From assembly GCA_964650355.1 (NCBI GenBank), contig CAZYTL010000001.1, forward strand, positions 85,552-149,551: DNA of 64,000 bases, given 5' to 3'. This DNA comes from an uncultured Gammaproteobacteria bacterium (lineage in GTDB: Bacteria > Patescibacteriota > Microgenomatia > CAYXHB01 > CAZYTL01). A model generated the notes under the pieces. The model was not told the origin of the DNA. It was given only the letters and a program-made list of their open reading frames with translations, and ran no database searches. Of this stretch, positions 1-64,000 are shown piece by piece (positions within the stretch are counted from its first letter, which is position 1; every line of letters starts with the position of its first letter). A program made the position numbers and the translations under genes.

Positions 1-797
1 CTTTTTTCCATCGCTTGCTTGAAGGCGGCAATTAAATTAGGCAGATTCTTGCGCGGTTGTAGAGTTCCCAAGTATAAAATGTAGTCACCCGGAATCTGAT
101 ATTTTGCTTTTACCCGATTAATTTCCTCATCCGGTTGAGGGAAAAAGTAGTGCTGATGATCAATCCCCATATGGGCCACCGTCACTTGCTGGTCAAATTT
201 ATTGTAATGCTTCAAAATGTCATTCTTAGTGTGCTGAGAAATGGCGATCACATGATTGGCGCGATTCACGGACCGCTTGGTCCAGGATTTCAGTTGAGCC
301 AGATCCTGTTTCTTAAAGTATTCGGGGAAGTCAAAATAGGCCGTGTCTAAAATCATGGTTACCAAAGGCACAGGACAGATTAAGGGCGCGTAATGTCCGG
401 GAGAAAAAAATATATCTAACTTTGGCCTTTCAGACAACAACCGTAACGGTAACCTTAAAATAGTCCACATTCTTTGCATGGGAATCACCTTATATTGCCA
501 ATTATCAGTTGCTTTAGGTAGATCTTCCAAAGGGGTATTTTTAAGATAAACTATCCATTTGTGAGCGACTTCAACCCGGTCAGGATTTTCTTCGTCGGTT
601 AAAGTCTTTAACCCGTGCAGCAGCTTAAAAGCTACCATGTTTGAACCCACGCGTTGTTTCACATTGGCCTCATTACCGTCAATCCCGATTACTAATGGTT
701 GCCTTCCCTCCTCATGCAATTTTTCATCAGCATGAATCTCATGCAAGGTTTTCTGGTCGAGTTGTTTAACGGCGGGTTGGGGTTTATCGTCTGCCAT
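1..797 (-). CDS. Glycosyltransferase family 4 (GT-B fold), C-terminally truncated by window edge; ATG at 797
   Basis: Translation from 797 downward (MADDKPQPAVKQL...GIDGNEANV...LYLGTLQPRKNL) has no stop before position 1. The GIDGNEAN and GTxxPRKN motifs are typical of GT4. Its start abuts the Nudix stop at 800. Confidence 0.6.
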   Translation of the reverse strand, partial: MADDKPQPAVKQLDQKTLHEIHADEKLHEEGRQPLVIGIDGNEANVKQRVGSNMVAFKLLHGLKTLTDEENPDRVEVAHKWIVYLKNTPLEDLPKATDNWQYKVIPMQRMWTILRLPLRLLSERPKLDIFFSPGHYAPLICPVPLVTMILDTAYFDFPEYFKKQDLAQLKSWTKRSVNRANHVIAISQHTKNDILKHYNKFDQQVTVAHMGIDHQHYFFPQPDEEINRVKAKYQIPGDYILYLGTLQPRKNLPNLIAAFKQAMEK

Positions 798-799
798 CG

Positions 800-1267
800 T
801 TATAATTTACTTAACATTTTAATGCCTTGCTTAGCATAAAATTGGTCATCTTCACGAATATTGTATTCTGAATCTGATAATTCATCAAAAGTAAACCATT
901 TATACTCCTTATGTTCTTGGGTATTTAATTTAACTTTATCAGATTCCGGTCTAGCGTAATATACCATCTTAACATCCCGATGAGCTTCATTAACCTTAGA
1001 AAGGTTCATATAGACCGGAGTATATAGCGATTCAACTATGTCTTTATCTAAATTGAACCTGGGTTTATTACCATAGATCTTAACTTGTAATCCACACTCT
1101 TCTTTTATTTCTTTAAACAATGCTTGTTCAGGATTTTCGTTTAGTTCTATATGACCGCCTATCGGCAACCACCTGTTAAACAAATTATGAAAAACGAAGA
1201 GGACTTTATCCTTGTAAACGAGGTAAATTGCCACGGTAAAATCAATTAAATTGCGGCTATGAGGCAT
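800..1267 (-). CDS. NUDIX hydrolase
   Basis: Nudix box GGHIELNENPEQALFKEIKEECGL (GX5EX7REUXEEXGU). Confidence 0.8.
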   Translation of the reverse strand: MPHSRNLIDFTVAIYLVYKDKVLFVFHNLFNRWLPIGGHIELNENPEQALFKEIKEECGLQVKIYGNKPRFNLDKDIVESLYTPVYMNLSKVNEAHRDVKMVYYARPESDKVKLNTQEHKEYKWFTFDELSDSEYNIREDDQFYAKQGIKMLSKL

Positions 1268-1299
1268 ATTTAAACCAATTTTTATTTTTTCAGAACTAA

Positions 1300-1665
1300 T
1301 TAATAAAGTGGATAAACGTACAGATCAACCGGGTAAAACCACCTTAAAATTACAAAAATTTTAGCCATAGTGTAGAACATTGCCCATAAATTTATTAAAT
1401 AAATAAGCCATTTTACCAAAATAGATTTATTGCGGACTTTGATTGAAGAATAAACCAGATAAGGAAATCCTATCAGAATCCACAAAAGCAATAGTAACCG
1501 AAGTATATTGGTTAAAAATGTGAACAATCTTAGGAAAGCAAACTGTTCAAAGTCAGCCCGAATAACATACTTAAGTACCGCAGGTAACACCATAAAAGTA
1601 GAAATAAACACCGAAAGATAAATGACAATGATCAGAAAGTCAGATTTTTTGAACTTAAGACTCAT
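1300..1665 (-). CDS. Small polytopic membrane protein (121 aa), tandem paralog of 1740..2105
   Basis: Hydrophobic with about 4 TM segments. Same length and position as the neighbouring copy; lies next to the duplicated GT4 3' end relic. Confidence 0.45.
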   Translation of the reverse strand: MSLKFKKSDFLIIVIYLSVFISTFMVLPAVLKYVIRADFEQFAFLRLFTFLTNILRLLLLLWILIGFPYLVYSSIKVRNKSILVKWLIYLINLWAMFYTMAKIFVILRWFYPVDLYVYPLY

Positions 1666-1712
1666 AAATATTTAGAGTTTCTATGCGACTTTTTCCCAGC
1701 TAAATTTATAAA
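1663..1712. repeat. Relic copy of GT4 3' end (copy A of a ~45 bp duplication; copy B = 2094..2140)
   Basis: tcataaatatttagagtttc...tttttcccagctaaattt occurs at both sites with an 8 bp divergent core. Copy A reads KFSWEKVA* out of frame; copy B encodes the real C-terminus ...KFSWEKTARETLNIYEQD. Confidence 0.7.
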
Positions 1713-1739
1713 TGAACTTTAACCAAATGCAAGCCCTAA

Positions 1740-2105
1740 TTAATAACTGAAATCACCGAGACCAAAAGACGCTTGAACGAATAAAGCAACCACAAAAGCC
1801 GCAGCTGTAAATATGTAACCGATAAATACAAAGAGTAAATTTGATGCCATCATATTTACCGGGCGCTTTTTGAGCCAGTTAACGAGTAGGATCACCAAAC
1901 TTGTTAACCCATAAAGGCCATTAACTAAGACTACCAAGGCAAGCAGTATTTGTGCCACGTTCCAAGCAGAGAACAATAGTTGAGTAATTATTTCGCTTTG
2001 AGTTACATGTAAGATCAACAGTAATAAAACAACTACGGTATAAATTGTAGAAGCTCCGGTTGTCAGCCATAATATTTTATAACGATTAATTTTAATCTTG
2101 TTCAT
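1740..2105 (-). CDS. Small polytopic membrane protein (121 aa)
   Basis: Hydrophobic 4-TM ORF whose ATG overlaps the last codons of the GT4 gene 2092..3222. Confidence 0.45.
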   Translation of the reverse strand: MNKIKINRYKILWLTTGASTIYTVVVLLLLILHVTQSEIITQLLFSAWNVAQILLALVVLVNGLYGLTSLVILLVNWLKKRPVNMMASNLLFVFIGYIFTAAAFVVALFVQASFGLGDFSY

Positions 2106-3222
2106 AAATATTTAGAGTTTCCCTGGCCGTTTTTTCCCAGCTAAATTTCTTCAACTGCTCAAATCCTCTTTTAATTAATCTGTTTCTGTCCGCCGGTTTT
2201 AAGTTTAACATCTTTTGGATACCCTCACGAATACTATCGGTGGAGTAGGGGTCAACATAAATAGCCGCTTTACCTGCCACCTCAGGCATACTGGAAATTC
2301 TGGATGTGAGCACTGGTATTCCGCAGGCAAAAGCTTCTAAAATTGAAATTCCAAACCCCTCGTATAAAGATGGGTACAGGAAGCCGCTGGATCCGCAGTA
2401 AAGGCGGGGAAGGTCTTCGTCTGGTACATAACCTATCAGTTGCACATTGTCTGTTTTAACGAGGCTCTCACCCCATCCTACTTTGCCGGCAATGACTAGG
2501 TTAGTTTTCCCAAGAGGACCCCTTCGGGGCAGTTTTGAGTTTTGAAGATCAGAAAAAACTTTTAGTACGCTAGCGAGATTTTTCCTGGGTTCTCGAGTCC
2601 CCACCATCAATAAGTAGTTACCCTCAATTCCATATTTCTGTTTTACTTCCTTAACTTTGAATTTTGAACCTTGAACTTTGAATTTATCATCCACCGCTTC
2701 ATAAATTACCGTGCTCAGCTCTTCCGGATAGTGCAATAATTCAATCAAATCATCTTTAGTGGATTTTGATACCGCAACCACCTGCAGTTTCTTTTCTTTA
2801 GCTCTTTTCAAACGTTTGATCATCGTTTCTTTATAGGGATATTGCTGCAAATCCGGCCGTTTTAAAAAGAATAAATCATGAATAGTAAGAACTGTTTTCG
2901 CCTTCGTAGGAGCCAAACTCCAGTCCGGACTGTGATAAACATCAATCGGGCCGAGTAGTTTTTCCAGGCTTAAAATATGCCAATCGTTCCAGAGGACCAT
3001 TTGCATTTTAGGAGACAAAGGGAAAATTTTCAGCTGAAAATTTTCCCCTAAATTACTCTGTTGAAAAAACTCTTCCACTGCCTTTCTTTGCCTCAAAGTC
3101 CCGGCAAATAGCACATATTCATTCTGTCGATCAATCTTAGCCAACGCCCTCACCAAATTTTTGGTATACACCGACACGCCTGTACCGTAAACCACTGAAG
3201 AGATGTCAATCGCTATTCTCAT
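2092..3222 (-). CDS. Glycosyltransferase family 4
   Basis: GTREPRKNL motif, followed by EGFGISILEAFACGIPV (the E-X7-E motif of retaining GT4 enzymes). Confidence 0.85.
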   Translation of the reverse strand: MRIAIDISSVVYGTGVSVYTKNLVRALAKIDRQNEYVLFAGTLRQRKAVEEFFQQSNLGENFQLKIFPLSPKMQMVLWNDWHILSLEKLLGPIDVYHSPDWSLAPTKAKTVLTIHDLFFLKRPDLQQYPYKETMIKRLKRAKEKKLQVVAVSKSTKDDLIELLHYPEELSTVIYEAVDDKFKVQGSKFKVKEVKQKYGIEGNYLLMVGTREPRKNLASVLKVFSDLQNSKLPRRGPLGKTNLVIAGKVGWGESLVKTDNVQLIGYVPDEDLPRLYCGSSGFLYPSLYEGFGISILEAFACGIPVLTSRISSMPEVAGKAAIYVDPYSTDSIREGIQKMLNLKPADRNRLIKRGFEQLKKFSWEKTARETLNIYEQD

Positions 3223-3262
3223 GCAATTATTTTACCTTAATTTTACTTCTCACATTTTAGTT

Positions 3263-4744
3263 CTATCCTGTTTTTTGATACACAAACACAAATCCTACCC
3301 CTCTAAAGTTCAGAGTATCAGTTAATTCATATCCATGATTGACCAGCCAGTCCGGGATTTTTCTTTCTGGGTCGCTCAGATCCGACAGATACTCAAAGTG
3401 ATAGATCGTGTTTGCGCCTTTGAGTTGATGGTCCATGATTAAATTGGAGTCGTTATCAAATACTAAATGGGGGACTAAACCTAAAGCATGAACCCAGGGA
3501 ACAGTCACGAATTGACTTGCATACCAGCTATAGGGAGCAAAAGGTTCGGGAAATGCAAAAGTTACCATAGATCCAGGATTTTGGGCTACTTTTTCCTCCA
3601 CCGTTTTCACTGCCGTGCGCCAATCTTCCCTCTGAAAATTCGGATTGGCATAATACAGGTACGACCCTAACAAAGACATAATTACGACTCCGCTGGTCAG
3701 CACAGTCTTCACCCGGGCATGTTTGACTTGTTCAATGCCAATCGCCAGCAATAAATACATGGCCGGCAGGGTGAATATCAATCTCCACGGGCCATTCACC
3801 GGCACCCAAAAGGAAATTAACCAGGCAGCTACAATGGGCACAACTAACCAATACCAGAGAAGGCTGACTTTTTTTGAATTAATGCGCACCGTTTTGAACA
3901 ACAAAGGAACCACAAACAAGCCACTGACTAACACCAACCCTGCGTACAACCACTTGTTGCTGAATGTAATCCTGCCCAACACGAACTTAGCATAAGTTAA
4001 AGGAAAGGCTTTCCAGGCTCCCGGACTGCTTAAAGTTCTCCATCCGGGCCAGATAGAAGGCAACTTTACCCCTGATGAAAATTGAGTGAGAAATTGGGGA
4101 ACCCAAAAACTAAACCCCAAGAGCGAAACAAGTAAACTATTGAGCCATGGTCTGAAACTGCTTTTTTCAACCCGCCAAAGATATACAATTTCTACCACCA
4201 GCATCAAAGGCAACAAGTAAAAAGTATAAAAACAGGCGATCAGCACCAGGGTATGCCAGAACCAGCGTTTAGTCAGCAAACAATAAATCAGCAAACTTGC
4301 CAATAACGCGGCCAGACTATACATGCGCAACTCTTGAGAGTAATAAATGTGATAGGGAGCAATCGCCAATAAAAAAGCTGCCAAAACCCCTACAGATTTA
4401 CCCTGAGGAAACACATATTTTCCCTTCTGCTTTACAGAACCCAGTAAAAAAATGACCCCCACGTTAGCTACCCCCAGCATCGCCGGCAACAATCTTAACC
4501 ACCATTCGCCACTGCCCAAAACCATGGCAAAATGCACCAGATAATAAAACAACGGCGGTTGAAAATCAGTTTGTAACTGCCATTGAGCACTAAAGGGTCG
4601 GGCGCTGGCCATGGCCTGGGCAGCCTCGTCCAGCCAAAAAGATTGATCCAAATGAAATAACCGCATTAGCAGAGCCAACAACAGTATCGACAACAGGGTA
4701 TTAGAAATCCGGATTTTTGAGAAGGAAAAATTGCGCAGCTTCAT
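3263..4744 (-). CDS. GT-C fold membrane glycosyltransferase (ArnT/PMT, GT39/GT83-like)
   Basis: More than 10 TM helices. First extracytoplasmic loop carries FWLDEAAQ, the DE motif of ArnT/PMT family enzymes. Confidence 0.7.
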   Translation of the reverse strand: MKLRNFSFSKIRISNTLLSILLLALLMRLFHLDQSFWLDEAAQAMASARPFSAQWQLQTDFQPPLFYYLVHFAMVLGSGEWWLRLLPAMLGVANVGVIFLLGSVKQKGKYVFPQGKSVGVLAAFLLAIAPYHIYYSQELRMYSLAALLASLLIYCLLTKRWFWHTLVLIACFYTFYLLPLMLVVEIVYLWRVEKSSFRPWLNSLLVSLLGFSFWVPQFLTQFSSGVKLPSIWPGWRTLSSPGAWKAFPLTYAKFVLGRITFSNKWLYAGLVLVSGLFVVPLLFKTVRINSKKVSLLWYWLVVPIVAAWLISFWVPVNGPWRLIFTLPAMYLLLAIGIEQVKHARVKTVLTSGVVIMSLLGSYLYYANPNFQREDWRTAVKTVEEKVAQNPGSMVTFAFPEPFAPYSWYASQFVTVPWVHALGLVPHLVFDNDSNLIMDHQLKGANTIYHFEYLSDLSDPERKIPDWLVNHGYELTDTLNFRGVGFVFVYQKTG

Positions 4745-4827
4745 TGATGATGAGATGATGATACACCTTTAAGTCACTCCTTGCTGTCTGAGTGGAATTA
4801 GAGTTTTGAACCCGTCAGCTTTGATGA

Positions 4828-5682
4828 CTACTTCGCCTTATTTCCCAGCATAATCATTTCCATGATACCTAAACTGATCCCTAAATCAAAAATAAGCTTA
4901 AAAATAAAAAATAAGGGTTCCCTGTATTTTACCGATTTATAAAGCCCGATGACTAAACTGACCGGGAATGAGGCCCTTGCCAAAGCAACCAACTTACCCA
5001 CAAATTTGAGTTTATATTCTCTTTTGCCAACCCATTTCGCTTGCTGAAAGACGCCCGACAAGCGAGCCGGATTATGGTGATAAAATACTGCTCCGGGAGC
5101 GTGAATAGGTTTATAACCCAACTTTTTAACCAAAGTCCAAGTGTCGTTATAGCCCACATGGTCATACCCATTTACTCGCTGAAACTCTGACTTCAGGATG
5201 GCCCGAAAGTCTTCTCCCTTGTCAGGATAATTCAATGGCAATCTGCGCTTAGGTGCCAAATTTAGATTCCAATTCCAGCACCTGGCCCAGACATTGTCCC
5301 AGTTGGCCACAAACTCTTCCTTGCTAAAAGTCCCCTTGACAGCCTTCTGTTTGATTGGCTGAATCAAATGCTTAATAAAATCCTCGTCAAACTCCATGTC
5401 AGCGTCAACCAACACCAGTATTTCGCCTCTGGCCATCTTAGCGCCCTGATTCCTGGCAATCGCCGGACCCTGGTGAGCCTGATGCAACAACTTTACTTCA
5501 GGAAACTGCTTAATTCTCTTAACAGAAGCGTCTTTTGAGCCGTCATCCACCACAATGATTTCCATCTCATCATTGGTTTCCAGCTTTTGTTTTTGCAAAG
5601 ATGCCAAACATCTGCCGATGTACTTAGCTTCGTTATAAGTAGGGATGATCACCGAGATGAGCATGGATGCCAAGAAGAACAA
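4828..5682 (-). CDS. GT2 glycosyltransferase, polyprenyl-phosphate sugar synthase-like (DPM1/ArnC-like) with C-terminal TM
   Basis: ISVIIPTYNEAKYI, VVDDGSKD and VDADMEFDE (the DXD region), with a hydrophobic C-terminus. Confidence 0.8.
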   Translation of the reverse strand: MFFLASMLISVIIPTYNEAKYIGRCLASLQKQKLETNDEMEIIVVDDGSKDASVKRIKQFPEVKLLHQAHQGPAIARNQGAKMARGEILVLVDADMEFDEDFIKHLIQPIKQKAVKGTFSKEEFVANWDNVWARCWNWNLNLAPKRRLPLNYPDKGEDFRAILKSEFQRVNGYDHVGYNDTWTLVKKLGYKPIHAPGAVFYHHNPARLSGVFQQAKWVGKREYKLKFVGKLVALARASFPVSLVIGLYKSVKYREPLFFIFKLIFDLGISLGIMEMIMLGNKAK

Positions 5683-5804
5683 TAAACTTTCCTCATGAGT
5701 TTACCCCAACCCGGAAGGTAAGTAAATCAAGAGTCACACGGGGATTATTAGTTTTTTCAAACCGATAATTATGATATCACCAGGTTGGGTGGTAAAATAG
5801 CATC

Positions 5805-6497
5805 GTGGATCCCGATGATGACGATTACGATATTTTCAATCCTCAAATTGGAGGGGGCTCTATAATACCAAAGCATATGCCAAGCGAAGAAGAAAAACTA
5901 TATCACGAACTAATAGGTAAATATCAGGGGACCATAGGAGAAACAGGAACAACCACAGAAAAAGTGATGTGGGAATCTGTCAATGCAGTTTTGCAACAGT
6001 TGGTGGACAAAGGGCATAGCCATTACTCCAGATTCATGATAGAGCCAACCAAATTGGGGCCAAGTGATTTTGTCAACTTTGGTTCCTTTCGCTCACAACT
6101 CATGAGTGCTTTACAAAGAATGTCACAAGATTTCGATTTGGCAGATCCCAGTTATTTAATCTATGAACATATGCCTAAATCTAACGCACAGATAAGTAAT
6201 CAAGCAATCTCTTCACCCATTCAGAGCAATAACCAGAGTCAAACTCAACAGCAAAGCCAAGAAGTTGAATTGTCTATCGATCAGAGAATCTCGTTAATAG
6301 AACAAGAATTAGAAGAGAAACTTACTGAAGAACAGCTAACAGAAATAAAACCGACACTGGAGGAATTTAAAGCAGAACCGACTAAATGGAGTAAAGCTTC
6401 CAAACTAATCAAGGCTGTATTGGGACTCAGCAAAGATGTAGCTGTAGGTGTAATTTCAAATATTGTAGCTACTCAAATAGGTTTCCCCCAAGTTTAA
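5805..6497 (+). CDS. Hypothetical protein, acidic N-terminus (MDPDDDDYD), Q/S-rich linker and coiled-coil C-terminus
   Basis: ORF with coding-like composition and no recognisable catalytic motif. Confidence 0.45.
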   Translation: MDPDDDDYDIFNPQIGGGSIIPKHMPSEEEKLYHELIGKYQGTIGETGTTTEKVMWESVNAVLQQLVDKGHSHYSRFMIEPTKLGPSDFVNFGSFRSQLMSALQRMSQDFDLADPSYLIYEHMPKSNAQISNQAISSPIQSNNQSQTQQQSQEVELSIDQRISLIEQELEEKLTEEQLTEIKPTLEEFKAEPTKWSKASKLIKAVLGLSKDVAVGVISNIVATQIGFPQV

Positions 6498-6516
6498 GAT
6501 AGCTGTTTTTCTCTCC

Positions 6517-6612
6517 CTAATCATCGTCATCTTGATTCAACCAGGGCGGTAGTGTAGTTGTGGTCTTAGAAGAAGCTACTCTCGGTGGGGTAGAGGTTGA
6601 GCTAGATGTCAT
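6517..6612 (-). CDS. Micro-ORF, 31 aa (MTSSSTSTPPRVASSKTTTTLPPWLNQDDDD), ATGA-coupled to upstream gene
   Basis: Its ATG (6612-6610) overlaps the TGA stop (6611-6609) of the 6609..7238 gene. Ser/Thr-rich with a DDDD tail. Not in the ORF track because it is under 60 aa. Confidence 0.2.
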   Translation of the reverse strand: MTSSSTSTPPRVASSKTTTTLPPWLNQDDDD

Positions 6613-7238
6613 AGTTTAAGATCTTTAACCATACTTGGGTGAGGTAGTGAAGCACCCGATACTGGAGTTGAATATAGTTTTGCGATATCAGGATCTACTT
6701 TAAATTTTAGATTACCCTTAAATTGATTATTGTATCTGTTTACCATCAGCTCCATCAATTTTGTATCTGTTTTTAGAACCTTCTTAAGTTTTTCCACAGC
6801 CAATTTGAAAGCTTCGGCAAATTGGTCTGCGTCTAAAACTAAATGATTGTTTTCAACAGTGAAGGGATCTGCTTTAGTTCGACTAATTCCAGCTGCCTTT
6901 GCAAAGTAATTGTGAGCCAACCCGTTGCGGAAAATGTTTACAAAATTCCTTCTATGTGGTTTTAACTTTTCTTTGAAATCATCTGGAAAATAGTCATCAA
7001 TAAAACCCATTATGCTTGCTTGGGCATATCCTTTCTTGGGTAAGGACTTTCCTGAAAAAGTTAGTTGACCTAAGAATTCAACACATGCAAACGTATAGAG
7101 TGCAATGGGAAAATTGCAGTTACCAGCAGCTCCAGAGCGATGAGGAATGCTTGTTAGTCTCTCAAGATCGGTTAGCATCCAGCCATCAACGACTTCGGCT
7201 ATAAAATAATCTAAAATTACGGTCTTATTTTTGTCCAT
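6609..7238 (-). CDS. Hypothetical protein with HEPN-like Rx4HxY motif (possible Abi/HEPN RNase)
   Basis: IFRNGLAHNYF matches the HEPN R-X4-H signature. No other assignable domain. Confidence 0.45.
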   Translation of the reverse strand: MDKNKTVILDYFIAEVVDGWMLTDLERLTSIPHRSGAAGNCNFPIALYTFACVEFLGQLTFSGKSLPKKGYAQASIMGFIDDYFPDDFKEKLKPHRRNFVNIFRNGLAHNYFAKAAGISRTKADPFTVENNHLVLDADQFAEAFKLAVEKLKKVLKTDTKLMELMVNRYNNQFKGNLKFKVDPDIAKLYSTPVSGASLPHPSMVKDLKL

Positions 7239-7318
7239 ACAATTTTATCTTTGGTTCCAATTATACATTCCAGCCACATATTCTTAAAGTTTCTAGGCTC
7301 AAGTAGTAAAATAAGAGA

Positions 7319-8053
7319 ATGAAAGAGGAAGCTATCAAATTACTAGCCAAAACTGACGAAACTCTACTGCTCGGTAAAAAGGGATTAGCGAGAGTTACTG
7401 AAACAAATGAGGTTGAAAAAGAACTAAAGACTTTTTTGAATGCCAACTTAGATTTTGACTCAGAACTTGGCAGAGAATATGAGAAGTGGAGCAAAACCAC
7501 TATTTGGAAGACTATCCCAGGGGATGGTTTTGCAAATCAAAGCTATATATCTCCTATAATCATGTTGAGAGATTTCCTTACAAGGTTTTTGGACGTGAGC
7601 GATATTCAAGCACCGCCCACACAACAATATGTTAAAACTGGAGAGGTCTACACAGGAAGAAAAGTTTTGCGGGACATTTTAAGCCGAGCAAAAAATAAGA
7701 TTGACGTTCAAGATAACTATCTGGACCAAGAAATATTTGCCATCCTCCAACCATATTTTGAAAATAATGCAAATATCGAAGTTAGGCTCTTAACAAATCA
7801 AGCAAACAACGCTTTTAAATCCGACTTTGATGTTTTTAGTAAGCAGTATGGGAGAGCAAAAGCAAAGTACAACAATCAAGCCCACATCAGATTAATAATT
7901 TTAGATTCTAATGAGGTATTTAGTATTGGTCATTCCCTCAAAGACGTTGGAAAAAAAGCTGATGCAGTTTCAAAGATCGAGGATGATGATGCGAGGAAAA
8001 AGGCAATAGACGATTTTGAAAGTTGGTGGAAAAACGGGACTCAAATAAATTAA
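7319..8053 (+). CDS. Hypothetical protein (244 aa); weak PLD-like H-x-R-x4-D...G-H-S segment near C-terminus
   Basis: AHIRLIILDSNEVFSIGHS loosely resembles an HKD motif with R in place of K. Divergent from the HEPN-like gene. Confidence 0.45.
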   Translation: MKEEAIKLLAKTDETLLLGKKGLARVTETNEVEKELKTFLNANLDFDSELGREYEKWSKTTIWKTIPGDGFANQSYISPIIMLRDFLTRFLDVSDIQAPPTQQYVKTGEVYTGRKVLRDILSRAKNKIDVQDNYLDQEIFAILQPYFENNANIEVRLLTNQANNAFKSDFDVFSKQYGRAKAKYNNQAHIRLIILDSNEVFSIGHSLKDVGKKADAVSKIEDDDARKKAIDDFESWWKNGTQIN

Positions 8054-8209
8054 TTTTCGAAAGCGAAGTCTGACTAAAAGCCATTAGGGGTTCGAACCTC
8101 GTTACCGGTATTTCTCATTTCCAGGCTAACTCCTAAAAAACAAAAAACCTGGCTCGTATTTACCTCACTGAAGCTCTGGCGAAGCGGGTCAGATTATTTA
8201 TTTTCAGGC

Positions 8210-8467
8210 CTATTTGTCTAGTTTCTTCTGGGAGTACCCTTTTAGTTTTCTTCTTCCTGCCCCACTTTTCCACCAATTCTCTCGTTTTCTTGCTTCTTTT
8301 AATGATTCGAACTCTTCAATAAACAACACCCTAAAGGGAATTCTATGTTTTGTAGACTTAACTTGACCAGAATTATGTTGTTTAAGTCGCCTCGTGAAGT
8401 CGCTGGTTGAATCCACATATGTTCTGCCATCAGGCAAACTTTGCAGAATATACGTAGTAGCAGGCAT
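8210..8467 (-). CDS. GIY-YIG nuclease family protein (YhbQ/UPF0213-like, 85 aa)
   Basis: YILQSLPDGRTYVDSTSDFTRRLKQHN (GIY...YVG core) and the conserved R...E...K tail. Immediately downstream of tRNA-Gly. Confidence 0.75.
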   Translation of the reverse strand: MPATTYILQSLPDGRTYVDSTSDFTRRLKQHNSGQVKSTKHRIPFRVLFIEEFESLKEARKRENWWKSGAGRRKLKGYSQKKLDK

Positions 8468-8537
8468 TTTTATAATACAAGGGAGCGGGCCCCGCCCTCT
8501 GGGCGAGGTGCCTCGCTCAAGCGCCTTTGGCGACTTG

Positions 8538-8608
8538 AGCGGGATACGGGGGTCGAACCCGTCTTTCTACCTTGGGAAGGTAGCGTTGAGCCGCTCAACT
8601 AATCCCGC
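8538..8608 (-). tRNA. tRNA-Gly(CCC)
   Basis: Reverse complement GCGGGATTAGTTGAGCGGCTCAACGCTACCTTCCCAAGGTAGAAAGACGGGTTCGACCCCCGTATCCCGCT folds as a cloverleaf. Acceptor GCGGGAT/ATCCCGC, anticodon stem CTACC/GGTAG with loop TTCCCAA, T-arm ACGGG-TTCGACC-CCCGT. No encoded CCA. Confidence 0.75.
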
Positions 8609-8720
8609 GAAGTTTTGCCCATCTCCACTTTTTCTGGGCAATACAAACCAACGAGCTCTGTCCAGCAGGTGACATAGCTGACGGTTTAATTAATTAAAGA
8701 GTTCTACGAACGAGATCTGG

Positions 8721-9419
8721 TTATCTGGGGATTGTCAGTTCCAATCCGGAATGAATCAAATCTGGGTTGGTTAAATGATTGGCTCTGGCGATATCCACCC
8801 ATTTATAGCCGTCGTTATAAGCCCGGATGGCAATTTTCCACAAATAATCGCCTCGTTGAGTCGTATATTTGTCTCCTTCTATCGGGTTTTCCACTTGTGG
8901 TTGAGACGATGACGCGGCCTGTTTAGCCATTTCTTCATCGTATGACGTGGTGCTGGCACCTCCAATCGCCGGTTCCCGCTCCTTAACAGTCATGGGGTAT
9001 GCTTTGGCCAATTGAGGAATGGTTAATTCCTCGTCTTTTACAATTACATTGGGATTGTTCAATTTATTGGCGGCGGCAATCTCTACCCATCCGTATCCGG
9101 TTTGGTAATATCTTTCAGCAATTCTCCACAGGTTATCACCTTGTCTGACTTTGTAACTGGTTGGCAATTCACCCTCAAACGGCGGCAATTCTTCAGCAGG
9201 CGTATCAGAAAATTCTTCTTTTTGGGCTTCATCAACAGGCACATTCTGATCTTCTACAGTGGGCAATTCTGCAGGTTTGGAACGGAAGTAATTAACTACC
9301 AAGCCACCAACGACAATCACTACTCCTAACCCTAACAACATGCTAATCATTGACTCATTGAGTTTAATAGTCTTCAGAATATTCTTTAGGGTACTTTCCA
9401 TAACGGAATTAATAATCAC
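8721..9419 (-). CDS. LysM-domain protein (2 LysM repeats) with N-terminal TM anchor
   Basis: Two repeats: YKVRQGDNLWRIAERYY...LTIP and YTTQRGDYLWKIAIRAY...LTIP. Confidence 0.8.
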   Translation of the reverse strand: MIINSVMESTLKNILKTIKLNESMISMLLGLGVVIVVGGLVVNYFRSKPAELPTVEDQNVPVDEAQKEEFSDTPAEELPPFEGELPTSYKVRQGDNLWRIAERYYQTGYGWVEIAAANKLNNPNVIVKDEELTIPQLAKAYPMTVKEREPAIGGASTTSYDEEMAKQAASSSQPQVENPIEGDKYTTQRGDYLWKIAIRAYNDGYKWVDIARANHLTNPDLIHSGLELTIPR

Positions 9420-9533
9420 TCCTTTCTAGGGCAGAAAAGCGATAATTAGTTACCAGTTTCAAGTTTTTAGCTAGTCTTTTCTTTTATAGTTTGTTGTTCA
9501 ATAACCAGAAACTTTAAACTGGATACTTTATTG

Positions 9534-9607
9534 CGGGACCGACGGGACTCGAACCCGCGACCTCCTGCGTGACAGGCAGGCGCTCTAGCCAACTGAGCTA
9601 CGATCCC
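9534..9607 (-). tRNA. tRNA-Asp(GTC)
   Basis: Reverse complement GGGATCGTAGCTCAGTTGGCTAGAGCGCCTGCCTGTCACGCAGGAGGTCGCGGGTTCGAGTCCCGTCGGTCCCGC. Anticodon loop CTGTCAC, canonical D and T arms. Confidence 0.85.
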
Positions 9608-9786
9608 TTTTCGAACAAACCCTAAGAAATGCCATTAACCAAATATCAATTTTCAAACAATAGATTAAATTCAAAATTCAAATAATCAAACTTTATTAAC
9701 CTGATGCTCACAATATGAAATTTCTCTCGGTCAGTATAACAAAACATTGCTTTCAGTTCAATCACTCAGTATCATAAGAGGGAGAC

Positions 9787-11559
9787 ATGAAACCAAATAA
9801 AAACCCTTCGAATCAGGAACTTGCAGAAATCCTTCGAGCTGTAGCTGCTGCACTGGAAGTGAAAGGGGCCAGTCAGTTTCGCACCATTGCTTACCAACGG
9901 GCAGCAGATAGCATTGAACACGCGACTTCCGAAGTCAAAGATCTCTGGGACGACCACCAATTAGGACAGCTTCCGGGAGTGGGGGCCAGTATTGCCAGTC
10001 ATTTAGATGAAATCTTCAGGACAGGCAAATCTAATCATTTTGAACAGGAACTCAAAGGTTTACCTCCAGGTATGTTTCCTTTACTCGAAGTCCCGGGGAT
10101 CGGACCTAAAAGCGCCTACAAACTTAGTTTGACTTTAGGTCTTACCCGGGCCCATTCTGCCATCAGTAAGCTAGAAAAATCTGCTCAACAAGGGGAAATT
10201 AGAAACATTGAAGGGTTTGGAGAAGAGAGTGAAGCCCGGATTTTACAGGGCATTGAAGAGTTAAAAGGTCGGAGCAACCGGATCTTGCTTCACAAAGCTG
10301 ATAAAACCAGTTCGGAACTGATCGACTATCTGACTAAGTTACCTCAAGTAAAGGCTGCTTATCCTTTAGGCAGTTTAAGGCGGCGGGTTTCTACTGTGGG
10401 AGACATTGACATTGCCGTAGCCTCCAGCGACCCCACCGGGGTGATCAAATACTTCACTAAATATCCCGCAGCTAAAAGAGTAGTCGAGGCAGGAGACGTG
10501 TCAGCCACCATTCTTTTGCCTGATAATATTCATGTCGATTTATTAGTTCAGGACCCACAAGGTTTTGGTAGCTTACTGCAACATTTCACCGGCTCAAAAC
10601 ATCATAATATCCACTTAAGAGAAATTGCCCAAAAGCAAGGCTGGTCTCTATCTGAAAAGGGGATCAAAAAGGTGAAAACGAAGAAATTAACCACCTTCAA
10701 CACCGAAGAACAACTCTACGCTTTTTTTAAGATGGACTATATCCCTCCTGAATTACGGGAAGACAATGGCGAGATTGAAGCTGCTCAAAAAGGTAAGCTC
10801 CCCCAACTGGTTGAGTTAACTGACATCAAAGGCGATCTGCATGTGCACTCGGATTTTGACATCGAGCCGTCTCATGATCTAGGACTGAGCAGCATGGAAG
10901 TGATGATCACTCAGGCACAGCAACTTGGCTATCAATATTTGGGATTCAGCGAACACAATCCCAGCATGTCGCAACATAAAGACCAGCAAATCACTGATCT
11001 GGTTAAGAGGAAACAAGAGACAATAGCTAAGTTAAATGAAAAGCATGAAAAAAATGAAAAGACTGTGAAAATACTTAACGGGTTAGAAATTGATATTCGC
11101 CCGGATGGCAAATTATCCATCCCGGAAAAGGCGTTTGATTATCTGGACTTCGGTATCGCTTCGATCCACTCCAGTTTCCGTTTAAACAAACAAAAAATGA
11201 CTCAACGCATCCTTGATGGTTTAAATCATCCCAAAATTAAAATCCTCGGCCACCCCACCGGCCGAGTTCTGAACGAAAGAGAAGGCTATGAATTAAACTG
11301 GGACAAAATATTCGACTACTGTCTTAAACATCATAAGTGGGTGGAAATTGACGCCTGGCCGGATCGTCTTGATCTTCCCGACTCCCTGGTCAGAGAAGCT
11401 GTTAATAGGGGAGTGAGACTAATCATCGACAGCGATTCCCACCAGGTGGATCACATGCAGATGTTGAAATACGGAGTTTCCGTAGCTCGCCGCGGCTGGG
11501 CAGAAAAAAAGGATGTCATCAACACGTTAACTTTTGCACAATTAATAAAGTTAATCTGA
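9787..11559 (+). CDS. polX: DNA polymerase X family protein (Pol beta-like nucleotidyltransferase plus C-terminal PHP phosphoesterase)
   Basis: N-terminal HhH and GIGPKSA motifs, nucleotidyltransferase core GDIDIAVAS, and PHP motifs HVHSDFD and FSEHNPS. Confidence 0.85.
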   Translation: MKPNKNPSNQELAEILRAVAAALEVKGASQFRTIAYQRAADSIEHATSEVKDLWDDHQLGQLPGVGASIASHLDEIFRTGKSNHFEQELKGLPPGMFPLLEVPGIGPKSAYKLSLTLGLTRAHSAISKLEKSAQQGEIRNIEGFGEESEARILQGIEELKGRSNRILLHKADKTSSELIDYLTKLPQVKAAYPLGSLRRRVSTVGDIDIAVASSDPTGVIKYFTKYPAAKRVVEAGDVSATILLPDNIHVDLLVQDPQGFGSLLQHFTGSKHHNIHLREIAQKQGWSLSEKGIKKVKTKKLTTFNTEEQLYAFFKMDYIPPELREDNGEIEAAQKGKLPQLVELTDIKGDLHVHSDFDIEPSHDLGLSSMEVMITQAQQLGYQYLGFSEHNPSMSQHKDQQITDLVKRKQETIAKLNEKHEKNEKTVKILNGLEIDIRPDGKLSIPEKAFDYLDFGIASIHSSFRLNKQKMTQRILDGLNHPKIKILGHPTGRVLNEREGYELNWDKIFDYCLKHHKWVEIDAWPDRLDLPDSLVREAVNRGVRLIIDSDSHQVDHMQMLKYGVSVARRGWAEKKDVINTLTFAQLIKLI

Positions 11560-11565
11560 TTTAAC

Positions 11566-11802
11566 ATGTCTCTGAAGGTTCTAAAATTCATTTTAGTCTG
11601 TTTATTAATCCTCTTATTTTTGCTGGGAATAGCTATTTTAAACAGACATTTCGATCTTGTTCGCTTTACCTGGAGAACGGAAGATGAACTAAAAATCACC
11701 CACGAAGTAAGCATGATTTTTTGTGACTATACAGGTATTTGGGTGAAGCGACTCCATCCTCTGATCAGAATTGTACTTGTTAAAAGATGTACCTTTATTT
11801 AA
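11566..11802 (+). CDS. Small hypothetical membrane protein (78 aa)
   Basis: Starts 7 nt after the polX stop, with a hydrophobic N-terminus. Could be a spurious ORF. Confidence 0.25.
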   Translation: MSLKVLKFILVCLLILLFLLGIAILNRHFDLVRFTWRTEDELKITHEVSMIFCDYTGIWVKRLHPLIRIVLVKRCTFI

Positions 11803-11811
11803 GATACCAAT

Positions 11812-12387
11812 ATGAGGAAAATCGTGCTGGCTTCAGCTTCCCCTAGACGGAAACAAATTTTCGCTTTAACCGGACTTAAATTTGAAATAGACCCTAGTGA
11901 ATATGAAGAAGACTTAAGTTTGAACCTGCCACCCAAAGAATTAGTTATTCAAATGTCACAGGGCAAGGCCAAGCAAGTAGCCAAACATCATCAAAACGCC
12001 ATTGTTATCGGTGCCGACACCGTGATCGTTTACCAGGGGGAGATAATCGGAAAGCCTCAAACACAATCCAGAGCCAAACAAATACTATCAAAGTTAAGCG
12101 GCCAATCTCATTCAGTGATTACCGGTTTTACCATCATAGACACCGCCAATAATCAGACAGTCGCCCAAGCTATAGAAACCCGGGTGACTTTCAAACAGTT
12201 ATCACCCGAGGAGATAATTAGCTATGTGGAATCAGGTGAGCCACTAGATAAGGCCGGTGCTTATGCAATCCAAGGCCTCGGGGCAGTGCTGATTGAAAGG
12301 ATAGAAGGCGACTATTATAATGTCGTCGGTCTACCTCTCTGTGCCCTGGTAAACCAGCTTAAAAAACTTGACATTTTTGTTTTATAA
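11812..12387 (+). CDS. maf: Maf-like nucleoside triphosphate pyrophosphatase
   Basis: LASASPRRKQIF and GADTVIV are Maf family signatures. Confidence 0.85.
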   Translation: MRKIVLASASPRRKQIFALTGLKFEIDPSEYEEDLSLNLPPKELVIQMSQGKAKQVAKHHQNAIVIGADTVIVYQGEIIGKPQTQSRAKQILSKLSGQSHSVITGFTIIDTANNQTVAQAIETRVTFKQLSPEEIISYVESGEPLDKAGAYAIQGLGAVLIERIEGDYYNVVGLPLCALVNQLKKLDIFVL

Positions 12388-12394
12388 TTAACTT

Positions 12395-12568
12395 ATGCAA
12401 AATCCTCCCAACCCTAAAATCATGTTGCTGATTGCTGTTGGACTGGGAGTCGTGATTTTGGCTTTTGTGACCTATATCTACCTCAATTATATTGCCAAAC
12501 CTTCACCGGCCCCGGCTAACCCCAACCCACCAGCAGCAGTTAACCTGACCCCGTCAGCTAATTTTTAA
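12395..12568 (+). CDS. Small membrane protein (57 aa, Pro-rich tail)
   Basis: MQNPPNPKIMLLIAVGLGVVILAFV... has a single TM helix. Below the ORF-track size cutoff. Confidence 0.3.
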   Translation: MQNPPNPKIMLLIAVGLGVVILAFVTYIYLNYIAKPSPAPANPNPPAAVNLTPSANF

Positions 12569-12618
12569 AATTTAGATATTAGAATATAGAAATTGTCTAG
12601 TAGGGAGGTGAATAAATT

Positions 12619-13209
12619 ATGTTAATCCCAGTATTAGTTGTTCTCGTCTTACTCGCTGCCTACGTCCTGGCCACTTACAACGGTTTTGTGACCATGAAAA
12701 CCAGGATCAAGGCATCTATTCAGGAAATTGGCAATCAATTAAAGCGACAAGCAGATCTCATCCCTAATCTTGAAAGTTCAGCCAAAGGCTATCTCAAACA
12801 CGAAAAGGGAATTTTCAAGGAATTGGCCGATGCCCGCAAGGCCGTGGCTAAAGCTGCCGAATCAGGCAATCTAGACCACGCGGCCAAGGCGCAAGACATG
12901 CTCTCACAGGTGTTGCCTAAACTCCAGGTAGTGGTGGAAAGCAACCCCGAGATTAAAGGTGTCGAAGTCGTTTCCAAGTTGATGAATGAATTGCGTGACA
13001 CTTCGGACAAAGTCATGTATGCTCGTCGCACCTTAATCGACCTGGTGGCTGACTTTAACATCAAGGTCAAGACCATGCCCAGCGCGCTGGTAGCCCAAAT
13101 CTTCGGATTCAAAGAAGAAACCGGGCTGAAGATGGCCGAAGCCAGTGTTGCCGAAGCCACAGAGGTCAAAGCCGAGGATGCCAAGACACCAAAAGTCGAT
13201 TTAAATTGA
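12619..13209 (+). CDS. lemA: LemA family protein
   Basis: N-terminal TM then NGFVTMKTRIKASIQEIGNQLKRQADLIPNL. Its position before htpX is a common arrangement. Confidence 0.85.
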   Translation: MLIPVLVVLVLLAAYVLATYNGFVTMKTRIKASIQEIGNQLKRQADLIPNLESSAKGYLKHEKGIFKELADARKAVAKAAESGNLDHAAKAQDMLSQVLPKLQVVVESNPEIKGVEVVSKLMNELRDTSDKVMYARRTLIDLVADFNIKVKTMPSALVAQIFGFKEETGLKMAEASVAEATEVKAEDAKTPKVDLN

Positions 13210-13320
13210 CTTGAGCTTAAAACTCAAAACGCAAAGCTCAAAGCTGCAAACCCAAAATAACAACTTTAATTTTTAAGCTGTGGTTTTGAGCTTTAACTTT
13301 TTAGTTTTAAGTTTTTTACT
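13210..13320 (+). terminator. Long imperfect inverted repeat with T-rich tail between lemA and htpX
   Basis: ttgagctt/aagctcaa (13210-13241) and aaagctcaaa/tttgagcttt (13233-13294), followed by tttttagttttaagtttttt. Confidence 0.4.
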
Positions 13321-14229
13321 ATGATCAATATCTACGAACAAGTTGATGCCAACAAGCGCAAGAGTTGGCTGATTATTATTCTGTTTATCGCCTTTATCAC
13401 TCTGGTCGCTTATGTATTTTCTCAGGCCTTGGATTACGGCTTGAGTTTTGTGGGTTGGGCCTTAATCCTCTCCGGAATCATGAGTTTCGCCAGCTATTAC
13501 TACTCAGACAAGATTATTCTGTCTTTATCCGGAGCCAGACCAGCCGACCGGGAAAAAGATTTTGATTTCTATACCGTGGCGGAAAATCTGGCCATGGCAG
13601 CCCAAATTCCAGTTCCCAAGTTATACGTGATTGATGATACAGCCCTGAACGCTTTTGCCACCGGCAGAGATCCTGAGCACGCCGTGGTAGTGGCCACCAG
13701 CGGCATTTTGCAGAAATTGGATCGTACCGAACTTGAAGGAGTGGTCGCTCACGAACTATCTCATGTGCGCAACTATGACATTCGGTTGATGTCTTTGGTC
13801 ACCATTTTGGTTGGGGTAGTTACTTTACTGGCGGACTGGTTCTTAAGAATCTCTTTTTGGGGTGGTGGCAAAAAGAGGGAACGGGGAGGCGGCCAGTTGC
13901 AGGCTATCATTGCGGTAGTAGCCATTGTTTTGGCCTTATTGTCTCCATTGTTTGCCAACTTAATCAAACTGGCTATTTCCCGCCGCCGGGAGTTTTTGGC
14001 TGATGCCGCCGGAGTACAACTAACCAAATTTCCTGACGGCCTGGCCAGAGCATTAGAAAAAATCGCCGCTGATACCGAACCGTTGGAAGCTGCCAACAAA
14101 GCCACGGCCCACCTATATATTTCCAACCCCTTGAAAAACCTTCACTCCGGAGTAGGCTGGTTCGCCAACCTCTTCAATACCCATCCCCCGATCGAGGAAC
14201 GCATCGCTGCTTTGAGGCAAATGAGCTAA
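13321..14229 (+). CDS. htpX: M48 zinc metalloprotease HtpX
   Basis: HELSHV (HExxH) in a 4-TM architecture. Confidence 0.85.
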   Translation: MINIYEQVDANKRKSWLIIILFIAFITLVAYVFSQALDYGLSFVGWALILSGIMSFASYYYSDKIILSLSGARPADREKDFDFYTVAENLAMAAQIPVPKLYVIDDTALNAFATGRDPEHAVVVATSGILQKLDRTELEGVVAHELSHVRNYDIRLMSLVTILVGVVTLLADWFLRISFWGGGKKRERGGGQLQAIIAVVAIVLALLSPLFANLIKLAISRRREFLADAAGVQLTKFPDGLARALEKIAADTEPLEAANKATAHLYISNPLKNLHSGVGWFANLFNTHPPIEERIAALRQMS

Positions 14230-14238
14230 GTAATTTGT

Positions 14239-14727
14239 ATGTCTGAGACCGAAAAAACAGCAGAGCTTGATTTATCTTCACTTATCTCTGTTGGCACAAG
14301 TTTCCTTGAAGGAAATAATTCTGAGAAAGGAATTGAAGCAGTCACAAAACTGGCTAGCCAGGCAGGGTGGAAGGTAGAAGAGTACCCGAAAGTAAGCTCG
14401 GATGTGGGAAGGTTCATCTTAAAGAATGGGGAAAAAAGGATAGATCTTTTTACTAAGCATGTGGATGATTGTGTAACACTTTATTGGTTTTTGCACGAAC
14501 TATCATGGGGAGAAAATACCAGAAGGGCACAGTCAAGTCCCGATCCGTTTAAATTCTTAAACGAACGAGTGGAAGATATAGCCAAGACCGATATAGCTAT
14601 CGCAGACCAGATACCTGATGCGGAGATCAGAGATTATATTACCCAGAAAAGGCAAGACGTATTAGAAAAGTTGAGGTCCGATCCTAAATTCAGAAAAGAT
14701 GCCATTGACAGACTGCTAAGGCATTAA
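14239..14727 (+). CDS. Hypothetical protein (162 aa)
   Basis: Coding-like ORF with no recognisable motif. Confidence 0.45.
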   Translation: MSETEKTAELDLSSLISVGTSFLEGNNSEKGIEAVTKLASQAGWKVEEYPKVSSDVGRFILKNGEKRIDLFTKHVDDCVTLYWFLHELSWGENTRRAQSSPDPFKFLNERVEDIAKTDIAIADQIPDAEIRDYITQKRQDVLEKLRSDPKFRKDAIDRLLRH

Positions 14728-14823
14728 TAACAATTAACAGGGACTTGTTTACTAATTCGTCTATCTGCTTTCCGATTCAGTAATACCTCTCTATTCCAAG
14801 CATGATGAGTTGATTTAATTATC

Positions 14824-15132
14824 ATGGCCAAGCGTTTGATTTTCTATCCGATTTTCATAATTTTCATAATTATTTTTGGAATCTTGGTTAAACAACAAAG
14901 AGAATTGATCATTTCCACATATGAGCCTAGGGTTGGCAATTTTAAAAAATGTCCCAATGGAGACCGAATATTAAGCTGTCCTCCTACTGCATTTGATTGC
15001 CAAGGTTATTCAGTATACACGTCAGATGGTAGGTTAATTTACTCCACCGGAAGTTCGTGGTGGAGGATCAAAGGAAAAAAGACATATCTCTATTACCTCC
15101 GGAAGTTAACTTTCCAGCCTTTTTGTAAATAG
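14824..15132 (+). CDS. Small secreted/anchored Cys-containing hypothetical protein
   Basis: N-terminal TM or signal sequence, then 5 Cys residues. Confidence 0.4.
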   Translation: MAKRLIFYPIFIIFIIIFGILVKQQRELIISTYEPRVGNFKKCPNGDRILSCPPTAFDCQGYSVYTSDGRLIYSTGSSWWRIKGKKTYLYYLRKLTFQPFCK

Positions 15133-15183
15133 ATTGATCAACCTACACTTCTTAATGGCATAAACTTCTGCTAAAATAGCCTC

Positions 15184-15498
15184 ATGGCTAAAAAACGAAA
15201 AACTTCCACCCTTTCTCCTGACGACGTCAGACATGTGGCTGATTTAGCCCATCTTCCCTTAACTGAAGCCGAATTAAAGAAATTTCAAAAACAGCTTTCC
15301 AGTATTTTAGATTACGTGAACCAATTACAGGAAGTGGATACTTCAAAAGTAAAAGAAACTTCGCAAGTTACGGGGTTAAGTAATGTATTCAGATCCGATG
15401 AGGTCGGTGAAGGTCTTACCCAATCTGAAGCTTTATCTAATGCCAAGCAAACCAAAGACGGTTATGTGCAAGTAAAAGCTGTGTTTAACCAAGAATAA
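15184..15498 (+). CDS. gatC: Asp/Glu-tRNA amidotransferase subunit C
   Basis: LSPDDVRHVADLAHLPLTEAELKKFQKQLSSILDYV is the GatC consensus. Confidence 0.8.
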   Translation: MAKKRKTSTLSPDDVRHVADLAHLPLTEAELKKFQKQLSSILDYVNQLQEVDTSKVKETSQVTGLSNVFRSDEVGEGLTQSEALSNAKQTKDGYVQVKAVFNQE

Positions 15499-15503
15499 TA
15501 AAT

Positions 15504-16940
15504 GTGTGTATGGATCTCTCAACACTGACGATTTCACAACTCCATCAAGACTACCTGCAGGGCAAGTATTCTGTTACTGAACTGGTTAAAGCTTACCTTA
15601 GTCGGATTAAAAAATATAATCCCCTATTAAACGCTTACTTAACCATCAGCGACAATTACGCTTTAGAGCAAGCTAGAATACTAGATTCGGAGTTACGTAA
15701 CAAGCAAGTACTAATAAAAAAATATCCTTTGTTTGGTGTACCGATTGCCCTAAAGGATCTTTATCTCACAAAAGGAATTCGTACCACCGCAGGTTCCAAA
15801 GTCTTGGAAGATTACATTCCCCAGTATTCATCTACTGCTTGGGAAAGATTGAGAGAGGCCGGGGCAATATTATTAGGCAAAACAAATTTGGATCAGTGGG
15901 GTTATGGCGGTAGTGGCGAAAATTCTGACTTTGGACCAACAAAAAATCCCTGGGACCAAACCCGCGTGGCAGGCGGGACTTCTAGTGGATCAGCTGCCGC
16001 AGTTGCTTCAGATTTATGCCTAGTTGCAGGTGGAACTGACACTGGTGGATCAATCCGTAATCCTTCAAGTTTCTGCGGAGTGGTAGGATTGAAACCTACA
16101 TATGGACGGGTCTCTCGTTATGGAATAATTGCCCAGACGCCTTCGTTTGATTCAATCGGACATTTGTCAAAATCAGTTTGGGATTGCGCCAAATATTTAG
16201 AAGTTACTGCCGGTAATGATAGCCATGACGCGACGACTCCGAAGAATAAGGTCCTCAAATACACTGAAATATTAAGTCGGTCCTTTAATTTAAACCAGGT
16301 TAAAATTGGCATTCCTCAAGAGTATTTTATTAAAGGAATTGATCAAGATGTTGAGAATTCTGTTAAACAGGCGATCAAAACACTGGCAGCGAATGGCGCA
16401 AGAGTTAAGCAGATATCATTACCTCATACTGAATATGGAGTACCAACTTACTATATAATTGTTTTTTCTGAAACTTCTTCCAACCGAGGAAGATATGACG
16501 GCATCCGTTTCGGTCACGATCGAACCTATTTTACCGATGAGGCAAAACGAAGAATTATGCTGGGGACCTTCTCACTTTCAGCTGGGTACTATGATGCTTA
16601 TTATAAAAAGGCAACTAAAGTCAGAACTTTAATCAAGAAAGATTTTGAGGATGCCTTTAAAAGGGTCGATGTGATCATTACCCCGGTAATGCCTACACCA
16701 GCTTTCAAATTTGGAGAACGCCAAGATCCCTTGCAAATGTATTTAGCTGATATCTTTACTGCCCCGATAAATCTTTCAGGCGTTCCAGGATTAGCCGTTC
16801 CTTGTGGATTTTCAAAGAATAAATTGCCAATCGGAATGCAAATCATCGGGCCGCATTTCTCTGAACCATTGTTATTTCAAGTCGGCCATGCTTATCAGCA
16901 GATCACTGACTGGCATACTCGTCGACCCCAATTAGTTTAA
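15504..16940 (+). CDS. gatA: Asp/Glu-tRNA amidotransferase subunit A (amidase signature family)
   Basis: GGSSGGSAAAVA amidase signature and K-S-S catalytic context. Confidence 0.9.
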   Translation: MCMDLSTLTISQLHQDYLQGKYSVTELVKAYLSRIKKYNPLLNAYLTISDNYALEQARILDSELRNKQVLIKKYPLFGVPIALKDLYLTKGIRTTAGSKVLEDYIPQYSSTAWERLREAGAILLGKTNLDQWGYGGSGENSDFGPTKNPWDQTRVAGGTSSGSAAAVASDLCLVAGGTDTGGSIRNPSSFCGVVGLKPTYGRVSRYGIIAQTPSFDSIGHLSKSVWDCAKYLEVTAGNDSHDATTPKNKVLKYTEILSRSFNLNQVKIGIPQEYFIKGIDQDVENSVKQAIKTLAANGARVKQISLPHTEYGVPTYYIIVFSETSSNRGRYDGIRFGHDRTYFTDEAKRRIMLGTFSLSAGYYDAYYKKATKVRTLIKKDFEDAFKRVDVIITPVMPTPAFKFGERQDPLQMYLADIFTAPINLSGVPGLAVPCGFSKNKLPIGMQIIGPHFSEPLLFQVGHAYQQITDWHTRRPQLV

Positions 16941-16947
16941 TCAATTT

Positions 16948-18243
16948 ATGAATCTAACGACCGTTTCTAAAATTTCAGAATTTGTTAACCAATCTGTGAC
17001 TATCCAGGGTTGGGTTTACAATAAACGCTCAAGCGGCTCGATCATCTTCCTGCAATTCCGTGACGGGACAGGCACGATCCAGGGAGTGATAGTTAAAGAC
17101 AACGTGACTAAAAAAATATTTGAACAAGCGGATAAGATCACTTTTGAATCTTCGGTGGCCCTAACCGGCCAGGTAACAGAGGATAAACGCGCGCCCAGCG
17201 GCTACGAGCTCCAGATTGAAGATGTGAAAGTTATCCAGTTGGCCCCGGATGACTATCCTATTGGCAAGAAGGAGCATGGGGTAGATTTTCTGCTCAATCA
17301 CCGACATCTATGGATCAGGTCGCACACGCAATGGGCCCTGTTAAAAATCAGGTCTACGATTTTTCAAGCGGTAGAGGATTTTTATCAACAAAACGGATTC
17401 ACCAGGTTTGATACCCCGGTAATTTCACCAAGCGCTTGCGAAGGTACCACTACATTGTTTGAAATAGATTACTTCGGAGACAAAGCTTACCTTTCCCAAT
17501 CAGGTCAGTTGTATCTTGAGTCAGCCATTGCCAGTTTGGGTAGAGTATATGATTTGCAACCGGTTTTCCGGGCTGAAAAATCAAAAACCCGCAGGCATTT
17601 AATCGAATTTTGGATGACTAATGCAGAAATCGCTTATTGCGATTTAAATCAAATAATGGAAATTCAAGAGCAAATGATTATTTACTTGCTACAAAGAGTC
17701 CTGAAAGACTGTGCCAACGAACTAAATATCATCGAGAGAGATATTAGTTTATTAAAAAAAATCAAACCCCCTTTCAAAAGAGTTACTTATCTTAAGGCCA
17801 TAGAACAACTCCATAAGCTGGGTTCTGATATCAGAGCCGGAGATGACTTCGGGAATGACGATGAAACACTACTTATGAATCACTATCAACAGCCAATTTT
17901 TGTCACCCACTATCCTGCTGCAGTCAAAGCCTTTTATATGAAGCGCGATCCGCAAGAATCAGATAAAGCCCTGTGTTGTGACCTGCTCGCTCCTGAAGGT
18001 TACGGGGAAATCATTGGCGGAAGCGAGCGTGAAGACGATTACCAGGTATTGCTATCATCAATGGAGAGACATCAACTTCCCGTCAATGATTACCAATGGT
18101 ACTTGGATTTGAGAAAATACGGTAGCGTTCCTCATAGCGGATTCGGATTAGGCATTGAGAGACTAGCTGCCTGGATCTGTGGGCTAAAACATGTCAGAGA
18201 AACCATTCCTTTTCCTCGGCTGTTAAACCGCTATTATCCTTAA
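16948..18243 (+). CDS. Class IIb aminoacyl-tRNA synthetase: archaeal-type (probably non-discriminating) AspRS or AsnRS
   Basis: OB-fold N-terminus, then motif 2 FRAEKSKTRRHLIEFWM and motif 3 HSGFGLGIERL. 431 aa. Embedded between gatA and gatB. Confidence 0.8.
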   Translation: MNLTTVSKISEFVNQSVTIQGWVYNKRSSGSIIFLQFRDGTGTIQGVIVKDNVTKKIFEQADKITFESSVALTGQVTEDKRAPSGYELQIEDVKVIQLAPDDYPIGKKEHGVDFLLNHRHLWIRSHTQWALLKIRSTIFQAVEDFYQQNGFTRFDTPVISPSACEGTTTLFEIDYFGDKAYLSQSGQLYLESAIASLGRVYDLQPVFRAEKSKTRRHLIEFWMTNAEIAYCDLNQIMEIQEQMIIYLLQRVLKDCANELNIIERDISLLKKIKPPFKRVTYLKAIEQLHKLGSDIRAGDDFGNDDETLLMNHYQQPIFVTHYPAAVKAFYMKRDPQESDKALCCDLLAPEGYGEIIGGSEREDDYQVLLSSMERHQLPVNDYQWYLDLRKYGSVPHSGFGLGIERLAAWICGLKHVRETIPFPRLLNRYYP

Positions 18244-18288
18244 AATATCTAATTTATTTAACTATCCGTTCCTTTTAACTATTTAATC

Positions 18289-19686
18289 ATGAAACCATCT
18301 CAGTATTCTTATCTCCCTATCATCGGCTTGGAGATTCACGTCGAGCCCAAAACCAAATCAAAAATGTTTTGTGGGTGTGACGCCCATCACTTTCAAGTGA
18401 AACCCAACACCCACACTTGCCCCGTGTGTCTGGGCTTGCCCGGTGCATTACCAGTACCCAACCAAACCGCCATTGAAGCTTGTGTGAAGTTGGGTCTGGC
18501 TTTGGGATGCAGCATTAACAAATTTTCTAAATTTGACCGGAAAAATTATTTCTATCCGGACTTGCCCAAGGGTTACCAGATTTCCCAGTATGACGTCCCC
18601 TTTTGTTATCAGGGAAAATTCGAGTTCGCCATTCATGACGCCAAAGAATTGGCCCAACAGAAAGAATTGGCTACTAAAACGGTCGGCATCACCAGGGTGC
18701 ATATGGAAGAAGACACCGGCAAATTAGTACACGCCACAGTCAAAGGCAAAAAAGTGACCTTGGTAGACTTTAACCGGTCAGGCGTGCCCTTAATTGAAAT
18801 CGTGACCGACCCTGACCTCCGGTCAGCCGCAGATGCCAAAAGGTTTTTGAAGTGGTTAAGCCGCACCATTCAATTTCTGGATATCTCTGATTGTGACATG
18901 GAAAAGGGCAGCATGCGGTTGGAAGCCAACGTTTCGGTTAAAAAGTTTAAAAATCCCAATGAGATACTTAAGAACGAAAATTTGCCAAAGTATAAAGTAG
19001 AATTAAAAAACATTAATTCGTTTAGATTTCTGGAAAAAGCGGTTGAATATGAAATCGAGAGACAAACCGAATTGCTAAAAGAGGGTAATACCCCGATTCA
19101 AGAAACCAGAGGCTACAACGAAAACAAAGGTGTGACTTTTTCCCAACGCACCAAGGAGGAGGCTCAAGATTACCGCTACTTTCCCGAGCCGGACATTCCT
19201 CCGGTGGAATTCAAGCAGCGAGAAATAGATGGCCTCAAATCTCAAATTCCCGAATTGCCATTAGAAGCGGCCGAGAGATTGATTAAAAAGCACCAAATCA
19301 GGCCTGACTACGCAGAGTTGCTCTGTTCAGAGAGGCAAACTCTATCTAAATTTGAACAGCTGCTCAAACTTCTGCCTCAGGACATTAGCGCTAACGATGC
19401 AGCTAAACAAATCATCAACCAAAAAGTTAATCTGGTCAAACTCAACCCAGAGGAGATCCTTAAGAAAATTAACCAAGCCCGCGCCAAGTTTACCATTGAC
19501 GAAAAAGAGTTAGCCCGAATCATTAACCAAGTACTTCATGAAAATCTCCAGGCAGTCGTGGATTACCAGGCAGGTAAAACCAATGTCGTCGGCTTTCTTA
19601 TCGGCCAGGTAGCCAAAGCTACCAAAGGTCAAGCCGATCCCCAGTTAGTGAAACGACTCTTGGAATCAAAACTGACATCACCTTAA
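18289..19686 (+). CDS. gatB: Asp/Glu-tRNA amidotransferase subunit B
   Basis: IGLEIHVE...CPVCLGLPGALPV is GatB/GatE consensus. Confidence 0.9.
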   Translation: MKPSQYSYLPIIGLEIHVEPKTKSKMFCGCDAHHFQVKPNTHTCPVCLGLPGALPVPNQTAIEACVKLGLALGCSINKFSKFDRKNYFYPDLPKGYQISQYDVPFCYQGKFEFAIHDAKELAQQKELATKTVGITRVHMEEDTGKLVHATVKGKKVTLVDFNRSGVPLIEIVTDPDLRSAADAKRFLKWLSRTIQFLDISDCDMEKGSMRLEANVSVKKFKNPNEILKNENLPKYKVELKNINSFRFLEKAVEYEIERQTELLKEGNTPIQETRGYNENKGVTFSQRTKEEAQDYRYFPEPDIPPVEFKQREIDGLKSQIPELPLEAAERLIKKHQIRPDYAELLCSERQTLSKFEQLLKLLPQDISANDAAKQIINQKVNLVKLNPEEILKKINQARAKFTIDEKELARIINQVLHENLQAVVDYQAGKTNVVGFLIGQVAKATKGQADPQLVKRLLESKLTSP

Positions 19687-19743
19687 ACATCCACTAACAA
19701 AAGAAGATTTATCTTGTCCTGAGAAGATAACGACAGTGATATC

Positions 19744-20232
19744 CTATTTATTATTCGTAAAACTTCCTACTTCTGGTTTAACGATTTGTAAATAATCCTT
19801 GCTCTTCATGATCATTGATCTGGTGTGCACGCCGGCATTAAAGCAGATTTGTTTCTCCTTTAACAACTGTTCTTCTACATAGGTTGTCAAGCCCAATGCT
19901 TTACCGATTGGCGGAATTGCCCCGACTTCAATCCCGGTGATTTTAGTTACCTCTTCAGGAGTTGCAAAACGCAAATCTTTAATCCTCTGCCACCGCTTAA
20001 ATTCCTTAACATCCAATTTGGTAGAGCAGGGGAGCACAATCAAAATCGGTTGTCCATCAGCCACACACACCAAAGCTTTGGCTCCTTGATCAGGCGACGT
20101 GCCTCTGATTTTTGCCGCGTCTTCGCAGGTATGCACCCGTTCATGATCCATTACCTGATATTGGATTCCGGCCTGGTCCAGAAGCTGTTTGATTTTATTA
20201 AAAACATCCATAAGCCAATCTTCACCTAACAC
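19744..20232 (-). CDS. YbaK/ProX-family aminoacyl-tRNA deacylase
   Basis: About 160 aa with GAKALVC...IGKALG pattern typical of Cys-tRNA(Pro)/Ala-tRNA(Pro) trans-editing proteins. Confidence 0.7.
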   Translation of the reverse strand: MLGEDWLMDVFNKIKQLLDQAGIQYQVMDHERVHTCEDAAKIRGTSPDQGAKALVCVADGQPILIVLPCSTKLDVKEFKRWQRIKDLRFATPEEVTKITGIEVGAIPPIGKALGLTTYVEEQLLKEKQICFNAGVHTRSMIMKSKDYLQIVKPEVGSFTNNK

Positions 20233-20292
20233 GTATCACGTAGCAGAAATATTAAATATTATTTGTTACGTGTTATGTGCTACGTGTTACGT
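20228..20292. promoter_or_regulatory. Inverted array of CACGTA / TACGTG hexamers in ybaK upstream region
   Basis: aaCACGTAtCACGTAg, then an AT-rich spacer, then tTACGTGTTAtgtgcTACGTGTTACGTGa. Confidence 0.4.
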
Positions 20293-20294
20293 GA

Positions 20295-20987
20295 TTAGAA
20301 TCCTCCTTCGAGAACCGCGAAACCTAAATTTGCCGCGCCGCAACCATACTTAAAGGATCCGTCTGCGAGCAGGAATCGTCGGTGGGGTGGGGAAGAATCC
20401 CAACCCATGACCGCATCCCAGGCTGTGTCATATCCGCTAGCCAAATTCTCGGCCACGTTAGTCAACGCCTGACCGGAGAGATCTGATATTTCATGTTCAT
20501 TAAAATAGTTTTCAAAACCCACATGATTATCCAAATCTCCCAAGTTGATCAACTCTCCCAATCTGAGACTGGCCAACTGACATAGACCCGAATGCAGCTG
20601 TAGCTCCGGAACTCCGTGCTCCCGCCGATACTTATTCACCGCTTGCATTAAATCTTCACCGGTATAATACGACTGTGAATTAGTTTGAGCCACGGGTTTG
20701 GGAGTCGGCGCAGTCGTTGCCCTGGGAGCTGGAGTCTTAGAATCAGTCTGCAAAGAATTCAGTTGTGCTGCCAGCGTAGAAATCTGCTCATTCGCATCTT
20801 GAAGTTGCTGTGCCTGTTGTTTCAGCATTTTGTCCGCCGCTCTTAACGCTTGAGCAGCCTGCAAACTTGACGCCCCGGCCATCTGGTCTGTTGCCCAGAG
20901 TACCCCTACCAGAAAACCGGCCACTATTCCCAAAATCGCAATTCCTAACAAAATCACTACATTCCGAATCTGGTGATTCACCGGCAT
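20295..20987 (-). CDS. CAP/SCP (YkwD-like) domain protein with N-terminal TM and coiled-coil
   Basis: C-terminal YYTGEDLMQAVNKYRREHG...NHVGFEN...ENLASGY... matches CAP-domain motifs. Confidence 0.65.
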   Translation of the reverse strand: MPVNHQIRNVVILLGIAILGIVAGFLVGVLWATDQMAGASSLQAAQALRAADKMLKQQAQQLQDANEQISTLAAQLNSLQTDSKTPAPRATTAPTPKPVAQTNSQSYYTGEDLMQAVNKYRREHGVPELQLHSGLCQLASLRLGELINLGDLDNHVGFENYFNEHEISDLSGQALTNVAENLASGYDTAWDAVMGWDSSPPHRRFLLADGSFKYGCGAANLGFAVLEGGF

Positions 20988-21014
20988 ATCCCTAGTTTAT
21001 CAAAAAACCTAACT

Positions 21015-21246
21015 CTTGACAGGAGTGAACAATTTGATACACTACTTGATAATTCTAATAAATAAAGGCTGTGAAGGAGTCGGTTGGGACTCCCGAGAAG
21101 CCGATCAGGCTATCCAACGAAGGAATGTCTGACCCGCAAGCCAAGCGTTATCAAACGGCAACAGTGTGTCGGCCATTACAGTTGGAGCACTGCACAATAA
21201 GGGTATCTTGTTTTGCAACTGTAACCGAGTCTGACTCGGTTTTTTT
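21015..21246 (+). ncRNA. Candidate small RNA or riboswitch-like leader: sigma70-like promoter to intrinsic terminator (~200 nt)
   Basis: TTGACA(21015)-N16-TACACT, then a structured region (ggagtc/gactcc, tccaac/gttgga, acagttg/caactgt), then ccgag-tctga-ctcgg + T7 at 21224-21246. Confidence 0.3.
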
Positions 21247-21394
21247 GTTTCCCAGAACAAGATACTGAACCAAGGTGGCACCGCCACTGATAGCTTTCAG
21301 CTTATAGCTGACAGCTTTTAGAAGGCCCTTGTAGATTTCCGAGATATTAACTCGGTGTTCTGCAAGGGCCTTTTTATTGACTCTTTAAACACTT

Positions 21395-22465
21395 ATGACC
21401 AAAGAAGTACGTCAAGTTTTAGGGAATTACCCTGAACCATATCTGACTTACGTCCGGGAAAGAAACGGGCGCGTGGGTCAACGGTTAGCAGATATATTAG
21501 GCGTAGAATACAACCCAGCCGGCATTACTGAAAACCACCATGGGGATACGTACTGGGTATTTTCTAAACCCGTGACAACGGGTGAAGCCAATGAGCTACG
21601 ATTACAGTCAGGTCAATATTTCGGTGCAGTAGTTGGGCACTCCGCTTTGGCAGACAAGGGTGTACTGCAACCATTAGTCAACGCCAATGCCTTTCACCCT
21701 GATTATTATCCTCATGGTCTAGCTGAAGAAATTGACGGAAGCGTAATTGATGGGCATCTTGTTTTTAGTAGAAAAGATGCTCAGCATAGCTATTATAGTT
21801 TAAGAACCCGAGGGCCAGTCAGACTGAAATATCCTCCCTCAAGTGACCATGATAATCAATGGATATTGAATACGGAAGACGATTTAACACTAGCCCTGAG
21901 TAATTTTTCTGGCGACCAACTTGAACAATCTGGATTAGTTCTCCAATTGGATCTCAGTCACTTACATCCCGTAACCAGAAACATAGGCCAATTAAGAATC
22001 GGTGATCACTATTTCAGTTTTATCGGCCGACAACAAAGTATTGTCCATGCAGGTAGACTAAAATATGGTGGAACCGAATTAACCATGTTTAGAGGTGGGT
22101 TAGAAGAGTTGCAGCAAACACACAGAAGAAAAATTAATGTCCATCCCCACCTGACAGAAGCCATCGAATCTGCTATAAAACTTCGACGTGCGTATCCTGG
22201 TTATGGTGTGCAAGCAACTCGTTTTTGTGTCGACACTGTAGACCAATTTGTAGTGGATCCTTCACTACGACCGGGAGGAGCCACCCCAGCTTCAGTATTG
22301 GCTATCGCTGAGTTACTGGGTAATCCCGGCGCAGATCATGTTAGTGCTGCTTCACGGTTGCATTACGATCCTGTCCCAGGGCGTGATTATCCGGGTGAAG
22401 TGTTTTTAAATCATCCAGATTTGACCATCACCGCTAGAGTGACTGGTATAAATAACGGCTTTTAA
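21395..22465 (+). CDS. Hypothetical protein (356 aa), GC-richer than neighbours
   Basis: Long ORF with no recognisable motif. Confidence 0.5.
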   Translation: MTKEVRQVLGNYPEPYLTYVRERNGRVGQRLADILGVEYNPAGITENHHGDTYWVFSKPVTTGEANELRLQSGQYFGAVVGHSALADKGVLQPLVNANAFHPDYYPHGLAEEIDGSVIDGHLVFSRKDAQHSYYSLRTRGPVRLKYPPSSDHDNQWILNTEDDLTLALSNFSGDQLEQSGLVLQLDLSHLHPVTRNIGQLRIGDHYFSFIGRQQSIVHAGRLKYGGTELTMFRGGLEELQQTHRRKINVHPHLTEAIESAIKLRRAYPGYGVQATRFCVDTVDQFVVDPSLRPGGATPASVLAIAELLGNPGADHVSAASRLHYDPVPGRDYPGEVFLNHPDLTITARVTGINNGF

Positions 22466-22620
22466 ATATGATTAACCTATATAAACTTTACCAACTGATT
22501 TGACTTTCCACTCGGGGATAATTAAATACTTGCGCGGCAGATGGGTCTTGGGCCGAGCCTCTCAGCAAGACAATTTCAAGATTCAATTTCGTTCGCCGCA
22601 TAGTTGTATTGTACAGATTT

Positions 22621-23706
22621 TTAATTAATCGACAACAGGAACTGTTTAAGAATTAAATAGTAATCATGCAAACTTTTAACACTCACCCACTCTTCATCGG
22701 TATGCAGACCTGAACCAATCGGACCAAAGGTGACACCGTCACAACCCACCTGATTATAGAGACGAATATCAGAACCACCATGTTTAACAATCAGCTTTGA
22801 AGGCTTTCCAGTAATCTTCCTGGTGGCTTGTCTGAGCTTCTTCACATACTGGTTTTGTTCATCAGTAAATTGGCAAGGTTCATTAACCACCACCTCGATC
22901 TCGGCCAAACCTTTCAGTATCTGTTTAATTCTGTTAAGAATTTCTTCTTTGTCAGCAGGAATATAGCGCACATCCACACCCAAAATACAATCTTCTGGAA
23001 CCTTATTAAAGGTTTGGTTGGTAGTCTGCAGCATTGCCAAATTAGCTGTTGTTTTCCAAGCCTCTTCCGAGGGCACCGGAAAATGTTGGTTAAATTTTTC
23101 CATTACCAGACCCATTTGGTGAATCGCATTCTCACCATTCCACGGATAAGCTCCGTGTGCAGCCTTACCTTTAGTTTTAATTTTCAGCCAAATAATTCCC
23201 TTGGCCTGATTATTCACACCGAAGTCTGTAGGTTCTCCTGCAATCACGAAATCGGCCTTAATACCTTTTTCTATCTGATATTTAGTGCCATGAAAACCGC
23301 CCACTTCTTCATCCGTTACCAACTGCAAACCCAGGGGGTAATTGACTTTGTCCGCCAACTCTTTAAATAACAAAACCATCACCGCCGCAGCGCCTTTCAT
23401 ATCTTGAGCTCCTCTACCATACAACTTGCCGTCTCTCAATTTTGGGCTGAACATCTTTTCTGGGCCGGGCACTACATCCAAATGAGCATTCAAAATTACG
23501 CGAAACCGCTGAGGAAAACTAACTTTTTTGCAAACCAATAAACTTGGTATCCCCTGGCTTTCAAACCTTTTTACGGAAAATTCTTTTAACTCTGTTTCAC
23601 ACACCTTCAGAACTTCGTGCATGGCACTTAGGTTATCCGTAACCGAATTAATTCCAATCAGTCTTTCAGCTAATTGTCTAGTCATAGTACCTGATACATA
23701 TTCCAT
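22621..23706 (-). CDS. M20 family metallopeptidase/amidohydrolase (ArgE/DapE-like)
   Basis: HLDVVP..., GRGAQDMKG and metal-binding E/H pattern of M20. Confidence 0.8.
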   Translation of the reverse strand: MEYVSGTMTRQLAERLIGINSVTDNLSAMHEVLKVCETELKEFSVKRFESQGIPSLLVCKKVSFPQRFRVILNAHLDVVPGPEKMFSPKLRDGKLYGRGAQDMKGAAAVMVLLFKELADKVNYPLGLQLVTDEEVGGFHGTKYQIEKGIKADFVIAGEPTDFGVNNQAKGIIWLKIKTKGKAAHGAYPWNGENAIHQMGLVMEKFNQHFPVPSEEAWKTTANLAMLQTTNQTFNKVPEDCILGVDVRYIPADKEEILNRIKQILKGLAEIEVVVNEPCQFTDEQNQYVKKLRQATRKITGKPSKLIVKHGGSDIRLYNQVGCDGVTFGPIGSGLHTDEEWVSVKSLHDYYLILKQFLLSIN

Positions 23707-23712
23707 TCAAAG

Positions 23713-25083
23713 TCAACCAAAGTTCTCCATATATTTTTCAGTATATATCGAAATACGCTCACGATACTTTCTTAAATGTTCATTATCTTTAGATCCGAAA
23801 AAAGCCACCGTGTTTAAAAAAGTAAATATATCTATCAAAAAATTGTCTAAATTTTCATCCATCTTATTTAAATCTATATAAAATTTTCCGTTTTTAATCT
23901 CTAAAATTTCATACTGCTGTGCCTTTAATAGCCATAAACTTGTCGAATATAAATATTCTTCTCGGAGTCCCATATTTTTATATCTTTGATATTTATATTC
24001 AAATAACAACCAATCCAACACTAGTAAATCTCTAGTTGCACCTTTATCTAACATCGAATTTTGTTCTAATAAATAAGACAAATAGAGGGAATTTATTTCA
24101 GCCCGGCCTTCCTCTATTAAAGTATAATACTTACCGAGATTAAAACTCGCATTATTCGGTTTTAAATAAGTGTGTCCGTATTCATGTAAAATTAGACTCA
24201 GTAAATACAACTTCTCCACATTGTTTTCAATATTAGTTTTTAACTTTTTATCTAATTCAAACCGAGGCCGAGCCTTCTTGACAAAAGGTACTAACTTCGC
24301 CACTTTGCTCTTCAAATTGTTAACCATAATCATTTTTATTGTCCCGTATTTCTTCGCTAAATTGACATTTTCAGGTCTTGACCAACCTTCCGTATCTAAT
24401 TTCGCCACTTCTCCACCCTCAGATACTACGTCTCCTATAAACAAGTGAACAGCCTTATTTTCATCGCTAATGGGTAAAAATGAAAGATTATTCCTCGTAA
24501 CTTCTGACAATGAATTCCAAATCTTATTATAAAATTGATATTGTAAATTTTTATACAAAAACACAGCTGTGTAAAATCTCTTCGTTCCCAATATTTTATC
24601 ATGATAACGTTCGATCGGCCCGACACTCATTAAAAAAAATGCCGATTCATCAAAACGAAGAAATTCTTTATCAGCCTTCTCCCACTCGTCAGTTAAGAAC
24701 GCTTTTTCTAAACTAGAATAAAACCTTAACCACCTTTGCGCATTAAAACTTTCTTTTATGTTGTTAACTTCGTTTTTAATATCATTAATCAATATCACAA
24801 TTTTTTTCAAATCAAATTTGTAATAATCGTGGTAAGGAATCTCTTTAACCCTACCCGCTTTAACCATCATTACAGAATACGCATTGGTTTGATACCCAGG
24901 ATTTTGGCGTAGGAAGTCTTTAACTTCTCCTTGATAAACTCCTCCCTTTTTACTCAACTGTTTTATAAACAGTCGATCTATCTCTTTAACCAACTCGATA
25001 TTCAACTTCACAAAATCAATATAAACTTTAGGGATCTTCTTAACTATATCATCGTGTGTCCGGAGATATTTTTTCATAACCAA
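23713..25083 (-). CDS. Hypothetical protein with HExxH (LILHEYGHTY), putative zinc metallopeptidase; strongly AT-rich
   Basis: HEYGH motif. Composition differs from adjacent genes. Confidence 0.45.
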   Translation of the reverse strand: MVMKKYLRTHDDIVKKIPKVYIDFVKLNIELVKEIDRLFIKQLSKKGGVYQGEVKDFLRQNPGYQTNAYSVMMVKAGRVKEIPYHDYYKFDLKKIVILINDIKNEVNNIKESFNAQRWLRFYSSLEKAFLTDEWEKADKEFLRFDESAFFLMSVGPIERYHDKILGTKRFYTAVFLYKNLQYQFYNKIWNSLSEVTRNNLSFLPISDENKAVHLFIGDVVSEGGEVAKLDTEGWSRPENVNLAKKYGTIKMIMVNNLKSKVAKLVPFVKKARPRFELDKKLKTNIENNVEKLYLLSLILHEYGHTYLKPNNASFNLGKYYTLIEEGRAEINSLYLSYLLEQNSMLDKGATRDLLVLDWLLFEYKYQRYKNMGLREEYLYSTSLWLLKAQQYEILEIKNGKFYIDLNKMDENLDNFLIDIFTFLNTVAFFGSKDNEHLRKYRERISIYTEKYMENFG

Positions 25084-25091
25084 TTACAATT

Positions 25092-26579
25092 TTAAGTCAC
25101 AATAAAAGCACCAAAACCGGCATTCGCCATCACTAAGGTCTTGAACCACGCTTCTGCCTGAGTACAACTATCTGTCGATTCTATTTCTTTAGCCATCTCT
25201 TTTATTTGATCAATAATATACTCTTGATGAGACATAGTCATTCCGTTCTCAGGAGTATATGGCTTATGCGCTCCCACTCGGGTAAAACCAAATCCATCCA
25301 AGGCGGTCGTCCTTAACTCCAAAATTCCGCCCGGTGCTAAAGGTCCTTCCGTCATCCCATTAGGAACAATTCTTAAGATATCAACCACAGGTTGGATTAA
25401 ACGGTTATTTCTAGCCTTTAATTCGTCTAATCTGCCGAACTCAATCCCATACCCAGAATCCCCGCTTACAGGTTTGTCGATAAACATCATCGCATCCTTT
25501 CCCTCCAAATCAACTTCCCCTGGGGTACAAAAGCTGGGTATCAACATTGATACCGGACCGTATTTTTCATAAACAGGCGCAAAAGTTCCTTTAGTCAACA
25601 TCGCCATTGCAACTGGATGTTCTGTCCACATATCAGGTGAATTCAGTATCCTCTTGAACATTGCTCTCTCTTCTTCATCCATCGAACTCATCACATAGCC
25701 TATTTCTCTAGGGGTGGTATTATTCAAAAAACTTTGTCCTTCAGTACTATCTGTTCTTAATCGCCCAACGAGGTCACGAATATCTATCGGATGTCTGTCG
25801 CTTCTCCCCCAAACCTGGTTAGTAGTTACCTTGTCCGGTAAAGCATGATGTATCTCTCCGGGGCGCTCGTGTACCTTGTAATCAACAACCGAAAAATCAG
25901 ACCACCCGGCAAATATTCTAGACCTCACCTCCCAATCAAAGCGACCTAAATCTACTTGGCCTCCAAAAGCTCCATTAATTAAAAAATTACGTGTAAAACC
26001 GTAATAACCCTTGAATGAGCCCTGGCCTTCCATCCCCATGAACATAAATTGCAACTCTTTCTTCTCTACGCGCCGGTGAACCTCCTCCCAATGATTGTCT
26101 CTATCATCTATTCCCACTGCCACAGGTAATCCATTTCTAACTTCAATCGGCACCGACACAAAGTCTACTACCGGAGCTAAACCTTCCTGAAAAGATTTTT
26201 CCTTAACTGCTAAAACGGTTTCCTCACTAAACAGTTTTGGGTCTTCAACTCCATACTTCTGAAGACTTGCTGCGAAAGTTAGGTTTACTCTGGCCACGGT
26301 ATCCGCATCATTTTCGTGAGCAGCTTCCTCCACCAACAAGTCAGTCGCCCGCCTTAAATACTGATAAATATACCCAGGCACCTCTACCGGGAAACTAACC
26401 ATCCTAGTCCCTGTGAAGGTACCTTGCCAATCTCGATGAGATGTACCTTGTCCTAACCCTGCCCTGCTATTAGGCCAGCCCCGGTAAGTTTCACCCAAGC
26501 TGTCGACCATCAACTTATTAGCCTGTCTCAGTTCACCAGCATTTAATTTACGCTCAGGAATAAAGTTTATGTTTCCCAT
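25092..26579 (-). CDS. Hypothetical protein (495 aa)
   Basis: Long ORF, co-directional and tightly spaced with the ligase-like gene. Confidence 0.5.
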   Translation of the reverse strand: MGNINFIPERKLNAGELRQANKLMVDSLGETYRGWPNSRAGLGQGTSHRDWQGTFTGTRMVSFPVEVPGYIYQYLRRATDLLVEEAAHENDADTVARVNLTFAASLQKYGVEDPKLFSEETVLAVKEKSFQEGLAPVVDFVSVPIEVRNGLPVAVGIDDRDNHWEEVHRRVEKKELQFMFMGMEGQGSFKGYYGFTRNFLINGAFGGQVDLGRFDWEVRSRIFAGWSDFSVVDYKVHERPGEIHHALPDKVTTNQVWGRSDRHPIDIRDLVGRLRTDSTEGQSFLNNTTPREIGYVMSSMDEEERAMFKRILNSPDMWTEHPVAMAMLTKGTFAPVYEKYGPVSMLIPSFCTPGEVDLEGKDAMMFIDKPVSGDSGYGIEFGRLDELKARNNRLIQPVVDILRIVPNGMTEGPLAPGGILELRTTALDGFGFTRVGAHKPYTPENGMTMSHQEYIIDQIKEMAKEIESTDSCTQAEAWFKTLVMANAGFGAFIVT

Positions 26580-26618
26580 AGTCAGAGAATTAAAAAATTA
26601 GAAGTAATCATATCACAA

Positions 26619-28217
26619 TTATCGCCGTACACCCAATCTTAGTTTTAAATCATCCATAAAAACTCTTCCTGCCTCCTTATTTGTCTCTCGTATCTTTTCT
26701 TCACCCGATCCTGGAACCGTGTACGCGTAATTTAAAGCTGCCCGACCTAAATTTCCTTTCAAATAAGTACCATTTCTATTATCAAAAAACCCACCCAGCC
26801 CATACTCACCCGGTAAGTTAGCTGGAGTTAATAATCGAGAAACCACATCAACGGCTCGCTCCCAATCTGCTGATCTCTCATCAGGACTTGTCCATTCTAT
26901 TAGATGTTCCCAACCCTCAGCTACCGTAACTTCTCCTCGATTTAACTTTAATACAGCCTGATCACCATATGTGATAGCCTGCACCCGATTCTCCACCCTT
27001 TTATCCATGCTTAGTGGTTGCAAAAATGCCGGCAATGGCTCTTCATCGCTTATAACATGCTTAGCTACTCTTAAAACAAATTCTCTCTGAATCACCGCTA
27101 AGGCTAAAGCCAGTTCAAAGTGATTGCCGTCGCCAGGCCCGGTCTCAAACGTCCCTGTCCTATACTTTGTCCTCGTATCTTTATGAGAACCATTTGGTCG
27201 TGATTCCTGAATTGACAACCCCATTCTTCGTTTAGCTCTCAAAACTGCCTCATCCTTGTCATCGTTCCTTCCTCCTGCTCTTTCAGGTAAAGGAATCAAA
27301 TTCTCCCGCATTAAAAGATCTCCCCGTCTCAAATGGGCAATTGCATCTACGGGAATATTTGCCTGAACGCCTCCCCTGGTGTACATTTCCCATCTTGAAA
27401 GCTCTCTGTTTGATACCCTACCAGTCAGCTGACCTTTCCAAAACGGCGCTGCCGTGGCAATCGCATTTACCAAAGTAGCCGGCAGAGTATTATAAACGTT
27501 TCCTACATAAAGCCCAAACTCAGCACTACCTCCAAACGGCATTAAATCAGTATGACACTGGATACTCGCCGCATCAAAATCAAGAGATTGCCCATTTAGA
27601 TTATATTTCATAATCCGTGCAATTAACGGGTGAGGAGAAATATTTCCCCAACCATCAGGCAGACGAGTGCCCACCATACCCAAAGGAAGTAACAAAGCTC
27701 CTTCAACTTCACATGCATCAACTAAGGGGCCTAATCCCTTCAACAAACTATCTTCTAATTCATCCCAAGTCCTGCCCGGCGGTGTGGGAATCTCGACCAC
27801 ATAATTCTGGGCTTCCGGACTGCCTCCTGCTCTATCCAATAACCATTCTCTACCGCCTCTTGTTACAGTAATCTGATCATCTTCAAATTTCACGATCCTG
27901 TCGCCACCATAAACATTAAACGGTTCACCGGTATTTGCATCGACCACCGCCAACTCATACTCTATTCCCATTCCCACCTCTCTACTATCAGGTGGTAATC
28001 TTAAACTCTTTGTCATCTTCGCGGTATGCAGACGGATAGGCAAAAGATCCGATTCTCCCACATCAAACATGGTGTCCTCCTCGCCCTCTTGTCTCAATCT
28101 ATAGGGAACTGGTTTAACGCTTAGGCTTTTTCCCCACCATACCCCTCCCTTTCTCAAGCCATCTGGTACCTGTACTGGTCTGAAACCTTCTATTTGATTA
28201 AAACCTGCCATAACCAA
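26619..28217 (-). CDS. Carboxylate-amine ligase, glutamate-cysteine ligase family 2 (YbdK/GCS2-like) with C-terminal extension
   Basis: GMGIEYELAVVDANTGEP resembles the YbdK N-terminal GIELE.Q.V motif. NYVVEIPT resembles the E(L/I)xT motif. IQCHTDL may be the H.H motif. Confidence 0.5.
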   Translation of the reverse strand: MVMAGFNQIEGFRPVQVPDGLRKGGVWWGKSLSVKPVPYRLRQEGEEDTMFDVGESDLLPIRLHTAKMTKSLRLPPDSREVGMGIEYELAVVDANTGEPFNVYGGDRIVKFEDDQITVTRGGREWLLDRAGGSPEAQNYVVEIPTPPGRTWDELEDSLLKGLGPLVDACEVEGALLLPLGMVGTRLPDGWGNISPHPLIARIMKYNLNGQSLDFDAASIQCHTDLMPFGGSAEFGLYVGNVYNTLPATLVNAIATAAPFWKGQLTGRVSNRELSRWEMYTRGGVQANIPVDAIAHLRRGDLLMRENLIPLPERAGGRNDDKDEAVLRAKRRMGLSIQESRPNGSHKDTRTKYRTGTFETGPGDGNHFELALALAVIQREFVLRVAKHVISDEEPLPAFLQPLSMDKRVENRVQAITYGDQAVLKLNRGEVTVAEGWEHLIEWTSPDERSADWERAVDVVSRLLTPANLPGEYGLGGFFDNRNGTYLKGNLGRAALNYAYTVPGSGEEKIRETNKEAGRVFMDDLKLRLGVRR

Positions 28218-28218
28218 T

Positions 28219-28290
28219 AAAAAAACCTCCCTTTTTTAGGAGGTTGGGAAAAATAAAATGGGACGAACTTAAGTCATCTGTTGCCCTAAC
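28219..28290 (-). promoter_or_regulatory. 5' leader attenuator: AACCUCC/GGAGGUU hairpin + U-run 10 nt before ATG, with upstream GGGAGGUUAGGG copy
   Basis: Minus strand: ggctgaGGGAGGTTaggg ... ttCCCAACCTCCtaaaaaaGGGAGGTTttttttta-ATG. Confidence 0.55.
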
Positions 28291-28380
28291 CTCCCTCAGC
28301 CGTTAATAATAACGACTTCTCGGGAGATAGTAATGACGACAACAGAAAAATTCATATTAGCACTATTAGATTTGAAGTAT

Positions 28381-28443
28381 ATTTTAACCTTTTGTAGCTG
28401 GCTGTCAAGCAGCACTTGACAAAATTGAATCTATTGATAATAT
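28381..28443. promoter_or_regulatory. Back-to-back divergent sigma70-like promoters
   Basis: Plus strand: TTGACA(28416-21)-N16-TAATAT(28438-43). Minus strand: TTGACA(28408-03)-N16-TAAAAT(28386-81). Confidence 0.55.
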
Positions 28444-28513
28444 AAGCTCTAATGTATAGAGAATTATCTCTCCTTAGCCTTCTTAGCTTGCTCCTCCTTG
28501 AGGAGTAGCTAAA

Positions 28514-28582
28514 CGTGGGGAGAGACGTATTCTTTTTAATTCACTTTTATCAATTCACCTCTCCCCAGGAGAGGTTTTTTTA
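28514..28582 (+). promoter_or_regulatory. 5' leader attenuator: ACCUCUCC/GGAGAGGU hairpin + U7, upstream GGGGAGAG copy
   Basis: gtGGGGAGAGacg (28517-24) ... cACCTCTCCccaGGAGAGGTttttttt (28557-81), then ATG at 28608. Confidence 0.55.
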
Positions 28583-28607
28583 TTGCTAGAAAATACATTA
28601 CTCGCTT

Positions 28608-29870
28608 ATGGCATTTAATACAGATGAGACCAAGAATCATTTGTTTTCCGGCTGGTGGAACGATGTGAGCAGAAAATTTCCCCAACCCGTACATCAAGAT
28701 CAATCAGCTCGGGAAATACTAACTACTGCTCGTCAAGAGGCGCGACCGGTAGCTTTATTAATGGTTGGTTGTTTAAATTGGAGACAGGCTGAGTACGATC
28801 CAGAAAATAATTGGATAACTGCGTTGGATTCCCAAAACAAAAGACTTCAAGCCACCAGGGATCGGATTGCCAGTTTAGTATCTGGGTTACATTCCTTTGG
28901 AATTCCCACTCAACAATTTTTAAGCTTATCTCGCTTAGAAGCTGAGACTCTTACCTTAGGTACTCTGGGAAAGAGTGTCGTTAACACTCCCGAAGAGATC
29001 AGGGCGGTTCAAGAAAAGAGCATCGATACTGCTCATCAACTTTTCGCTGAACGGGGAGTAGCCGTCACTTTTATAGATGATACACAAGTGTTTATGCGTG
29101 AACATCATGCTGATAGCATCTCGACACTGCAAGAAAGGCTCATAGGTGATGGGGACGGTATAAGTGGCTTTTATACCGGTATGTATGAAAGTTTAGTAAG
29201 ACATCTTCCTCCAGAAGCACTTAGTAAGACCATGGAACAGACAGATCAGACTCCAGCAGGCATTATCTGGCTAGATCTAATGTCACCTCTTGCCGGACCT
29301 CATAGAGCCGAACTTTTGGACATGGGAACACGGTATAGACCAGAAATGCCAATTATTACTCCTTCCGCCAACTCGGGTAAGTGGTGGACACCTAGGACTA
29401 GAGAAGCAATGTTTCCCGACAAACTAGATTTTATTGGCCGCAGGCTAGGAATATCTACCTATCCGGGAGCTTCTATTGGGGAAGAAGATCTTATTAGAAT
29501 AATTCCTAAATTAGGAAGAACCAAACTAGCAAGATTTTTCGATGTTCCAAGGGATCAAATCAACAGAGGGGATGCTATCGACAGAATCTTTGAAATATCA
29601 GGGGTCAGAAACTCAGCTCAAGAAGCAACGCCTGATGACGCTCCGTACACCGCAGAACCTGGCGACAATATCCTTGGTGTTTACAAAGAAGTTACCGGAA
29701 AAAGTACCAATCATACGATTAAAGATCTCCGTAGGGGTATTTGGGCAGAAATACCTGTTGATGGAAATCCAGAGAGGAAACTAATTAAGGATGGTCGGAT
29801 CCCTGTTCAGCCGGGAATGAGACTAAATACCGGTAGAAACCAATGGACTTTGATTAACTTTCCAGAATAA
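28608..29870 (+). CDS. Hypothetical protein (420 aa)
   Basis: Long ORF, first gene of the plus-strand operon. Confidence 0.5.
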   Translation: MAFNTDETKNHLFSGWWNDVSRKFPQPVHQDQSAREILTTARQEARPVALLMVGCLNWRQAEYDPENNWITALDSQNKRLQATRDRIASLVSGLHSFGIPTQQFLSLSRLEAETLTLGTLGKSVVNTPEEIRAVQEKSIDTAHQLFAERGVAVTFIDDTQVFMREHHADSISTLQERLIGDGDGISGFYTGMYESLVRHLPPEALSKTMEQTDQTPAGIIWLDLMSPLAGPHRAELLDMGTRYRPEMPIITPSANSGKWWTPRTREAMFPDKLDFIGRRLGISTYPGASIGEEDLIRIIPKLGRTKLARFFDVPRDQINRGDAIDRIFEISGVRNSAQEATPDDAPYTAEPGDNILGVYKEVTGKSTNHTIKDLRRGIWAEIPVDGNPERKLIKDGRIPVQPGMRLNTGRNQWTLINFPE

Positions 29871-29872
29871 AT

Positions 29873-30907
29873 ATGAATACCAAATTAATTACTGACATTA
29901 GAGATCTGCTAATCAAGATGAAACTTGAGGCTGTGGTCATTTATTCGGGGAGCTCTGACGATCGTTTTATGAAAGCCATCGCTGGAACGCCGTCATTATT
30001 AGAAGATTACGTTTTAATTACACCTAAAAACGCTTTCATTTCTGAGCCAAGATATATAACGGCTTATACCAGACGCAAAACCACAATCCCTATTTTGGAT
30101 GCTCCAAGCGAAAGACAACTTATAGAACCCTTGATCGCCGTTATCGGAGGTCACAAAAATATTGGGATTGCAGGGAGTTGTAGATATCAAGATATTGTCA
30201 GCCTTAAACCGAATCAAGTGACAGATATCACTTCCCAAATCAACAAATTGTTAAGACATAAATCCGACTCTTATATTAAAAAACTAAAAAAGTTAGCCAA
30301 AAGTACTTCTCGAATAATGGAATCTCTCGCGATTAAAACAGGCGATCAACAATCAAAAATTGCTCAAAAGCTACACACCGCAGCTATTGAGTTAAATGGT
30401 GATTTAGCTTTTCCGATCTGTATCACCAGTGGCCGTGATCTGGAAACTAGTACCAGTACTCCTGCTAGTGCAAAAGTAATAAGAAAAAACGACGCTGTTT
30501 GTATTGATATGGGGATAAAGAGCGACATTTATGCCACCGACTGCACCAGAATGTATTTTATTAACCATCCGAACAAGAAAGCCCTCTATTTAGGAATCGT
30601 TAAAGCTCATAACGAAATTATAGATAATTTCATCAGACCTGAGAGGACTTTCAGAGAAATTATTGATGAGTATCACAGAAAATTTAAAAACCACCGCCAT
30701 ATTAAAGAAATTAGAGAGTTAGGTATTGGACATGGTATTGGCTATGGGCTTCATGAATATCCTGAAATTGCAGAAGTAGATAAAGAACCCGTGGGTACAA
30801 ATATTGTCTTCACCCTAGAGCCGACTTTTATCACTACCATGGGAAGATTTAGAGTTGAAGACATGATCAGCGTTGATTCTCAGGGGGTAGTTAGCAAGTT
30901 AACTTAA
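29873..30907 (+). CDS. M24-family (creatinase/prolidase 'pita-bread' fold) metallopeptidase-like protein
   Basis: D...D (CIDMGIKSDIYATD), H (GHGIGYGLHEYP) and E (FTLEP) in M24 order. Paralog of 31919..32944. Confidence 0.65.
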   Translation: MNTKLITDIRDLLIKMKLEAVVIYSGSSDDRFMKAIAGTPSLLEDYVLITPKNAFISEPRYITAYTRRKTTIPILDAPSERQLIEPLIAVIGGHKNIGIAGSCRYQDIVSLKPNQVTDITSQINKLLRHKSDSYIKKLKKLAKSTSRIMESLAIKTGDQQSKIAQKLHTAAIELNGDLAFPICITSGRDLETSTSTPASAKVIRKNDAVCIDMGIKSDIYATDCTRMYFINHPNKKALYLGIVKAHNEIIDNFIRPERTFREIIDEYHRKFKNHRHIKEIRELGIGHGIGYGLHEYPEIAEVDKEPVGTNIVFTLEPTFITTMGRFRVEDMISVDSQGVVSKLT

Positions 30908-30912
30908 AATAT

Positions 30913-31869
30913 ATGACAATTACAACATCCGAAACGCGGCGATTTCGAGGGCTTCAATGGGAGTTAGCGCCCCCTATAGGGGATAACGGTGCTGGCAAAG
31001 TGAACACTTTACCAGAGAGTACTATCGGCTATCTTGCTGACCAAATTGATGCCAGATTTACATTACCGGGAAGTGCAAAAGGGGGATTACAAAATTTAGA
31101 CAGATTACGTTTACTTGGTGACCGTTTACCTGTAACAGTCGTACTTTGCCCCTTGTACTTAAAAGCAGGTGGATTTGTAACTAGAGAGTCAGGTTTAACC
31201 ATCGAAGACAGCCGAATAGGAATAAAATGGCGGGAACAAGAAAAGATGTTAGATTTACTTGGCGCGGTAACTGAGAAGGAAGGTCTGAAATTAGATCCCA
31301 GATTTACTTTTGCCGATAGAGGAGTAATTGTTCCTGAAAGCCCAAATGGGAAGCTTGCCTCTATATTAGCCTATCATCAGGATCTTTATCAAAGTAGACT
31401 TGACGGCTTATTCCCAGAAGGTTATCAACTAGACACCTTTACCAGTTTAACAGACCAATACCCGACTATCGCGGGTGATTACCCCCGTTTTATAATTCCG
31501 GATGGAATACAAGACCAGAAGTACGTCCAAAGTCAAGAACCTACTACAATAGCTGCTCTTCAAGACTTAGTAGACAGAGGACTTGTTGAATCTAATGATG
31601 TATTCAGGGTTAATCCAGCAGGTGAGAAAGAATTACTAAAACGCGTTAGAAACCGCCTAAGAGGTTTAGTAAAGTTTGGTGGATATAATCTGGCATTAGA
31701 ATTTGTCCGTCAATATCACACTTTCAACAATGCCCTTGTAGCATCTAATCCCGAACATGGTTTGCATACCTACTTTGAACGCGTTGATTATCTTCTGACT
31801 TCGATGAATACTTTGGCTCGGAGATCTCCTGCTGCCACTAATCCCCGAGTAGAAGTCCTCTGTAAATAA
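30913..31869 (+). CDS. Hypothetical protein (318 aa)
   Basis: ORF between the two M24 paralogs. Confidence 0.5.
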   Translation: MTITTSETRRFRGLQWELAPPIGDNGAGKVNTLPESTIGYLADQIDARFTLPGSAKGGLQNLDRLRLLGDRLPVTVVLCPLYLKAGGFVTRESGLTIEDSRIGIKWREQEKMLDLLGAVTEKEGLKLDPRFTFADRGVIVPESPNGKLASILAYHQDLYQSRLDGLFPEGYQLDTFTSLTDQYPTIAGDYPRFIIPDGIQDQKYVQSQEPTTIAALQDLVDRGLVESNDVFRVNPAGEKELLKRVRNRLRGLVKFGGYNLALEFVRQYHTFNNALVASNPEHGLHTYFERVDYLLTSMNTLARRSPAATNPRVEVLCK

Positions 31870-31918
31870 GTTGAGCAATCCATAGAATTCAAAAGGGGCG
31901 ACTAGAAAATAGATTAAA

Positions 31919-32944
31919 TTAGGTTATTTTTATAACTTCTTTCTTTGAATTGACCGCAATCATATCTTCAATTCTCATTCTGCCGTACGGGGTAATAAAA
32001 GTAGGCTCTAAAGTAAAAACTATATTCTTACCGATTTTCGAACTACCTGACTCCACATTTGGTTTTTCATGAAGTGCGAACCCTATCCCGTGTCCTAAAT
32101 CAGATTCCATCACTTCTTCAATCTGATGATATTTTTTTGAAAAACGACGATATCTTTGAATAGTTTCATCAAATCTTGTATTGCTTGTAAGGCTGTCAAT
32201 TACTTTATTGTGGATCCGAATTATTTGTTGATATAAGCTTTCAGCTTTTGGTTGATTAACAAAAAACATTCTTGTGAAATCAGTTGTATAAATTGAATAT
32301 TTAACTCCCATATCGATACAAATCATGTCTTTAGCTCCAATAATTTTATTACTCGCCAAACAACTGGTAGAAATTTTTATATCCTGGCCGCTGGTGATAC
32401 AAACAGGAAAAGCTAACTGTAAATTTCTGTTTATAACTTTCACCTGCAACCTTTTACTCAATTCCAATTGATTTATAGAAGAAACTACCTGGATAGACGT
32501 TAAAATCTTATTCGTAACTCTTGCATACCGTTTCAAGTTGTTAATATAATCATCACTTTTATATCTCACTACATCACTAGCACTAAGGTTTAAATCTATT
32601 GTTGATTTAGGTTCCAAACTAACTATATCTGGATATTTACAATTACCCACGATACCAATCAATTTGTTTGTCCCGATTATAGATTTAATACCATTGATCA
32701 CTTCATTTTCACCCTCTACTGAGACAATATTTAAAGTTGTCCTTTTTTTTAAATCAGCTACTAAATAACTCGCTTCTGAGATGCTTATACTATTAGCAGT
32801 AACCACCAGATAATTTTGCAATACTGAATAAGTACCACTAAGTGCTTTCATATACCTGTCGTCATATGCGTTAGCATAAACAACGATCGCGTCTAGTGTA
32901 TATTTTTTAAGCAGCCTTTGAAATTTTTGAATGTAATAATTCAT
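31919..32944 (-). CDS. M24-family metallopeptidase-like protein (paralog)
   Basis: CIDMGVKYSIYTTD, LGHGIGFALHEKP and FTLEPTFIT align with 29873..30907. Confidence 0.65.
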   Translation of the reverse strand: MNYYIQKFQRLLKKYTLDAIVVYANAYDDRYMKALSGTYSVLQNYLVVTANSISISEASYLVADLKKRTTLNIVSVEGENEVINGIKSIIGTNKLIGIVGNCKYPDIVSLEPKSTIDLNLSASDVVRYKSDDYINNLKRYARVTNKILTSIQVVSSINQLELSKRLQVKVINRNLQLAFPVCITSGQDIKISTSCLASNKIIGAKDMICIDMGVKYSIYTTDFTRMFFVNQPKAESLYQQIIRIHNKVIDSLTSNTRFDETIQRYRRFSKKYHQIEEVMESDLGHGIGFALHEKPNVESGSSKIGKNIVFTLEPTFITPYGRMRIEDMIAVNSKKEVIKIT

Positions 32945-33999
32945 AAGCCGTATTCACTAGCTTCATCAGCTATGGTTTCTAAAGATTTACCTAAATAAGG
33001 CACCTTTACTGCCCCGTCACTCAACAGTACAAGATTGTGAAAAGGTCTTAATATTGATGTTCTAGGTCGGGAACCACCATCAGGATAATCTAAATTATAC
33101 GCATAAAATTCCTTATGCCCAGGATTTAAAGGTCCCGGTATAGTATCTAACATGACTACGTCTCCCTTGTGTGTCAACTTTGTTCCAAACAAAGTATTAC
33201 TAAAGTCTTGGAGGTGATCGCCTGTTGCTGCAACTAATCCAAAATTTTCATCGACCACTCTCTGTATAATTTCTTCCCTTGTCGTGTACCCTCCCCAGGC
33301 ATATTGAAGCCATGAACCATCTGCTTCTACAGTAGTCCTTAGTAATCCTGCCCAGCGATTATCACCCTCAGCCATTATTCCTCTCAGCTGAGAATTCCAC
33401 CAATCCCAGTGATGATAAAAGCCATCAACTTGTACTTTGCTTTCTGGATGTGCAACAATATCCGTTAATTTTACAACCTTAGTAGACATAGGGATATCTC
33501 CATTAAAAGAACGCTGGGATAACCCGTGAGATAGTAAATTTGTGATAGTTTCAACGTTACGGCAGGTAGTTAAACGAATATGTTCTTTTAATTCTTCTGC
33601 TGATCTACCTCTATGGTCAAGATTTAATGGACTAAATAATTGCTCACTCATACCGACATCAACTAAAACTATTCCGAGATTAAACGGGATACCTAAGAGA
33701 TTTAAATCTAATAATCGACTGGGTAGTTCTTCATGTAATAATACATAACCACGCCTTAAACCATATCCAGAACTGTCCCACACCATTTCATTGTGAACGG
33801 TAGGTCTACGTACTCCATCTATTTGATAAGTTTCATAATTAGCACAAATAGGAGAAACTAATGGAGCTGGAATTCCAGACTCTGCGGCCTGGGTTAGTAT
33901 ACGCACCGCTTGATCAGGATATTCAAATCTCTCTTTGGAAAGAGACTCCTTTTGCCATCTTTGAATAACAGCTTCAATTTCTAGTTGTTTATTTGACAT
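32941..33999 (-). CDS. Hypothetical protein (352 aa)
   Basis: ORF with a 4-nt overlap onto the downstream M24 paralog. Confidence 0.5.
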   Translation of the reverse strand: MSNKQLEIEAVIQRWQKESLSKERFEYPDQAVRILTQAAESGIPAPLVSPICANYETYQIDGVRRPTVHNEMVWDSSGYGLRRGYVLLHEELPSRLLDLNLLGIPFNLGIVLVDVGMSEQLFSPLNLDHRGRSAEELKEHIRLTTCRNVETITNLLSHGLSQRSFNGDIPMSTKVVKLTDIVAHPESKVQVDGFYHHWDWWNSQLRGIMAEGDNRWAGLLRTTVEADGSWLQYAWGGYTTREEIIQRVVDENFGLVAATGDHLQDFSNTLFGTKLTHKGDVVMLDTIPGPLNPGHKEFYAYNLDYPDGGSRPRTSILRPFHNLVLLSDGAVKVPYLGKSLETIADEASEYGL

Positions 34000-34015
34000 A
34001 ATTAATGTTTATCCA

Positions 34016-34096
34016 CTAAAAAAACCTCCTTTTAGGAGGTTTGTGATTTAATAATTGTGGTTTAGTTTTATTTATCTTCTGCCACAAACCTCCGCT
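34016..34096 (-). promoter_or_regulatory. 5' leader attenuator: CACAAACCUCC/GGAGGUUU hairpin + U-run, with upstream GGAGGUUUGUG copy
   Basis: Minus strand: gcGGAGGTTTGTGgc (34081-95) ... tCACAAACCTCCtaaaaGGAGGTTTttttttag (34046-16), then ATG at 33999. Confidence 0.55.
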
Positions 34097-34261
34097 TCTT
34101 TAGTTAAAGAAGAAAAAGAAGGTCTGGAAAGCAAAAGAGTTTGATTGCATACTGATCTGTAGACTTATTATGGGTGATAATACTAGATTCGGAAACAGTG
34201 TCAAGTATTAAAATTGACTTAAACGGCACTTAGACAATTATGTTTTTGAAATCTTTACACT

Positions 34262-34891
34262 TCAATTAATAAAAGTAAACAAATCTGATTCAGGGAACCT
34301 GATTTTGCTGGCCTTAGGCTCTGATTCACGATACCCGATGGCCAATAACACCACGGTCTGCAGGTGAGTTGGCGACTTTAACCACTTGGCTGTCAGATGA
34401 GGATTAAATCCTTCCAGCGGACAGCAATCGATCTCCAATTCCATACAAGCAGCCACGGCAAACCCCAAGGCAATATATGTCTGCTTGGCAGCCCAAGCCA
34501 ATTTTGCTTGATGGTCGTGAAAATTGACCTGCATGGCCGCTTGAGTACCCTTTTCCAGAGCAAGCTTTTTAAATCGATCCAAAAAATGCTCGCCTGCCTG
34601 GAGATTCACGTACTGAGTTACTCGGTGATGAAGATCAGTTCTGGCGCAAAACACCAGCAAATATTGACAGTCGCTCACCTGGGATTGCAGCCACGACCAT
34701 AATTTAATTTGTTTCTGCAGGTTGCGGTTGGATACCACATAAACGTGATAGGGCTGAATCCCGAATGAGCTGGGAGCGTATTGAATTGCCTTCAAAATCT
34801 GCAGCAAATCTTTCTTGGTGACTGGCTTTTTCCGGTCGAACTTTTTAGTGGCGAATCTCCAGTCTAGTTGACTTAAAAACAATTTAGGCAT
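34262..34891 (-). CDS. Nitroreductase family protein
   Basis: LQILKAIQYAPSSFGIQPYHVYVV and a C-terminal G...R pattern of NAD(P)H nitroreductases. Confidence 0.7.
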   Translation of the reverse strand: MPKLFLSQLDWRFATKKFDRKKPVTKKDLLQILKAIQYAPSSFGIQPYHVYVVSNRNLQKQIKLWSWLQSQVSDCQYLLVFCARTDLHHRVTQYVNLQAGEHFLDRFKKLALEKGTQAAMQVNFHDHQAKLAWAAKQTYIALGFAVAACMELEIDCCPLEGFNPHLTAKWLKSPTHLQTVVLLAIGYRESEPKASKIRFPESDLFTFIN

Positions 34892-34906
34892 GCAAAATCT
34901 GGTTAT

Positions 34907-36112
34907 TTACGATTTGAAAACCCGGTAAACCGCTCCGGCTTTATCATCGGAAATATAAAGGGTGCCCTGGTTATCAAACTCCAAATCCACCGGCCTTCCC
35001 AAGGCAGATGAACCTTGAAGGAATCCGGTGATAAAATCTTCGCTTCCTGAAATTTGATCTCCGTTCATCTTCAGACGCACTACCTTGTATCCGTCAGGCA
35101 CGGATCTATTCCAGGATCCGTGGTAAGCCACCAGCAAATCTCCCTGCCAGTCATCAGGCAATTGGGGAGAGTTGATAAACACCAACCCCAGAGGTGCTGA
35201 ATGGGCCGGGATGGCAAACACCGGAGGAATTTTGTCCGCACACGGATCTCGGATATAAGTATTTTTGTCAAACGCTGTGTCGTGAATATTGTTGCCGTAA
35301 CAAATTGGCCATCCGTAGTCTCCGTTTTGTTTAATTAAATTAATCTCGTCAGGGGGCAGGTTGTCGCCTAAAAAGTCCCGACCCATTTCCGTAGACCACA
35401 ACTCATTCCCTTGCTGATTAAAATTGATAAACACGGCGTTCCGTAATCCTTTGGCGTACAGTTGGGGAGTGGCCCCTTCTTGATCAGACACGATAATGGC
35501 AGCCAGGAATGGGTCTTTTTCATAACACACATCACAAGTCGACCCAATTGATACAAATAACCTGCCTTGACTATCAAAAGCCAATGATCTGGTAAAATGG
35601 CGTCCCCCCGAAGGTAAATCAAACAACTTTTTATCCAACCTTGCTTCCAGCAGATTTTCATCCCAGAAATATCTGCTCACCTTGGTTTCTTCAGCCACAA
35701 ATAACATCCCGTTAAAAAAGGCCAAGCCGTGAGGATTTCTTAATCCTGACAACGCCGTTTTGCTTTCATCAACCTCTCCGTTGTCGTCTTTGTCAGGCAA
35801 GGCCAGGACTTTTCCTGCCTTAGTTACCGAAACCAGTAATGTGCCTTGAGGCGACATTTGCAAATCTCTGGCCGGTCCCAAATCTTTCGCAAACACCGAA
35901 ATTCCCATTCCTTCAGGCAATCGCAAAGGAAAATTTACGGGCTGGCCCAAAGGTTGTTTCTTAGGTTGAACAGTCACTTGCTGGATGATTTCCGGCAAGG
36001 ATTTCTCAGGAGGCAACATCACCGGCCGTAAATCTCCTATTGACTGTTTCGCCCACCACCCTAGTCCGGCGATTAAAAATACTATCCCGAGAACCAATAA
36101 ATATCTTTTCAT
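34907..36112 (-). CDS. PQQ-dependent soluble sugar (aldose/sorbosone) dehydrogenase-like beta-propeller
   Basis: N-terminal signal/TM. GLRNP, ELWSTEMGRD and NGDYGWP motifs of the SGDH/YliI family. Confidence 0.7.
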   Translation of the reverse strand: MKRYLLVLGIVFLIAGLGWWAKQSIGDLRPVMLPPEKSLPEIIQQVTVQPKKQPLGQPVNFPLRLPEGMGISVFAKDLGPARDLQMSPQGTLLVSVTKAGKVLALPDKDDNGEVDESKTALSGLRNPHGLAFFNGMLFVAEETKVSRYFWDENLLEARLDKKLFDLPSGGRHFTRSLAFDSQGRLFVSIGSTCDVCYEKDPFLAAIIVSDQEGATPQLYAKGLRNAVFINFNQQGNELWSTEMGRDFLGDNLPPDEINLIKQNGDYGWPICYGNNIHDTAFDKNTYIRDPCADKIPPVFAIPAHSAPLGLVFINSPQLPDDWQGDLLVAYHGSWNRSVPDGYKVVRLKMNGDQISGSEDFITGFLQGSSALGRPVDLEFDNQGTLYISDDKAGAVYRVFKS

Positions 36113-36216
36113 GACTGATTCTCATTATACAGGAGCGAATCATTTAACTTTTCCTGCACATCCATCATTAGCTTACTCTCAGCTTTTTTTCAGCAAACTG
36201 ATATAATTTCAATTAA

Positions 36217-36894
36217 ATGCGCATACTAGTGGTCGAGGATGAGCACAAAATCGCCAACTCCATTAAAAAGGGCCTGGAACAGGAATCTATGGCCGTGGAC
36301 GTGGCCTATGACGGCGAGGAAGGGTTTGGCTTTGCCTCTACTGAGGAATATGATGTCATCGTTCTGGACCTGATGTTACCCAAGATGGACGGTTTAGAGA
36401 TTTGCCGACAGTTAAGGAAAGAAAACATCCACACTCCGATTCTCATGCTCACTGCCAAATCCCAGCTGGATGATAAAGTCACCGGTCTGAATGCCGGCGC
36501 CGATGATTATCTGGTTAAACCCTTTGCTTTCGCTGAACTATTAGCCAGAATCAGGGCGCTTGCCAGGAGGCCCAAGCGCCAACTGGATCCGGTGTTGACC
36601 GTCGGGGACCTAAATCTTAATCCCCTGACCTTCGAAGTCACCCGGGCAGGGAAAACTCTCAAACTATCTAGAAAAGAATTTGCCTTACTTGAATATCTGA
36701 TGCGCCACCCGGATCAAATTTTAACCAAAGACCAGATCATTAACCATGTGTGGAATTATGACGCTGACATCTTACCCAATACCGTGGAGGTCTATATCGG
36801 ATACTTAAGAAATAAAATCGATAAACCCTTTAAAAATAGTGAGGCCTTAATCCATACCGTCAGAGGGTTCGGGTATAAAATGTCATTAAAATAA
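36217..36894 (+). CDS. OmpR-family response regulator
   Basis: REC domain (VVEDEHKI...D...LDLMLP...K) plus winged-helix domain (VRGFGYK). Confidence 0.9.
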   Translation: MRILVVEDEHKIANSIKKGLEQESMAVDVAYDGEEGFGFASTEEYDVIVLDLMLPKMDGLEICRQLRKENIHTPILMLTAKSQLDDKVTGLNAGADDYLVKPFAFAELLARIRALARRPKRQLDPVLTVGDLNLNPLTFEVTRAGKTLKLSRKEFALLEYLMRHPDQILTKDQIINHVWNYDADILPNTVEVYIGYLRNKIDKPFKNSEALIHTVRGFGYKMSLK

Positions 36895-36942
36895 GAGAAC
36901 ACCAGATCACTGGATCAGGGTGTTTAATGATTTCCTATTTTT

Positions 36943-37974
36943 ATGTTTCATTCGGCCCGCATCAAACTTACTGCCTGGTATCTGCTGATCATCATGGTGA
37001 TTAGCCTGCTCTTCAGTGTGGTCATCTATGCCGGAGTATCCCGGGAATTAGAACGGGGTTTTCATCGCGTGGCCATCGGAATGCGCATGCCCGGATTCGG
37101 TTCTACTTTTCTTCAGTTGATGCCTGAACAATTTGCAGACATCAACGCTCAATTGGAAGAGGAACTGGAAGCGGCTAAACACAGAGTTATCTGGAATTTA
37201 GTAATCATCAACGGCTTCATTTTGGGATTTTCCGCGGCCGCCGGGTATGTTTTAGCCGGAAAAACCCTAAAACCGATCGAAACCGCTTTGGAAGAACAAA
37301 AAAGATTTGTGGGTGACGCTTCGCACGAATTGCGCACTCCTCTGACCGCTCTGAAAACCTCTATCGAAGTAGCCCTCAGAGACAAACACATGAACCTCAA
37401 ACAAGCCAAGGACACCCTTCACAGCAGTTTGGAAGATATTGATAGTCTGGAATCGCTCGCCAACAATCTCTTAAGTCTGACTCAATACCAAACCGGCCAC
37501 AATCACTTTGATTTCCAAGACGTGAATATCCGGGAGGTCATTCAAGATGCGGTGAAAAAAATCACTCCTTTGGCTAAGAAAAAAGGCATCGAGCTTAAAC
37601 TTGACCTCATTGACCAAACTATTCCTGCGAACAAACAAAGCTTAGACAAACTACTGCTCATCTTGCTGGACAATGCCGTCAAATACACCTCAAAAGGCGG
37701 TCAGGTTACCCTCAGCACTCAAACCAGGGGCAGATATCTGCTCCTGAAAATCAAAGACACCGGCATGGGCATTTCCCAGCAGGACCTGCCCCATATTTTT
37801 GACCGGTTTTACCGAGCGGACCAATCGCGATCCAAACATCAGGTATCTGGATTTGGCTTAGGCTTGTCTCTGGCCAAACAAATCGTCCACCTCCATAAAG
37901 GTTTCATTAAAGCTGATAGCCTAGTAAACAAAGGCACTACCTTCACCATCAAATTGCCTCTTCACCACTCGTAA
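36943..37974 (+). CDS. Sensor histidine kinase
   Basis: TM segments, HisKA H-box HELRTPL, and HATPase_c motifs (DNAVKYT, GMGI, GFGLGL). Confidence 0.9.
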   Translation: MFHSARIKLTAWYLLIIMVISLLFSVVIYAGVSRELERGFHRVAIGMRMPGFGSTFLQLMPEQFADINAQLEEELEAAKHRVIWNLVIINGFILGFSAAAGYVLAGKTLKPIETALEEQKRFVGDASHELRTPLTALKTSIEVALRDKHMNLKQAKDTLHSSLEDIDSLESLANNLLSLTQYQTGHNHFDFQDVNIREVIQDAVKKITPLAKKKGIELKLDLIDQTIPANKQSLDKLLLILLDNAVKYTSKGGQVTLSTQTRGRYLLLKIKDTGMGISQQDLPHIFDRFYRADQSRSKHQVSGFGLGLSLAKQIVHLHKGFIKADSLVNKGTTFTIKLPLHHS

Positions 37975-38094
37975 ATACCAGAATAGGAGCCAGAATCTCT
38001 TCTAAGCGTTTTCTCAATTTGCTTGGGTATATTCACAACAGGTTTCCCAATCACTGATCATTAACAGCATTTTCCAGAACGGAGGTGAATATAC

Positions 38095-38535
38095 TTGAAT
38101 AAAAAACTACTGGTTACCCTTCTCGGCGTCGCCGTTTTAGCTTTGGTAGCTACAGTCGGACTCAAAACCGTGCGGGCAGACGACAGCACTACTAATTACC
38201 CACCCCTTATCCAAAAACTAGCCGAGAAATTTAATCTCAATCAAGACGAGGTGCAAGGTGTTTTTAACGATATGCAACAGGAACGCTTGCAAACCATGCA
38301 ACAATTAAGAGAGCAAAAATTGGAGCAAGCAGTTACTGACGGAGTCATCACCAACGATCAGAAACAAGCCCTGCTCACCAAATGGTCTGAAATGGAACAA
38401 GCCAGAGAAAAGCAAAGACAGGAAATGCAGACCTGGTTTCAACAGCAAGGCATTGACCAAACTAAGCTAACACCTTATCTGGGCTTCGGTCACCACGGCG
38501 GATTCGAACACATGGGCATGATGGGCTGGAAATAA
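38095..38535 (+). CDS. Secreted Gln-rich hypothetical protein
   Basis: Signal peptide, then a Q/E-rich helical region. Confidence 0.45.
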   Translation: MNKKLLVTLLGVAVLALVATVGLKTVRADDSTTNYPPLIQKLAEKFNLNQDEVQGVFNDMQQERLQTMQQLREQKLEQAVTDGVITNDQKQALLTKWSEMEQAREKQRQEMQTWFQQQGIDQTKLTPYLGFGHHGGFEHMGMMGWK

Positions 38536-38563
38536 ACCGGCAATATCCCTCAATCCCTCATCA

Positions 38564-38600
38564 CCAGGCACTCCTTAACTTCAGGAGTGCCTGGATTTTT
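38564..38600 (+). terminator. Rho-independent terminator
   Basis: ccaggcactcc-ttaacttca-ggagtgcctgg + ttttt. Confidence 0.7.
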
Positions 38601-38610
38601 CCCTCAGAAG

Positions 38611-39267
38611 TTAATCTTCAGAGACTGCAGCTTCAATTACCAGATAAGGGTTTTTAATCAATACATACGGGTTGTCAGGCCCGGGGGGCAGGTCAAAATT
38701 TGTGCCGATTTCTAAATCTGGTGTTGTTCGCCAATTCTTTTCGGGTATATGCATCACTTCCTGGTTGATAATTTTCAGACCGCATTTGGGGAACAAATCA
38801 ACCAGTTGATCTGCGCTGAGCACTTTTTCGCCCGTGTCGGTGGCATCATTTTCCCAATAATCAGTCACGACTACAATTTTACCACCGGGTTTGGTGATCC
38901 GTTTTAATTCCCTCAAAGCTTGCTCAGGATCATCAGCCAGCGGCAATACATTAGCACTAAATGCCATATCCACAGACTGATCCTCTATTCCTGTCTCTTG
39001 CTGGTCCGCCAGCAACCGGTCTTCGATACCATACTCAGCCACTTTGTTTATCATCTCAGCATATTTATTGACAGCAATTACATGAGCCTGGCGAACTTGT
39101 TGTAAATATTGGGAATCAGGCCCTTCAGCTCCGATCTCCGCCACTGTCAAACCCGGTTTAAATGCCACCTGGTCCAGAACTGAATGCCAGGATCTCTGGG
39201 GAAATTTTTCCATTCTAAATGTCACGTGGGCGGGAATCTTGTTCATAGGTTCGAATAAGTTTAGCAC
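38611..39267 (-). CDS. Putative class I SAM-dependent methyltransferase
   Basis: VAEIGAEG (motif I-like), VDMAFSANVL (motif II) and LKPGGKIVVV (motif III). Confidence 0.55.
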   Translation of the reverse strand: MLNLFEPMNKIPAHVTFRMEKFPQRSWHSVLDQVAFKPGLTVAEIGAEGPDSQYLQQVRQAHVIAVNKYAEMINKVAEYGIEDRLLADQQETGIEDQSVDMAFSANVLPLADDPEQALRELKRITKPGGKIVVVTDYWENDATDTGEKVLSADQLVDLFPKCGLKIINQEVMHIPEKNWRTTPDLEIGTNFDLPPGPDNPYVLIKNPYLVIEAAVSED

Positions 39268-39351
39268 GATTTCTCCTTAAGGTTCACCCATCCGGTTGTT
39301 CCTTAGTTCCTCTCAGTATTTTCTCAGCCTTATTAGCTAGCTTGGAAAGAC

Positions 39352-40464
39352 ATGTCATTAAAAGTTAAACTGGTGGCTCTGTTTCTCATCCTCTTGGGCG
39401 GTGGCTATGCAATTTGGCGCTTCTCAATCTTCAGGCCAGCTTCGTCAAAGTCTTCGTTATCAACTACTGAATCTACGATAGGGGAGTCAGCTGATGATCT
39501 TCAGGAGGACCAAGGAGGTCTGCTGATTGATCAAAATCCCTTATCAATACCTTATATGCGCCAACAACAATATCCAGGTAGTGATCTGGTGATCGAGCAG
39601 ACCTTGAATCCCGGCACTAACTACCAGCGCTACATCGTGTCGTATAAATCGGAAGGACTCAAACAGTTCGCCATGTTAACCGTTCCTGACGGCACCCCAC
39701 CTTCGTCAGGTTGGCCCGCCATCGTTTTTAATCACGGCTATATCCCTCCAGATCAGTACCGCACCACCGAACGTTACGTGGCTTACGTTGATGGTTTTGC
39801 CGGTCAGGGCTACGTGGTGCTTAAACCTGATTACCGTGGCCATGGCAATTCCGAGGGCCAGGCCGTAGGCGGCTATGGTTCACCGGCTTATACCATTGAT
39901 GTCTTAAACGCCTTTTCCTCTTTACAAAAGTATCCCGGAGTCGATCCTCAGCGCATCGGCATGTGGGGCCATTCCATGGGCGGATCCATTACCCTCAGAG
40001 CCATGGTCATCACCCCGGACATCAAAGCCGGGGTGATTTGGTCCGGTGTAGTCGGATCTTACCCTGATCTGATCAACAACTGGCACCATCATCCCACTCC
40101 CACCCAGATACCCACCAGTAGCCTAACTAATAACAACCAGGATTGGTCAGGCAGACGCCGCTGGCGGGACACTTTAATCGATCAGTACGGTCCGCCCACC
40201 GAAGATTCAGAATTCTGGCAATCCATTTCTCCCACCGCCTACCTGCAGGACATTTCCGGACCATTACAACTGCATCATGCCACCGGTGATACTTCAGTTC
40301 CAGTGGAATTCTCTCGGTCCCTGCAAACCCGCATGCAAGCAGTAGGCAAACCTTCGGAACTCTATATTTACCAAGGTGACAATCACAACCTGTCCCAAAA
40401 TTTCTCTCTGGCCATGCAAAGATCAGTTGCCTTCTTTGATAAATATTTAAAAAGTGTAGAATAA
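39352..40464 (+). CDS. Secreted alpha/beta hydrolase (S9 prolyl-oligopeptidase/esterase-like)
   Basis: N-terminal TM, nucleophile elbow GHSMGG, later D (HATGDTSVP) and H (GDNHN). Confidence 0.7.
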   Translation: MSLKVKLVALFLILLGGGYAIWRFSIFRPASSKSSLSTTESTIGESADDLQEDQGGLLIDQNPLSIPYMRQQQYPGSDLVIEQTLNPGTNYQRYIVSYKSEGLKQFAMLTVPDGTPPSSGWPAIVFNHGYIPPDQYRTTERYVAYVDGFAGQGYVVLKPDYRGHGNSEGQAVGGYGSPAYTIDVLNAFSSLQKYPGVDPQRIGMWGHSMGGSITLRAMVITPDIKAGVIWSGVVGSYPDLINNWHHHPTPTQIPTSSLTNNNQDWSGRRRWRDTLIDQYGPPTEDSEFWQSISPTAYLQDISGPLQLHHATGDTSVPVEFSRSLQTRMQAVGKPSELYIYQGDNHNLSQNFSLAMQRSVAFFDKYLKSVE

Positions 40465-40521
40465 AACTAGATACCGGCCTTTCTCAGTCTTCTCTCAGTT
40501 TGAATTAATACTATTGTTACA

Positions 40522-41787
40522 ATGGCTGAAAATATGGGTCTTACTCCTGAACAAAGTTCAAGGATTTTAAGCAAATTAAAAAGTCTGGTCAATAGCCGCA
40601 AGAAGATGGCGGCTTTAATCGTGATTCTCATTGTGGCCGGCTATCTGGGATGGCGCCGATTCAGTTCTCAGGAACAAACTCCTCAATACCAAACTGCCAC
40701 CGTAGAAAAAGGTACTATTGTTTCTTCGATCACTGCTTCAGGCAACGTGCTGGTTTCCAATATTCAGAAAATCAACACCCAAGCTTCGGGCATGGTCAAA
40801 AAGGTTTACGTTCAAAATGGCGATCAGGTTAAACAAGGACAAACCTTAGTTGATGTTCAGCTGGATACCCAAGGAGCCCAAAGCCAAGCCCAAGCCTATG
40901 CCTCGTACCTGAGTGCCAAGTCCAGCCTGGAATCTGCCAAAGCTACCGAATATACTCTTAACTCCTCTATGTGGGTCGCTAACCAGAAATTTATTAATGA
41001 CGCTCTTGATAGGGGACTGGCTGACACAGATCCCACTTACATCGAAGAGAGTTCGGATTGGCTAGCCGCGGAAGCCAAATACAAAAACCAACAACAAGTA
41101 GTGGCCCAGGCTCAAGTGTCTTTAAACAACGCCTGGCTCAGCTACCAATCTACCCGGGCTACCATTACCGCGCCTGTGGCCGGCACCGTTACCGGACTGA
41201 GTGTGGCAGAAGGCATGCAGATCGGCTCCACCGATTCCAGCACAGGCAACCGCCTTTCTCAACAGGTAGCTGCCATCTCTATCGGCGGTACTCCTTTGAT
41301 CTCCCTTAACGTGAATGAGATAGACGTACCCAGAGTGGAATCAGGCCAGAAAGTCACATTAACCCTGGATAGTATTCCGGATTCCACTTTTACCGGCCAG
41401 GTCGCCAGCGTGGATAAACTCGGCAGCATCAGCAGCGGAGTGACCTCTTACCCGGTAGTCGTCAAATTAGACACCAACGCGCCCCAGATCTTACCTAACA
41501 TGAGCGTATCCGGCAACATTATCGTCGCTTCTAAAAGTGATGTGTTGATCGTTCCTTCAGGCGCTGTTCAGGAACAAAACGGCCAGTCATATGTCAGAGT
41601 GCTTAACAACGGCCAGGTGACCAACGCTCCAGTGGAAACCGGATTGACTTCAGATACCCAAACTGAAATTGTTTCCGGGGTGACGGAAGGTGAACAAGTG
41701 GTTACCAATATCTCGTCTTCTACGCAAAATGGCCAATCTCCTTTTGGCGGCGGTGGTTTCGGTGGCGGATTCAGAGTTCTTCGTTAA
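40522..41787 (+). CDS. HlyD/MacA-type periplasmic adaptor (membrane fusion protein)
   Basis: TM, lipoyl-like TLVDV hairpin, coiled-coil, beta-barrel region. Confidence 0.8.
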   Translation: MAENMGLTPEQSSRILSKLKSLVNSRKKMAALIVILIVAGYLGWRRFSSQEQTPQYQTATVEKGTIVSSITASGNVLVSNIQKINTQASGMVKKVYVQNGDQVKQGQTLVDVQLDTQGAQSQAQAYASYLSAKSSLESAKATEYTLNSSMWVANQKFINDALDRGLADTDPTYIEESSDWLAAEAKYKNQQQVVAQAQVSLNNAWLSYQSTRATITAPVAGTVTGLSVAEGMQIGSTDSSTGNRLSQQVAAISIGGTPLISLNVNEIDVPRVESGQKVTLTLDSIPDSTFTGQVASVDKLGSISSGVTSYPVVVKLDTNAPQILPNMSVSGNIIVASKSDVLIVPSGAVQEQNGQSYVRVLNNGQVTNAPVETGLTSDTQTEIVSGVTEGEQVVTNISSSTQNGQSPFGGGGFGGGFRVLR

Positions 41788-41885
41788 ACATCACCATTCT
41801 CATCGGATCCACTGTTTACCCCATCCGCAACTCTGGGAATCTTAACTCAGCAATCAAAATCTCCAATTATTTATCTTAATTAAAT

Positions 41886-42605
41886 ATGCCCAAACAAATC
41901 ATCCAAATCAGAGACGTGACTAAAATCTATCGTACCGGTACTGTAGAAACCGTGGCATTGAGAGACGTGACTTTTGAGATCAACAAAGGCGAGTTTGTGG
42001 CCATTATGGGTCCGTCCGGATCAGGAAAATCAACCCTCATGCATATCATGGGCGCCTTGGATAAACCCACCAGCGGAGAGTACTTTTTGGACGGAGTCAA
42101 AGTCGAGACCTTAAATGACGACCAGTTAGCCGAAATCAGGAACCAGAAAATCGGCTTTGTCTTTCAGGCTTACAATTTGCTGCCCAGAACTACCGCCTTA
42201 AAAAACGTTATGCTGCCCATGATGTACGCGGACATTTCTCATGAACAAAGGATTAACAAAGCCAAAGACCTGCTTGATGCGGTTGGTTTGAGCGACCGCA
42301 TGGAACACACTTCCAACCAGCTCTCCGGAGGCCAACAACAGCGGGTGGCGATTGCCAGATCTCTGGCAATGGATCCCAGCATTGTGTTGGCTGACGAACC
42401 CACCGGCAATATCGCCACTAAACAGGCGGAAGAAATCATGGAGGTTTTTCAGGATCTTAACCAGCGGGGCCATACCATTGTCATGATCACTCATGATTCA
42501 GAAATTGCTGAATTTGCCAGAAGAATAATTCACATCCGCGACGGCAAATTAGTCAAAGACCATCATAACGGCAAACAAAAACAAGCCCAAAAACGTCCTC
42601 ATTGA
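41886..42605 (+). CDS. ABC transporter ATP-binding protein (MacB/LolD-like)
   Basis: Walker A GPSGSGKST, signature LSGGQQQRVAIARSL, Walker B VLADEPTG. Confidence 0.9.
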   Translation: MPKQIIQIRDVTKIYRTGTVETVALRDVTFEINKGEFVAIMGPSGSGKSTLMHIMGALDKPTSGEYFLDGVKVETLNDDQLAEIRNQKIGFVFQAYNLLPRTTALKNVMLPMMYADISHEQRINKAKDLLDAVGLSDRMEHTSNQLSGGQQQRVAIARSLAMDPSIVLADEPTGNIATKQAEEIMEVFQDLNQRGHTIVMITHDSEIAEFARRIIHIRDGKLVKDHHNGKQKQAQKRPH

Positions 42606-42637
42606 TATTTACGTCCAATTAAAATTTTATCCATCTT

Positions 42638-43861
42638 ATGGACTACAAAGAATTGCTTTCCGAAAGCTTTTCCACTCTTAATCTGAATAAAATCAGAACT
42701 GGCCTGGCCATGCTGGGCGTGATCATCGGCATTGGCAGCGTAATTGCTCTAATCTCCCTGGGCCAAGCCTCTCAGCTATCTGTCGAAAATCAGATTAAAT
42801 CCTTAGGGTCAAACTTATTAACAGTTTCTCCCGGGTCGCAGTCTAACCGAGGCATTCGGGAAGCCCCCGGCAGCATTCAAACCCTCACTTATCAGGATGC
42901 CCAGGCTATCATGAGTTCCCCCAATGTGACCACCGTTCAAAACGTGTCAGCTGAATATAATAGCCGGGCACAAATCGTAGCCGGCAGAAACAACACCAAT
43001 ACCCAGGTAATCGGCACTACTCCCAGCTACACATCAATTCACAATTTGAATATTGCCCAAGGCACTTTCTTTAGCCAATCCCAGCTTAATGGCATTTCTC
43101 AAGTGGCAGTGATTGGCCCCACCGTGGCTGAAGATCTGTTCGGATCAGCCACCAATGGGCTGGGTAGTTCCATCAGGATTGATCAACAACCCTTTACTGT
43201 CATTGGCATCACCGAAGCCAAGGGCGGCACCGGGTTTCAGAACCAGGATGATCGGGTATATATTCCGCTCACTACAGCCCAGAAATTACTCTTCGGAGTC
43301 GATTATGTCAGCGACATTTCTGTGGAAGCCCAAAGCGCTTCGGTCATGACCGAAGCCCAAAATCAAATCGGCTATCTTCTACTGCAACGACATCATCTCA
43401 AAGATCCCACCCAGGCTGACTTCTCCATTTTTTCTCAGGAAGACCTCTTGGGTACGATTAGTCAGGTTACCGGTACCTTTACTACATTGCTGTCCGGGAT
43501 TGCCGCCATCTCTTTGGTGGTGGGAGGCATAGGTATCATGAACATCATGTTGGTCACAGTGACCGAACGCACCAGGGAGATCGGTCTTCGCAAAGCTCTG
43601 GGGGCGAAAAAGAAATGGATCGTGGCTCAATTTCTCACCGAAGCCGTGATCATTACCTTTATCGGCGGAGTCATCGGAGTGTTATTGGGTGTAGGGATTT
43701 CCTATTTACTCACCAGAATTATGAGCCTGCCGTTTACTATCGCGCCGACTTCAGTGCTGCTTGCCTTTGGTGTATCAGCCGTCATCGGCATTCTCTTCGG
43801 CTGGTATCCCGCCCGCAAAGCCGCCAATTTGCAGCCTATTGAAGCCCTAAGATACGAATAA
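42638..43861 (+). CDS. ABC transporter permease, FtsX/MacB-type
   Basis: N-terminal TM, large periplasmic domain, 3 C-terminal TM helices with a TEAV...G motif. Confidence 0.85.
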   Translation: MDYKELLSESFSTLNLNKIRTGLAMLGVIIGIGSVIALISLGQASQLSVENQIKSLGSNLLTVSPGSQSNRGIREAPGSIQTLTYQDAQAIMSSPNVTTVQNVSAEYNSRAQIVAGRNNTNTQVIGTTPSYTSIHNLNIAQGTFFSQSQLNGISQVAVIGPTVAEDLFGSATNGLGSSIRIDQQPFTVIGITEAKGGTGFQNQDDRVYIPLTTAQKLLFGVDYVSDISVEAQSASVMTEAQNQIGYLLLQRHHLKDPTQADFSIFSQEDLLGTISQVTGTFTTLLSGIAAISLVVGGIGIMNIMLVTVTERTREIGLRKALGAKKKWIVAQFLTEAVIITFIGGVIGVLLGVGISYLLTRIMSLPFTIAPTSVLLAFGVSAVIGILFGWYPARKAANLQPIEALRYE

Positions 43862-43894
43862 ATCGTCTCAAGTTAAAAAGTTAACAGTTAGGAG

Positions 43895-44371
43895 GTGAAT
43901 AACATGAAAAACACCATTATTATTGCCGTTATCGTCGCAGTCGTTTTCGGAGCCGGAGGATTCTTCGGCGGTATGCAGTATCAGAAATCCCAACGGCCGA
44001 GTTTCGGAAATGGCAATTTTCAATTTCAGGGCAATGGTCAAGGCAATCGGAATTTTTCCAGGTCAGGTGGTCAATCCGGCCAAGCAAACCAATTTCAACG
44101 CGGAAATGGCGGAGGTCGGGTAGCGGGAGAAATCCTCAGCATTGACAACAACACCATGACAGTAAAAATGCCTGATGGAAGCAGCAAAATTGTTATCCTT
44201 TCCGACACTACCCAATACACCCAATCTTCCCAAGGCTCGCAAAGCGATCTGCAGGTGGGTCAACAAGTAGGAGTTTTCGGAGTCACCAACTCTGACGGCA
44301 GTGTTACTGCCCAGGATGTGCAAATCAACCCTGCCTTTAGACTCAATCCCAGTGGCGCGCCTCAACAGTAA
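43895..44371 (+). CDS. Secreted low-complexity (G/N/Q-rich) hypothetical protein
   Basis: Signal anchor, then GNGQGNRNF-type repeats. Confidence 0.45.
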   Translation: MNNMKNTIIIAVIVAVVFGAGGFFGGMQYQKSQRPSFGNGNFQFQGNGQGNRNFSRSGGQSGQANQFQRGNGGGRVAGEILSIDNNTMTVKMPDGSSKIVILSDTTQYTQSSQGSQSDLQVGQQVGVFGVTNSDGSVTAQDVQINPAFRLNPSGAPQQ

Positions 44372-44377
44372 AAATGG

Positions 44378-45874
44378 TTAAAACTCCATCACTGTTTCTG
44401 TACCCGCGGTTTTCCTTTTTGTTTTGATAAACAGCGCGGCAAACCCGCCCACAATCATAAAAAAGATTGCTGTGCGGAATACCGTGGCAAAAGACACAAT
44501 GTTGGCTTTGATTACCATTAATCCCATCAGTTGCTGCATTACCAGAAGTGACGAGGTATTCACACTGGAAAATCTCTGAATTGCCATTAAATTGGACGTC
44601 AGGCTATCAGTTAAAATCGTGGCAAAAATCGCTACCCCGAACGCTCCTGAAATATTCCTGGCCAGAGCCAGCACTGAAGAGGCAATCCCCACTTCTTCCA
44701 TCGGCACGGTGGAAGTGGCCGCGTTAGTCAGCGGCGCCATTCCCAGTCCCAAACCGGCTGCAAACAGAGCCATCCGCCAGGCAATGTCAAACCCGGTCCA
44801 CTTAATATCAATTCCTGTAAACAGCCACATCACCATCGCGGCCCAAAACATCCCGAATGAGGTCAAGAACCTGGGCTCAATCTTCGCTGACAATCTACCC
44901 CCCAAGGGCGCGGCAATCATCATCCCCAAAGCCATGGGAATAAATAACAGGCCGGTCTTGGTAACGGAAAAACCCAAATAATTCTGGATGAAAATCGGCA
45001 AAGCAAACATTCCTCCCATCATGCCCATAAAAGAAATAAAAGAAGTTACAATGGCTGCAGAAAAAGCCGGAATCCTGAAAAATTTCAAATCCACCACAGG
45101 TTCTTTGGCTTTAATTTCCGTTAATACGAACCAAATCATGGCCGCGCTGGACACCAAGTATGTAATCAGACTCTTGGTACTTAACCAACCCCAGCTTCGC
45201 CCTTGGTCTAAGACCAACACCAGACTGGCCAATGAAATGCCCAGTAGTAGGGCTCCTTCGATGTCAAAATTCTTTAATCCTCTGGTTTTTGATACCGGTT
45301 CCTTGATGAAGGTTAAAGCCATGATTGTGCCCACTATTCCGATCGGTACATTAACGTAAAATACTGAGCGCCAGGAAAAATGGTCAATCAGCGGTCCCCC
45401 GATCAAAGGTCCGAATACTATCGCCGCCGCAAAAATCGCTGACCACAATCCCATGGCCTGGGCGCGACGGTCTTCGTCCTTAAACGTAAACGCGATAATT
45501 GACAAAGCGATCGGGTAATCAATCGATACGGTAATGGCCTGTAAAACCCGGAAAATAATTAAAGATTCGAAATTAAAAGATAAACCAGCCAACATGGATG
45601 AAATCACGAATCCCACAATTCCGAAAATATACAATGGTTTGCGGCCAATCAGATCGCCCAATTTCCCGAAAATAGGCACGAAGATCGCATTGGCGATAAT
45701 ATATGCAGTGGAAATCCAACCTGCTTGGGACACAGTAATCCCAAAATCAGTAATGATTTTGGGTAAGGCTAAATTTACGATCGTGCCGTCCAGCCTGCCT
45801 AGGAAACTGGCCACCATCACCGTGATCAATACCATCCAGGAATTAGTATTATTCTGAGAAGCCTTCTTTACCAT
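44378..45874 (-). CDS. MFS transporter, DHA2 (EmrB/QacA) family, 14 TM
   Basis: GRLDGTIVNLALP, GKLGDLIGRK and 14 hydrophobic segments. Confidence 0.85.
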   Translation of the reverse strand: MVKKASQNNTNSWMVLITVMVASFLGRLDGTIVNLALPKIITDFGITVSQAGWISTAYIIANAIFVPIFGKLGDLIGRKPLYIFGIVGFVISSMLAGLSFNFESLIIFRVLQAITVSIDYPIALSIIAFTFKDEDRRAQAMGLWSAIFAAAIVFGPLIGGPLIDHFSWRSVFYVNVPIGIVGTIMALTFIKEPVSKTRGLKNFDIEGALLLGISLASLVLVLDQGRSWGWLSTKSLITYLVSSAAMIWFVLTEIKAKEPVVDLKFFRIPAFSAAIVTSFISFMGMMGGMFALPIFIQNYLGFSVTKTGLLFIPMALGMMIAAPLGGRLSAKIEPRFLTSFGMFWAAMVMWLFTGIDIKWTGFDIAWRMALFAAGLGLGMAPLTNAATSTVPMEEVGIASSVLALARNISGAFGVAIFATILTDSLTSNLMAIQRFSSVNTSSLLVMQQLMGLMVIKANIVSFATVFRTAIFFMIVGGFAALFIKTKRKTAGTETVMEF

Positions 45875-45965
45875 AGAGAAGATAATTGAGGATAAACAAA
45901 TTTCTAGTGACTACTAATCACCCCACGCAGTATGCGACACTAAAAGAATTTGAATAAACAGTGCC

Positions 45966-46604
45966 TTAGGAGTTATTCAAATAAACAGTCATTTTTGCCG
46001 ACATCCCATTCTTGATCTGAGGAAAATTCACGGCGTCAAATTTGGCATACACATCAAACTGCTGCGTTGGCCTTTCGCTGGAAATGGAAAAAGCCACCTG
46101 AGTTTGTCTGGCTGTCTGGCCGACTTCATCCACGTACCCCCAAAATGTCTGTCCTGGTAAGGCATCTATGGTAAAAGCCACCACCTGACCGGGTCTTATT
46201 TTATTCAAACCTCTATTTTCATCTAACACACCGTCTATTCTGGTTAACGATGGATTAACCATTTTTATCACTGGTACACCCGGAGACATTAAACCGCCGA
46301 CCTGCTGATTAGTTTCAATGATCATGCCGTCTGTAGCGGCCCGGATTACTTCTGTACCCACGATTGCTAATTGATCACCCTTTTTAACTGTTTCCCCTTC
46401 AACAACGTCCACCTCTTTTAGTGTCCCGCCAGTGGTCGCTGACAGACTGATAATCGGTGTGTTCACTGTCGAATTCTCAATCGAAATCCGGTTAGCAGTA
46501 GACAAATAATAATAAGCGCCAGCTGCCACCATCATCACAGCCACTACCACAGCTAAAATTCTGAGCAGCTGTTGATTCTTAATAATTTTGGATAACTTTT
46601 CCAT
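45966..46604 (-). CDS. HlyD-family secretion adaptor (short, EmrA-like)
   Basis: N-terminal TM plus beta-barrel/lipoyl motifs. Upstream of emrB-like gene. Confidence 0.65.
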   Translation of the reverse strand: MEKLSKIIKNQQLLRILAVVVAVMMVAAGAYYYLSTANRISIENSTVNTPIISLSATTGGTLKEVDVVEGETVKKGDQLAIVGTEVIRAATDGMIIETNQQVGGLMSPGVPVIKMVNPSLTRIDGVLDENRGLNKIRPGQVVAFTIDALPGQTFWGYVDEVGQTARQTQVAFSISSERPTQQFDVYAKFDAVNFPQIKNGMSAKMTVYLNNS

Positions 46605-46621
46605 AACCTTAAAAACTTACT

Positions 46622-47722
46622 TTAATAAATTAAATAGTCATGATTAATCAAATTTTCTGGTTCGGTAATTAACTGGTCGTTTTCAGATATCCCACTCAAA
46701 ATTTCAGTATATTGACCGTTGACTTGCCCGGTTTCTACCAATTTTAATACCGGTTTACCGTCTTCCATTACCCACACCTGATTACCTCCCAAAACCAGCC
46801 ATGAAGGCACCAGGGTGACCGGTTGCTCGGAATTAATGTTAATTGTAGCCACACCCCCTTGCTGATAATTCAGATCAGCAGTGAATTGGTCGCTGGCAAC
46901 ATCCACTTGATAGACATTTTCCCCAGTAGGCAGAGTCATTCGCTCAGGATAGATCTTAATCACCGTACCCTGATAGTTAGTCTTTTCTTGCCCGTTAAGT
47001 TTCACGGTCGCTGCTAATCCGGTTTGCATGTAAGGCATGTCCTCTTCTGCTATCTGAGCGCGGAAAATATATGTCTGCGGGTCAACAATGATAAAGGACG
47101 CCTGCGGACTGACAATTAGATTGGGAGTATTCACGTCCTGATGAATCAGTACTCCATTGATTGGTGAGGTGAGAGTTGCCAACGTATAAGCGTAATGGGC
47201 CAACTCCACCTGGATCACCGAATTGTCCAGCGTAGCTTGAGATTGGTCCAGAATTCTTTTTACCGCATTATTAATCGCCACATCCTTTTCACTGCCGCCC
47301 AGGTATGCTTGTTTATAAAGGTCATAGGGATATGTTTGTTGTGCCCGCAAGATGTTATTCTGGTTGTTTTCCTGCATCTGATCAAAAGTATCCCGGGCTG
47401 ACCGATAAGTATTTAAAGCGGCCTGGAGTTGCCTTTGAATCGTATAAGTATCCAGTGAAGCCACGGTTTGCCCTTTGTATACCTTGTCTCCTTCTTTAAA
47501 CCCTAAATAGGTTAACTTGCCCCCTGTAGCAAAATGCAGATTCGCTTCGTTTTGAGAACGAATATTTCCTTTGGCCAAAATCTGGTTGCTGATCTGCTTG
47601 GGCTGCACGGTTTCTGTAGTGATATTCACACTTCTGATCCGGCTGATACCCACCACCAGACCCGTAGCCAACAATGCTAAAAATAAAAGTGTCTTAGCAA
47701 AAAATCCCACAATTTTTTTCAT
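46622..47722 (-). CDS. HlyD/efflux periplasmic adaptor (EmrA-like)
   Basis: TM, lipoyl hairpin (GQTVASLD), coiled-coil, beta-barrel. Confidence 0.7.
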   Translation of the reverse strand: MKKIVGFFAKTLLFLALLATGLVVGISRIRSVNITTETVQPKQISNQILAKGNIRSQNEANLHFATGGKLTYLGFKEGDKVYKGQTVASLDTYTIQRQLQAALNTYRSARDTFDQMQENNQNNILRAQQTYPYDLYKQAYLGGSEKDVAINNAVKRILDQSQATLDNSVIQVELAHYAYTLATLTSPINGVLIHQDVNTPNLIVSPQASFIIVDPQTYIFRAQIAEEDMPYMQTGLAATVKLNGQEKTNYQGTVIKIYPERMTLPTGENVYQVDVASDQFTADLNYQQGGVATININSEQPVTLVPSWLVLGGNQVWVMEDGKPVLKLVETGQVNGQYTEILSGISENDQLITEPENLINHDYLIY

Positions 47723-48162
47723 TATTTTTCCTCCTTTTCCGTATTGAGATGCTCATACAGTTTGTGCAGAATCGCCAGTAAATTTTTCTGTTCCTGCGGT
47801 TCCAGATAATTAAGGTATTTTTTTAAACGCTTGGTTTTCAGATCGATCGATTGTCTCATCATCTGCTCTCCTTCGTCAGTGATTTTGACATAGATTTTGC
47901 GTCTGTCTTGGCTTCCCGTCATTCTGGTAACTAATCCGGACGATTCCAATCTATCGATCAGTAAAGTTGCGGTCGGCAGTTTAATTCTCAATTTGTCTGC
48001 AATTTCACTGGTGGTCAGCCCGACACTATTCAATAGCATCAAAGTCCTCATTTGTAAAGGGCTTAACTCATCGTCTAAACGATGTCGCTCGTCTCTGAGT
48101 AATCTGCCAACTTTGTAAGCCAAAAAAATAATTTGTTCGGCCCGGTCTCTGGGTTTAAACAT
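47722..48162 (-). CDS. MarR-family transcriptional regulator
   Basis: wHTH LSPLQMRTLMLL...TSEIADKLRIKLPTATLLIDRLE. Confidence 0.85.
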   Translation of the reverse strand: MFKPRDRAEQIIFLAYKVGRLLRDERHRLDDELSPLQMRTLMLLNSVGLTTSEIADKLRIKLPTATLLIDRLESSGLVTRMTGSQDRRKIYVKITDEGEQMMRQSIDLKTKRLKKYLNYLEPQEQKNLLAILHKLYEHLNTEKEEK

Positions 48163-48325
48163 AAAATTTATACATAGAATTATTAGCAGAGCTAAATATT
48201 AGCATGACAAATCAAATCTGTCAAATGAACCATAGATTTGTTCAAACACTATTATTAAATTGAATACCGAGTTATAATACTATGTCTACCTCACTTAACA
48301 ACGGACTACCCAAGACTTAATCTTT

Positions 48326-49123
48326 ATGAATCCTAAAACCAACACTCAGATCAAAATCCACGTGCCCACAGAGAATAATCAGTTGCTGGAGCAAGCTCTT
48401 GATTTAATTAATCAAAGTGAAGAAGTCAGCACTCTATGGCACGTAATTAATGTTAACGCCATTGACCGTTTAGGCATGACCGACCATGGCCCTGTCCATT
48501 TTCAGATCGTTTCCAACATCGCTTTGAAACTTGCCCGGCTGTTAATGAAAAACCAGGTGACCATGTCAGTTTGTCAGGATTTTGACTTATCACCAGACCA
48601 CGCCGAACTCATCATTCTGCTAACCAGTTTATTTCATGACTTGGGCATGTCCATTAACCGGGCAGGACACGAAGATTACAGTCTGTTTCTGACCAATACC
48701 TTACTCAGGGAATTGCTCACCTTCTTACCCGTCAAAGAGAGAACCATCGTCATTTCCGAAACCCTGCAAGCCATCATCGCCCATCGCAGTGACGGCAAAC
48801 CCCGCACCATTGAAGCCGGTATTGTCAGGGTGGCCGATGCTTTGGACATGAGCGAAGGCCGGTCCCGAATCCCTTATGAAGCCGGTATAGTCGATATTCA
48901 TTCCATTTCCGCTGCCGCCATCGACGAAGTGAAAATCGCTCCCGGAGAAAAGAAACCCATTCAAATCCTCATTATCATGAACAATTCATCCGGAGTTTTC
49001 CAGGTAGACGAACTGCTTAAAAAGAAACTTTCCGGATCAGGTATCGAGCAATATGTGTCCGTCAAAGCTTTTATCAACCGGGAACACGAAAAAAACCTCC
49101 TCAAAGAATTCCAAATCTCCTAA
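48326..49123 (+). CDS. HD-domain metal-dependent phosphohydrolase-like protein
   Basis: H...HD pattern (HGPVHF ... LFHDLG). Confidence 0.55.
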   Translation: MNPKTNTQIKIHVPTENNQLLEQALDLINQSEEVSTLWHVINVNAIDRLGMTDHGPVHFQIVSNIALKLARLLMKNQVTMSVCQDFDLSPDHAELIILLTSLFHDLGMSINRAGHEDYSLFLTNTLLRELLTFLPVKERTIVISETLQAIIAHRSDGKPRTIEAGIVRVADALDMSEGRSRIPYEAGIVDIHSISAAAIDEVKIAPGEKKPIQILIIMNNSSGVFQVDELLKKKLSGSGIEQYVSVKAFINREHEKNLLKEFQIS

Positions 49124-49158
49124 CCTTTCTTCTTACCCCAACACTCAATAGGAAACTG

Positions 49159-49923
49159 TTACCTGATATAGATTAGCCAGAAGAGCATGGCGAGTATAAT
49201 CCGATAAATCCCAAAGGGAATGAATGAGTGGTGCTGAATATAGCGAATAAAAAGTTTGACAGTTACCAAGGCGGTCAGAAAAGCCATCATAAATCCCATG
49301 ATTAGAGTTGTCCATTGTTCGGAAGAAAAATTCAGATTCGATTTCCAGAGATCCAATCCGGTAGCAGCTGCCATCGTTGGTAAAGCTAACAGAAAAGAGA
49401 ATTCCACCGCAGATCGCTTTGGTAAGCCTACTACCATGCCGCCAAAGATGGTGGCCGCTGCCCGGGAAACACCAGGAACCATAGATAAAGATTGCATTAG
49501 CCCGATCGCCAATGCCTGTCTGTAAGTAGGTTGACCAGTCGGTTGTTGAGCGGTGTTGATCAGTTTTTCCAGCAGAATAAATACCGCGCCGCCTATCGCC
49601 AGCGCCCAAAGAGTCACCGTGTAGTTGTTGAGTAAAGTAGACTTGATAAAATCGTAAGCTAACAAACCAATAAACGCTGTGGGAATGAAAGCTGTCAGTA
49701 GTTTGAACCACAGAGTAAAGTTCGTCAACAATTTTCTGGTGTAAATAGTCGCCACAGCCATGATGGCTCCCAGTTGGATAAATATTTCAAAAGAGGTCAG
49801 AAAATCAGTCTCATTAAGCCCCAGAAGTTTGGTAGTCAAAATCAAGTGACCGGTGGAGGACACAGGCAGAAATTCTGTAATCCCTTCTACAATACCCAAG
49901 ACGAATGTGTGAAGCAGAGACAT
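49159..49923 (-). CDS. uppP: Undecaprenyl-diphosphatase
   Basis: GIVEGITEFLPVSSTGHLIL, the N-terminal BacA/UppP signature. Confidence 0.9.
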   Translation of the reverse strand: MSLLHTFVLGIVEGITEFLPVSSTGHLILTTKLLGLNETDFLTSFEIFIQLGAIMAVATIYTRKLLTNFTLWFKLLTAFIPTAFIGLLAYDFIKSTLLNNYTVTLWALAIGGAVFILLEKLINTAQQPTGQPTYRQALAIGLMQSLSMVPGVSRAAATIFGGMVVGLPKRSAVEFSFLLALPTMAAATGLDLWKSNLNFSSEQWTTLIMGFMMAFLTALVTVKLFIRYIQHHSFIPFGIYRIILAMLFWLIYIR

Positions 49924-49945
49924 ACCCTATTAGTTCAACAATGAT

Positions 49946-50116
49946 CTACATGTTCAGAAGTTCCAATACTTTATAAACTAGCACTCCTGGCCAAAATATC
50001 GCCTTAACAATCCCGACGATCCCATCTGCGAAAGTGGTGGCGTGCTGGACAAAATAAATTACCGCCCCGATCAAACCTAAACCATAAATGGCACCAGAAC
50101 CGGCGTTATTTTTCAT
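49946..50116 (-). CDS. Small membrane protein (56 aa)
   Basis: MKNNAGSGAIYGLGLIGAVIYFVQH... with one or two TM helices. Below the ORF-track cutoff. Confidence 0.3.
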   Translation of the reverse strand: MKNNAGSGAIYGLGLIGAVIYFVQHATTFADGIVGIVKAIFWPGVLVYKVLELLNM

Positions 50117-50232
50117 TTCTACCTTCTTTCTTAAATCAGTATTTATCAGATCAGCTTACTTGTCAATCCGATAAGGAAAACTTAATCAGTAGAGTGGCGG
50201 GTGTATTTGAACGAGTCTCCGATAAAGATTTT

Positions 50233-51039
50233 TTACTCCAGCAATTTTCGTTTACTGAAAATATAGACGATCATGAAAATTTGCATGACTTCTCCTCCCA
50301 TACAAATTAAGGTATCCGTTAGAGTAGGTTTATTTAAGTAAGAAAAAAATAACGATTGGGGTCTGTTAGATTGATAATTTTCCGGATTTAAAAAATAAGG
50401 TAAAGATATCAGCAAACCATAAGCTGTCAAAAATAAAAATCCGTATAGAGCCCATTTCTTCAACTTCCACAAACCAACCCCGACAATAACCCAAATTATG
50501 TTTACGATTAATGACCTTAATCTGTAATAAGATTTGTCTTGGTAAATATATGAGGAGAAGAAGAGAGCCGGAGCTTCCTCGTATCCTAAATAACTTCTGA
50601 TTATTACTTGGGGAACAAGTTGATACAAAGGAACTTTTTTAATTTTAACTCCTGTTAATACCACGCCCACGCTACCTTCACCAGGAGGAGGATTTATTCG
50701 AGGGGCCAGCGCAACAGAGAGAGATTGCTGGTCTCGTTCAATTTCTATGCTTACTTCTTTGCCCCGATTGGCATCAACTAGTTCTACAAAGTCTGACGGG
50801 GTATCAATAATCTCATTATTTACAGAAATGACTTCATCTCCTACCTTCAATTGCGCCTTGGCAGCAGGAGTATTTGGTTGGACCTCAAGAATATTTACTT
50901 TAGCTTTAACAGTAAGGCCCTTCTGCTCAATAGAATGAAAAAGACCAAATAAAGGTAAAGAAAGGATAACTCCGATTATGCCGCCTAAGATAGTGAAAAT
51001 GGCTATGATGGACAGCAGTTTGGGACGTTTATTCTTCAT
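50233..51039 (-). CDS. PDZ-domain membrane protein
   Basis: N-terminal TM, PDZ (GLTVKAKVNILEVQPNTPAAKAQLKVGDEVISVNNE), then 3-4 C-terminal TM helices. Confidence 0.65.
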   Translation of the reverse strand: MKNKRPKLLSIIAIFTILGGIIGVILSLPLFGLFHSIEQKGLTVKAKVNILEVQPNTPAAKAQLKVGDEVISVNNEIIDTPSDFVELVDANRGKEVSIEIERDQQSLSVALAPRINPPPGEGSVGVVLTGVKIKKVPLYQLVPQVIIRSYLGYEEAPALFFSSYIYQDKSYYRLRSLIVNIIWVIVGVGLWKLKKWALYGFLFLTAYGLLISLPYFLNPENYQSNRPQSLFFSYLNKPTLTDTLICMGGEVMQIFMIVYIFSKRKLLE

Positions 51040-51190
51040 ATCATCCTCAACTCTACCCCTTTAAGATACAATATCACTATGAAATTAGTCGACAAAATTG
51101 TAGACTTGACCTCATCTAAATTGTTAAGGAGGTATAAAATACAACGTTGCTAATGATCCTCTAAAAATAAACGATCAATACCAAGATTCG

Positions 51191-51928
51191 TTGGATTTAA
51201 TTAAAAGTCTATATCAAAAGGCATATTACTGGCACGGCACCGGCCGGTATCACTATCAACACCCAAGCCGGTCAAAATATCACTCTCAAACTAATAGTAA
51301 AATCTTTGATGTACTTCAGTCTCTTATCCACCATGGCGGACTTACCCCTCAATATGATTTATGGACCAACATGTCATCGATTTCTCTTACTAAGAACAGA
51401 ATTTATGCCAGAGCCTATGTCCAGTTTCACCAATTCGAACGCACTCCGTTGCTCTATGAGTACGGCACAACTAAATTCTGGTTTCATACATTAGGAATAA
51501 AACAACTTTTTACCAATAATTTCGGGCACAATATCATCAGTGTCATGAAAATGCGAACCAATAAAGACTTTGATAATCGGTTTCGCCAATGGGCTGGTTA
51601 TGTAAGAAAGGATATTAAGAAACATCCAATTTCATTACTCTCGTTTTATAAACTTAGATCAGACATTTACGGAAACTTCGGAATACTATTCGGTATTAAA
51701 AAACCCTCCGTTCAGGAAATACCCTTTAATTCAACCATTGACCGCTATGAGGTGCGTTGCATTAAGGCAATCACATTTAAACAAATGACCCATGCGGAAG
51801 TGCCATTAGCTAATGTTGAAGAAACAAAGAAAATATTTGGGGGAAATAAAATTAAACTACCTGTTTTACCAATCGAACTATCCGAAATTTACTGTAACTC
51901 GTTGAATTATGAATATCTTGGAGGATAA
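51191..51928 (+). CDS. Hypothetical protein (245 aa)
   Basis: ORF with no recognisable motif. Confidence 0.45.
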   Translation: MDLIKSLYQKAYYWHGTGRYHYQHPSRSKYHSQTNSKIFDVLQSLIHHGGLTPQYDLWTNMSSISLTKNRIYARAYVQFHQFERTPLLYEYGTTKFWFHTLGIKQLFTNNFGHNIISVMKMRTNKDFDNRFRQWAGYVRKDIKKHPISLLSFYKLRSDIYGNFGILFGIKKPSVQEIPFNSTIDRYEVRCIKAITFKQMTHAEVPLANVEETKKIFGGNKIKLPVLPIELSEIYCNSLNYEYLGG

Positions 51929-51962
51929 GGCGATGGATGAAGGAAGACTCAAATTAAACCTT

Positions 51963-52655
51963 TTAAGTCAGATCAAATCTGGTTATTATCTCTTTTTCAT
52001 CAATCTCAAAATACTTAGCGAAGTAGTTGAATAGGTTTTGGAGATCGCGTTTCAACAATTCATCTTTGTGAGGATTGTGGCGGATGTCAACGGCTTGAGG
52101 TAGGTCGATGATATAGGGTTTCTCCTGCCACCAGAGAATGTTGTAGGCAGAGAGATCGCCGTGGACTACACCGCATTGGAGGAGAAGTTTGACATCGTGA
52201 AGGATATGTTGAAAGGCTGATTGGGCTTGTGATTTGGTTAGAATCACGTCGGTTAAACGTGGAGCGACATGTTCGTCTCCGATGAATTCCATCAGGATAG
52301 ATTCCGGCGTCCAGTCGTAAACCTTAGGCACATTGGCGCCTAGGCTGTTCAGCTTTTTCAGGAGATAAAATTCTCTTCTTACCCAATTTCTGTGCATCAG
52401 CTTTCTGCCGAATTTTCCTCGCTTAAGCACTGCTTTTCTCTCCGATGGTTTGCGGTAATACTTGCCTTCCAAATAAGCGGAGTTATTTTGGAAGGAGCGG
52501 AACTGGGGATCAATGTAGACTTTCAACGCCAAAGTTTGCCTGCCGAATTCAACCATAAACACCATAGCCTCCTTGCCTGTCTTTACTTTACGCGGGTGGC
52601 GGAGGTGGTAATTTTTCTGCTCATAGGCCCGGATAATATGATCTAAATTAATCAC
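51963..52655 (-). CDS. RIO-type atypical serine protein kinase
   Basis: ALKVY...K, hinge MEFIGD, catalytic loop VHGDLSAYNIL, and IIDLPQAVD metal-binding motif. Confidence 0.7.
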   Translation of the reverse strand: MINLDHIIRAYEQKNYHLRHPRKVKTGKEAMVFMVEFGRQTLALKVYIDPQFRSFQNNSAYLEGKYYRKPSERKAVLKRGKFGRKLMHRNWVRREFYLLKKLNSLGANVPKVYDWTPESILMEFIGDEHVAPRLTDVILTKSQAQSAFQHILHDVKLLLQCGVVHGDLSAYNILWWQEKPYIIDLPQAVDIRHNPHKDELLKRDLQNLFNYFAKYFEIDEKEIITRFDLT

Positions 52656-52714
52656 TTAAATGGTATTGTAGTACAATTATTTAGAAATAGCTAAGTGAAA
52701 TACAAAACACAGTC

Positions 52715-53491
52715 ATGAAATTCTTAGTCGCAGTAGCTCAATACGCTGTGCCTGAAGATGTTTCCGGCTCGATCTCCAAACTAGATGAGCTGGCAGCTAA
52801 GGTAGCCAAAGATGGAGCTCGATTATTAGTCGCGCCTGAAACAGCTATTGGCATGCTGGCAGATGTTAAAACTGCTTCCACCGACTACTTGCCTGATTTG
52901 AAGAACATCGCCAGTGAACACAAAATTGCCATAGCCACCAGCTTTTATAAAAAATCCACAGGAGGGGAACATTTTAACCAGGGTTATATCGTAAGTTCAT
53001 CTGGTGAAGTTTTACATTCCCATCGAAAAATATACCTTGCTCCTCCTGAACGAGAGGTTGACGGCATTTCCAGCGGCCATGAATTGACGGTCTCAAAAAC
53101 AGAAATAGGAAAACTGGGCATGTTGATCTGCAAAGACGGGTTTAACCGGTACTCCCACTTTTTGTATGAAAGATTTAATCAGTTAGGGACCGAAATTATT
53201 TGCATTCCTACCTGGTCAATTGGGTGGGATGAAATGAATACTCAGGAATATATCAGGTCCTTGTTCGTTTACGGCTCATTTACTAGCCGGGCATATGTGC
53301 TTGTTTCAGGGAACCTGAATCGCAAAGATAAATCATTTGGCCGTTCTTTAATCGTCAGCCCCGTCCGGGGCGTCCTCCGTGAAGGATCAACAGATCAGGA
53401 AGAATTAATCGTCCAAGAAATTGACCTTAAAGAAGTAAAAACAGCCAGAGATTTCGATTCCCGGTGGCAACCGAAAGGGAGGATCTTGTAA
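52715..53491 (+). CDS. Carbon-nitrogen hydrolase (nitrilase superfamily) protein
   Basis: E (LLVAPE), K and C (GMLICKDG) triad spacing. Confidence 0.7.
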   Translation: MKFLVAVAQYAVPEDVSGSISKLDELAAKVAKDGARLLVAPETAIGMLADVKTASTDYLPDLKNIASEHKIAIATSFYKKSTGGEHFNQGYIVSSSGEVLHSHRKIYLAPPEREVDGISSGHELTVSKTEIGKLGMLICKDGFNRYSHFLYERFNQLGTEIICIPTWSIGWDEMNTQEYIRSLFVYGSFTSRAYVLVSGNLNRKDKSFGRSLIVSPVRGVLREGSTDQEELIVQEIDLKEVKTARDFDSRWQPKGRIL

Positions 53492-53548
53492 TCCTTAAGA
53501 TTTACTGCCTTAAAAGTGTTTCCTATTTTTAATTCTCAAATTGAGTCG

Positions 53549-53590
53549 AAGGCCGAGCAGGCCGGTCTAGGACCGCTCAGGCCTTTTTAA
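53549..53590 (+). terminator. Branched GC-rich hairpin + T5
   Basis: aaggccgagc...(ggtc-tag-gacc)...gctcaggcctt + ttttt. Confidence 0.5.
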
Positions 53591-53641
53591 CGATTGTCTC
53601 AGATTTAGGCTAAATAAGATAACAAAACAGGGCAACGATAA

Positions 53642-54763
53642 CTATAATGCTATATTATTCATCAGAATCATTCCATTATACTTAACAATCACGTTCTCAA
53701 CTTCCCTGAATTCTTGTTTGTATTTTTTCTTCAAAGTGTCGATCATTTTGGATATTTTAATTAGCATCCTAGAAGAACTGGAGGGACTCCTGCCCGGTTT
53801 TCGAAATACAGAGGATTTACTAAGCACGCTTTCTAAAACAAACTCCGTATAGTACCAGTCCCACTTAAATTCCTTGAAGACTGTTTCTCTCAATCTTAGT
53901 TCAATTTCATGTTTGAGGCTGTTCTTACGGGTGTCTTTTATAAGTTTATCAAGATCTATATTGTTAAAAATTGGAGCTATTCGTGGCTGCTTCTCAATTT
54001 CCGCTAATCCTTTGAGATAATATCTTTCACATAGCTTAACCAATCTATCTAACTTGTCACGTTGACGTTTTTGTGGAGCCCGAAGTTTGTATATCCGAAA
54101 TTTTTTACCATTAAATTCTGTAGTCATTTCTCGAATAAGAATAACTTCTGGCTTAATAATTAAATCGATAAACACAACCCTTTTCCCATCTGATTTTCCC
54201 CAGATTTTAAGTGCATTACCTGAGTAATCCATTTTCCAGATATGTTGTGTGTCAATTCTAAGCTCATTGTCTTTAACAAGATAAACTGGATTATCGTTCT
54301 GAACACGAGCTAAAATGCTGAGTTTCAAAATCCCTGAAGAAAGATCGACGGACAGTAATGAATGTCTTCCAGAGAGGTTAAACAAAGATGTTCTTTCTCC
54401 ATGGCTAACAAAACTTGAGCCAATGAAAAAGGAATAACCTCTTTTTCTCTCTAATGGAAATTTATCTACTAATACTAAAGGTTTAGCTGGCCTTGCCTTA
54501 TATTTATAAAGTTCTTTTTTTGAAAAAAAACAACCACCCCTTCCGTGAATGCGTCTATGACACTCATCACAAATTGGGATTAGGTACCTTTCGTCATTCG
54601 AAAATTTCTTTGACCATTCTTCAATATGATGAAATACAACTGGGATTTTGCCGCAAATGGAACAACTAAAGCGCGATTGAGATAAAAGTCTCTGTTTTGC
54701 ATCAGCTTTGATATACTCTCTAGCGTTGTGAATACAAGTAGAATAACTCATTTTTGTTTTCAA
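53642..54763 (-). CDS. HNH (His-Me finger) nuclease-domain protein with ~300 aa uncharacterised C-terminal region; AT-rich
   Basis: CSICGKIPVVFHHIEEW...LIPICDECHRRIH (C-x2-C...HH...C-x2-C-H). Confidence 0.6.
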   Translation of the reverse strand: MKTKMSYSTCIHNAREYIKADAKQRLLSQSRFSCSICGKIPVVFHHIEEWSKKFSNDERYLIPICDECHRRIHGRGGCFFSKKELYKYKARPAKPLVLVDKFPLERKRGYSFFIGSSFVSHGERTSLFNLSGRHSLLSVDLSSGILKLSILARVQNDNPVYLVKDNELRIDTQHIWKMDYSGNALKIWGKSDGKRVVFIDLIIKPEVILIREMTTEFNGKKFRIYKLRAPQKRQRDKLDRLVKLCERYYLKGLAEIEKQPRIAPIFNNIDLDKLIKDTRKNSLKHEIELRLRETVFKEFKWDWYYTEFVLESVLSKSSVFRKPGRSPSSSSRMLIKISKMIDTLKKKYKQEFREVENVIVKYNGMILMNNIAL

Positions 54764-55006
54764 ACTTCTATAGAGTTTACGGTCGCTTAGTGTCCAATCG
54801 TGCTGTAGGGCTAGGATTCCCGCCTACCCTTGCCTGTCGTCTTAGTTGATTGCAACTGCGGCGGCAGGGACGTAATCGGCGGACACAGCGAACAGATTGC
54901 ATTTTTCTATTAAAAGTTATTCTAACACATTTTCACTTCAGCCCTTCTTTTATCAATAAATAGTCCGGCAATTCTTCATGTCCGTTTATTGTTGTCCCAT
55001 ATCTGG

Positions 55007-55696
55007 TTAAGGTCCGTCTACTTCACCCCGGAAATCGCTTGTTCTTGGTTGGAGAGCAACCGCCAAATTTCTCACCTGGAGATACCGGGCCATAGCTATT
55101 TCATAACGGGAATTTAAATATTCACCCTGATCTGCTTGCCTTCTGGTATTGGGATTACAGCTAAAAAACAATGCCTGGTCCATCGTGGCCGGCGCTAAAA
55201 ATCTCCACTCTATCATAAATTTAGAATCGAAAGAAACAAACGAACCTAATCTCCAATTGAAAGCGTTAGTTCTATTCAGTGCTGCTAATGCTTGATCGTA
55301 ACCCATTTCTGCTTCTCCTAAATATAATCTCTCACCTCCAACTACTTGTCGATATAGGCGGAGAGCGTCCTCGAAAACTTGGAAAGTGAAATCTTCCCCT
55401 CTAATTCCCAAAGGATTAAACTGATCTTCCTTAATTTGGGCGGAAATTGTCCCTTCACTAAGTGGGCGAGAAAGAAGAGGACAGGAACGCAGATTATTAA
55501 TGGGGTAATTGTCTAACCATTTCCATCGTCTTCCCCAAAGACAAACCTGACCAATAGGTTCATGAGCAGCAGCCCAGGTGTGATTGACTACCATCCTGTT
55601 AAATTCACAATCAGGACAATCCCTAGTCGGGCGTTTTCTGTCTCCATAACGAAGATGGGAATCTGGTAGATTATAGACATCGATTTCCTTAGACAT
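55007..55696 (-). CDS. Hypothetical protein (229 aa, CPDCEF Cys pair), GC-richer
   Basis: ORF overlapping the GIY-YIG stop by 8 nt. Confidence 0.45.
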   Translation of the reverse strand: MSKEIDVYNLPDSHLRYGDRKRPTRDCPDCEFNRMVVNHTWAAAHEPIGQVCLWGRRWKWLDNYPINNLRSCPLLSRPLSEGTISAQIKEDQFNPLGIRGEDFTFQVFEDALRLYRQVVGGERLYLGEAEMGYDQALAALNRTNAFNWRLGSFVSFDSKFMIEWRFLAPATMDQALFFSCNPNTRRQADQGEYLNSRYEIAMARYLQVRNLAVALQPRTSDFRGEVDGP

Positions 55697-56006
55697 AAGT
55701 TTTGGTTTTTAATTCTTCGAAGCTTTCTTTCAGCATTATTTTTATCGCCTTTTTACCGGCGGTTGTTTTAAAGTATTTTTCTCTTCTCAAAGCGTCTTTC
55801 TTGGAGTAAAAATATTCACAAAAAATTAGTCTTAATGGCCTTCTGGGCGCAGTAGCTTTTGAATTACCGCGAAAGTGTTCTGTTAACCTCTGTTTTAGAT
55901 CTGAAGTGAAGCCGATGTATAATTGACCGTCTTTTTCGCTAAGAAGAACATATACGCACCAGTTGAGTTTAGTCATCTTTGTTTCTGAAGAATCATCTCG
56001 GGCCAT
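55689..56006 (-). CDS. GIY-YIG nuclease family protein (YhbQ-like, 105 aa)
   Basis: WCVYVLLSEKDGQLYIGFTSDLKQRLTEHF and REKYFK. Immediately downstream of tRNA-Gln. Confidence 0.75.
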   Translation of the reverse strand: MARDDSSETKMTKLNWCVYVLLSEKDGQLYIGFTSDLKQRLTEHFRGNSKATAPRRPLRLIFCEYFYSKKDALRREKYFKTTAGKKAIKIMLKESFEELKTKTYV

Positions 56007-56059
56007 AAAGTAGAACGAAGTTCACTTTACGGCCATGAAGTGATCTCTGATCTACTTCA

Positions 56060-56133
56060 TGGCTGCGGGGCATGGATTCGAACCATGATAGACGGCTCCA
56101 AAGGCCGCAGTCCTACCGTTAGACGACCCCGCA
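56060..56133 (-). tRNA. tRNA-Gln(TTG) with encoded CCA
   Basis: Reverse complement TGCGGGGTCGTCTAACGGTAGGACTGCGGCCTTTGGAGCCGTCTATCATGGTTCGAATCCATGCCCCGCAGCCA. U1-A72 pair, anticodon loop CUUUGGA, T-arm CATGG-TTCGAAT-CCATG. Confidence 0.8.
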
Positions 56134-56198
56134 TTATGCCTTAAAAGCAAAATTGAACTGCAAGGTTTATTTTAACACTTTTAAGTTCATTTTGCTGT

Positions 56199-56918
56199 AT
56201 GATATCAATAATGTCAGCCGCACAAGTTAAACGAGCCTTAAGTGCTCTCGCCAATCCGGAAAGGGCCAAACATTCAGTCCGTTTCTTCAAAACCGGACCA
56301 GGAGAGTACGGAGCAGGGGATAAGTTTTTAGGCATTACAGTGCCCCAACAGAGACAAATTGCCAAAAAATTCAAGGATTTACCATTAACAGAAGTAGAGA
56401 AATTACTGCATAGCTCCTATCACGATCATCGACTTACTGCTTTAGTAATTCTCACTTACCAATTTCCCAAAGCCGACTCTTCGACTCAAATCAAGATTTA
56501 TAACTTTTACCTGAAAAACACCCGTTATATTAACAACTGGGATCTAGTGGATCTATCCGCCCCTAAAATTGTCGGCCAGCATCTGCTTGATAAACCAGAA
56601 CAAAGAACCATTCTTTATCAATTAGTTAAATCAAAAAACCTATGGGAAAGACGCATCGCCATTCTGGCTACCTTCTCTTTTATTAAACAAACAGACTTCA
56701 AAGATGCTCTTCAAATAGCTGAGTTATTGGTAAAAGATAACCACGACCTCATCCATAAAGCCGTAGGTTGGATGCTTAGAGAAATCGGCAAACAAGACGA
56801 AAAAGTCCTTTTAAGATTCCTTGATCAATATGCCTCTACCATGCCCCGCACCATGCTCCGCTATTCTATAGAAAAACTTACTCCTGCGCGAAGAAGTTTT
56901 TATTTGAAAAAGTCGTGA
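56199..56918 (+). CDS. DNA alkylation repair enzyme (AlkD/AlkC-like HEAT repeat)
   Basis: VKRALSALANPERAKHSVRFFKTGPGEYG and a repeated helical architecture. Confidence 0.7.
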   Translation: MISIMSAAQVKRALSALANPERAKHSVRFFKTGPGEYGAGDKFLGITVPQQRQIAKKFKDLPLTEVEKLLHSSYHDHRLTALVILTYQFPKADSSTQIKIYNFYLKNTRYINNWDLVDLSAPKIVGQHLLDKPEQRTILYQLVKSKNLWERRIAILATFSFIKQTDFKDALQIAELLVKDNHDLIHKAVGWMLREIGKQDEKVLLRFLDQYASTMPRTMLRYSIEKLTPARRSFYLKKS

Positions 56919-56929
56919 TTTTACAATCG

Positions 56930-57433
56930 TTATCTTCGCAAATAAGGGCTGAAGTCATCGAAATGGTATGAAAAAACGTTAAACTGAGTACTCAGAAAAA
57001 AGATTAAAACAATTATCAAGACCGATAGTTTGTCTTTCTTTATAATTCGAAATTTTAAATTTATCAAATTAAACAAAGAAAAAATATACAGTAATCCGAG
57101 AAGGATCAACAAATATGTTTTGTCATGTAAATCAAATAAGAAAAAATCATAATTAATTACATTATCGATTTTATCCGGTTGGAAACTGATGATTTTTATC
57201 GACTGAAATATCAAAATAGCAAATGTCCAAAGTATAACAAAATACAATTTATTTATCCTCTTGGCAAAAATAAGTAACAAGACAATCAACAGCGATACAA
57301 GAAGCAACCAGGGTACCCAAGCCTGACACGAGACTTCGAGACAGAAAAAAAGATCAAACAAATTGAAAAGGATGACCAATGGAAGAGCATAAATCATTGA
57401 GAGTATTCCGCCTAAACTTTGGATTATTTGCAT
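56930..57433 (-). CDS. Hypothetical polytopic membrane protein, AT-rich
   Basis: 4-5 TM segments. Confidence 0.4.
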   Translation of the reverse strand: MQIIQSLGGILSMIYALPLVILFNLFDLFFCLEVSCQAWVPWLLLVSLLIVLLLIFAKRINKLYFVILWTFAILIFQSIKIISFQPDKIDNVINYDFFLFDLHDKTYLLILLGLLYIFSLFNLINLKFRIIKKDKLSVLIIVLIFFLSTQFNVFSYHFDDFSPYLRR

Positions 57434-57470
57434 AATTTAAATCCTTGATGTTTGACCGGGAGATCGAGAG

Positions 57471-58067
57471 TCAGTTAGATTTTCCTAGTAAATTACTTAC
57501 TACTTGATTCATTTTACTATCAGAGAAATCATTAAGCAATTTTTTGTAAAACTCCCACACTGCCATGGCATCGTCCAGTGCCCGGTGCCGATGAGCCACT
57601 TTAATCTGGAATCGATCTATGATCTGATCTAAGCCATGATGGCGATACTCAGGAAAGAGTTTTCTTGACAATTTTACAGTGCAGAGTAGGGGAGCGGAAA
57701 AACTCATTTTTTGTCTGGCAAATTCAGTGGTTAAAAATCCGTAATCAAACTGGGCGTTGTGAGCCACTAAAGTGCCGTCGGTTAACAAGGTCCATAGATC
57801 ATCCTGAATTTGCCTGAAACTTGGCGCGTACTCCAGATCTAAGGGACTGATGCCGGTGAAATATTGAATGAACCTGGGCACTTCGCACAGCGGATTAATT
57901 AGCGTTTGGTAAGTATCAATTATTTGACCATTTTCTACCTTAATTACTCCGATATCAATGATTCGGTTGTTTGCCGGACTCAACCCTGTAGTTTCCACAT
58001 CCACAAATATTAGCCTCTGACTTTGATTAAGCCTGTCCATACCTGGATATAAGCATAACACTTTCAC
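57471..58067 (-). CDS. DEDDh 3'-5' exonuclease (DnaQ/Pol III epsilon-like)
   Basis: Exo I FVDVETTGL, Exo II VAHNAQFDYGFL, Exo III HRALDDA. Confidence 0.8.
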   Translation of the reverse strand: MKVLCLYPGMDRLNQSQRLIFVDVETTGLSPANNRIIDIGVIKVENGQIIDTYQTLINPLCEVPRFIQYFTGISPLDLEYAPSFRQIQDDLWTLLTDGTLVAHNAQFDYGFLTTEFARQKMSFSAPLLCTVKLSRKLFPEYRHHGLDQIIDRFQIKVAHRHRALDDAMAVWEFYKKLLNDFSDSKMNQVVSNLLGKSN

Positions 58068-58090
58068 TGGTATTAAGTTATATTAAAAAC

Positions 58091-59572
58091 ATGAAGGCTA
58101 TCAGCGGGATTAAAATCCTTGTCGGAGTATCTCTGATCTTCATTGCCTGGCGCTATCGCATCCGCCAATACAATATCATTCCCAAAGTCGACAGCACCTT
58201 TGACGAACAAGCCTATCTCTGGGCTGGTGAAAGCCTGTTGCAATCAGGAGTGCCTATTGGTTGGTCGATTCTGGATCTTTACTTTGAGCCCCCTTATTCC
58301 TTGCCAGGTGAGTCTGAAATTTCTCTGAGCGGTTATACATTGACAGTCAACGGCCAGCCTCGGACTTTGGCTAACTGGCGGCAATGGCCTCAAACTCTGG
58401 CCACCAAACAGGAAGTGGATATCGATGGCTATAAATCGCAGTTTAAAATTATCCAGCCATTCCTGGAGAATCCGCCTTTGACCGGTTTGCTGTTAGCTGT
58501 AGTACATACCGGCGATCAATTACTCTCCACTTCAGTTAAACAAATTCGGCTGGTACCTATCACTTTCACTAGCCTGACTGCCGGAGGCGTCTATTGGTTA
58601 GCTTATTTGCTTGGTGGGTTAGGTCCAGGCTTAATCGCTGGCCTGATATATGCTCTTAGTCCGGGTATGGTTGTTTCCGGCAGACTGGCCATCCCAGAGA
58701 ACTTGATTGCCAGCCTACTTGTTTTTACTTTAATAGCTTTATATTACTATCTAAAACGCCCTCGGCGTTTGCTTCTCTGGCTGTTGCTCATCCCTGCCTT
58801 TCTTGCGCCGTTACTGAAGATTTCCGGGTTGATCATCCCCGGCACCGTGAGCGTCATCTTATTCAGACAAAAGAAGTTCCGTCCGGCCATCTACGTGGTT
58901 ATCAGCTCTTTATTAGGAATAATTACTTATTTCGCCTATGGCCTGTTCTATGATGCGCAAGTATTTATTGCCATTCTCCAAGCCCAAGGCCAGCGCAAAT
59001 TCCTTGGCCCCATGAGTCTGGCCGTCAAAGCTTTGTTCCCTCAAATCCCGCTTCCCATGTACGAAGGCTGGATTCTGTTAGGCTACTTATCAATCCTCTG
59101 GCTAATCGGCCGGCGGATTAAAAACGCCCACTTAATCATTACCGGAGTCATTATTCACTGGATCTTTTTCGGACTTTACGGGGGTAGTTTTCCCTGGTAT
59201 CAATTTATTGCCTTCCCTTTGTTGGCAGTCGCCGGTGGTTTAACCCTCAATCATTTTTTTCGGAAACCCCAAATCTATTTCAACATCTTTGTATTTATCA
59301 TTACCTTTTCCACGTTAATGCACTACGCCTATTTAAGATCGGGTCTTCAATGGAATGACCTTATTAACCAATATAGATTATTTATCGGAATATTAATTAT
59401 CATTCCCTTAGTCGCCTGGATATTCAGAAAAGGTAGCCGCCTGCTAACCCAATTAAGCCTGTCCGTCATCCTTCTTAGTTCATTTTATTTCAGTATCCAA
59501 ATCATTAACCGCATGCAGGAGTTGTGGGTCATCCTTGAAAATCTGCCCTATCCGCTTACCTGGGTGCCTTAA
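58091..59572 (+). CDS. GT-C fold membrane glycosyltransferase (PMT/ArnT-like), second copy in window
   Basis: Polytopic, with a DEQAY acidic motif in the first loop. Confidence 0.55.
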   Translation: MKAISGIKILVGVSLIFIAWRYRIRQYNIIPKVDSTFDEQAYLWAGESLLQSGVPIGWSILDLYFEPPYSLPGESEISLSGYTLTVNGQPRTLANWRQWPQTLATKQEVDIDGYKSQFKIIQPFLENPPLTGLLLAVVHTGDQLLSTSVKQIRLVPITFTSLTAGGVYWLAYLLGGLGPGLIAGLIYALSPGMVVSGRLAIPENLIASLLVFTLIALYYYLKRPRRLLLWLLLIPAFLAPLLKISGLIIPGTVSVILFRQKKFRPAIYVVISSLLGIITYFAYGLFYDAQVFIAILQAQGQRKFLGPMSLAVKALFPQIPLPMYEGWILLGYLSILWLIGRRIKNAHLIITGVIIHWIFFGLYGGSFPWYQFIAFPLLAVAGGLTLNHFFRKPQIYFNIFVFIITFSTLMHYAYLRSGLQWNDLINQYRLFIGILIIIPLVAWIFRKGSRLLTQLSLSVILLSSFYFSIQIINRMQELWVILENLPYPLTWVP

Positions 59573-59579
59573 AAAGAAA

Positions 59580-59608
59580 AGCCGGGTGCTGGGTCACCCG
59601 GCTTTAAA
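59580..59608. terminator. Bidirectional hairpin terminator between convergent genes
   Basis: agccgggtg-ctgggt-cacccggct flanked by A-run (5') and T-rich (3'). Confidence 0.65.
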
Positions 59609-60811
59609 TCACTCTCTGCTTTGCTCCTCAGAGGTTTGATACATTCCTGGGTTAGTGGCTGTGAAGATTGCCAAAAGGGGTAGCAATCCACCTACCATTA
59701 AAGCTATGCTGAGCGATTTGTCCGCCAGCATCCCCATAAGCGGATTTAGAATTATCAGTGGGACCTTGTGGGCCATCGCCACAAAAGAAAGCATCGTGGC
59801 TCTCTCGTTTTCGGGAATATGCACATTTACGTGTGTGGCGATCAACTCCCGTCTGGTCAATCCCACGCCACCGGCTAACACTAGAAAACACGCAATAGTT
59901 AACAGGCTGGGATATAAAGCCGTAATCCCAAAACCCACTGCTGTTACAATTGCCGATACCCGTAAATACCGGTGGGTGGAACGAAACAATTTCTCAGAGA
60001 ACGGGAACAGCAAAGCTACCAGTACTTCTATGACCACCAGACCACCGTGTATCCAACCATAGTACTCTATACCTACCCCCTGGGACTTTAATAACGGCTG
60101 ATATAACCAGATTACATAATAAGCTCCTGTAGCTACCAGAATTGAGTCGATCGCCATCCATTTGATAGCTCTATTTTTCCACACGTATCTACCCCCTTTC
60201 TTGGCTATCGTTAGCCATCTTTTACTCTCACTTATCTGGTTTCTTCTCGGCGGTTCTTTAATACTCCAACAGGTGACTGCTGCCAAGAAGAAAGGTATAG
60301 ACGACAGATACATCGGAGCATTGATGCTGATGTGAGAGGCTATTATCCCGCCTATCGGGGCAGAGATCGCCATCGCCGCAAATTTGACTGCATAAGCCCT
60401 TCCGAAGATTTTTGTTCTTTTAGCTTCTAGGTTTGCCGACCTTAAGGTGTCGTAAAGGAGGGCGTTATCTGCACCAGAGGTCAGAGCCAAACCCATGGCA
60501 AACAAAAATTCTCCTAGCAAAAACACCTCAAATTTGGGAAAGCTTCCGTAAACCACGGTAGCCATACTTACCACCAAGGCTCCTAATGCTACCGAATGTT
60601 TCCGGCCAAAGTAGTCAGCCACTACTCCAGTGGGAACCTCCAGTACAAAAGCCCAAAACATGAACCAGGACTGTAGAAAGTAAGCGTGAAACAATCCCAG
60701 TCCTGCCCAGTCTGTGAATAACGGCGTGAGCACAGCCGCAAACAAACTGGCATTTTTAAAAAACACATACAGGTAGTATTTAATTAAAGTGTTTCTGAAA
60801 GTGGTATTCAT
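59609..60811 (-). CDS. MFS transporter (12 TM)
   Basis: Hydrophobicity pattern and GRK/ADKS loop motifs. Good SD (aaggagacagatcATG). Confidence 0.8.
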   Translation of the reverse strand: MNTTFRNTLIKYYLYVFFKNASLFAAVLTPLFTDWAGLGLFHAYFLQSWFMFWAFVLEVPTGVVADYFGRKHSVALGALVVSMATVVYGSFPKFEVFLLGEFLFAMGLALTSGADNALLYDTLRSANLEAKRTKIFGRAYAVKFAAMAISAPIGGIIASHISINAPMYLSSIPFFLAAVTCWSIKEPPRRNQISESKRWLTIAKKGGRYVWKNRAIKWMAIDSILVATGAYYVIWLYQPLLKSQGVGIEYYGWIHGGLVVIEVLVALLFPFSEKLFRSTHRYLRVSAIVTAVGFGITALYPSLLTIACFLVLAGGVGLTRRELIATHVNVHIPENERATMLSFVAMAHKVPLIILNPLMGMLADKSLSIALMVGGLLPLLAIFTATNPGMYQTSEEQSRE

Positions 60812-61021
60812 GATCTGTCTCCTTTCTTTAATGTTTGTTAAAGTGCCCGGCTAATAACGGATATTCCCAGATCCGTAGATCACCCGATCCTGAGCGAATC
60901 AGAATTAGTGATTTGTTTAGCCGGGTAAACCTCCGAGAAAAGGATTATTAAAAATTATTAACATTGCTTATCTGTGATAAATTTCTCTAGTTTAATTAGT
61001 TAATTTTCATGCTTTGCCATT

Positions 61022-61160
61022 AAAAAAGCCTCCTTTTCGGAGGCTGTGTCGGGAAAACAAATGTGATTGAATTATTAACTTCCACCCACGACTACAACCT
61101 CCATGGCCGGGTTAGCATCGACAGAGTCGATAGCTCCAGCGAAAAGCATGGAGGTTTTGG
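61022..61160 (-). promoter_or_regulatory. Leader attenuator (4th copy): AGCCUCC/GGAGGCU hairpin + U-run, upstream GGAGGUUGU copy, 6-codon uORF
   Basis: Minus strand: ggccatGGAGGTTGTag (61119-05) ... gaCACAGCCTCCgaaaaGGAGGCTtttttaATGGCAAAGCATGAAAATTAA. Promoter TTGACT-N17-TAAAAT at 61288-61260. Confidence 0.5.
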
Positions 61161-61295
61161 GATATTGTTGCCAGCAACGTTGTCTTTCCATAAACTACTT
61201 TAAGAGTCGAAATAGTTATTTATACAGCAGAAGCTATGCTCCAATCCGTATATTGGTATATTTTATCCCATAAGTTAAATTAAGTCAAAAAACCG

Positions 61296-61856
61296 TTACC
61301 AATCTCCCTGTCCAATGTCCAACAATTCATTTGATTTCAGAATTCGGTTTAAAATTTGAGGCGTACAAATCGGAGCCATCATCACGTCCTTGGCTTTGGT
61401 AGTGTGCAGATTATTGTTAACGTCACGATATTGGTAGGCTTTATGAACGGCTGTGAACCCTACATGACCGTACAACTTCGCCCCTCGTTTTACATTTGTT
61501 TGCAATAAGCCAATATCGCATTTCTCCCTTCTCAAGATCTTCATCGCCTCCTTTAACAATCTGCCCGCCATCTTTCTACCTCTCTGGTTTTTTCTAGTAC
61601 ACACGTCTCCTATGCCCCCGATTATCATTTGCTGGTTATCAAAGACGGTGGGACGTTTAATTATTCTCAGGTAAGAAACTAACTCATTATCTGAGTAGAG
61701 TAACAAATGTCTAAAAGTAGGTGAGAAATACAAATTTTTTCGCTCTTGTTCAAACTTCTCGACATTAACCTCAAAACAATTCACGATCATCTCGTTGATC
61801 TCTTCTCTTAACTGATCAATAACCTGGGAATCTTTAAGAACTTTTATCTTTAGCAT
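61296..61856 (-). CDS. GNAT family N-acetyltransferase
   Basis: Motif A IGGIGDVCTRKNQRGRKMAGRLL (Q/R-x-x-G-x-G/A). Confidence 0.7.
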   Translation of the reverse strand: MLKIKVLKDSQVIDQLREEINEMIVNCFEVNVEKFEQERKNLYFSPTFRHLLLYSDNELVSYLRIIKRPTVFDNQQMIIGGIGDVCTRKNQRGRKMAGRLLKEAMKILRREKCDIGLLQTNVKRGAKLYGHVGFTAVHKAYQYRDVNNNLHTTKAKDVMMAPICTPQILNRILKSNELLDIGQGDW

Positions 61857-61911
61857 ATCTTTTTAATAAGCCATAATTCCCCTCACTTAAAGTCTATTAT
61901 AAAATAAGCCC

Positions 61912-62358
61912 ATGCTTTATACCCGAAAACCTAAAAATTTCGTACCCGATTTTGAAGCAGTCTGCTGTTATTGTTTTTCAGATGGAAAAATCTTACTGCT
62001 AAAGCGACAATCAAGTAAATACCAAGGATTGCATTGGGGACCACCGGCTGGAAAAGTTAATTCAAACGAACCCATAACAGATGCCATTATCAGAGAAATT
62101 AGAGAAGAAACGGGCTTAAGCATTAACCAAATAAAAATAAAATATATTACTTGCTATTATGTACGCCAATCAAAGATGAATTATAACTATCATGTCTTTA
62201 TTACACAGGTTGAATCTAAGCCCCAAATAATTTTATCGACCAGTGAACATTGCAAGTACCGATGGATTTCGCCCCAGAAAGCACTTCAGTTAGATTTATT
62301 TGAGGACGAAGACCAAAGTCTAATGTTGACTTTCAATTTAAACAACCAGCATGCATGA
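61912..62358 (+). CDS. NUDIX hydrolase
   Basis: Nudix box GKVNSNEPITDAIIREIREETGL. Confidence 0.8.
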   Translation: MLYTRKPKNFVPDFEAVCCYCFSDGKILLLKRQSSKYQGLHWGPPAGKVNSNEPITDAIIREIREETGLSINQIKIKYITCYYVRQSKMNYNYHVFITQVESKPQIILSTSEHCKYRWISPQKALQLDLFEDEDQSLMLTFNLNNQHA

Positions 62359-63385
62359 CTACTTCTCTACCTTTATTAGTGGTTTTCAAGGCGTGATCGC
62401 ACAAGCATTGGAAGAAAAATTGCCTGATGCGACCATCAAACGATTATTGGATGGGTTAGTTACCTACCAAACATCTGCTTCTGCAAACCAGATTTCCAAG
62501 CTGCGATTTTTTAACAACAGCTTCATCCTAATTCATCAAATTAACTTTCAGAATGAAACCAACCCTCCACTGCTAATAAAACAGCTCTTAAAAGAGTTTG
62601 ATTTCGACTCTCTTAATTCAAATCTTGATTCTCAAAACAAAAAATTCAAAATAGTCGTTTCTCAAGAAAATCAATTTGTAGCCGTCAACAAAAATTTACT
62701 CACTAAATTGGAAACTCGTATCCAACAATTTACCCGACTGCGGGTTAACCCTTCTCGTCCGGAAATGGAATTTTGGTTGCTAATTAGGAGTGAAAATCTG
62801 GCCCTATTCGGAATCAGAATTACCAAAAGTGTCAGTTCGCGAAGAATTATGCATCAAGGAGAACTACGTCCCGAACTGGCCCATCTGTTATGCTTCATTT
62901 CTCAGCCACAAATAAAAGATGTGGTGCTTGACCCCTTTTGCGGCTCCGGTTCTATAATTATCGAACGAGCTAAGCATTTTCCTTATACCAAAGTTTACGC
63001 CAGTGATCAGGATCCTCGATTAGTTAAAAATCTTAAAATAAAATTGCAAAAATTTCCTCACCTTGAGATCAAGCCACAAAACGCTCTGCAGCTTACCAAA
63101 ATCCGCTCCAATACAGTTAATAAAATCATCACCGATCCGCCCTGGGGAATGTACCGGAAACTCACGAATCCGGAAAAATTTTACACCCAGATGCTTGATC
63201 AGTTTCATCGCGTATTAACCAAAGATGGGTTAGTCGTTATCCTTACAGGCGCCAAAAATGAATTCGAGATAGCTTTAAAAAAGAGTAGTCACTTCAAATT
63301 ATCTAATACATACCACATTCTCGTTTCGGGCAAAAAAGCCGGAGTCTACAAATTGAATAAAGTACCAAATAAAGCACTCCCATAA
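62351..63385 (+). CDS. Putative SAM-dependent RNA methyltransferase (THUMP-like N-terminus; DPPW catalytic motif)
   Basis: Motif I VLDPFCGSGS, motif IV ITDPPWG. Confidence 0.65.
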   Translation: MHDYFSTFISGFQGVIAQALEEKLPDATIKRLLDGLVTYQTSASANQISKLRFFNNSFILIHQINFQNETNPPLLIKQLLKEFDFDSLNSNLDSQNKKFKIVVSQENQFVAVNKNLLTKLETRIQQFTRLRVNPSRPEMEFWLLIRSENLALFGIRITKSVSSRRIMHQGELRPELAHLLCFISQPQIKDVVLDPFCGSGSIIIERAKHFPYTKVYASDQDPRLVKNLKIKLQKFPHLEIKPQNALQLTKIRSNTVNKIITDPPWGMYRKLTNPEKFYTQMLDQFHRVLTKDGLVVILTGAKNEFEIALKKSSHFKLSNTYHILVSGKKAGVYKLNKVPNKALP

Positions 63386-63465
63386 ATTGTTATTATTCGT
63401 GGAAAAATTATTAATCGTGTGGATTAGGAATTCCCAATTCGGCTGAATCGTATATACTAAAGATT

Positions 63466-63996
63466 ATGAAATCGGCTTTAATTCTTCATGCTTGGTTGAA
63501 TGGTCCGGACACCCATTGGTACCCGTGGTTGAAAACCGTACTGGAAAATAAAAAATATCAAGTTTACCTTCCCGTAATTCCTACCATGCAGACCAAACTA
63601 CCAAGTTTGAAGAAACAAATGAATTTTATTACCAAGCACATCCCCGTAGACGAAAATTTAGTAGTCATTGGCCACAGTCTAGGAGCCTTGTTAGGAATGA
63701 GATTAGCTGAAAGATACAGGTTTAACAAACTTTTTCTTGTGGCGGGATGGGATTTTAATGATTTGACGGTAGAGCACCGTTTATTTTGGCAGAATCGAAT
63801 TAATCATCAAAGAATTAAACAACACGTTAAACAAATATATTGCGTTTCGTCAGACAATGACCCTTATTATACTGCCTGTCTAGCAAATGAGATGTGTAAC
63901 AGGTTAAGTGGTAAATTTATTCTGATCAAAGGGGCTGGCCACTTCACGACCAAATACGGGATTACTCAACTTCCGGAAATTCTAAAGTACCTTTAA
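63466..63996 (+). CDS. Alpha/beta hydrolase (YdeN/RBBP9-like serine hydrolase)
   Basis: GHSLGA nucleophile elbow, later D and H (GAGHF). Confidence 0.65.
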   Translation: MKSALILHAWLNGPDTHWYPWLKTVLENKKYQVYLPVIPTMQTKLPSLKKQMNFITKHIPVDENLVVIGHSLGALLGMRLAERYRFNKLFLVAGWDFNDLTVEHRLFWQNRINHQRIKQHVKQIYCVSSDNDPYYTACLANEMCNRLSGKFILIKGAGHFTTKYGITQLPEILKYL

Positions 63997-64000
63997 TCAT

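Follow-up and report, generated by a model that had tools for sequence, protein, structure and literature searches.

The window, i.e. the whole stretch of 64,000 nucleotides analysed here, contains three operons whose transcripts begin with leaders of common design, referred to as A, B and C after the order in which they are treated below (Table 1). Most of the genes behind these leaders resemble very little in the databases; indeed, five proteins of the cluster are singletons when about 15 billion sequences are grouped at 90% identity, the family of X1, first gene behind leader B, has only 34 representatives among 1.84 billion, and word-indexed homologue searches with the 420-aa and 530-aa proteins returned the queries themselves only. 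Homologues were reached via the neighbouring M24 protein and by a full HMMER scan, the M24-profile scans yielding three loci in genomes and three in metagenomes. X1 models as a TyrRS/cyclodipeptide-synthase-like fold joined to an S4 tRNA-binding domain; in this class-I-aaRS/cyclodipeptide-synthase-like enzyme the HIGH and KMSKS motifs are missing, a Cys motif (GC.NW) is conserved, and the S4 domain, of TyrRS type, is usually present. The single-sequence AlphaFold model of X2, from the operon behind leader C, has a pLDDT of 34.

Table 1. Operons, promoters, leader ORFs and pairing segments of leaders A, B and C
Feature	Position	Strand	Description
Promoter of leader A (Val/Ile)	28381..28408	-	-35 TTGACA 28408..28403, N16, -10 TAAAAT 28386..28381; 11/12 matches
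Leader ORF A	28296..28355	-	MNFSVVVITISREVVIING (stop); 5 Val and 4 Ile among the 18 residues after Met
Leader A segment 1	28322..28328	-	AUCUCCC, codons 10-12; pairs with segment 2 (anti-antiterminator) in the predicted minimum-energy structure
Leader A inner hairpin	28299..28316	-	nested in helix 1:2; spans the second Val/Ile run (VVII)
Leader A segment 2	28284..28295	-	GGGAGGUUAGGG; upstream copy GGGAGGTTAGGG; pairs with segment 1 or 3
Leader A segment 3	28238..28248	-	CCCAACCUCCU; CCC beyond the terminator stem, paired in the antiterminator only
Leader A intrinsic terminator	28219..28245	-	AACCUCCU-AAAAAA-GGGAGGUU and U-run; hairpin -10.9 kcal/mol
Leader A terminator hairpin (DNA)	28245..28224	-	AACCTCCT-AAAAAA-GGGAGGTT, then T7
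Operon behind leader A	22621..28211	-	four genes, gaps of 6-39 nt
GCS2-like carboxylate-amine ligase homologue	26619-28211	-	PF04107; 530 aa
Unannotated protein	25092-26579	-	leader A operon
Unannotated protein	23713-25083	-	leader A operon
M20 ArgE/DapE-type deacylase	22621-23706	-	leader A operon
Promoter of leader B (Leu)	28416..28443	+	TTGACA-N16-TAATAT, TG-extended -10; 10/12 matches
Leader ORF B	28452..28508	+	MYRELSLLSLLSLLLLEE (stop); 9/17 Leu
Leader B segment 1	28467..28476	+	UCUCUCCUUA, codons 6-9
Leader B inner hairpin	28483..28512	+	UUAGCUUGCUCCUCC-UUG-AGGAGUAGCUAA; spans Leu codons 11-16 and the stop codon
Leader B segment 2	28516..28525	+	UGGGGAGAGA; upstream copy TGGGGAGAGA; starts 7 nt past the stop codon
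Leader B segment 3	28558..28567	+	CCUCUCCCCA; takes in loop CCA, paired in the antiterminator only
Leader B intrinsic terminator	28557..28582	+	ACCUCUCC-CCA-GGAGAGGU and U7; hairpin -11.9 kcal/mol
Leader B terminator hairpin (DNA)	28557..28575	+	ACCTCTCC-CCA-GGAGAGGT, then T7
Operon behind leader B	28608..31869	+	X1, M24 hydrolase, X3
X1	28608-29870	+	first gene; predicted TyrRS/CDPS-like fold and S4-like domain
M24 hydrolase	29873-30907	+	leader B operon
X3	30913-31869	+	unannotated
Promoter of leader C (Phe)	34177..34204	-	TTGACA-N16-TATTAT; 11/12 matches
Leader ORF C	34100..34150	-	MQSNSFAFQTFFFFFN (stop); 7/15 Phe
Leader C switch	34018..34126	-	segment 1 34126..34118; inner hairpin 34112..34095; terminator 34042..34022 and U7
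Leader C segment 2	34093..34082	-	GGAGGUUUGUGG
Leader C segment 3	34045..34035	-	CACAAACCUCC
Operon behind leader C	31919..33999	-	X2 and second M24 hydrolase
X2	32941-33999	-	unannotated protein
Second M24 hydrolase	31919-32944	-	leader C operon

Leaders A and B, each of about 160 nt, are fed by their own divergent promoters, which are strong and, as an earlier note on this DNA had claimed, placed back to back, with -35 hexamers separated by 7 bp (28409-28415). All the sequence features listed in that note are present at 28219-28582; in particular, hairpins with CCUCC and GGAGG arms stand before both genes, ending 33 nt from the ATG at 28608 and 12 nt from the ATG at 28211, and the upstream copies of the terminator 3' arm are found at segment 2 of each leader (28295..28284, minus strand, and 28516..28525, plus strand). 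In a 20-kb promoter scan the only sites with 11 of 12 matches were those at 28408 and 34204, both of them leader promoters, while one of the three sites with 10 of 12 matches (28416) is the promoter of leader B. A third leader of the same build (C; 34204..34000, minus strand), about 5.5 kb from the divergent pair and absent from the earlier note, was located via the tail common to the leaders, AGGTTTTTTTA(T/G)TG.

A short translatable ORF lies between promoter and terminator in each of the three leaders, as it does in the seven homologous leaders described below; this ORF, and a fourth complementary segment within it, had been missed by the earlier note. The window ORFs have 16-19 codons and their Val/Ile (A), Leu (B) or Phe (C) codons, clustered for one amino acid or for a co-regulated set, overlap segment 1. 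Among the 516 short ATG ORFs of the window, ORF B ranks first and ORF C no lower than second for single-residue enrichment, and ORF A, with 9 Val or Ile out of 18 residues, ties for the top Val+Ile fraction; since Val, Ile, Leu and Thr codons are mixed in leader A and in several relatives, the specificity of these leaders is less sharp. The leader ORFs have no SD, as is usual for genes of this genome, and transcription of leader B is predicted to start only about 2 nt from the ATG of its ORF. Segment 2 begins 0 nt (A, with the UGA abutting), 7 nt (B) or 6 nt (C) past the stop codon, a placement that would let a terminating ribosome occlude segment 2 or helix 1:2 re-form. An intrinsic terminator, composed of helix 3:4 and U7, precedes the first structural gene in all three cases (hairpins of -10.8 to -11.9 kcal/mol).

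Leaders A and B fold far better than their shuffled versions (z of -5.4 and -4.8; none of 200 shuffles equal), and their minimum-energy folds pair segments 1:2 and 3:4; in the predicted folds of the three window leaders a further, nested hairpin is found within helix 1:2. The folding comparison suggested in the earlier note gave alternative pairings of -18.1 kcal/mol for both A and B. The 2:3 duplex of A is matched by 0 of 500 shuffles and that of B by 3 of 500, the shuffle means being near -8 kcal/mol, and the duplex of leader C (-20.4 kcal/mol) by none of 500; over the three leaders the shuffle means range from -5 to -8 kcal/mol. These duplexes reach past the terminator stem, taking in CCC (A), the loop CCA (B) or CACAA (C), and 2:3 is mutually exclusive with 3:4 in all three leaders. 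Some of this complementarity is inherent in the design, segments 2 and 4 both being of GGAGG type. Over ten leaders, the pairing of each segment 2 with its own segment 3 has -17.9 kcal/mol versus -14.0 kcal/mol across leaders, and only 3 of 100,000 permutations do as well. Mutually exclusive pairing was the central proposal of the earlier note, which had asked whether its energy might be negligible and the upstream copy unconserved; neither is the case, because the pairing is genuine, its energy is considerable, and homologous leaders conserve it with co-variation.

With segment 1 under the ribosome footprint and segment 4 still to be transcribed, constrained folds pair 2:3 in each of the three window leaders, whereas with the ribosome at the stop codon this pairing disappears or weakens (-2.8 to -7.0 kcal/mol); in silico, a ribosome stalled on the regulatory codons frees segment 2 from its partner in segment 1. 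Leader C switches cleanly even in equilibrium folds. For A and B, the terminator persists in equilibrium folds computed with segment 4 when the ribosome is on most regulatory codons, so that the switch would need kinetic, co-transcriptional control, as in E. coli trp.

Taken with these folds, the layout makes it very probable that leaders A, B and C are ribosome-mediated transcription attenuators of the trp/his/leu/pheA type; the model is based on the ORFs, their codon bias, the four complementary segments, the terminators and their conservation, and, in silico, on the alternative folds. According to this model, the transcript would open with the 16-19-codon ORF rich in one class of residue (Val/Ile in A, Leu in B, Phe in C), overlapping segment 1, the partner of the GGAGG-type segment 2 that lies 0-7 nt past the stop codon; the alternative partner of segment 2 would be segment 3, which forms the stem of the terminator with segment 4 (5' and 3' arm, respectively), U7 coming after segment 4. 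Under a shortage of the cognate charged tRNA, the ribosome would stall on the regulatory codons and cover segment 1, 2:3 would pair before the synthesis of segment 4, and RNA polymerase would read into the operon. When charged tRNA is plentiful, the ribosome would reach the stop codon and occlude segment 2, or release and let 1:2 re-form, and in either event helix 3:4 would end transcription; without translation, 1:2 and 3:4 would both form, with the same outcome. We infer that stalling, termination and their coupling take place at these leaders in vivo, the regulated enzymes presumably restoring the supply of the cognate amino acid or aminoacyl-tRNA.

The earlier note had compared the layout with riboswitches and attenuators alike; the attenuator half of this comparison stands, while the riboswitch half is contradicted by the leader ORFs and by the failure to match any aptamer. 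A ligand- or protein-sensing antiterminator (a riboswitch, or a PyrR/LicT-like protein) acting at the 1:2 hairpin region, the short ORFs being incidental, would account for a terminator/antiterminator pair that is real and could use the nested hairpin between segments 1 and 2 as its binding site; this hairpin and the spacers, however, are unconserved in the seven aligned leaders, where sequence conservation is confined to the terminator, and one leader (L003a) has no nested hairpin at all. Rfam (release 15) finds three tRNAs and nothing else over the whole window at the gathering threshold and, over 28100-28700 at E<=10, chance-level snoRNA, sRNA and miRNA matches, with no aptamer, leader family or T-box. 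The incidental ORFs of such a switch would moreover be the most amino-acid-biased of 516, would occur in all ten leaders with their class kept across orthologues and, in L010 and L013, would differ by a sole substitution that is a synonymous Phe change; this reading is thus exceedingly improbable. PyrR-like binding was considered because CCAGGAGAGG is present in the terminator of leader B, and was set aside, as the motif is absent from the other leaders and has no Rfam match.

The composition of the hairpins, with arms resembling the 16S 3' end (ACCUCC) and GGAGG, is as the earlier note described it, but its emphasis on SD/16S mimicry is unneeded, because an SD-like motif precedes only 9 of the 56 window genes; for the same reason its remark that neither ATG has an obvious SD, while true, is unremarkable. 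Control that is mainly translational, with hairpins sequestering a GGAGG SD or titrating the 16S 3' end and U-runs that are not terminators, would suit the 530-aa gene, whose 3' arm GGGAGG is followed after 8 nt by an in-frame TTG and after 14 nt by the ATG, and the five of ten leaders in which GGAGG is 10-16 nt from the start; in the other five, B and C included, this spacing is 22-33 nt, so that over the ten leaders GGAGG stands 10-33 nt from the ATG as against a functional distance of about 5-10 nt, the TTG of leader A excepted. Such control would also leave the amino-acid-biased ORFs unexplained, and stem plus U7 is the canonical form of an intrinsic terminator. As the main mechanism, SD/16S mimicry was therefore rejected and translational control is judged highly unlikely, although in leader A it could act as a secondary layer; the simplest account of the CCUCC/GGAGG composition is a family trait shared by four mutually complementary segments.

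Leaders built in the same way, seven in number, were identified ahead of homologous genes on rare metagenomic contigs that in some cases appear to come from CPR-like, uncultured hosts; the CPR (candidate phyla radiation) is a group of uncultured bacteria with small genomes. Judged from the sequences, the amino-acid specificity of the leader follows gene orthology: the leaders of X2 with its M24 neighbour are Phe-rich in the window as in L013/L010 (MKSANTFFFACFFSLAKGRYGSGA), in L011 (...ISFTFFVGFGP) the cluster of Phe codons falls on segment 1, and in L002 the pair adjoins pheS/pheT; leaders before the GCS2-like gene are of Ile/Val type both in the window and in L018, whose leader peptides are MNINSTITNTDLLIVVISG, MTQTQNITISILLNLLT and MKISNRNTNTSSNIVVIIR. 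The two peptides of L003 are MQAARKGFFNFFFTS and MQRNLSLIFVIIILLSGI. The 2:3 duplexes of L003b and L011 are modest (28 and 25 of 500 shuffles as good), and L013 is an exception in stop placement, its ORF running through segment 2. No such leader was found in the 190 nt upstream of the neighbouring gene in L019, where an X1-like gene without S4 domain has another context. The upstream region of L015, a GC-rich locus, looks unrelated; L014 is distant. The 466-aa gene of L003, compared with the 456-aa and 495-aa genes of the window, is not homologous to them.

Homologues of X1 in L005, L009, L002 and L020 have, at the equivalent upstream position, T-boxes (RF00230; 116.6 bits in L005, 75.2 in L009 and 57.2 in L002) with the specifier UAC (Tyr); in L005 and L020 a tRNA-Tyr comes after the T-box, and tyrS lies downstream in L005 and L002. 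Swaps between T-boxes and leader peptides on syntenic genes are a documented pattern (PMC2965389). Both kinds of leader sense the charging of a specific tRNA through a choice between terminator and antiterminator; in the three window leaders, unlike the T-boxes, Stem I, the specifier loop and the T-box sequence are all missing, and sensing is proposed to be indirect, through the translating ribosome. Within the window, 21016-21395 was considered as a divergent T-box and dropped, being supported neither by Rfam (E<=1) nor by an nhmmer profile of three relatives' T-boxes. That T-boxes take the place of the leader counts against another reading, in which each short ORF would be the gene of a small hydrophobic peptide with a function of its own, made from a separately terminated transcript, and the operons would be expressed independently: the peptides are hydrophobic, and promoter, ORF and terminator could make up a self-contained small gene, but the peptides (15-24 residues in the ten leaders) are conserved in composition only, the conserved, co-varying 2:3 pairing would have no role, and the 12-33 nt between terminator and gene start hold no promoter-like site. 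The probability of this reading is accordingly put very low, and attenuation is retained.

In layout and logic the window leaders match the published I:II / II:III / III:IV model (PMC1183508) and the enterobacterial attenuators (trpL, hisL, leuL, pheL/pheA, pheM/pheST, ilvL/ivbL, thrL), with the same succession of promoter and short ORF bearing a run of regulatory codons, the same four segments and helices 1:2, 2:3 and 3:4, and a terminator immediately ahead of the first structural gene; the leaders of Phe type resemble pheL with its Phe run (PMC3082878). In contrast to the enterobacterial families, to which Rfam detects no likeness in sequence or covariance model, the window leader ORFs are without SD and nearly leaderless, the segments all share a CCUCC/GGAGG core, a hairpin is nested inside 1:2, and the regulated genes are near-orphans rather than amino-acid biosynthetic enzymes or known aaRS. 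Outside Proteobacteria, leader-peptide attenuators have been described for trp, ilvB and leuA in Actinobacteria (PMC1262725, PMC10272879) and for hisS/hisZ in Bacillus (PMC2965389); these employ the same mechanism independently and are likewise recognised by the codon run of the ORF and by alternative hairpins, while phylum, sequences and regulated genes differ from those described here. In the literature searched no report of leader-peptide attenuation in CPR/Patescibacteria was found; the mechanism is textbook, and would here extend to this lineage and to a mostly SD-less genome, with a regulon of near-orphan genes attached.

CPR bacteria largely lack amino-acid biosynthesis. It is possible, and advanced here only tentatively, that attenuators and T-boxes together mark a previously unrecognised amino-acid-specific, tRNA-linked module of reduced-genome (CPR-like) bacteria, in which a class-I-aaRS/cyclodipeptide-synthase-like enzyme and an M24 hydrolase have diversified into paralogues that respond to Leu, to Phe, to Tyr and, with GCS2/M20 partners, to Ile/Val, and that are switched on when the cognate tRNA is uncharged. 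Such a response would imply a new supply route for a specific amino acid or aminoacyl-tRNA, e.g. aminoacylation of a non-canonical kind, or salvage that draws on peptides or diketopiperazines. The leaders provide a built-in functional label (Leu, Phe or Val/Ile, with Tyr added by the T-boxes of relatives) on otherwise unannotatable genes, and with it a testable hypothesis on amino-acid and aminoacyl-tRNA supply in bacteria that are apparently related to the CPR.

The intergenic region between the divergent genes 26619-28211 and 28608-29870 contains, as the earlier note had claimed, two promoters whose -35 hexamers lie 7 bp apart, recovered here by a consensus scan; ahead of each gene, a hairpin with its U-run scores as an intrinsic terminator, and the upstream copies of the terminator 3' arm are present in both leaders. 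In the minimum-energy folds of leaders A (Val/Ile) and B (Leu), the upstream copy is not free, being paired with a pyrimidine-rich segment farther upstream; each leader is therefore built of four mutually complementary segments, of which 1:2 pairing forms the anti-antiterminator, 2:3 the antiterminator and 3:4 the terminator. The tail AGGTTTTTTTATTG, exact in both hairpins, has one further occurrence with one mismatch (34014-34027, minus strand), which belongs to a third leader, C (Phe), identical in build to A and B. In a 20-kb scan, the promoters of the three leaders correspond to both 11/12 sites and to one of the three 10/12 sites.

Features of the window and leaders read on other contigs (L handles are loci on those contigs, with a, b and c for separate leaders of one locus; X1, X2 and X3 are the first gene of operon B, the first of operon C and the third of operon B; peptides end at the stop codon)
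Feature	Position	Strand	Description
Intergenic region	28212-28607		flanked by divergent genes 26619-28211 (-) and 28608-29870 (+)
Promoter, leader A	28408..28381	-	TTGACA-N16-TAAAAT, 11/12 matches
Promoter, leader B	28416..28443	+	TTGACA-N16-TAATAT, 10/12 matches, extended-10 TG
Promoter, leader C	34204..34177	-	TTGACA-N16-TATTAT; gene 32941-33999 downstream
Leader ORF A	28355..28296	-	MNFSVVVITISREVVIING
Leader ORF B	28452..28508	+	MYRELSLLSLLSLLLLEE
Leader ORF C	34150..34100	-	MQSNSFAFQTFFFFFN
Mini-ORF, leader A	28269-28277	-	AUG-ACU-UAA, 7 nt past end of segment 2 (GGGAGGUUAGGG)
Terminator hairpin, leader A	28245..28224	-	AACCTCCT-AAAAAA-GGGAGGTT, T7; sense orientation of downstream gene
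Terminator hairpin, leader B	28557-28575	+	ACCTCTCC-CCA-GGAGAGGT, T7; sense orientation of downstream gene
Operon A			GCS2-like carboxylate-amine ligase homologue (PF04107), two uncharacterised proteins, M20 ArgE/DapE-type deacylase
Operon B			X1 (28608-29870, +), M24 hydrolase, X3
Operon C			X2, second M24
M24 paralogues	29873-30907; 31919-32944
Leader L003a			MQAARKGFFNFFFTS; X1-M24-X3 behind
Leader L003b			MQRNLSLIFVIIILLSGI; 466-aa gene and M20 behind
Leader L013 (= L010, L017)			MKSANTFFFACFFSLAKGRYGSGA; X2-M24 behind
Leader L011			...ISFTFFVGFGP; X2-M24 behind
Leader L018a			MNINSTITNTDLLIVVISG; 438-aa gene behind
Leader L018b			MTQTQNITISILLNLLT; X3-X1-M24 behind
Leader L018c			MKISNRNTNTSSNIVVIIR; GCS2-like gene behind, 32% identical to the window's
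Structured leader	21016-21395	+	~340 nt, after TTGACA-N16-TACACT promoter; DUF3182 gene (21395-22465) downstream
Its hairpin 1	21223-21241	+	terminator-like, then T7
Its hairpin 2	21322-21372	+	AAGGCCCTTG...CAAGGGCCTT, then TTTTTATTG
Isolated hairpin	61027-61045	-	AGCCTCCGAAAAGGAGGCT + T6, mid 480-nt intergenic region 60812-61295; MFS transporter gene 59609-60811 downstream

In leaders A, B and C, segment 1 lies inside a short ORF, segment 2 begins 0-7 nt past its stop codon and the terminator follows the stop codon at 48-57 nt. The window has, on its two strands, 516 ATG ORFs of 12-30 codons; of these, ORF B has the strongest single-residue bias, ORF C ranks first or second by the same measure, and ORF A is tied for the top Val+Ile fraction. 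The three leaders are very probably ribosome-mediated (leader-peptide) attenuators, sharing the I:II / II:III / III:IV design of published ribosome-mediated attenuation (PMC1183508). Leader A also carries a mini-ORF, absent from the other leaders and probably fortuitous.

The consequences of ribosome position were modelled with ViennaRNA. With no ribosome, the full-length leaders adopt 1:2 and 3:4 pairing (leader B cut off before segment 4 has 2:3 in its minimum-energy fold); with the footprint on segment 1 and segment 4 still untranscribed, 2:3 pairing forms in all three, while a ribosome placed on the stop codon abolishes it in A and reduces it to a 6-8 bp remnant in B and C. Leader C switches cleanly even at equilibrium with segment 4 included; leaders A and B at equilibrium retain the terminator for most stall positions and would therefore need co-transcriptional, kinetic control, as does E. 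coli trp, in which 3:4 pairing exceeds 2:3 in stability. Leaders A and B lie well above dinucleotide shuffles in folding stability (z -5.4 and -4.8). The alternative pairing proposed in the earlier note is energetically substantial: the 2:3 duplexes reach -18.1 (A), -18.1 (B) and -20.4 (C) kcal/mol, compared to shuffle means of -5 to -8, values matched by 0, 3 and 0 of 500 shuffles, respectively. Since these duplexes take in bases outside the terminator stem, the antiterminator is more than a by-product of two GGAGG arms.

The three attenuator-controlled operons lie in a 13-kb island (22621-33999) in which nearly all proteins are singletons: clustering of ~15 billion sequences at 90% identity leaves each of the 420-, 530-, 352-, 495- and 318-aa proteins alone in its cluster, and no homologue sharing a word with the 420- or the 530-aa protein was found in 5.8 billion clusters. 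The M24 protein beside X1 and its paralogue belong to a small, distinct subfamily (~14 clusters, 43-48% identity, the next matches dropping to E 1e-15). On the contigs of this subfamily, and on one contig reached via the X1 family, homologous gene pairs were found, and seven further leaders of the same architecture were read. Their minimum-energy folds are 1:2 + 3:4, except those of L018a and L018b, where at full length a 2:3-type helix is nested in a longer-range segment 1/segment 4 pairing. The conservation or covariation of the upstream copy, for which the earlier note had looked to homologous leaders, is borne out: segment 2 pairs with its own segment 3 at a mean of -17.9 kcal/mol and with that of other leaders at -14.0 (ten leaders), a total reached in 3 of 100,000 permutations (2 of 5040 in a set of seven leaders). 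Inside the ORF, L010 differs from L013 solely by a synonymous TTT/TTC Phe change.

The amino-acid specificity predicted from the leader peptides tracks gene orthology. The leaders of X2 are Phe-rich in the window and in L013/L010; that of L011 combines 4 Phe, 4 Val and 3 Ile, with the Phe codons on segment 1; in L002, a partial X2+M24 pair stands immediately upstream of pheS/pheT; and an Ile/Val leader precedes the GCS2-like gene in the window's genome as well as in that of L018.

At four loci (L005, L009, L002 and L020) the X1 homologue lies behind a T-box instead of a leader peptide. The first three score 116.6, 75.2 and 57.2 bits with RF00230, and the fourth was identified by eye; the specifier is UAC (Tyr), as aligned to the Rfam consensus in L009 and L002 and as read by eye, by analogy, in L005 and L020. 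In L005 (3071-3492) the T-box is directly followed by tRNA-Tyr(GUA) (ARAGORN), then by X1, M24, a SET-domain gene and tyrS, which also lies downstream of the X1+M24 pair in L002; in L020 (about 1-420) the T-box precedes, by eye, a tRNA with anticodon loop GUA, X1 and M24. The placement of a T-box directly ahead of a tRNA gene is unusual. T-boxes and leader-peptide attenuators both report the charging of one tRNA, and cases of one replacing the other on syntenic genes have been documented (PMC2965389); T-boxes at the leader position of X1 homologues thus support independently the role of the window leaders as amino-acid sensors. Leader-peptide attenuation was previously known from Proteobacteria, Actinobacteria and some Firmicutes (PMC2965389, PMC1262725); for CPR/Patescibacteria, no report of it or of T-boxes was found in the literature searched.

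The structured leader upstream of the DUF3182 gene begins with AAAGGCTGTGAAGGAG, as in the relatives' T-boxes, and also has AAGGTGGCACCGCC; as a T-box candidate it was matched neither by the Rfam T-box (E<=1) nor by a profile (nhmmer) made from three related T-boxes. The isolated hairpin, which has no Rfam match, could be the upstream gene's terminator, a small RNA or another leader.

The cluster genes have their nearest relatives in a Candidatus Chisholmbacteria MAG (L013, MHCL01000011.1), in contigs with DUF5660 and DUF5665, which are typical of CPR genomes, and in one contig (L012 = L009, CAYJSC010000032.1) from a MAG labelled 'uncultured Gammaproteobacteria'; an affinity with CPR/Microgenomates is likely. 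L012 and L013 both hold homologous X+M24 loci, and the gammaproteobacterial label may stem from faulty binning or classification.

The emphasis of the earlier note on mimicry of the 16S 3' end and the Shine-Dalgarno (SD) sequence is not retained. GGAG, GAGG or AGGA occurs at -20 to -4 in only 9 of the 56 window genes (large ORFs), so that the absence of an SD, correctly noted for the structural genes, is usual in this genome and no special feature, and the same applies to the leader ORFs; start codons often lie a few bases past -10-like boxes (TAAAAT/TATAAT-like), which, together with the few SDs, suggests widespread leaderless or SD-independent initiation. Given this rarity, and a distance from the GGAGG arm to the start codon varying from 10 to 33 nt across ten leaders, CCUCC/GGAGG is treated as a building block common to the four inter-complementary segments of related leaders. 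A secondary role in SD masking is possible in leader A only, where GGGAGG stands 8 nt ahead of an in-frame TTG.

As for the regulated proteins, the M24 subfamily, in which no creatinase_N Pfam match was found, keeps D212, D223, H287, E316 and E329 invariant; these are presumably the M24 metal ligands, and the two window paralogues are on this ground probably active hydrolases. X1, for which a set of 1.84 billion proteins has 34 representatives (E<=1e-3), models as a Rossmann fold like that of TyrRS, isonitrile synthases and cyclodipeptide synthases, followed at the C-terminus by an S4-like domain: the AlphaFold model (pLDDT 92.8, 29-sequence alignment) has as its top Foldseek match a full-length bacterial TyrRS (E 5e-6, probability 1.0), followed by the isonitrile synthases PvcA/IsnA and cyclodipeptide synthases, and sequence profiles find the S4 domain (uS4 1.2e-5, TyrRS 5.2e-5, with Pfam S4 matching 5 of the 29 members). 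Neither HIGH nor KMSKS was found in the 12 members scanned; the conserved motifs are GC.NW, S..E, W.D..S and N.G.W, with Cys55, Asn255 and Trp259 invariant. Since T-boxes and attenuators turn on with uncharged tRNA, the operon modules would help to replenish, and not consume, the cognate amino acid or aminoacyl-tRNA. The main interest lies in the regulon itself, that is, the amino-acid-specific control of near-orphan modules of aaRS-like and M24 proteins.

Follow-up and report, generated by a model that had tools for sequence, protein, structure and literature searches.

In the window analysed here, a stretch of 64,000 nt of DNA from a CPR (Patescibacteria) bacterium, on a contig contained in SRR14802573, two genes on the minus strand follow a leader that we call leader A. 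The first encodes A1, a member of a small CPR-specific protein family, and the second an M24 metallopeptidase whose start overlaps the A1 stop by 4 nt (Table 1). Upstream of the leader lies a nitroreductase gene (ORF 34262..34891), and between this gene and A1 stands the terminator-like hairpin which first drew attention to the locus. The interval originally flagged, 34016..34096, proved to be half of the element, as segment 1, the leader ORF and the promoter-like sequence are all located upstream of 34096.

Table 1. Features of leader A and the genes behind it, of sister leaders B and C, and leader peptides of orthologous loci (window coordinates)
Feature	Position	Strand	Remarks
Promoter-like element, leader A	34177..34204	-	TTGACA (34204..34199), 16-nt spacer, TATTAT (34182..34177); 11/12 consensus matches
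Leader ORF, leader A	34100..34150	-	ATG CAA TCA AAC TCT TTT GCT TTC CAG ACC TTC TTT TTC TTC TTT AAC TAA
Segment 1	34118..34126	-	CAGACCUUC; inside the leader ORF, overlaps first codon of the Phe run
Five-Phe-codon run	34106..34120	-	UUC UUU UUC UUC UUU; further Phe codons at 34135..34133 and 34129..34127
Nested hairpin within the 1:2 helix	34095..34112	-	CUUCUUU-AACU-AAAGAAG; holds leader stop UAA 34102..34100
Segment 2 (upstream copy)	34083..34093	-	GGAGGUUUGUG; starts 6 nt past the leader stop codon
Spacer (antiterminator loop)	34046..34082	-	37 nt, A/U-rich; no conserved sequence
Segment 3 (terminator 5' arm and segment 2 partner)	34035..34045	-	CACAAACCUCC
Intrinsic terminator	34018..34042	-	AAACCUCC-UAAAA-GGAGGUUU and U-run; terminator scan and folds
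Mini-ORF	34002..34016	-	GTG GAT AAA CAT TAA; read from the sequence
A1 (first regulated gene)	32941..33999	-	352 aa; small CPR-specific family
M24 metallopeptidase (second regulated gene)	31919..32944	-	Xaa-Pro dipeptidase/aminopeptidase-like
Leader B	28224..28408	-	promoter 28408..28381, leader ORF 28355..28296, terminator 28245..28224
Leader C	28416..28582	+	promoter 28416..28443, leader ORF 28452..28508, terminator 28557..28575 and T-run
Leader peptide, L002			MKSANTFFFACFFSLAKGRYGSGA
Leader peptide, L003			MDKAQQTLLANKSNKFFVFFTNIIKEVFY
Leader peptide, L005			MSLNQAFTFFFFNLQKREALT
Leader peptide, L006			MNLINQTFTFFFFTPQNKEVLT
Leader peptide, L007			MFRDKNNKDNKNIFSFSFFTPI
Leader peptide, L008			MKKIKLTNFFFFFFYLNLGGEIVLVNKL
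Leader peptide, L011			MYARNTIFFFFFTTTQRGV
Leader peptide, L017			MVKLASQKFFFFTQEIGEVNRG
Leader peptide, L018			MKRIVSYVKSIVNISFTFFVGFGP
Leader peptide, L019			MTNAKVFTAFFFFSPS

As DNA, the minus strand carries the hairpin as AAACCTCC-TAAAA-GGAGGTTT, followed by seven T that end at 34018 (34024..34018, the last three stem bases included), and a terminator scan placed it at 34042..34022 with 9 pairs when the closing U-A is counted. The original prediction, that an exact 11-nt complement of the terminator's 5' arm lies upstream and can form a duplex longer than the terminator stem, is borne out: GGAGGTTTGTG at 34093..34083 (-) is the exact reverse complement of CACAAACCTCC at 34045..34035 (-), and the resulting 2:3 helix of 11 bp exceeds the 8-bp stem. 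A long-range exact inverted repeat of at least 11 nt was obtained in 23 of 3000 dinucleotide-preserving shuffles of leader A (about 1 in 130). Segment 2 has two alternative partners, segment 1 or segment 3 (the latter giving the antiterminator), and since the 2:3 and 3:4 helices share segment 3, antiterminator and terminator are mutually exclusive, as had been proposed. Segment 4 contains a GGAGG Shine–Dalgarno-like core at 34029..34025 (-). Some of the distances first given have to be corrected: the upstream copy and the hairpin arm are 37 nt and not 45 nt apart, the end of the T-run is 18 nt and not 25 nt from the A1 ATG at 33999, and the element does lie downstream of the nitroreductase stop, but the hairpin starts 220 nt and not 230 nt beyond it.

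The promoter-like sequence ahead of leader A was joint best in a scan of 10.5 kb, the other top sites of which (11/12 and 10/12) precede leaders B and C. Leader A has a single ATG ORF, of 16 codons (product MQSNSFAFQTFFFFFN), in which seven codons specify Phe, five of them consecutively; an ATG ORF of 8–40 aa with at least five identical residues in a row appeared in one of 3000 shuffles. The Phe run begins in segment 1 and continues into the nested hairpin. The pairing of segment 1 with GGAGG makes it pyrimidine-rich, which by itself favours Phe, Leu and Ser codons. In the free RNA, both the MFE and the centroid folds contain the pairing of segment 1 with segment 2, as part of a longer helix with the nested hairpin, and leader A as a whole folds better than 200 of 200 shuffles (z = -4.4). 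No GGAGG-type Shine–Dalgarno sequence precedes the leader ATG at 34150, or that of most orthologues, whereas the downstream genes do have one, and initiation on the leader ORF is therefore an assumption; in some orthologues the leader ORF starts in an ATGA overlap with the stop of the upstream gene.

We suggest that the element is very likely a ribosome-mediated (leader-peptide) transcription attenuator of the classical four-segment trp/phe type, sensing charged tRNA-Phe, and that it probably switches on A1 and the M24 peptidase when charged tRNA-Phe is low. Considering that the putative sensor is a Phe-codon ORF overlapping the very segment that pairs with the upstream copy, we argue for attenuation and against a riboswitch. 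Transcription, predicted to start near 34170, would be followed by translation of the 16-codon leader ORF. With ample Phe-tRNA(Phe), the ribosome would pass the Phe codons to the UAA at 34102..34100 and its footprint would mask segment 2, and if no ribosome engaged, segment 1 would pair with segment 2; in either case segment 3 would be free to pair with segment 4, and the polymerase would terminate at the U-run, which ends 18 nt short of the gene. A shortage of Phe-tRNA(Phe) would stall the ribosome on FFFFF, where it would cover segment 1; segment 2 could then pair with segment 3 as the 11-bp antiterminator ahead of the synthesis of segment 4. The polymerase would read through into the A1 and M24 genes, and the GGAGG core of segment 4 would stay unpaired and available as a ribosome-binding site. 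We infer from these elements that the promoter is in use, that ribosomes translate the leader ORF, that the organism couples transcription to translation, and that regulation runs in the direction described.

To mimic a ribosome, the leaders were folded with a footprint of 30 nt kept unpaired. For free leader A the full-length MFE structure contained the 1:2 helix and the terminator; a footprint over the Phe run gave the 2:3 antiterminator with the terminator absent, and a footprint at the stop codon gave the terminator. In silico, leader A thus has a geometry in which segment 2 would be freed by a stall and masked by a ribosome that has reached the stop codon. Leaders B and C and five of the orthologous leaders retained the terminator in the full-length MFE despite the stalled footprint, so that the switch there rests on a kinetic, co-transcriptional argument, and for this reason we also folded transcripts cut before segment 4, mimicking the co-transcriptional situation. 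Under a stalled footprint all 13 leaders then formed the 2:3 helix. When the footprint was moved to the stop codon, segment 3 of the cut transcripts was fully unpaired in seven of the 13 and had 2–7 alternative pairs, in folds of low stability, in four; it was still paired with segment 2 in L016 (4 pairs) and L008 (all 6).

DNA fetched around A1 orthologues of 40–50% identity yielded 11 further leaders with Phe runs. At every orthologous locus we find a short ORF that opens with ATG and carries a Phe run (TFFFACFF, KFFVFF, FTFFFF, FFFFF, FFFFFF, FSFSFF, KFFFF, FTFFVGF or AFFFF), a G-rich segment 2, an A/T-rich spacer (17–43 nt, not alignable) and a hairpin with T6–8 adjoining the start codon. 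The hairpin and its 6–8 U are kept in all 12 leaders, and the leader stop codon lies within or adjoining segment 2 in every one of the 12 (offsets -33 to +6 nt). The stems themselves differ by lineage (CCTCC/GGAGG, CCCCGC/GCGGGG, GCTCCC/GGGAGC): segment 3 occurs with six distinct cores (ACCTCC, CCCCGC and GCTCCC among them), and segments 2 and 4 both track these. Counted on loop-anchored cores, which were used because MAFFT lost the register of segment 2, standard pairs make up 66 of 66 positions for 2:3 and 66 of 66 for 3:4 in 11 distinct leaders. In L005, L006 and L011 the Phe codons are unpaired with segment 2 and the Phe run is nevertheless kept, so that the constraint acts on the codons and not only on the RNA. 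The upstream neighbours of the element are of at least six kinds, among them DUF5660, an unknown 520-aa protein, M28-like, M42, a tRNA and rplT, and the element therefore belongs to the downstream gene and not to the nitroreductase. The claim that the hairpin is not merely the nitroreductase terminator is upheld by this persistence with the downstream gene in other genomes, and by the 11/12 promoter match between the nitroreductase stop and the hairpin.

The 352-aa family is linked to tRNA-Phe by three independent lines of evidence: the Phe leaders, a Phe-specifier T-box with a tRNA-Phe gene, and placement in a pheST operon. In the distant lineage L021/L022 a T-box takes the place of the leader peptide (79.5 bits, E = 9e-17), the order being rplT, T-box, tRNA gene and a distant A1-family gene. 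The 3' side of its specifier loop reads GAA-UUC-G, and is therefore a Phe specifier; the tRNA gene, which ends 4 nt before the ATG, was identified by ARAGORN as tRNA-Phe(GAA). In L019/L020 the order is rplT, a Phe leader with attenuator (MTNAKVFTAFFFFSPS), an A1-like gene, pheS (fused to an AlaX-like domain) and pheT. The E. coli pheM attenuator occupies this same place, between rplT and pheS-pheT.

Within the window, the architecture is shared by the leaders at 28219..28582, as was first proposed. Leader B, whose ORF product (MNFSVVVITISREVVIING) is Val/Ile-rich, precedes operon 28217..22621, which begins with a GCS2-like gene (carboxylate-amine ligase) and ends with an M20 peptidase gene; leader C, with nine Leu in its product (MYRELSLLSLLSLLLLEE), precedes operon 28608..31869, which holds a second M24. 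The three leaders stand in one cluster with the same geometry and different codon bias (Phe; Val/Ile; Leu), and B and C fold like leader A (z = -4.0 and -5.5, respectively), which suggests the same working with Val/Ile and Leu codons. The leader ORF of leader C would begin 1–2 nt past the predicted transcription start and would thus be nearly leaderless. A homologue search with the first genes behind leaders B and C returned the query itself as the only match. Aligned for a common aptamer, the three leaders have no sequence conserved beyond the GGAGG/CCTCC segments and the T-run, and the aptamer-like element expected between the upstream copy and the hairpin did not materialize, the spacer being A/T-rich, unconserved and without a match to any Rfam family.

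Rfam at gathering score gave no T-box, riboswitch or other family match in the whole window, and at E <= 10 only sub-threshold noise in 27500..34700. A T-box in the window was rejected since RF00230 matched neither at gathering score nor at E <= 10 (27500..34700) and no T-box motif was present; the L021 T-box, found by the same search, served as positive control. A T-box-like string at about 21270 had no Rfam match. A metabolite riboswitch was likewise rejected, given the lack of an Rfam match and the spacer and 1:2 domain that are unconserved among the three leaders and among orthologues. Membership of the Rfam family RF01859 (Phe_leader) was rejected at 25.4 bits against a gathering score of 55 (E = 0.69), with the match confined to 34015..34070.

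Other readings of the element have to be weighed against attenuation of transcription. All 12 leaders carry a G+C-rich hairpin of 8–9 bp followed by 6–8 U, a canonical intrinsic terminator, and this makes it improbable that the output is mainly translational, with the 3:4 hairpin hiding the GGAGG of segment 4, a stalled ribosome freeing it via 2:3 and the U-run of minor importance. Such an output would suit the many orthologues ordered GGAGG, T7, ATG, which is ideal Shine–Dalgarno spacing, and also the mini-ORF of the window, which runs from 8 nt past the segment-4 GGAGG to 2 nt short of the A1 ATG; in L006, L016 and L017, however, a second GGAGG past the U-run serves the real start, so segment 4 is not always a Shine–Dalgarno sequence. 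Translational and transcriptional outputs are compatible and may act jointly. Speculatively, the mini-ORF might provide translational coupling. Mini-ORFs of like kind are also found in leader C and L003.

A very improbable reading, to our mind, is that a metabolite, a tRNA or an RNA-binding protein stabilizes the 1:2 helix (or the spacer) and that the short ORF is incidental. A single ligand does not explain a codon bias towards Phe in one leader, Val/Ile in another and Leu in the third; moreover, the three window leaders have a common structure with almost no common sequence in the 1:2 domain, the spacer is unconserved, no Rfam family matches even at E <= 10, and orthologues often lack the 1:2 helix yet retain their Phe codons in frame downstream of an ATG. 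These points outweigh the resemblance of the 1:2 helix and nested hairpin to a small structured domain, the leader ATG without a Shine–Dalgarno sequence and the presence of a distant A1 homologue under a tRNA-binding T-box. Scarcely credible is a plain intrinsic terminator of the nitroreductase operon with the upstream complement and ORF present by chance: since the stretch from the nitroreductase stop (34262) to the hairpin shows no further terminator, the hairpin may well also end the nitroreductase transcript, but a near-consensus promoter lies between the two, with no room for one downstream because the gap from T-run to ATG is only 18 nt, the A1-family genes that follow the element have upstream neighbours of six or more kinds, segments 2 and 3 co-vary, and the chance expectations are those given above (about 1 in 3000 for the FFFFF ORF, about 1 in 130 for the 11-nt complement).

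The E. coli pheST attenuator, with its pheM leader peptide, is a classical attenuator of an aminoacyl-tRNA synthetase operon. Leader A resembles it in the short Phe-rich leader ORF, the alternative antiterminator and terminator helices, the U-run and the sensing of charged tRNA-Phe via stalling that we propose, and the CPR element of L019/L020 occupies the same slot, after rplT and before pheS-pheT. Unlike pheM-pheST, to which it has no sequence similarity, leader A has A1 and an M24 peptidase and not PheRS as its target, a leader ORF without a Shine–Dalgarno sequence, a terminator with a Shine–Dalgarno-like 3' arm and a U-run that nearly abuts the start codon, and a CPR bacterium as host. Attenuation of pheST has been mentioned together with classical attenuators before aminoacyl-tRNA synthetase genes in Streptomyces and Gammaproteobacteria (PMC1262725). 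In the pheL-pheA attenuator a run of Phe codons stands near the end of the peptide, pyrimidine-rich codons pair with G-rich segments, and the RNA forms pause, antiterminator and terminator structures (PMC3082878). The late Phe run, the pyrimidine/G-rich pairing and the alternative structures of leader A are like those of this gammaproteobacterial system (RF01859), whereas the genes regulated in the window are not biosynthetic and the RF01859 score is sub-threshold and limited to the terminator region; since the threshold is missed, we regard leader A as an independent member of the mechanistic class and not of the Phe_leader sequence family. A Phe-specifier T-box (RF00230) shares with leader A the signal (tRNA-Phe charging), the choice between terminator and antiterminator and, in L021/L022, the same protein family, but its Stem I and T-box sequence bind the tRNA directly, with no leader peptide involved, and the window leader is of about 150 nt. 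Leaders C and B are like the leu and ilv attenuators in having Leu or Val/Ile runs ahead of a terminator, and differ from them in their targets, which are uncharacterized proteins, a GCS2-like ligase and M24/M20 peptidases and not branched-chain biosynthesis.

About 20 A1 homologues were found among 5.8 billion proteins, and all the named ones are from CPR/Patescibacteria (Roizmanbacteria, Chisholmbacteria, Portnoybacteria); an HMM search of 1.84 billion representative proteins gave ten clusters at E < 1e-30. The pairing of A1 with M24 is kept in L002/L004, L010 and L018, and the partners are always of exopeptidase type, M24 in the window, L002, L010 and L018, and M28-like or M42 with M20 elsewhere; in some loci an AlaX-like gene is a partner. 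A1 has no Pfam or NCBIfam match, and none of 17 family members matches Pfam even at E <= 10. The AlphaFold model of A1 (pLDDT 90.9, pTM 0.91) has CDPS structures as its best Foldseek matches in the PDB (probability 0.99–1.0, E about 2e-3; TM 0.41–0.56 normalized to target), followed by TyrRS catalytic domains, with TM-scores of 0.3–0.56 across CDPS and TyrRS matches. The predicted fold may thus be like that of CDPS and class Ic aminoacyl-tRNA synthetases, and the genomic context of A1 is tied to tRNA-Phe and PheRS. Unlike CDPS, A1 is some 100 aa longer, and its profile shows no similarity to those of the CDPS AlbC, Rv2275 and YvmC (hhalign probability 0.09), so that any likeness is at fold level only. 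Assignment of A1 to the CDPS family finds no support in the absent Pfam match and the hhalign value of 0.09; a comparison of the A1 profile with PDB sequences gave nothing meaningful. In A1 the first sheet strand is followed by an invariant Cys-Ala-Asn-Tyr-Glu, at most a hypothetical counterpart of the CDPS catalytic Ser, as no residue of A1 could be equated with the catalytic Ser, Tyr and Glu of CDPS. Additionally, A1 has a weak N-terminal match to a 420-aa protein of the cluster (BLAST E = 0.07; hmmsearch E = 0.015 in a 10-sequence database), for which single-sequence AlphaFold gave a pLDDT of 42; paralogy of A1 with other uncharacterized cluster proteins is conceivable but unproven.

CPR bacteria are mostly uncultivated, and as a consequence their gene regulation is almost unexplored; they are thought to lack most amino-acid biosynthesis. 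No paper connecting CPR/Patescibacteria with leader-peptide attenuation or with CDPS-like proteins came up in full-text literature searches. The attenuation mechanism is known, and its occurrence in this group and its targets appear to be new, the unexpected parts being the regulon and the tRNA-Phe-linked protein family. The window and its relatives suggest that CPR bacteria use textbook leader-peptide attenuation, and T-boxes too in some lineages. The amino acid of a leader peptide would provide a free functional label for the genes behind it, placing hypothetical proteins in a response to limitation for Phe, Leu or Val/Ile, and so offers a testable entry to the way in which CPR bacteria cope with amino-acid shortage and to a possible new family of tRNA-linked enzymes.

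For the regulated genes we infer a starvation-induced amino-acid supply module. A wider reading, which we put forward tentatively and consider rather doubtful, is that the three operons (Phe, Leu and Val/Ile) form a CPR-specific, starvation-induced supply system, that A1 is a new enzyme of tRNA-Phe or Phe-tRNA(Phe), and that attenuation is general in CPR bacteria; literature searches found no published report of such a supply system or of general attenuation in CPR. If true, A1, with its CDPS/TyrRS-like fold and invariant Cys, would work with M24, M28/M42 and M20 peptidases to restore charged tRNA-Phe, possibly by salvage of Phe from peptides or cyclodipeptides, or else by quality control together with the AlaX-like domain that one lineage carries as a fusion to PheS, and leader-peptide attenuation would be a general CPR regulatory mode that includes thrS.

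Another synthetase gene serves as a control for the attenuation logic: in L005/L012/L013/L016, thrS is directly preceded by a TTTT/TTT leader peptide (MKLKSIFNTTTTASA or MKLNNILNCTTTASA) and a terminator. At the corresponding position in the T-box lineage stands a 590-aa gene, with no Pfam match on record, that has a T-box whose hairpin loop contains ACC; by size and synteny this gene is probably thrS.

Attenuators with a Thr leader peptide (MKLKSIFNTTTTASA or MKLNNILNCTTTASA, followed by a CCCTCC/GGAGGG hairpin and a run of six or seven T residues) were found directly 5' of the gene for threonyl-tRNA synthetase in other CPR genomes, within four of the loci fetched around relatives of A1, the first gene behind the Phe leader A of the window. 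Directly 3' of A1, the same four loci (L005, L012, L013 and L016) carry a free-standing 240-aa gene for an AlaX-like domain (the C-terminal part of PF01411), and this same domain is fused at the N-terminus of the PheRS alpha subunit encoded at L019 5375..7123.

Moreover, L021 (4623..5001) carries a T-box whose specifier is UUC (Phe), followed by a tRNA-Phe(GAA) gene and then by an A1-family gene, an arrangement that is the same in L022; 4 nt separate the end of the tRNA gene from the ATG of the protein gene, and the T-box appears to control both genes jointly. Another T-box in L021, a short one at 1323..1508 (loop CUUACCA, with ACC inside), sits 5' of a 590-aa gene.

We also identified a second attenuator family with Leu/Ile-rich leader peptides (MEKALLLTKSLFLLFNQRNLVGGKV, MYDAKKLTQLFLLSLIG, MTKTNLITISLNSVLFIEDQVNGGMV, MTQKALITLILINLFKEGGLL and MLHPKLLITNLINLLNRGGLVS). 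In L003, L011, L015 and L017 the genes behind it encode uncharacterised proteins of 426-564 aa, which are related to one another and have no detectable relation to the proteins of the window, and in L016 an ORF of 66 aa lies downstream, together with an M28-like gene. Further, at L015 7106..8110 the M28-like gene upstream provides the Phe-rich 'leader peptide' as its C-terminal tail (...KKTFNQFFKPFKGGKT*), with segment 2 (the strand shared between the competing pairings) and the terminator coming after it; the sensing ORF is here merged with a real gene. The public A1 gene call of L015 begins too early, at 8001, within this region.

Within the window, a possible fourth leader has the same build as the Phe, Val/Ile and Leu leaders A-C and a fold z of -3.7. 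Its ORF is MERQRCWQQYPKTSMLFAGAIDSVDANPAMEVVVVGGS, or the shorter MEVVVVGGS, and its geometry is unlike that of leaders A-C, because the four Val codons come just 3' of segment 2. The next gene encodes an MFS transporter. A further leader of about 370 nt (21000..21395, plus strand) was observed ahead of the DUF3182 gene (21395..22465, plus strand), and it has no Rfam match at E <= 1. The DUF3182 gene adjoins the cluster, and the gene that opens the Val/Ile operon behind leader B (26619..28217, minus strand) has a precomputed match to PF04107 (GCS2, glutamate-cysteine ligase family 2), its YbdK-type NCBIfam matches being weak; thus peptidases appear to be combined with a ligase-like gene in the cluster 21395..33999.

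Positions of leader, attenuator and mini-ORF features (window positions unless a locus is named)
Feature	Position	Strand	Remark
Promoter-like TTGACA-16-TACACT	within 21000..21395	plus	DUF3182 leader
Hairpin + T7	21223..21241	plus	DUF3182 leader
T-box-like string CCAAGGTGGCACCGCC	near 21270	plus	DUF3182 leader
Second, long hairpin + T-run	21322..21375	plus	DUF3182 leader
Promoter-like TTGACT-17-TAAAAT	within 61285..61020	minus	possible fourth leader
Segment 1 AACCUCCAUG pairing with segment 2 CCAUGGAGGUU	within 61285..61020	minus	possible fourth leader
Terminator AGCCUCC-GAAAA-GGAGGCU-U6	61045..61027	minus	possible fourth leader
MFS transporter gene	60811..59609		~210 nt downstream of possible fourth leader
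Leu/Ile attenuator	L003 198..215
Leu/Ile attenuator	L011 10214..10194	minus
Leu/Ile attenuator	L015 5478..5496
Leu/Ile attenuator	L016 3683..3702
Leu/Ile attenuator	L017 3470..3449	minus
Thr attenuator	L005 ~7640..7700
Thr attenuator	L012 7694..7709
Thr attenuator	L013 4224..4239
Thr attenuator	L016 7904..7921
Mini-ORF	34016..34002	minus	GTG GAT AAA CAT TAA, then TT, then ATG
Mini-ORF	28583..28618	plus
Mini-ORF	L003 ~1928..1951

Additionally, mini-ORFs begin 7-8 nt 3' of the GGAGG in the 3' arm of the terminator and end either at the main start codon or just short of it; they might serve translational coupling after readthrough. L003 (CAZVYS010000021.1) bears the public title 'uncultured Pseudomonadales bacterium'. 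The contig contains the CPR-specific A1 family and the same attenuators, with the low G+C and the GGAGG-rich style of CPR loci, and the bin label may be wrong.

Follow-up and report, generated by a model that had tools for sequence, protein, structure and literature searches.

The window analyzed here, a stretch of DNA of 64 kb, contains a gene for an MFS transporter preceded by a region of approximately 480 bases; all coordinates refer to the minus strand. Upstream lies a GNAT gene with its stop codon at 61296, and the intervening region contains 2 promoter-like sites, a 38-codon open reading frame (ORF), 4 regions with mutually exclusive pairings (R1 to R4), and a second conserved structure close to the MFS start codon (Table 1). 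An earlier sequence-only reading had placed the first promoter, the terminator with its U-run, the 9-bp closing stem with its sub-hairpins, the GGAGGUUU motif ahead of this stem, and the MFS ATG correctly. Two of its coordinates were wrong by 3–17 nt: the motif GGAGGUUGU is present, but at 61102–61094 rather than 61119–61111, and the 10-bp inverted repeat AACCUCCAUG/CAUGGAGGUU is present, but at 61156–61147 and 61105–61096 rather than within 61159–61108. That reading did not list the 38-codon ORF.

Table 1. Features of the MFS leader and the gene downstream.
Feature	Positions	Strand	Details
Sigma-70-type promoter	61260..61288	−	TTGACT-N17-TAAAAT; 10/12 matches; directly after the GNAT stop codon
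Second, weaker promoter-like site	61217..61244	−	TTGGAG (61244–61239) and TATAAA/TAAATA (61224–61217)
Leader ORF	61075..61191	−	38 codons and stop, MERQRCWQQYPKTSMLFAGAIDSVDANPAMEVVVVGGS; also called by a gene caller
R1	61147..61156	−	AACCUCCAUG; 5′ arm of the anti-antiterminator (P1); codes K-T-S-M of the peptide motif
Inner hairpin within P1	61106..61140	−	GCUGG-AGC-AUCGAC ucu GUCGAU-GCU-CCGGC
R2	61085..61105	−	CAUGGAGGUUGUAGUCGUGGG; partner of R1 in P1 or of R3 in the antiterminator
R3	61039..61053	−	CCCGACACAGCCUCC; contributes the 3′ strand to the antiterminator and the 5′ arm to the terminator
Intrinsic terminator (R3/R4)	61022..61045	−	AGCCUCC-gaaaa-GGAGGCU then U6; hairpin 61045–61027
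6-codon uORF	61000..61020	−	MAKHEN*; AUG 8 nt past GGAGG
Pyrimidine tract and SD-like motif	60927..60946	−	CCUUUUCUC, then GGAGGUUU (60934–60927); 5′ flank of the second element
Second conserved element	60836..60937	−	Extended hairpin; closing stem 60925–60917/60854–60846
Shine-Dalgarno sequence of the MFS gene	60819..60825	−	AAAGGAG; 7 nt before the ATG; kept in relatives
MFS transporter gene	59609..60811	−	400 aa; regulated gene; MFS_1 2.8e-22, MFS_3 1.2e-8

The leader as a whole folds at −70.8 kcal/mol (z = −3.4), and R1 to R4 can form mutually exclusive helices. Pairing of R1 with R2 yields the anti-antiterminator P1 (−18.2 kcal/mol for the duplex), and pairing of R2 with R3 yields an antiterminator duplex of −23.8 kcal/mol, compared with −11.4 ± 2.5 kcal/mol for shuffled sequences. 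R3 is at the same time the 5′ arm of the intrinsic terminator. In fold predictions, a transcript that ends before R4 adopts the antiterminator, and the full transcript adopts P1 together with the terminator. The arrangement that had been read from the sequence, namely, promoter, anti-antiterminator, antiterminator (an upstream GGAGG copy paired with the 5′ arm of the terminator), and intrinsic terminator, is supported. The terminator of the MFS leader is among just 7 strong ones in the window, 4 of which belong to leaders.

We compared 5 leaders with CCUCC/GGAGG helices, designated the D type (the window, L004, L088, L013, and L042), and 7 sister leaders of the GCUGG type (L090, L100, L101, L104, L010, L012, and L021), all related by descent. 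The comparison revealed that (i) the terminator is also present in L004, L088, and L013; (ii) the inner hairpin within P1 varies in sequence, with its pairing preserved by compensatory changes (AUCGAC/GUCGAU versus ACGGC/GCCGU versus GGCC/GGCC); (iii) R2:R3 in the relatives reaches −17 to −21 kcal/mol against −8 to −11 kcal/mol for shuffles, with L042 having weak pairings (R1:R2, −7.0 kcal/mol; R2:R3, −9.0 kcal/mol); and (iv) in the sister leaders, which lie upstream of orthologous MFS genes, all of R1 to R4 have switched from CCUCC/GGAGG to CCAGCC/GGCUGG with the architecture unchanged. Altogether, 73% of the cells were paired, versus 29–53% after the partners had been slid, and the proportion for antiterminator cells was 83%. 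Except for the 6-codon uORF, all of the listed leader features are conserved in relatives. In the alignment, the promoter at 61288–61260 is not kept in L004, which has a promoter of its own at a more downstream position, and the weaker site at 61244–61217 is the positional homologue of the TTGACG-N17-TAAAAT of the relatives.

The MFS protein belongs to a family that is common in CPR bacteria, with homologues named from Gottesman-, Shapiro-, and Roizmanbacteria and from Paceibacterota. The DHA3, TetA(P), and Tet(40) models match it weakly and far below their cut-offs (TIGR00900, 48.7 bits versus a cut-off of 319.6), and no informative relative was found in the PDB. In L090, a class-A beta-lactamase-like gene comes after the MFS orthologue. 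The leader aligns with the intergenic region of a 74%-identical MFS orthologue despite a different upstream gene, and it also precedes orthologues of 53%, 45%, and 31% identity; the genes upstream of leader and MFS include GNAT, methyltransferase, NUDIX, lipase, and divergent ABC genes. Since the leader stays with the MFS gene whichever gene lies upstream, the claim that it is a genuine cis-regulatory leader of this gene is borne out. A terminator was found upstream of 12 of the 21 homologues with at least 44% identity and in 1 clear case among 32 below 44%; in the MFS orthologues P0006, P0025, and P0028, an attenuator was looked for and is absent. An nhmmer search with the leader against 87 related loci gave no sequence-level match outside L004–L007, the more distant leaders being recognized only by eye or by motif, and a scan of genome contigs retrieved just 2 distant MFS relatives, both of which lack a leader.

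The leader ORF overlaps region 1, with R1 corresponding to codons 12–15, and in the window runs on through the inner hairpin and R2. It has the same frame in all 5 D-type leaders and comprises 38 codons in the window and L004, 39 in L088, and 36 in L013 and L042; the range in the sister leaders is 20–32 codons. In 10 leaders, the 2 alternative frames contain 15 and 19 stops, and the chance of the frame remaining open in shuffles is 0.08–0.35 per leader. In the window, L004, and L088, the stop codon lies exactly 8 codons past the R2 GAG; the codons preceding it have diverged, and its position is identical. Codons for V, I, L, and M abound among the last 8 of all D-type peptides. Upstream sequence was available for 10 relatives, and in all of them the ATG follows the −10 hexamer by 6–10 nt; their mRNA would therefore be leaderless. 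In the window, the ORF has no Shine-Dalgarno sequence, and an insertion of approximately 24 nt lies between the −10-like box and the ATG; translation is thus less certain here than in the relatives.

The peptide is poorly conserved outside short motifs, the clearest of which, [KRQ]-[PT]-[SA]-[MN]-L-[VIF], lies over R1 in both D-type and sister leaders. It occurs as KTSMLF, KPSMLI, ITSFLW, KPSMC, YPAMLV, KPANLV, QPANLV, MPLNLV, and RPMTLV, with its Pro/Thr at residue 11–14 in 10 of 11 leaders, and R2 starts 49–52 nt (D type) or 31–32 nt (sister type) past the codon of that residue. Part of this conservation is explicable by RNA pairing, because a CC-rich R1 gives Pro and Ser codons. Between L004 and L042, NRQ and KPSM are encoded with 5 differences, all at synonymous third positions. 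No codon run for one amino acid is conserved across the leaders, and neither is the enrichment of any amino acid in codons 1–25. An R-Q-R (+X+) macrolide-arrest motif occurs only in the peptide of the window and was discarded as not conserved.

Between the terminator and the MFS ATG lie 210 nt with a second conserved structure, which is unusual for a simple attenuator. The 9-bp closing stem of this element, CCCGGCUAA/UUAGCCGGG, is replaced by UCCGGUUCA/UGAAUCGGG in L088 and extended by an extra U-A pair in L004, and further compensatory changes (ACGGAU/AUCCGU versus GCGGAU/AUCCGC; AUCAC/GUGAU versus UCAUC/GAUGA) occur within it. Its 3′ flank, GGGCACUUUAACA, is conserved, and in its 5′ flank (U)CGGAGGUU is kept in L004 and L088, with CCGGAAGUUUA in L013; in minimum free energy folds, AGGU pairs with ACUU of the 3′ flank. 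This 3′ part of the leader folds at −48.4 kcal/mol (z = −3.1). The sister leaders do not have the element, which is therefore not needed for attenuation; we speculate that it could be a stabilizer, a standby site, or, through the pyrimidine tract, an element governing access to the Shine-Dalgarno sequence. The AUG 8 nt past GGAGG that opens MAKHEN* is present as had been described, but the uORF is deleted together with 28 nt in L004, the closest relative, and absent in L088. It is probably fortuitous, judging from this comparison, and was rejected as the relevant ORF in favor of the 38-codon ORF.

We propose that the MFS leader is a ribosome-mediated (leader-peptide) transcription attenuator controlling the MFS gene, a reading derived from sequence and modeled folds to which we assign a probability of roughly 0.7. 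Transcription would start from the promoter or promoters at 61288–61217, and the ORF would be translated as RNA polymerase advances. With no ribosome, or with one that proceeds unhindered to the stop codon, R1 would pair with the CAUGGAGGUU stretch of R2, or R2 would be covered; with R2 unavailable, R3 would pair with R4, the terminator would form, and transcription would end at approximately 61022. A ribosome stalled over R1 or the inner hairpin, at approximately codons 11–25, which include K-[PT]-S-M-L, would instead mask R1 and leave R2 free. Free R2 and R3 would then form the 15-bp antiterminator, no terminator would form, and the polymerase would enter the MFS gene. Because the leaders share a conserved peptide motif and no codon run, our best guess is sequence-dependent nascent-peptide stalling, with a translation inhibitor, a small molecule, or more generally slowed elongation as the trigger; sensing of one particular amino acid by the MFS leader is less likely.

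One form of such sensing, an improbable one, is classical attenuation in which VVVV (61098–61087) reports on charged Val or branched-chain tRNA and places the MFS gene in a starvation regulon with an island of the same window. The run consists of 4 Val codons in a row, all different, at the start of a V/I/L/M-rich C-terminus, and a starvation-induced importer would be biologically sensible. However, the run is specific to the window, reads VAVV, VVLM, or AVVM in relatives, and is missing in the sister leaders, and the R2 sequence GGAGGUUGU dictates its first 2 codons. Because it lies on R2, a ribosome stalled there would cover R2 and favor termination, not read-through, and sensitivity needs several regulatory codons before R2 (PMC1183508). 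On conservation and geometry, this reading was rejected.

The island itself carries 3 leaders that are amino-acid-specific attenuators, a point in favor of the Val reading. The peptides of leaders A, B, and C are rich in Phe, Val/Ile, and Leu, respectively (MQSNSFAFQTFFFFFN, MNFSVVVITISREVVIING, and MYRELSLLSLLSLLLLEE), each with clustered codons for its cognate amino acid before region 2; the codon enrichment of the 3 peptides was reached in 35, 2, and 0 of 20,000 shuffles. The Phe-type leader also precedes orthologues in Chisholm- and Portnoybacteria-like contigs (CPR), and in some of these relatives the ORF continues through R2, as it does in the MFS leader. No homologues of the 420-aa protein of leader C were found, and an Rfam scan of the island leaders gave nothing credible. 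The MFS leader had been described as a fourth copy of the island leaders, but blastn of the leader against the window matched only the 23-nt terminator hairpin (91% at 34017–34039, E = 0.024). Co-regulation with the island is likewise not supported, given Phe, Val/Ile, and Leu peptides there and no conserved codon run in the MFS leader; with their different amino acids, even the 3 island leaders would not share one signal.

Riboswitches often control transporters, and the three-part layout of anti-antiterminator, antiterminator, and terminator, together with a structured and covarying second element, would suit a riboswitch, with direct binding of a small molecule to the hairpin inside P1 or to the multi-stem element farther downstream setting termination or Shine-Dalgarno access. 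We consider this control, which the sequence-only reading had favored, quite unlikely. The Rfam scan of the leader returned no family at the gathering threshold and no credible match at a permissive threshold (E ≤ 10); the best matches, AaHKsRNA82 (28.3 bits versus 51.4 for gathering) and Phe_leader RF01859 (19.9 versus 55 bits), fall on the terminator hairpin only. Inside P1, the sequences of the window, L004, L088, and L013 bear no relation to one another, and in the sister leaders even the helices differ in sequence. The second element has 2 inner hairpins in the window and L004 and 1 in L088, and, as noted, is absent from the sister leaders. Neither structure therefore offers a conserved junction or pocket, and what is conserved is an ORF. 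A T-box was also rejected: RF00230 gave no match at E ≤ 10, and the GGGUGG that follows R2 is kept in neither L004 nor L088.

It is slightly less probable again that the unit of approximately 230 nt from promoter to terminator is chiefly the gene of a trans-acting sRNA or of a 38-aa small protein, with its position before the MFS gene incidental or secondary. The unit has its own promoter, a strong terminator, and an ORF annotated by a gene caller, and attenuator-derived sRNAs and leader peptides with functions in trans are known (rnTrpL/peTrpL, PMC7298713). Against this stand the strict linkage to MFS orthologues across lineages, the poor conservation of the peptide beyond its short motifs, and the R2:R3 complementarity, which only makes sense for cis control. 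Least probable of all, the hairpin would be merely the terminator of the GNAT gene, with MFS transcribed from its own promoter downstream, an arrangement that the sequence-only reading had named as its refutation and that the comparison speaks against; no other terminator follows the GNAT gene, whose read-through would thus end at 61022, so that the hairpin probably serves GNAT too, but leader and terminator accompany the MFS gene beside unrelated or divergent neighbors, a promoter lies between the GNAT stop codon and the leader, no promoter-like site was found on the minus strand from 61020 to 60812, and the terminator of the relatives lies 10–40 nt from the ATG in GCUGG-type leaders, leaving no room for an independent promoter, and approximately 150 nt from it in L088, with no conserved promoter.

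CPR/Patescibacteria are uncultivated bacteria with tiny genomes and few recognizable regulators, and little is known of their gene control. In our full-text literature search, no paper dealt with CPR or Patescibacteria together with attenuation, and attenuators of the classical kind do not seem to have been described before in these organisms. Within the same 64 kb, an attenuator would precede an MFS gene of a CPR-wide family, and 3 amino-acid-specific ones precede peptidase-containing operons; 4 such leaders suggest that CPR organisms use ribosome-coupled RNA switches. The leader peptide would indicate what each operon responds to, the Phe-rich leader, for example, marking an unannotated CPR-only family as phenylalanine-related. 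More tentatively, leader-peptide attenuation, mostly on leaderless mRNAs, might be a principal means of gene regulation in these regulator-poor bacteria, with the MFS leader encoding a new arrest-type peptide that, through residues 11–16 or thereabouts, senses a small molecule, a drug, or elongation stress and turns the transporter on, and with the Phe-, Leu-, and Val/Ile-attenuators of the same genome turning on peptidase operons and operons that include an aaRS/CDPS-like gene. If so, leader codon content would be a direct clue to otherwise unannotatable CPR genes. A peptide motif that is conserved in the absence of any codon run suggests a mode of sensing that can be tested in vitro, and in annotation such leaders should be filed neither as riboswitch candidates nor as orphan small genes.

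With transcriptional riboswitches, the MFS leader shares the logic of P1, antiterminator, and terminator and a transporter as target; it differs in having no conserved aptamer core, no Rfam match, and a conserved ORF that spans the would-be aptamer. In TnaC/tnaCAB and SpeFL/speF-potE, which are metabolite-sensing arrest peptides, termination is Rho-dependent and the stall occurs at the stop codon or close to it. They also have a conserved leader peptide (24–34 residues) whose stalling controls transcription downstream, including that of a transporter, whereas the MFS leader has an intrinsic terminator, a presumed mid-ORF stall, and no sequence similarity to them. The classical attenuators (Escherichia coli trp, pheA, leu, and ilvGMEDA/ilvBN and Corynebacterium glutamicum ilvBNC) have in common with it a promoter-proximal short ORF that overlaps region 1, exclusive 1:2, 2:3, and 3:4 pairings, and an intrinsic terminator ahead of the structural gene, and the C. 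glutamicum ilvBNC attenuator also has a leaderless leader-peptide ORF (PMC11857589). Leaders A, B, and C, with their Phe, Val/Ile, and Leu runs, fit this class closely. By contrast, the MFS leader has no single-amino-acid codon run, a longer ORF that passes through region 2, a further 210-nt structured UTR after the terminator, and a transporter rather than a biosynthetic operon as its target, in a CPR host without the corresponding pathways.

Antibiotic-inducible leader-peptide attenuators include those of ermC, cat, and bmrCD. Others of this kind are those of mef(E)/mel (PMC4335068), vmlR (PMC9226507), and msrD (PMC10314930). The MFS leader differs from them in that no known arrest motif is conserved, the MFS protein is not assignable to a drug-efflux family, and the phylum is another one. 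Like it, they have a short leader ORF; there, a ribosome stalled by the drug remodels the leader RNA and thereby keeps the terminator from forming, the gene under control may encode an MFS efflux pump (Mef), and it is the peptide sequence that matters, not a codon run.

The leader of the MFS gene, on the minus strand of region 60812-61288, contains 4 pairing segments (R1 to R4; see table) that allow 2 mutually exclusive schemes: (i) R1:R2 (the anti-antiterminator P1), enclosing an inner hairpin, with R3:R4 as the terminator; and (ii) R2:R3, an antiterminator of 15 bp and -23.8 kcal/mol, compared with -11.4 ± 2.5 when the upstream sequence was shuffled. The predicted fold is the antiterminator in a transcript cut before R4 and P1 plus the terminator in the complete transcript, and the transcripts of 3 relatives (L004, L088, and L013) show the same switch. 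Both 61255-61015 and 61020-60805 fold more stably than shuffles (z = -3.4 and z = -3.1, respectively). In a four-sequence alignment, 73% of cells were paired for either conformation versus 29–53% with slid partners, and compensatory changes were seen in the inner hairpin. A sister type of leader, located upstream of orthologous MFS genes at loci L090, L100, L101, L104, L010, L012, and L021, has the segments CCAGCC, GCUGGUUU, AAACCAGCC, and GGCUGGUUU in place of the CCUCC and GGAGG segments of the window-type (D-type) leaders; its R2:R3 pairing amounts to -17 to -19 kcal/mol (shuffles, -6 to -9). The strongest covariation is that between the two leader types.

We predict, with a probability of roughly 0.7, that the region controls the MFS gene by ribosome-mediated attenuation. 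The main points against this prediction are that the leader ORF of the window itself has no initiation signal and that related sequences are few. With a ribosome stalled on R1 or on the inner hairpin, R2 would be left to pair with R3, leading to read-through; without translation, or with translation unimpeded to the stop codon, termination would follow. The promoter, terminator, 6-codon MAKHEN* ORF, GGAGGUUU segment, 9-bp stem, and MFS start codon described in the sequence-only reading are all present. The sequence reported there as GGAGGUUGU is correct, but it lies at 61102-61094 rather than 61119-61111, and the inverted repeat AACCUCCAUG/CAUGGAGGUU exists but had been misplaced (61156-61147/61105-61096).

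Features of the MFS leader, of leader ORFs at related loci, and of the other structured leaders in the window
Feature	Coordinates	Strand	Sequence or length	Details
Promoter	61288-61260	minus	TTGACT-N17-TAAAAT	
Extra 5' segment	61252-61192	minus		two small hairpins predicted
Leader ORF	61191-61075	minus	38 codons, MERQRCWQQYPKTSMLFAGAIDSVDANPAMEVVVVGGS	spans R1, inner hairpin, R2
R1	61156-61147	minus	AACCUCCAUG	
R2	61105-61085	minus	CAUGGAGGUUGUAGUCGUGGG	
R3	61053-61039	minus	CCCGACACAGCCUCC	
R4	61033-61027	minus	GGAGGCU	
Terminator	61045-61027	minus	AGCCUCC-gaaaa-GGAGGCU	U-run reaching 61022
Short ORF	61020-61000	minus	MAKHEN*	AUG 8 nt past GGAGG
Second element	60937-60836	minus		
Segment	60934-60927	minus	GGAGGUUU	
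Closing stem	60925-60917/60854-60846	minus	9 bp, CCCGGCUAA/UUAGCCGGG	inner hairpins
MFS gene	59609-60811	minus	400 aa	ATG at 60811
L004 leader ORF			38 codons, MNRQQHWYCNFKPSMLIGWEYGYAVNTPKMEVAVVEIP	
L088 leader ORF			39 codons, MERQDHQFDCFYITSFLWKVMAGVANTPNEMEVVLMDSI	
L013 leader ORF			36 codons, MNNNRHNYQICGTSLPKLMGNKNVAKASLEAVVMII	
L042 leader ORF			36 codons, MQNISNRQINKFATTKPSMCGYVLHATHYIGDLSIA	
Leader A	34262-34000	minus	MQSNSFAFQTFFFFFN	ORF 34150-34100; terminator 34041-34023; shuffles reaching enrichment 35/20000
Leader B	28420-28218	minus	MNFSVVVITISREVVIING	ORF 28355-28296; terminator 28245-28224; shuffles reaching enrichment 2/20000
Leader C	28400-28607	plus	MYRELSLLSLLSLLLLEE	ORF 28452-28508; terminator 28557-28575; shuffles reaching enrichment 0/20000
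Fifth leader	20988-21394	plus	TTGACA-N17-TACACT (promoter)	RNA ~180 nt, structured, ending AACCGAGUcugACUCGGUU + U7 (21223-21241)
Fifth leader, T-box-motif-like	~21274-21285	plus	GGUGGCACCGCC	
Fifth leader, second terminator-like hairpin	21322-21378	plus		

The 38-codon leader ORF, absent from the sequence-only reading, was called by the gene caller as well. The distance from the GAG of R2 to the stop codon is exactly eight codons in each of the window, L004, and L088, whereas the codons between have diverged; the ORFs of the sister type have 20–32 codons. Summed over ten leaders, the two alternative frames contain 15 and 19 stops, and shuffles left the frame open by chance at 0.08–0.35 per leader. 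The ATG lies 6–10 nt past a -10 hexamer in all 10 relatives with upstream sequence, several of which also have a TTGAC(A/G) -35 box at 17 nt; thus, the leader mRNA of the relatives would be leaderless, for which the ilvBNC attenuator of C. glutamicum is a precedent (PMC11857589). The window is the exception: compared with L004 and L088, it has an insertion of ~24 nt that separates the ATG from the homologous -10-like box (61224-61217), as well as an extra and better promoter further upstream, and its leader ORF has no Shine–Dalgarno sequence (SD).

The leader goes with the MFS gene. At the locus of the closest orthologue (ENA contigs L004-L007; 74% identity), the upstream gene encodes a methyltransferase instead of a GNAT protein, and the intergenic region of 457 nt is alignable to window 60812-61295 despite this difference. 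The layout recurs upstream of orthologues at 53% (L088), 45% (L013), and 31% (L042) identity, and of the homologues at ≥44% identity, 12 of 21 have a hairpin with a U-run upstream (below 44%, 1 clear case in 32). The upstream neighbours of the orthologues vary, NUDIX, lipase, and a divergently transcribed ABC gene being among them; the spacing from terminator to ATG is just 10–40 nt in many relatives, and no promoter-like site was found in the window between terminator and MFS ATG. Therefore, the hairpin is not merely the terminator of the GNAT gene, the alternative that would have refuted the sequence-only reading, although GNAT read-through transcripts would end at it too. The MFS protein matches DHA3/Tet efflux models only below threshold and has no informative relative among solved structures. 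In one lineage, at L090/L091 (1501-4026), DUF498 and class-A beta-lactamase-like genes lie downstream of the orthologue with its GCUGG-type attenuator and have its orientation, a gene order that hints, no more, at a resistance-type context. The names of homologues of the MFS and island proteins include Gottesman-, Shapiro-, Roizman-, Chisholm-, and Portnoybacteria and Paceibacterota; among the GTDB representatives searched, relatives came from Parcubacteria and Dojkabacteria only. The genome of the window is therefore a CPR/Patescibacteria one. The 295-kb NCBI contig of the window occurs also in Logan run SRR14802573.

Riboswitch-like control had been proposed for this leader, but Rfam returned nothing for 60700-61400 at E ≤ 10 except weak terminator-hairpin alignments, and at the gathering score it found three tRNAs and nothing else in the whole window. 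The second element, between terminator and ATG, is shared with L004 and L088, where its closing stem and two inner stems show compensatory changes; it is diverged but recognisable in L013 and absent from the sister leaders. It has two inner hairpins in the window and L004 and one in L088. Outside the stems, conservation is confined to the flanks, (U)CGGAGGUU and GGGCACUUUAACA, between which weak pairing is possible; since no junction is conserved, a ligand pocket is disfavoured. In L013 (2372-2486) and L042 (~2350-2465), the D-type leaders most distant from the window, the terminator U-run is directly followed by a CCUCC/UUCCC tract that pairs with the SD of the MFS gene in the minimum-free-energy fold, which suggests an additional translational layer there; the pyrimidine tract of the window (60946-60938, minus) is only partly complementary to the SD region.

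The leader had also been taken as a fourth copy of leaders in the 22621..33999 island and thus as co-regulated with it. Searched against the window by blastn, it matched only 23 nt of terminator hairpin at 34017-34039. Leaders A, B, and C of the island are classical amino-acid-type attenuators with distinct specificities and no copies of the MFS leader: each ORF reaches as far as a GGAGG-type antiterminator arm or stops shortly ahead of it, and a CCUCC/GGAGG terminator follows. The four leaders would answer different signals; therefore, co-regulation is not supported. The genome clearly uses ribosome-mediated attenuation. The operons behind A, B, and C encode M24/M20 peptidases together with unannotated proteins and are not biosynthetic. 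The Phe-type leader (A) recurs in other CPR lineages upstream of orthologues of the 352-aa protein encoded behind it (peptides MKSANTFFFACFFSLAKGRYGSGA in a Chisholmbacteria genome and MSLNQAFTFFFFNLQKREALT in Portnoybacteria-like contigs), where GGGAGG antiterminator arms are present and the ORFs cross R2, like that of the MFS leader. This 352-aa protein (32941-33999, minus) belongs to a CPR-only family and had no match in Pfam, NCBIfam, or PDB-sequence searches. Its confident AF2 model (pLDDT 90.9) matched cyclodipeptide synthases and TyrRS catalytic domains best among PDB structures in Foldseek (probability up to 1.0, E only 2e-3, TM 0.3–0.55), a weak similarity that gives no family assignment but suggests a class-Ic aaRS/CDPS-like core, with Phe or Phe-tRNA as a possible substrate. 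Leader C, which is Leu-rich, is followed first by the gene of a 420-aa protein (28608-29870, plus), an orphan under apparent leucine control: a search of 5.8 billion protein clusters gave no homologue at E ≤ 1e-10, and Pfam and NCBIfam gave no match. A fifth structured leader, which precedes a DUF3182 gene and lies between divergent genes, gave nothing in Rfam at E ≤ 1. A simple scan found only 7 strong intrinsic terminators in the 64 kb: the four attenuators A–D (D being the MFS leader), the fifth leader, one downstream of the MFS gene (59605-59578), and one intragenic. Strong hairpin-plus-U-run terminators thus serve mainly for regulation in this genome.

The two leader types share a peptide motif over R1, in the forms KTSMLF, KPSMLI, ITSFLW, KPSMC, YPAMLV, KPANLV, QPANLV, MPLNLV, and RPMTLV. 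Its Pro/Thr is residue 11–14 in 10 of 11 leaders, at a spacing from R2 that is constant within each type (D-type, 49–52 nt; sister type, 31–32 nt). L004 and L042 differ over NRQ and the KPSM motif by five nucleotides, all at synonymous third positions. In the sister leaders, the 5' arm of the inner hairpin consists of the L-V codons while the 3' arms differ, so this 5' arm is constrained beyond pairing. Because R1 pairing also requires CC-rich Pro/Ser codons, that is, part of the motif, this evidence is suggestive, not conclusive. Among the codons at which a stalled ribosome would release R2, no amino acid is enriched; the VVVV run is window-specific, partly imposed by GGAGGUUGU, and located on R2, so that a ribosome stalled there would promote termination. 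A conserved motif without a codon run disfavours the amino-acid-specific logic analysed in PMC1183508 and favours nascent-peptide-dependent or general elongation-stress sensing.

Full-text literature searches found no paper combining CPR or Patescibacteria with attenuation; the mechanism is well known, and the MFS leader adds a new family to it. TnaC and SpeFL share the sensing logic favoured here. Logic like that favoured here, nascent-peptide-dependent or elongation-stress sensing, is found in mef(E)/mel, msrD, and vmlR (PMC4335068, PMC10314930, PMC9226507).
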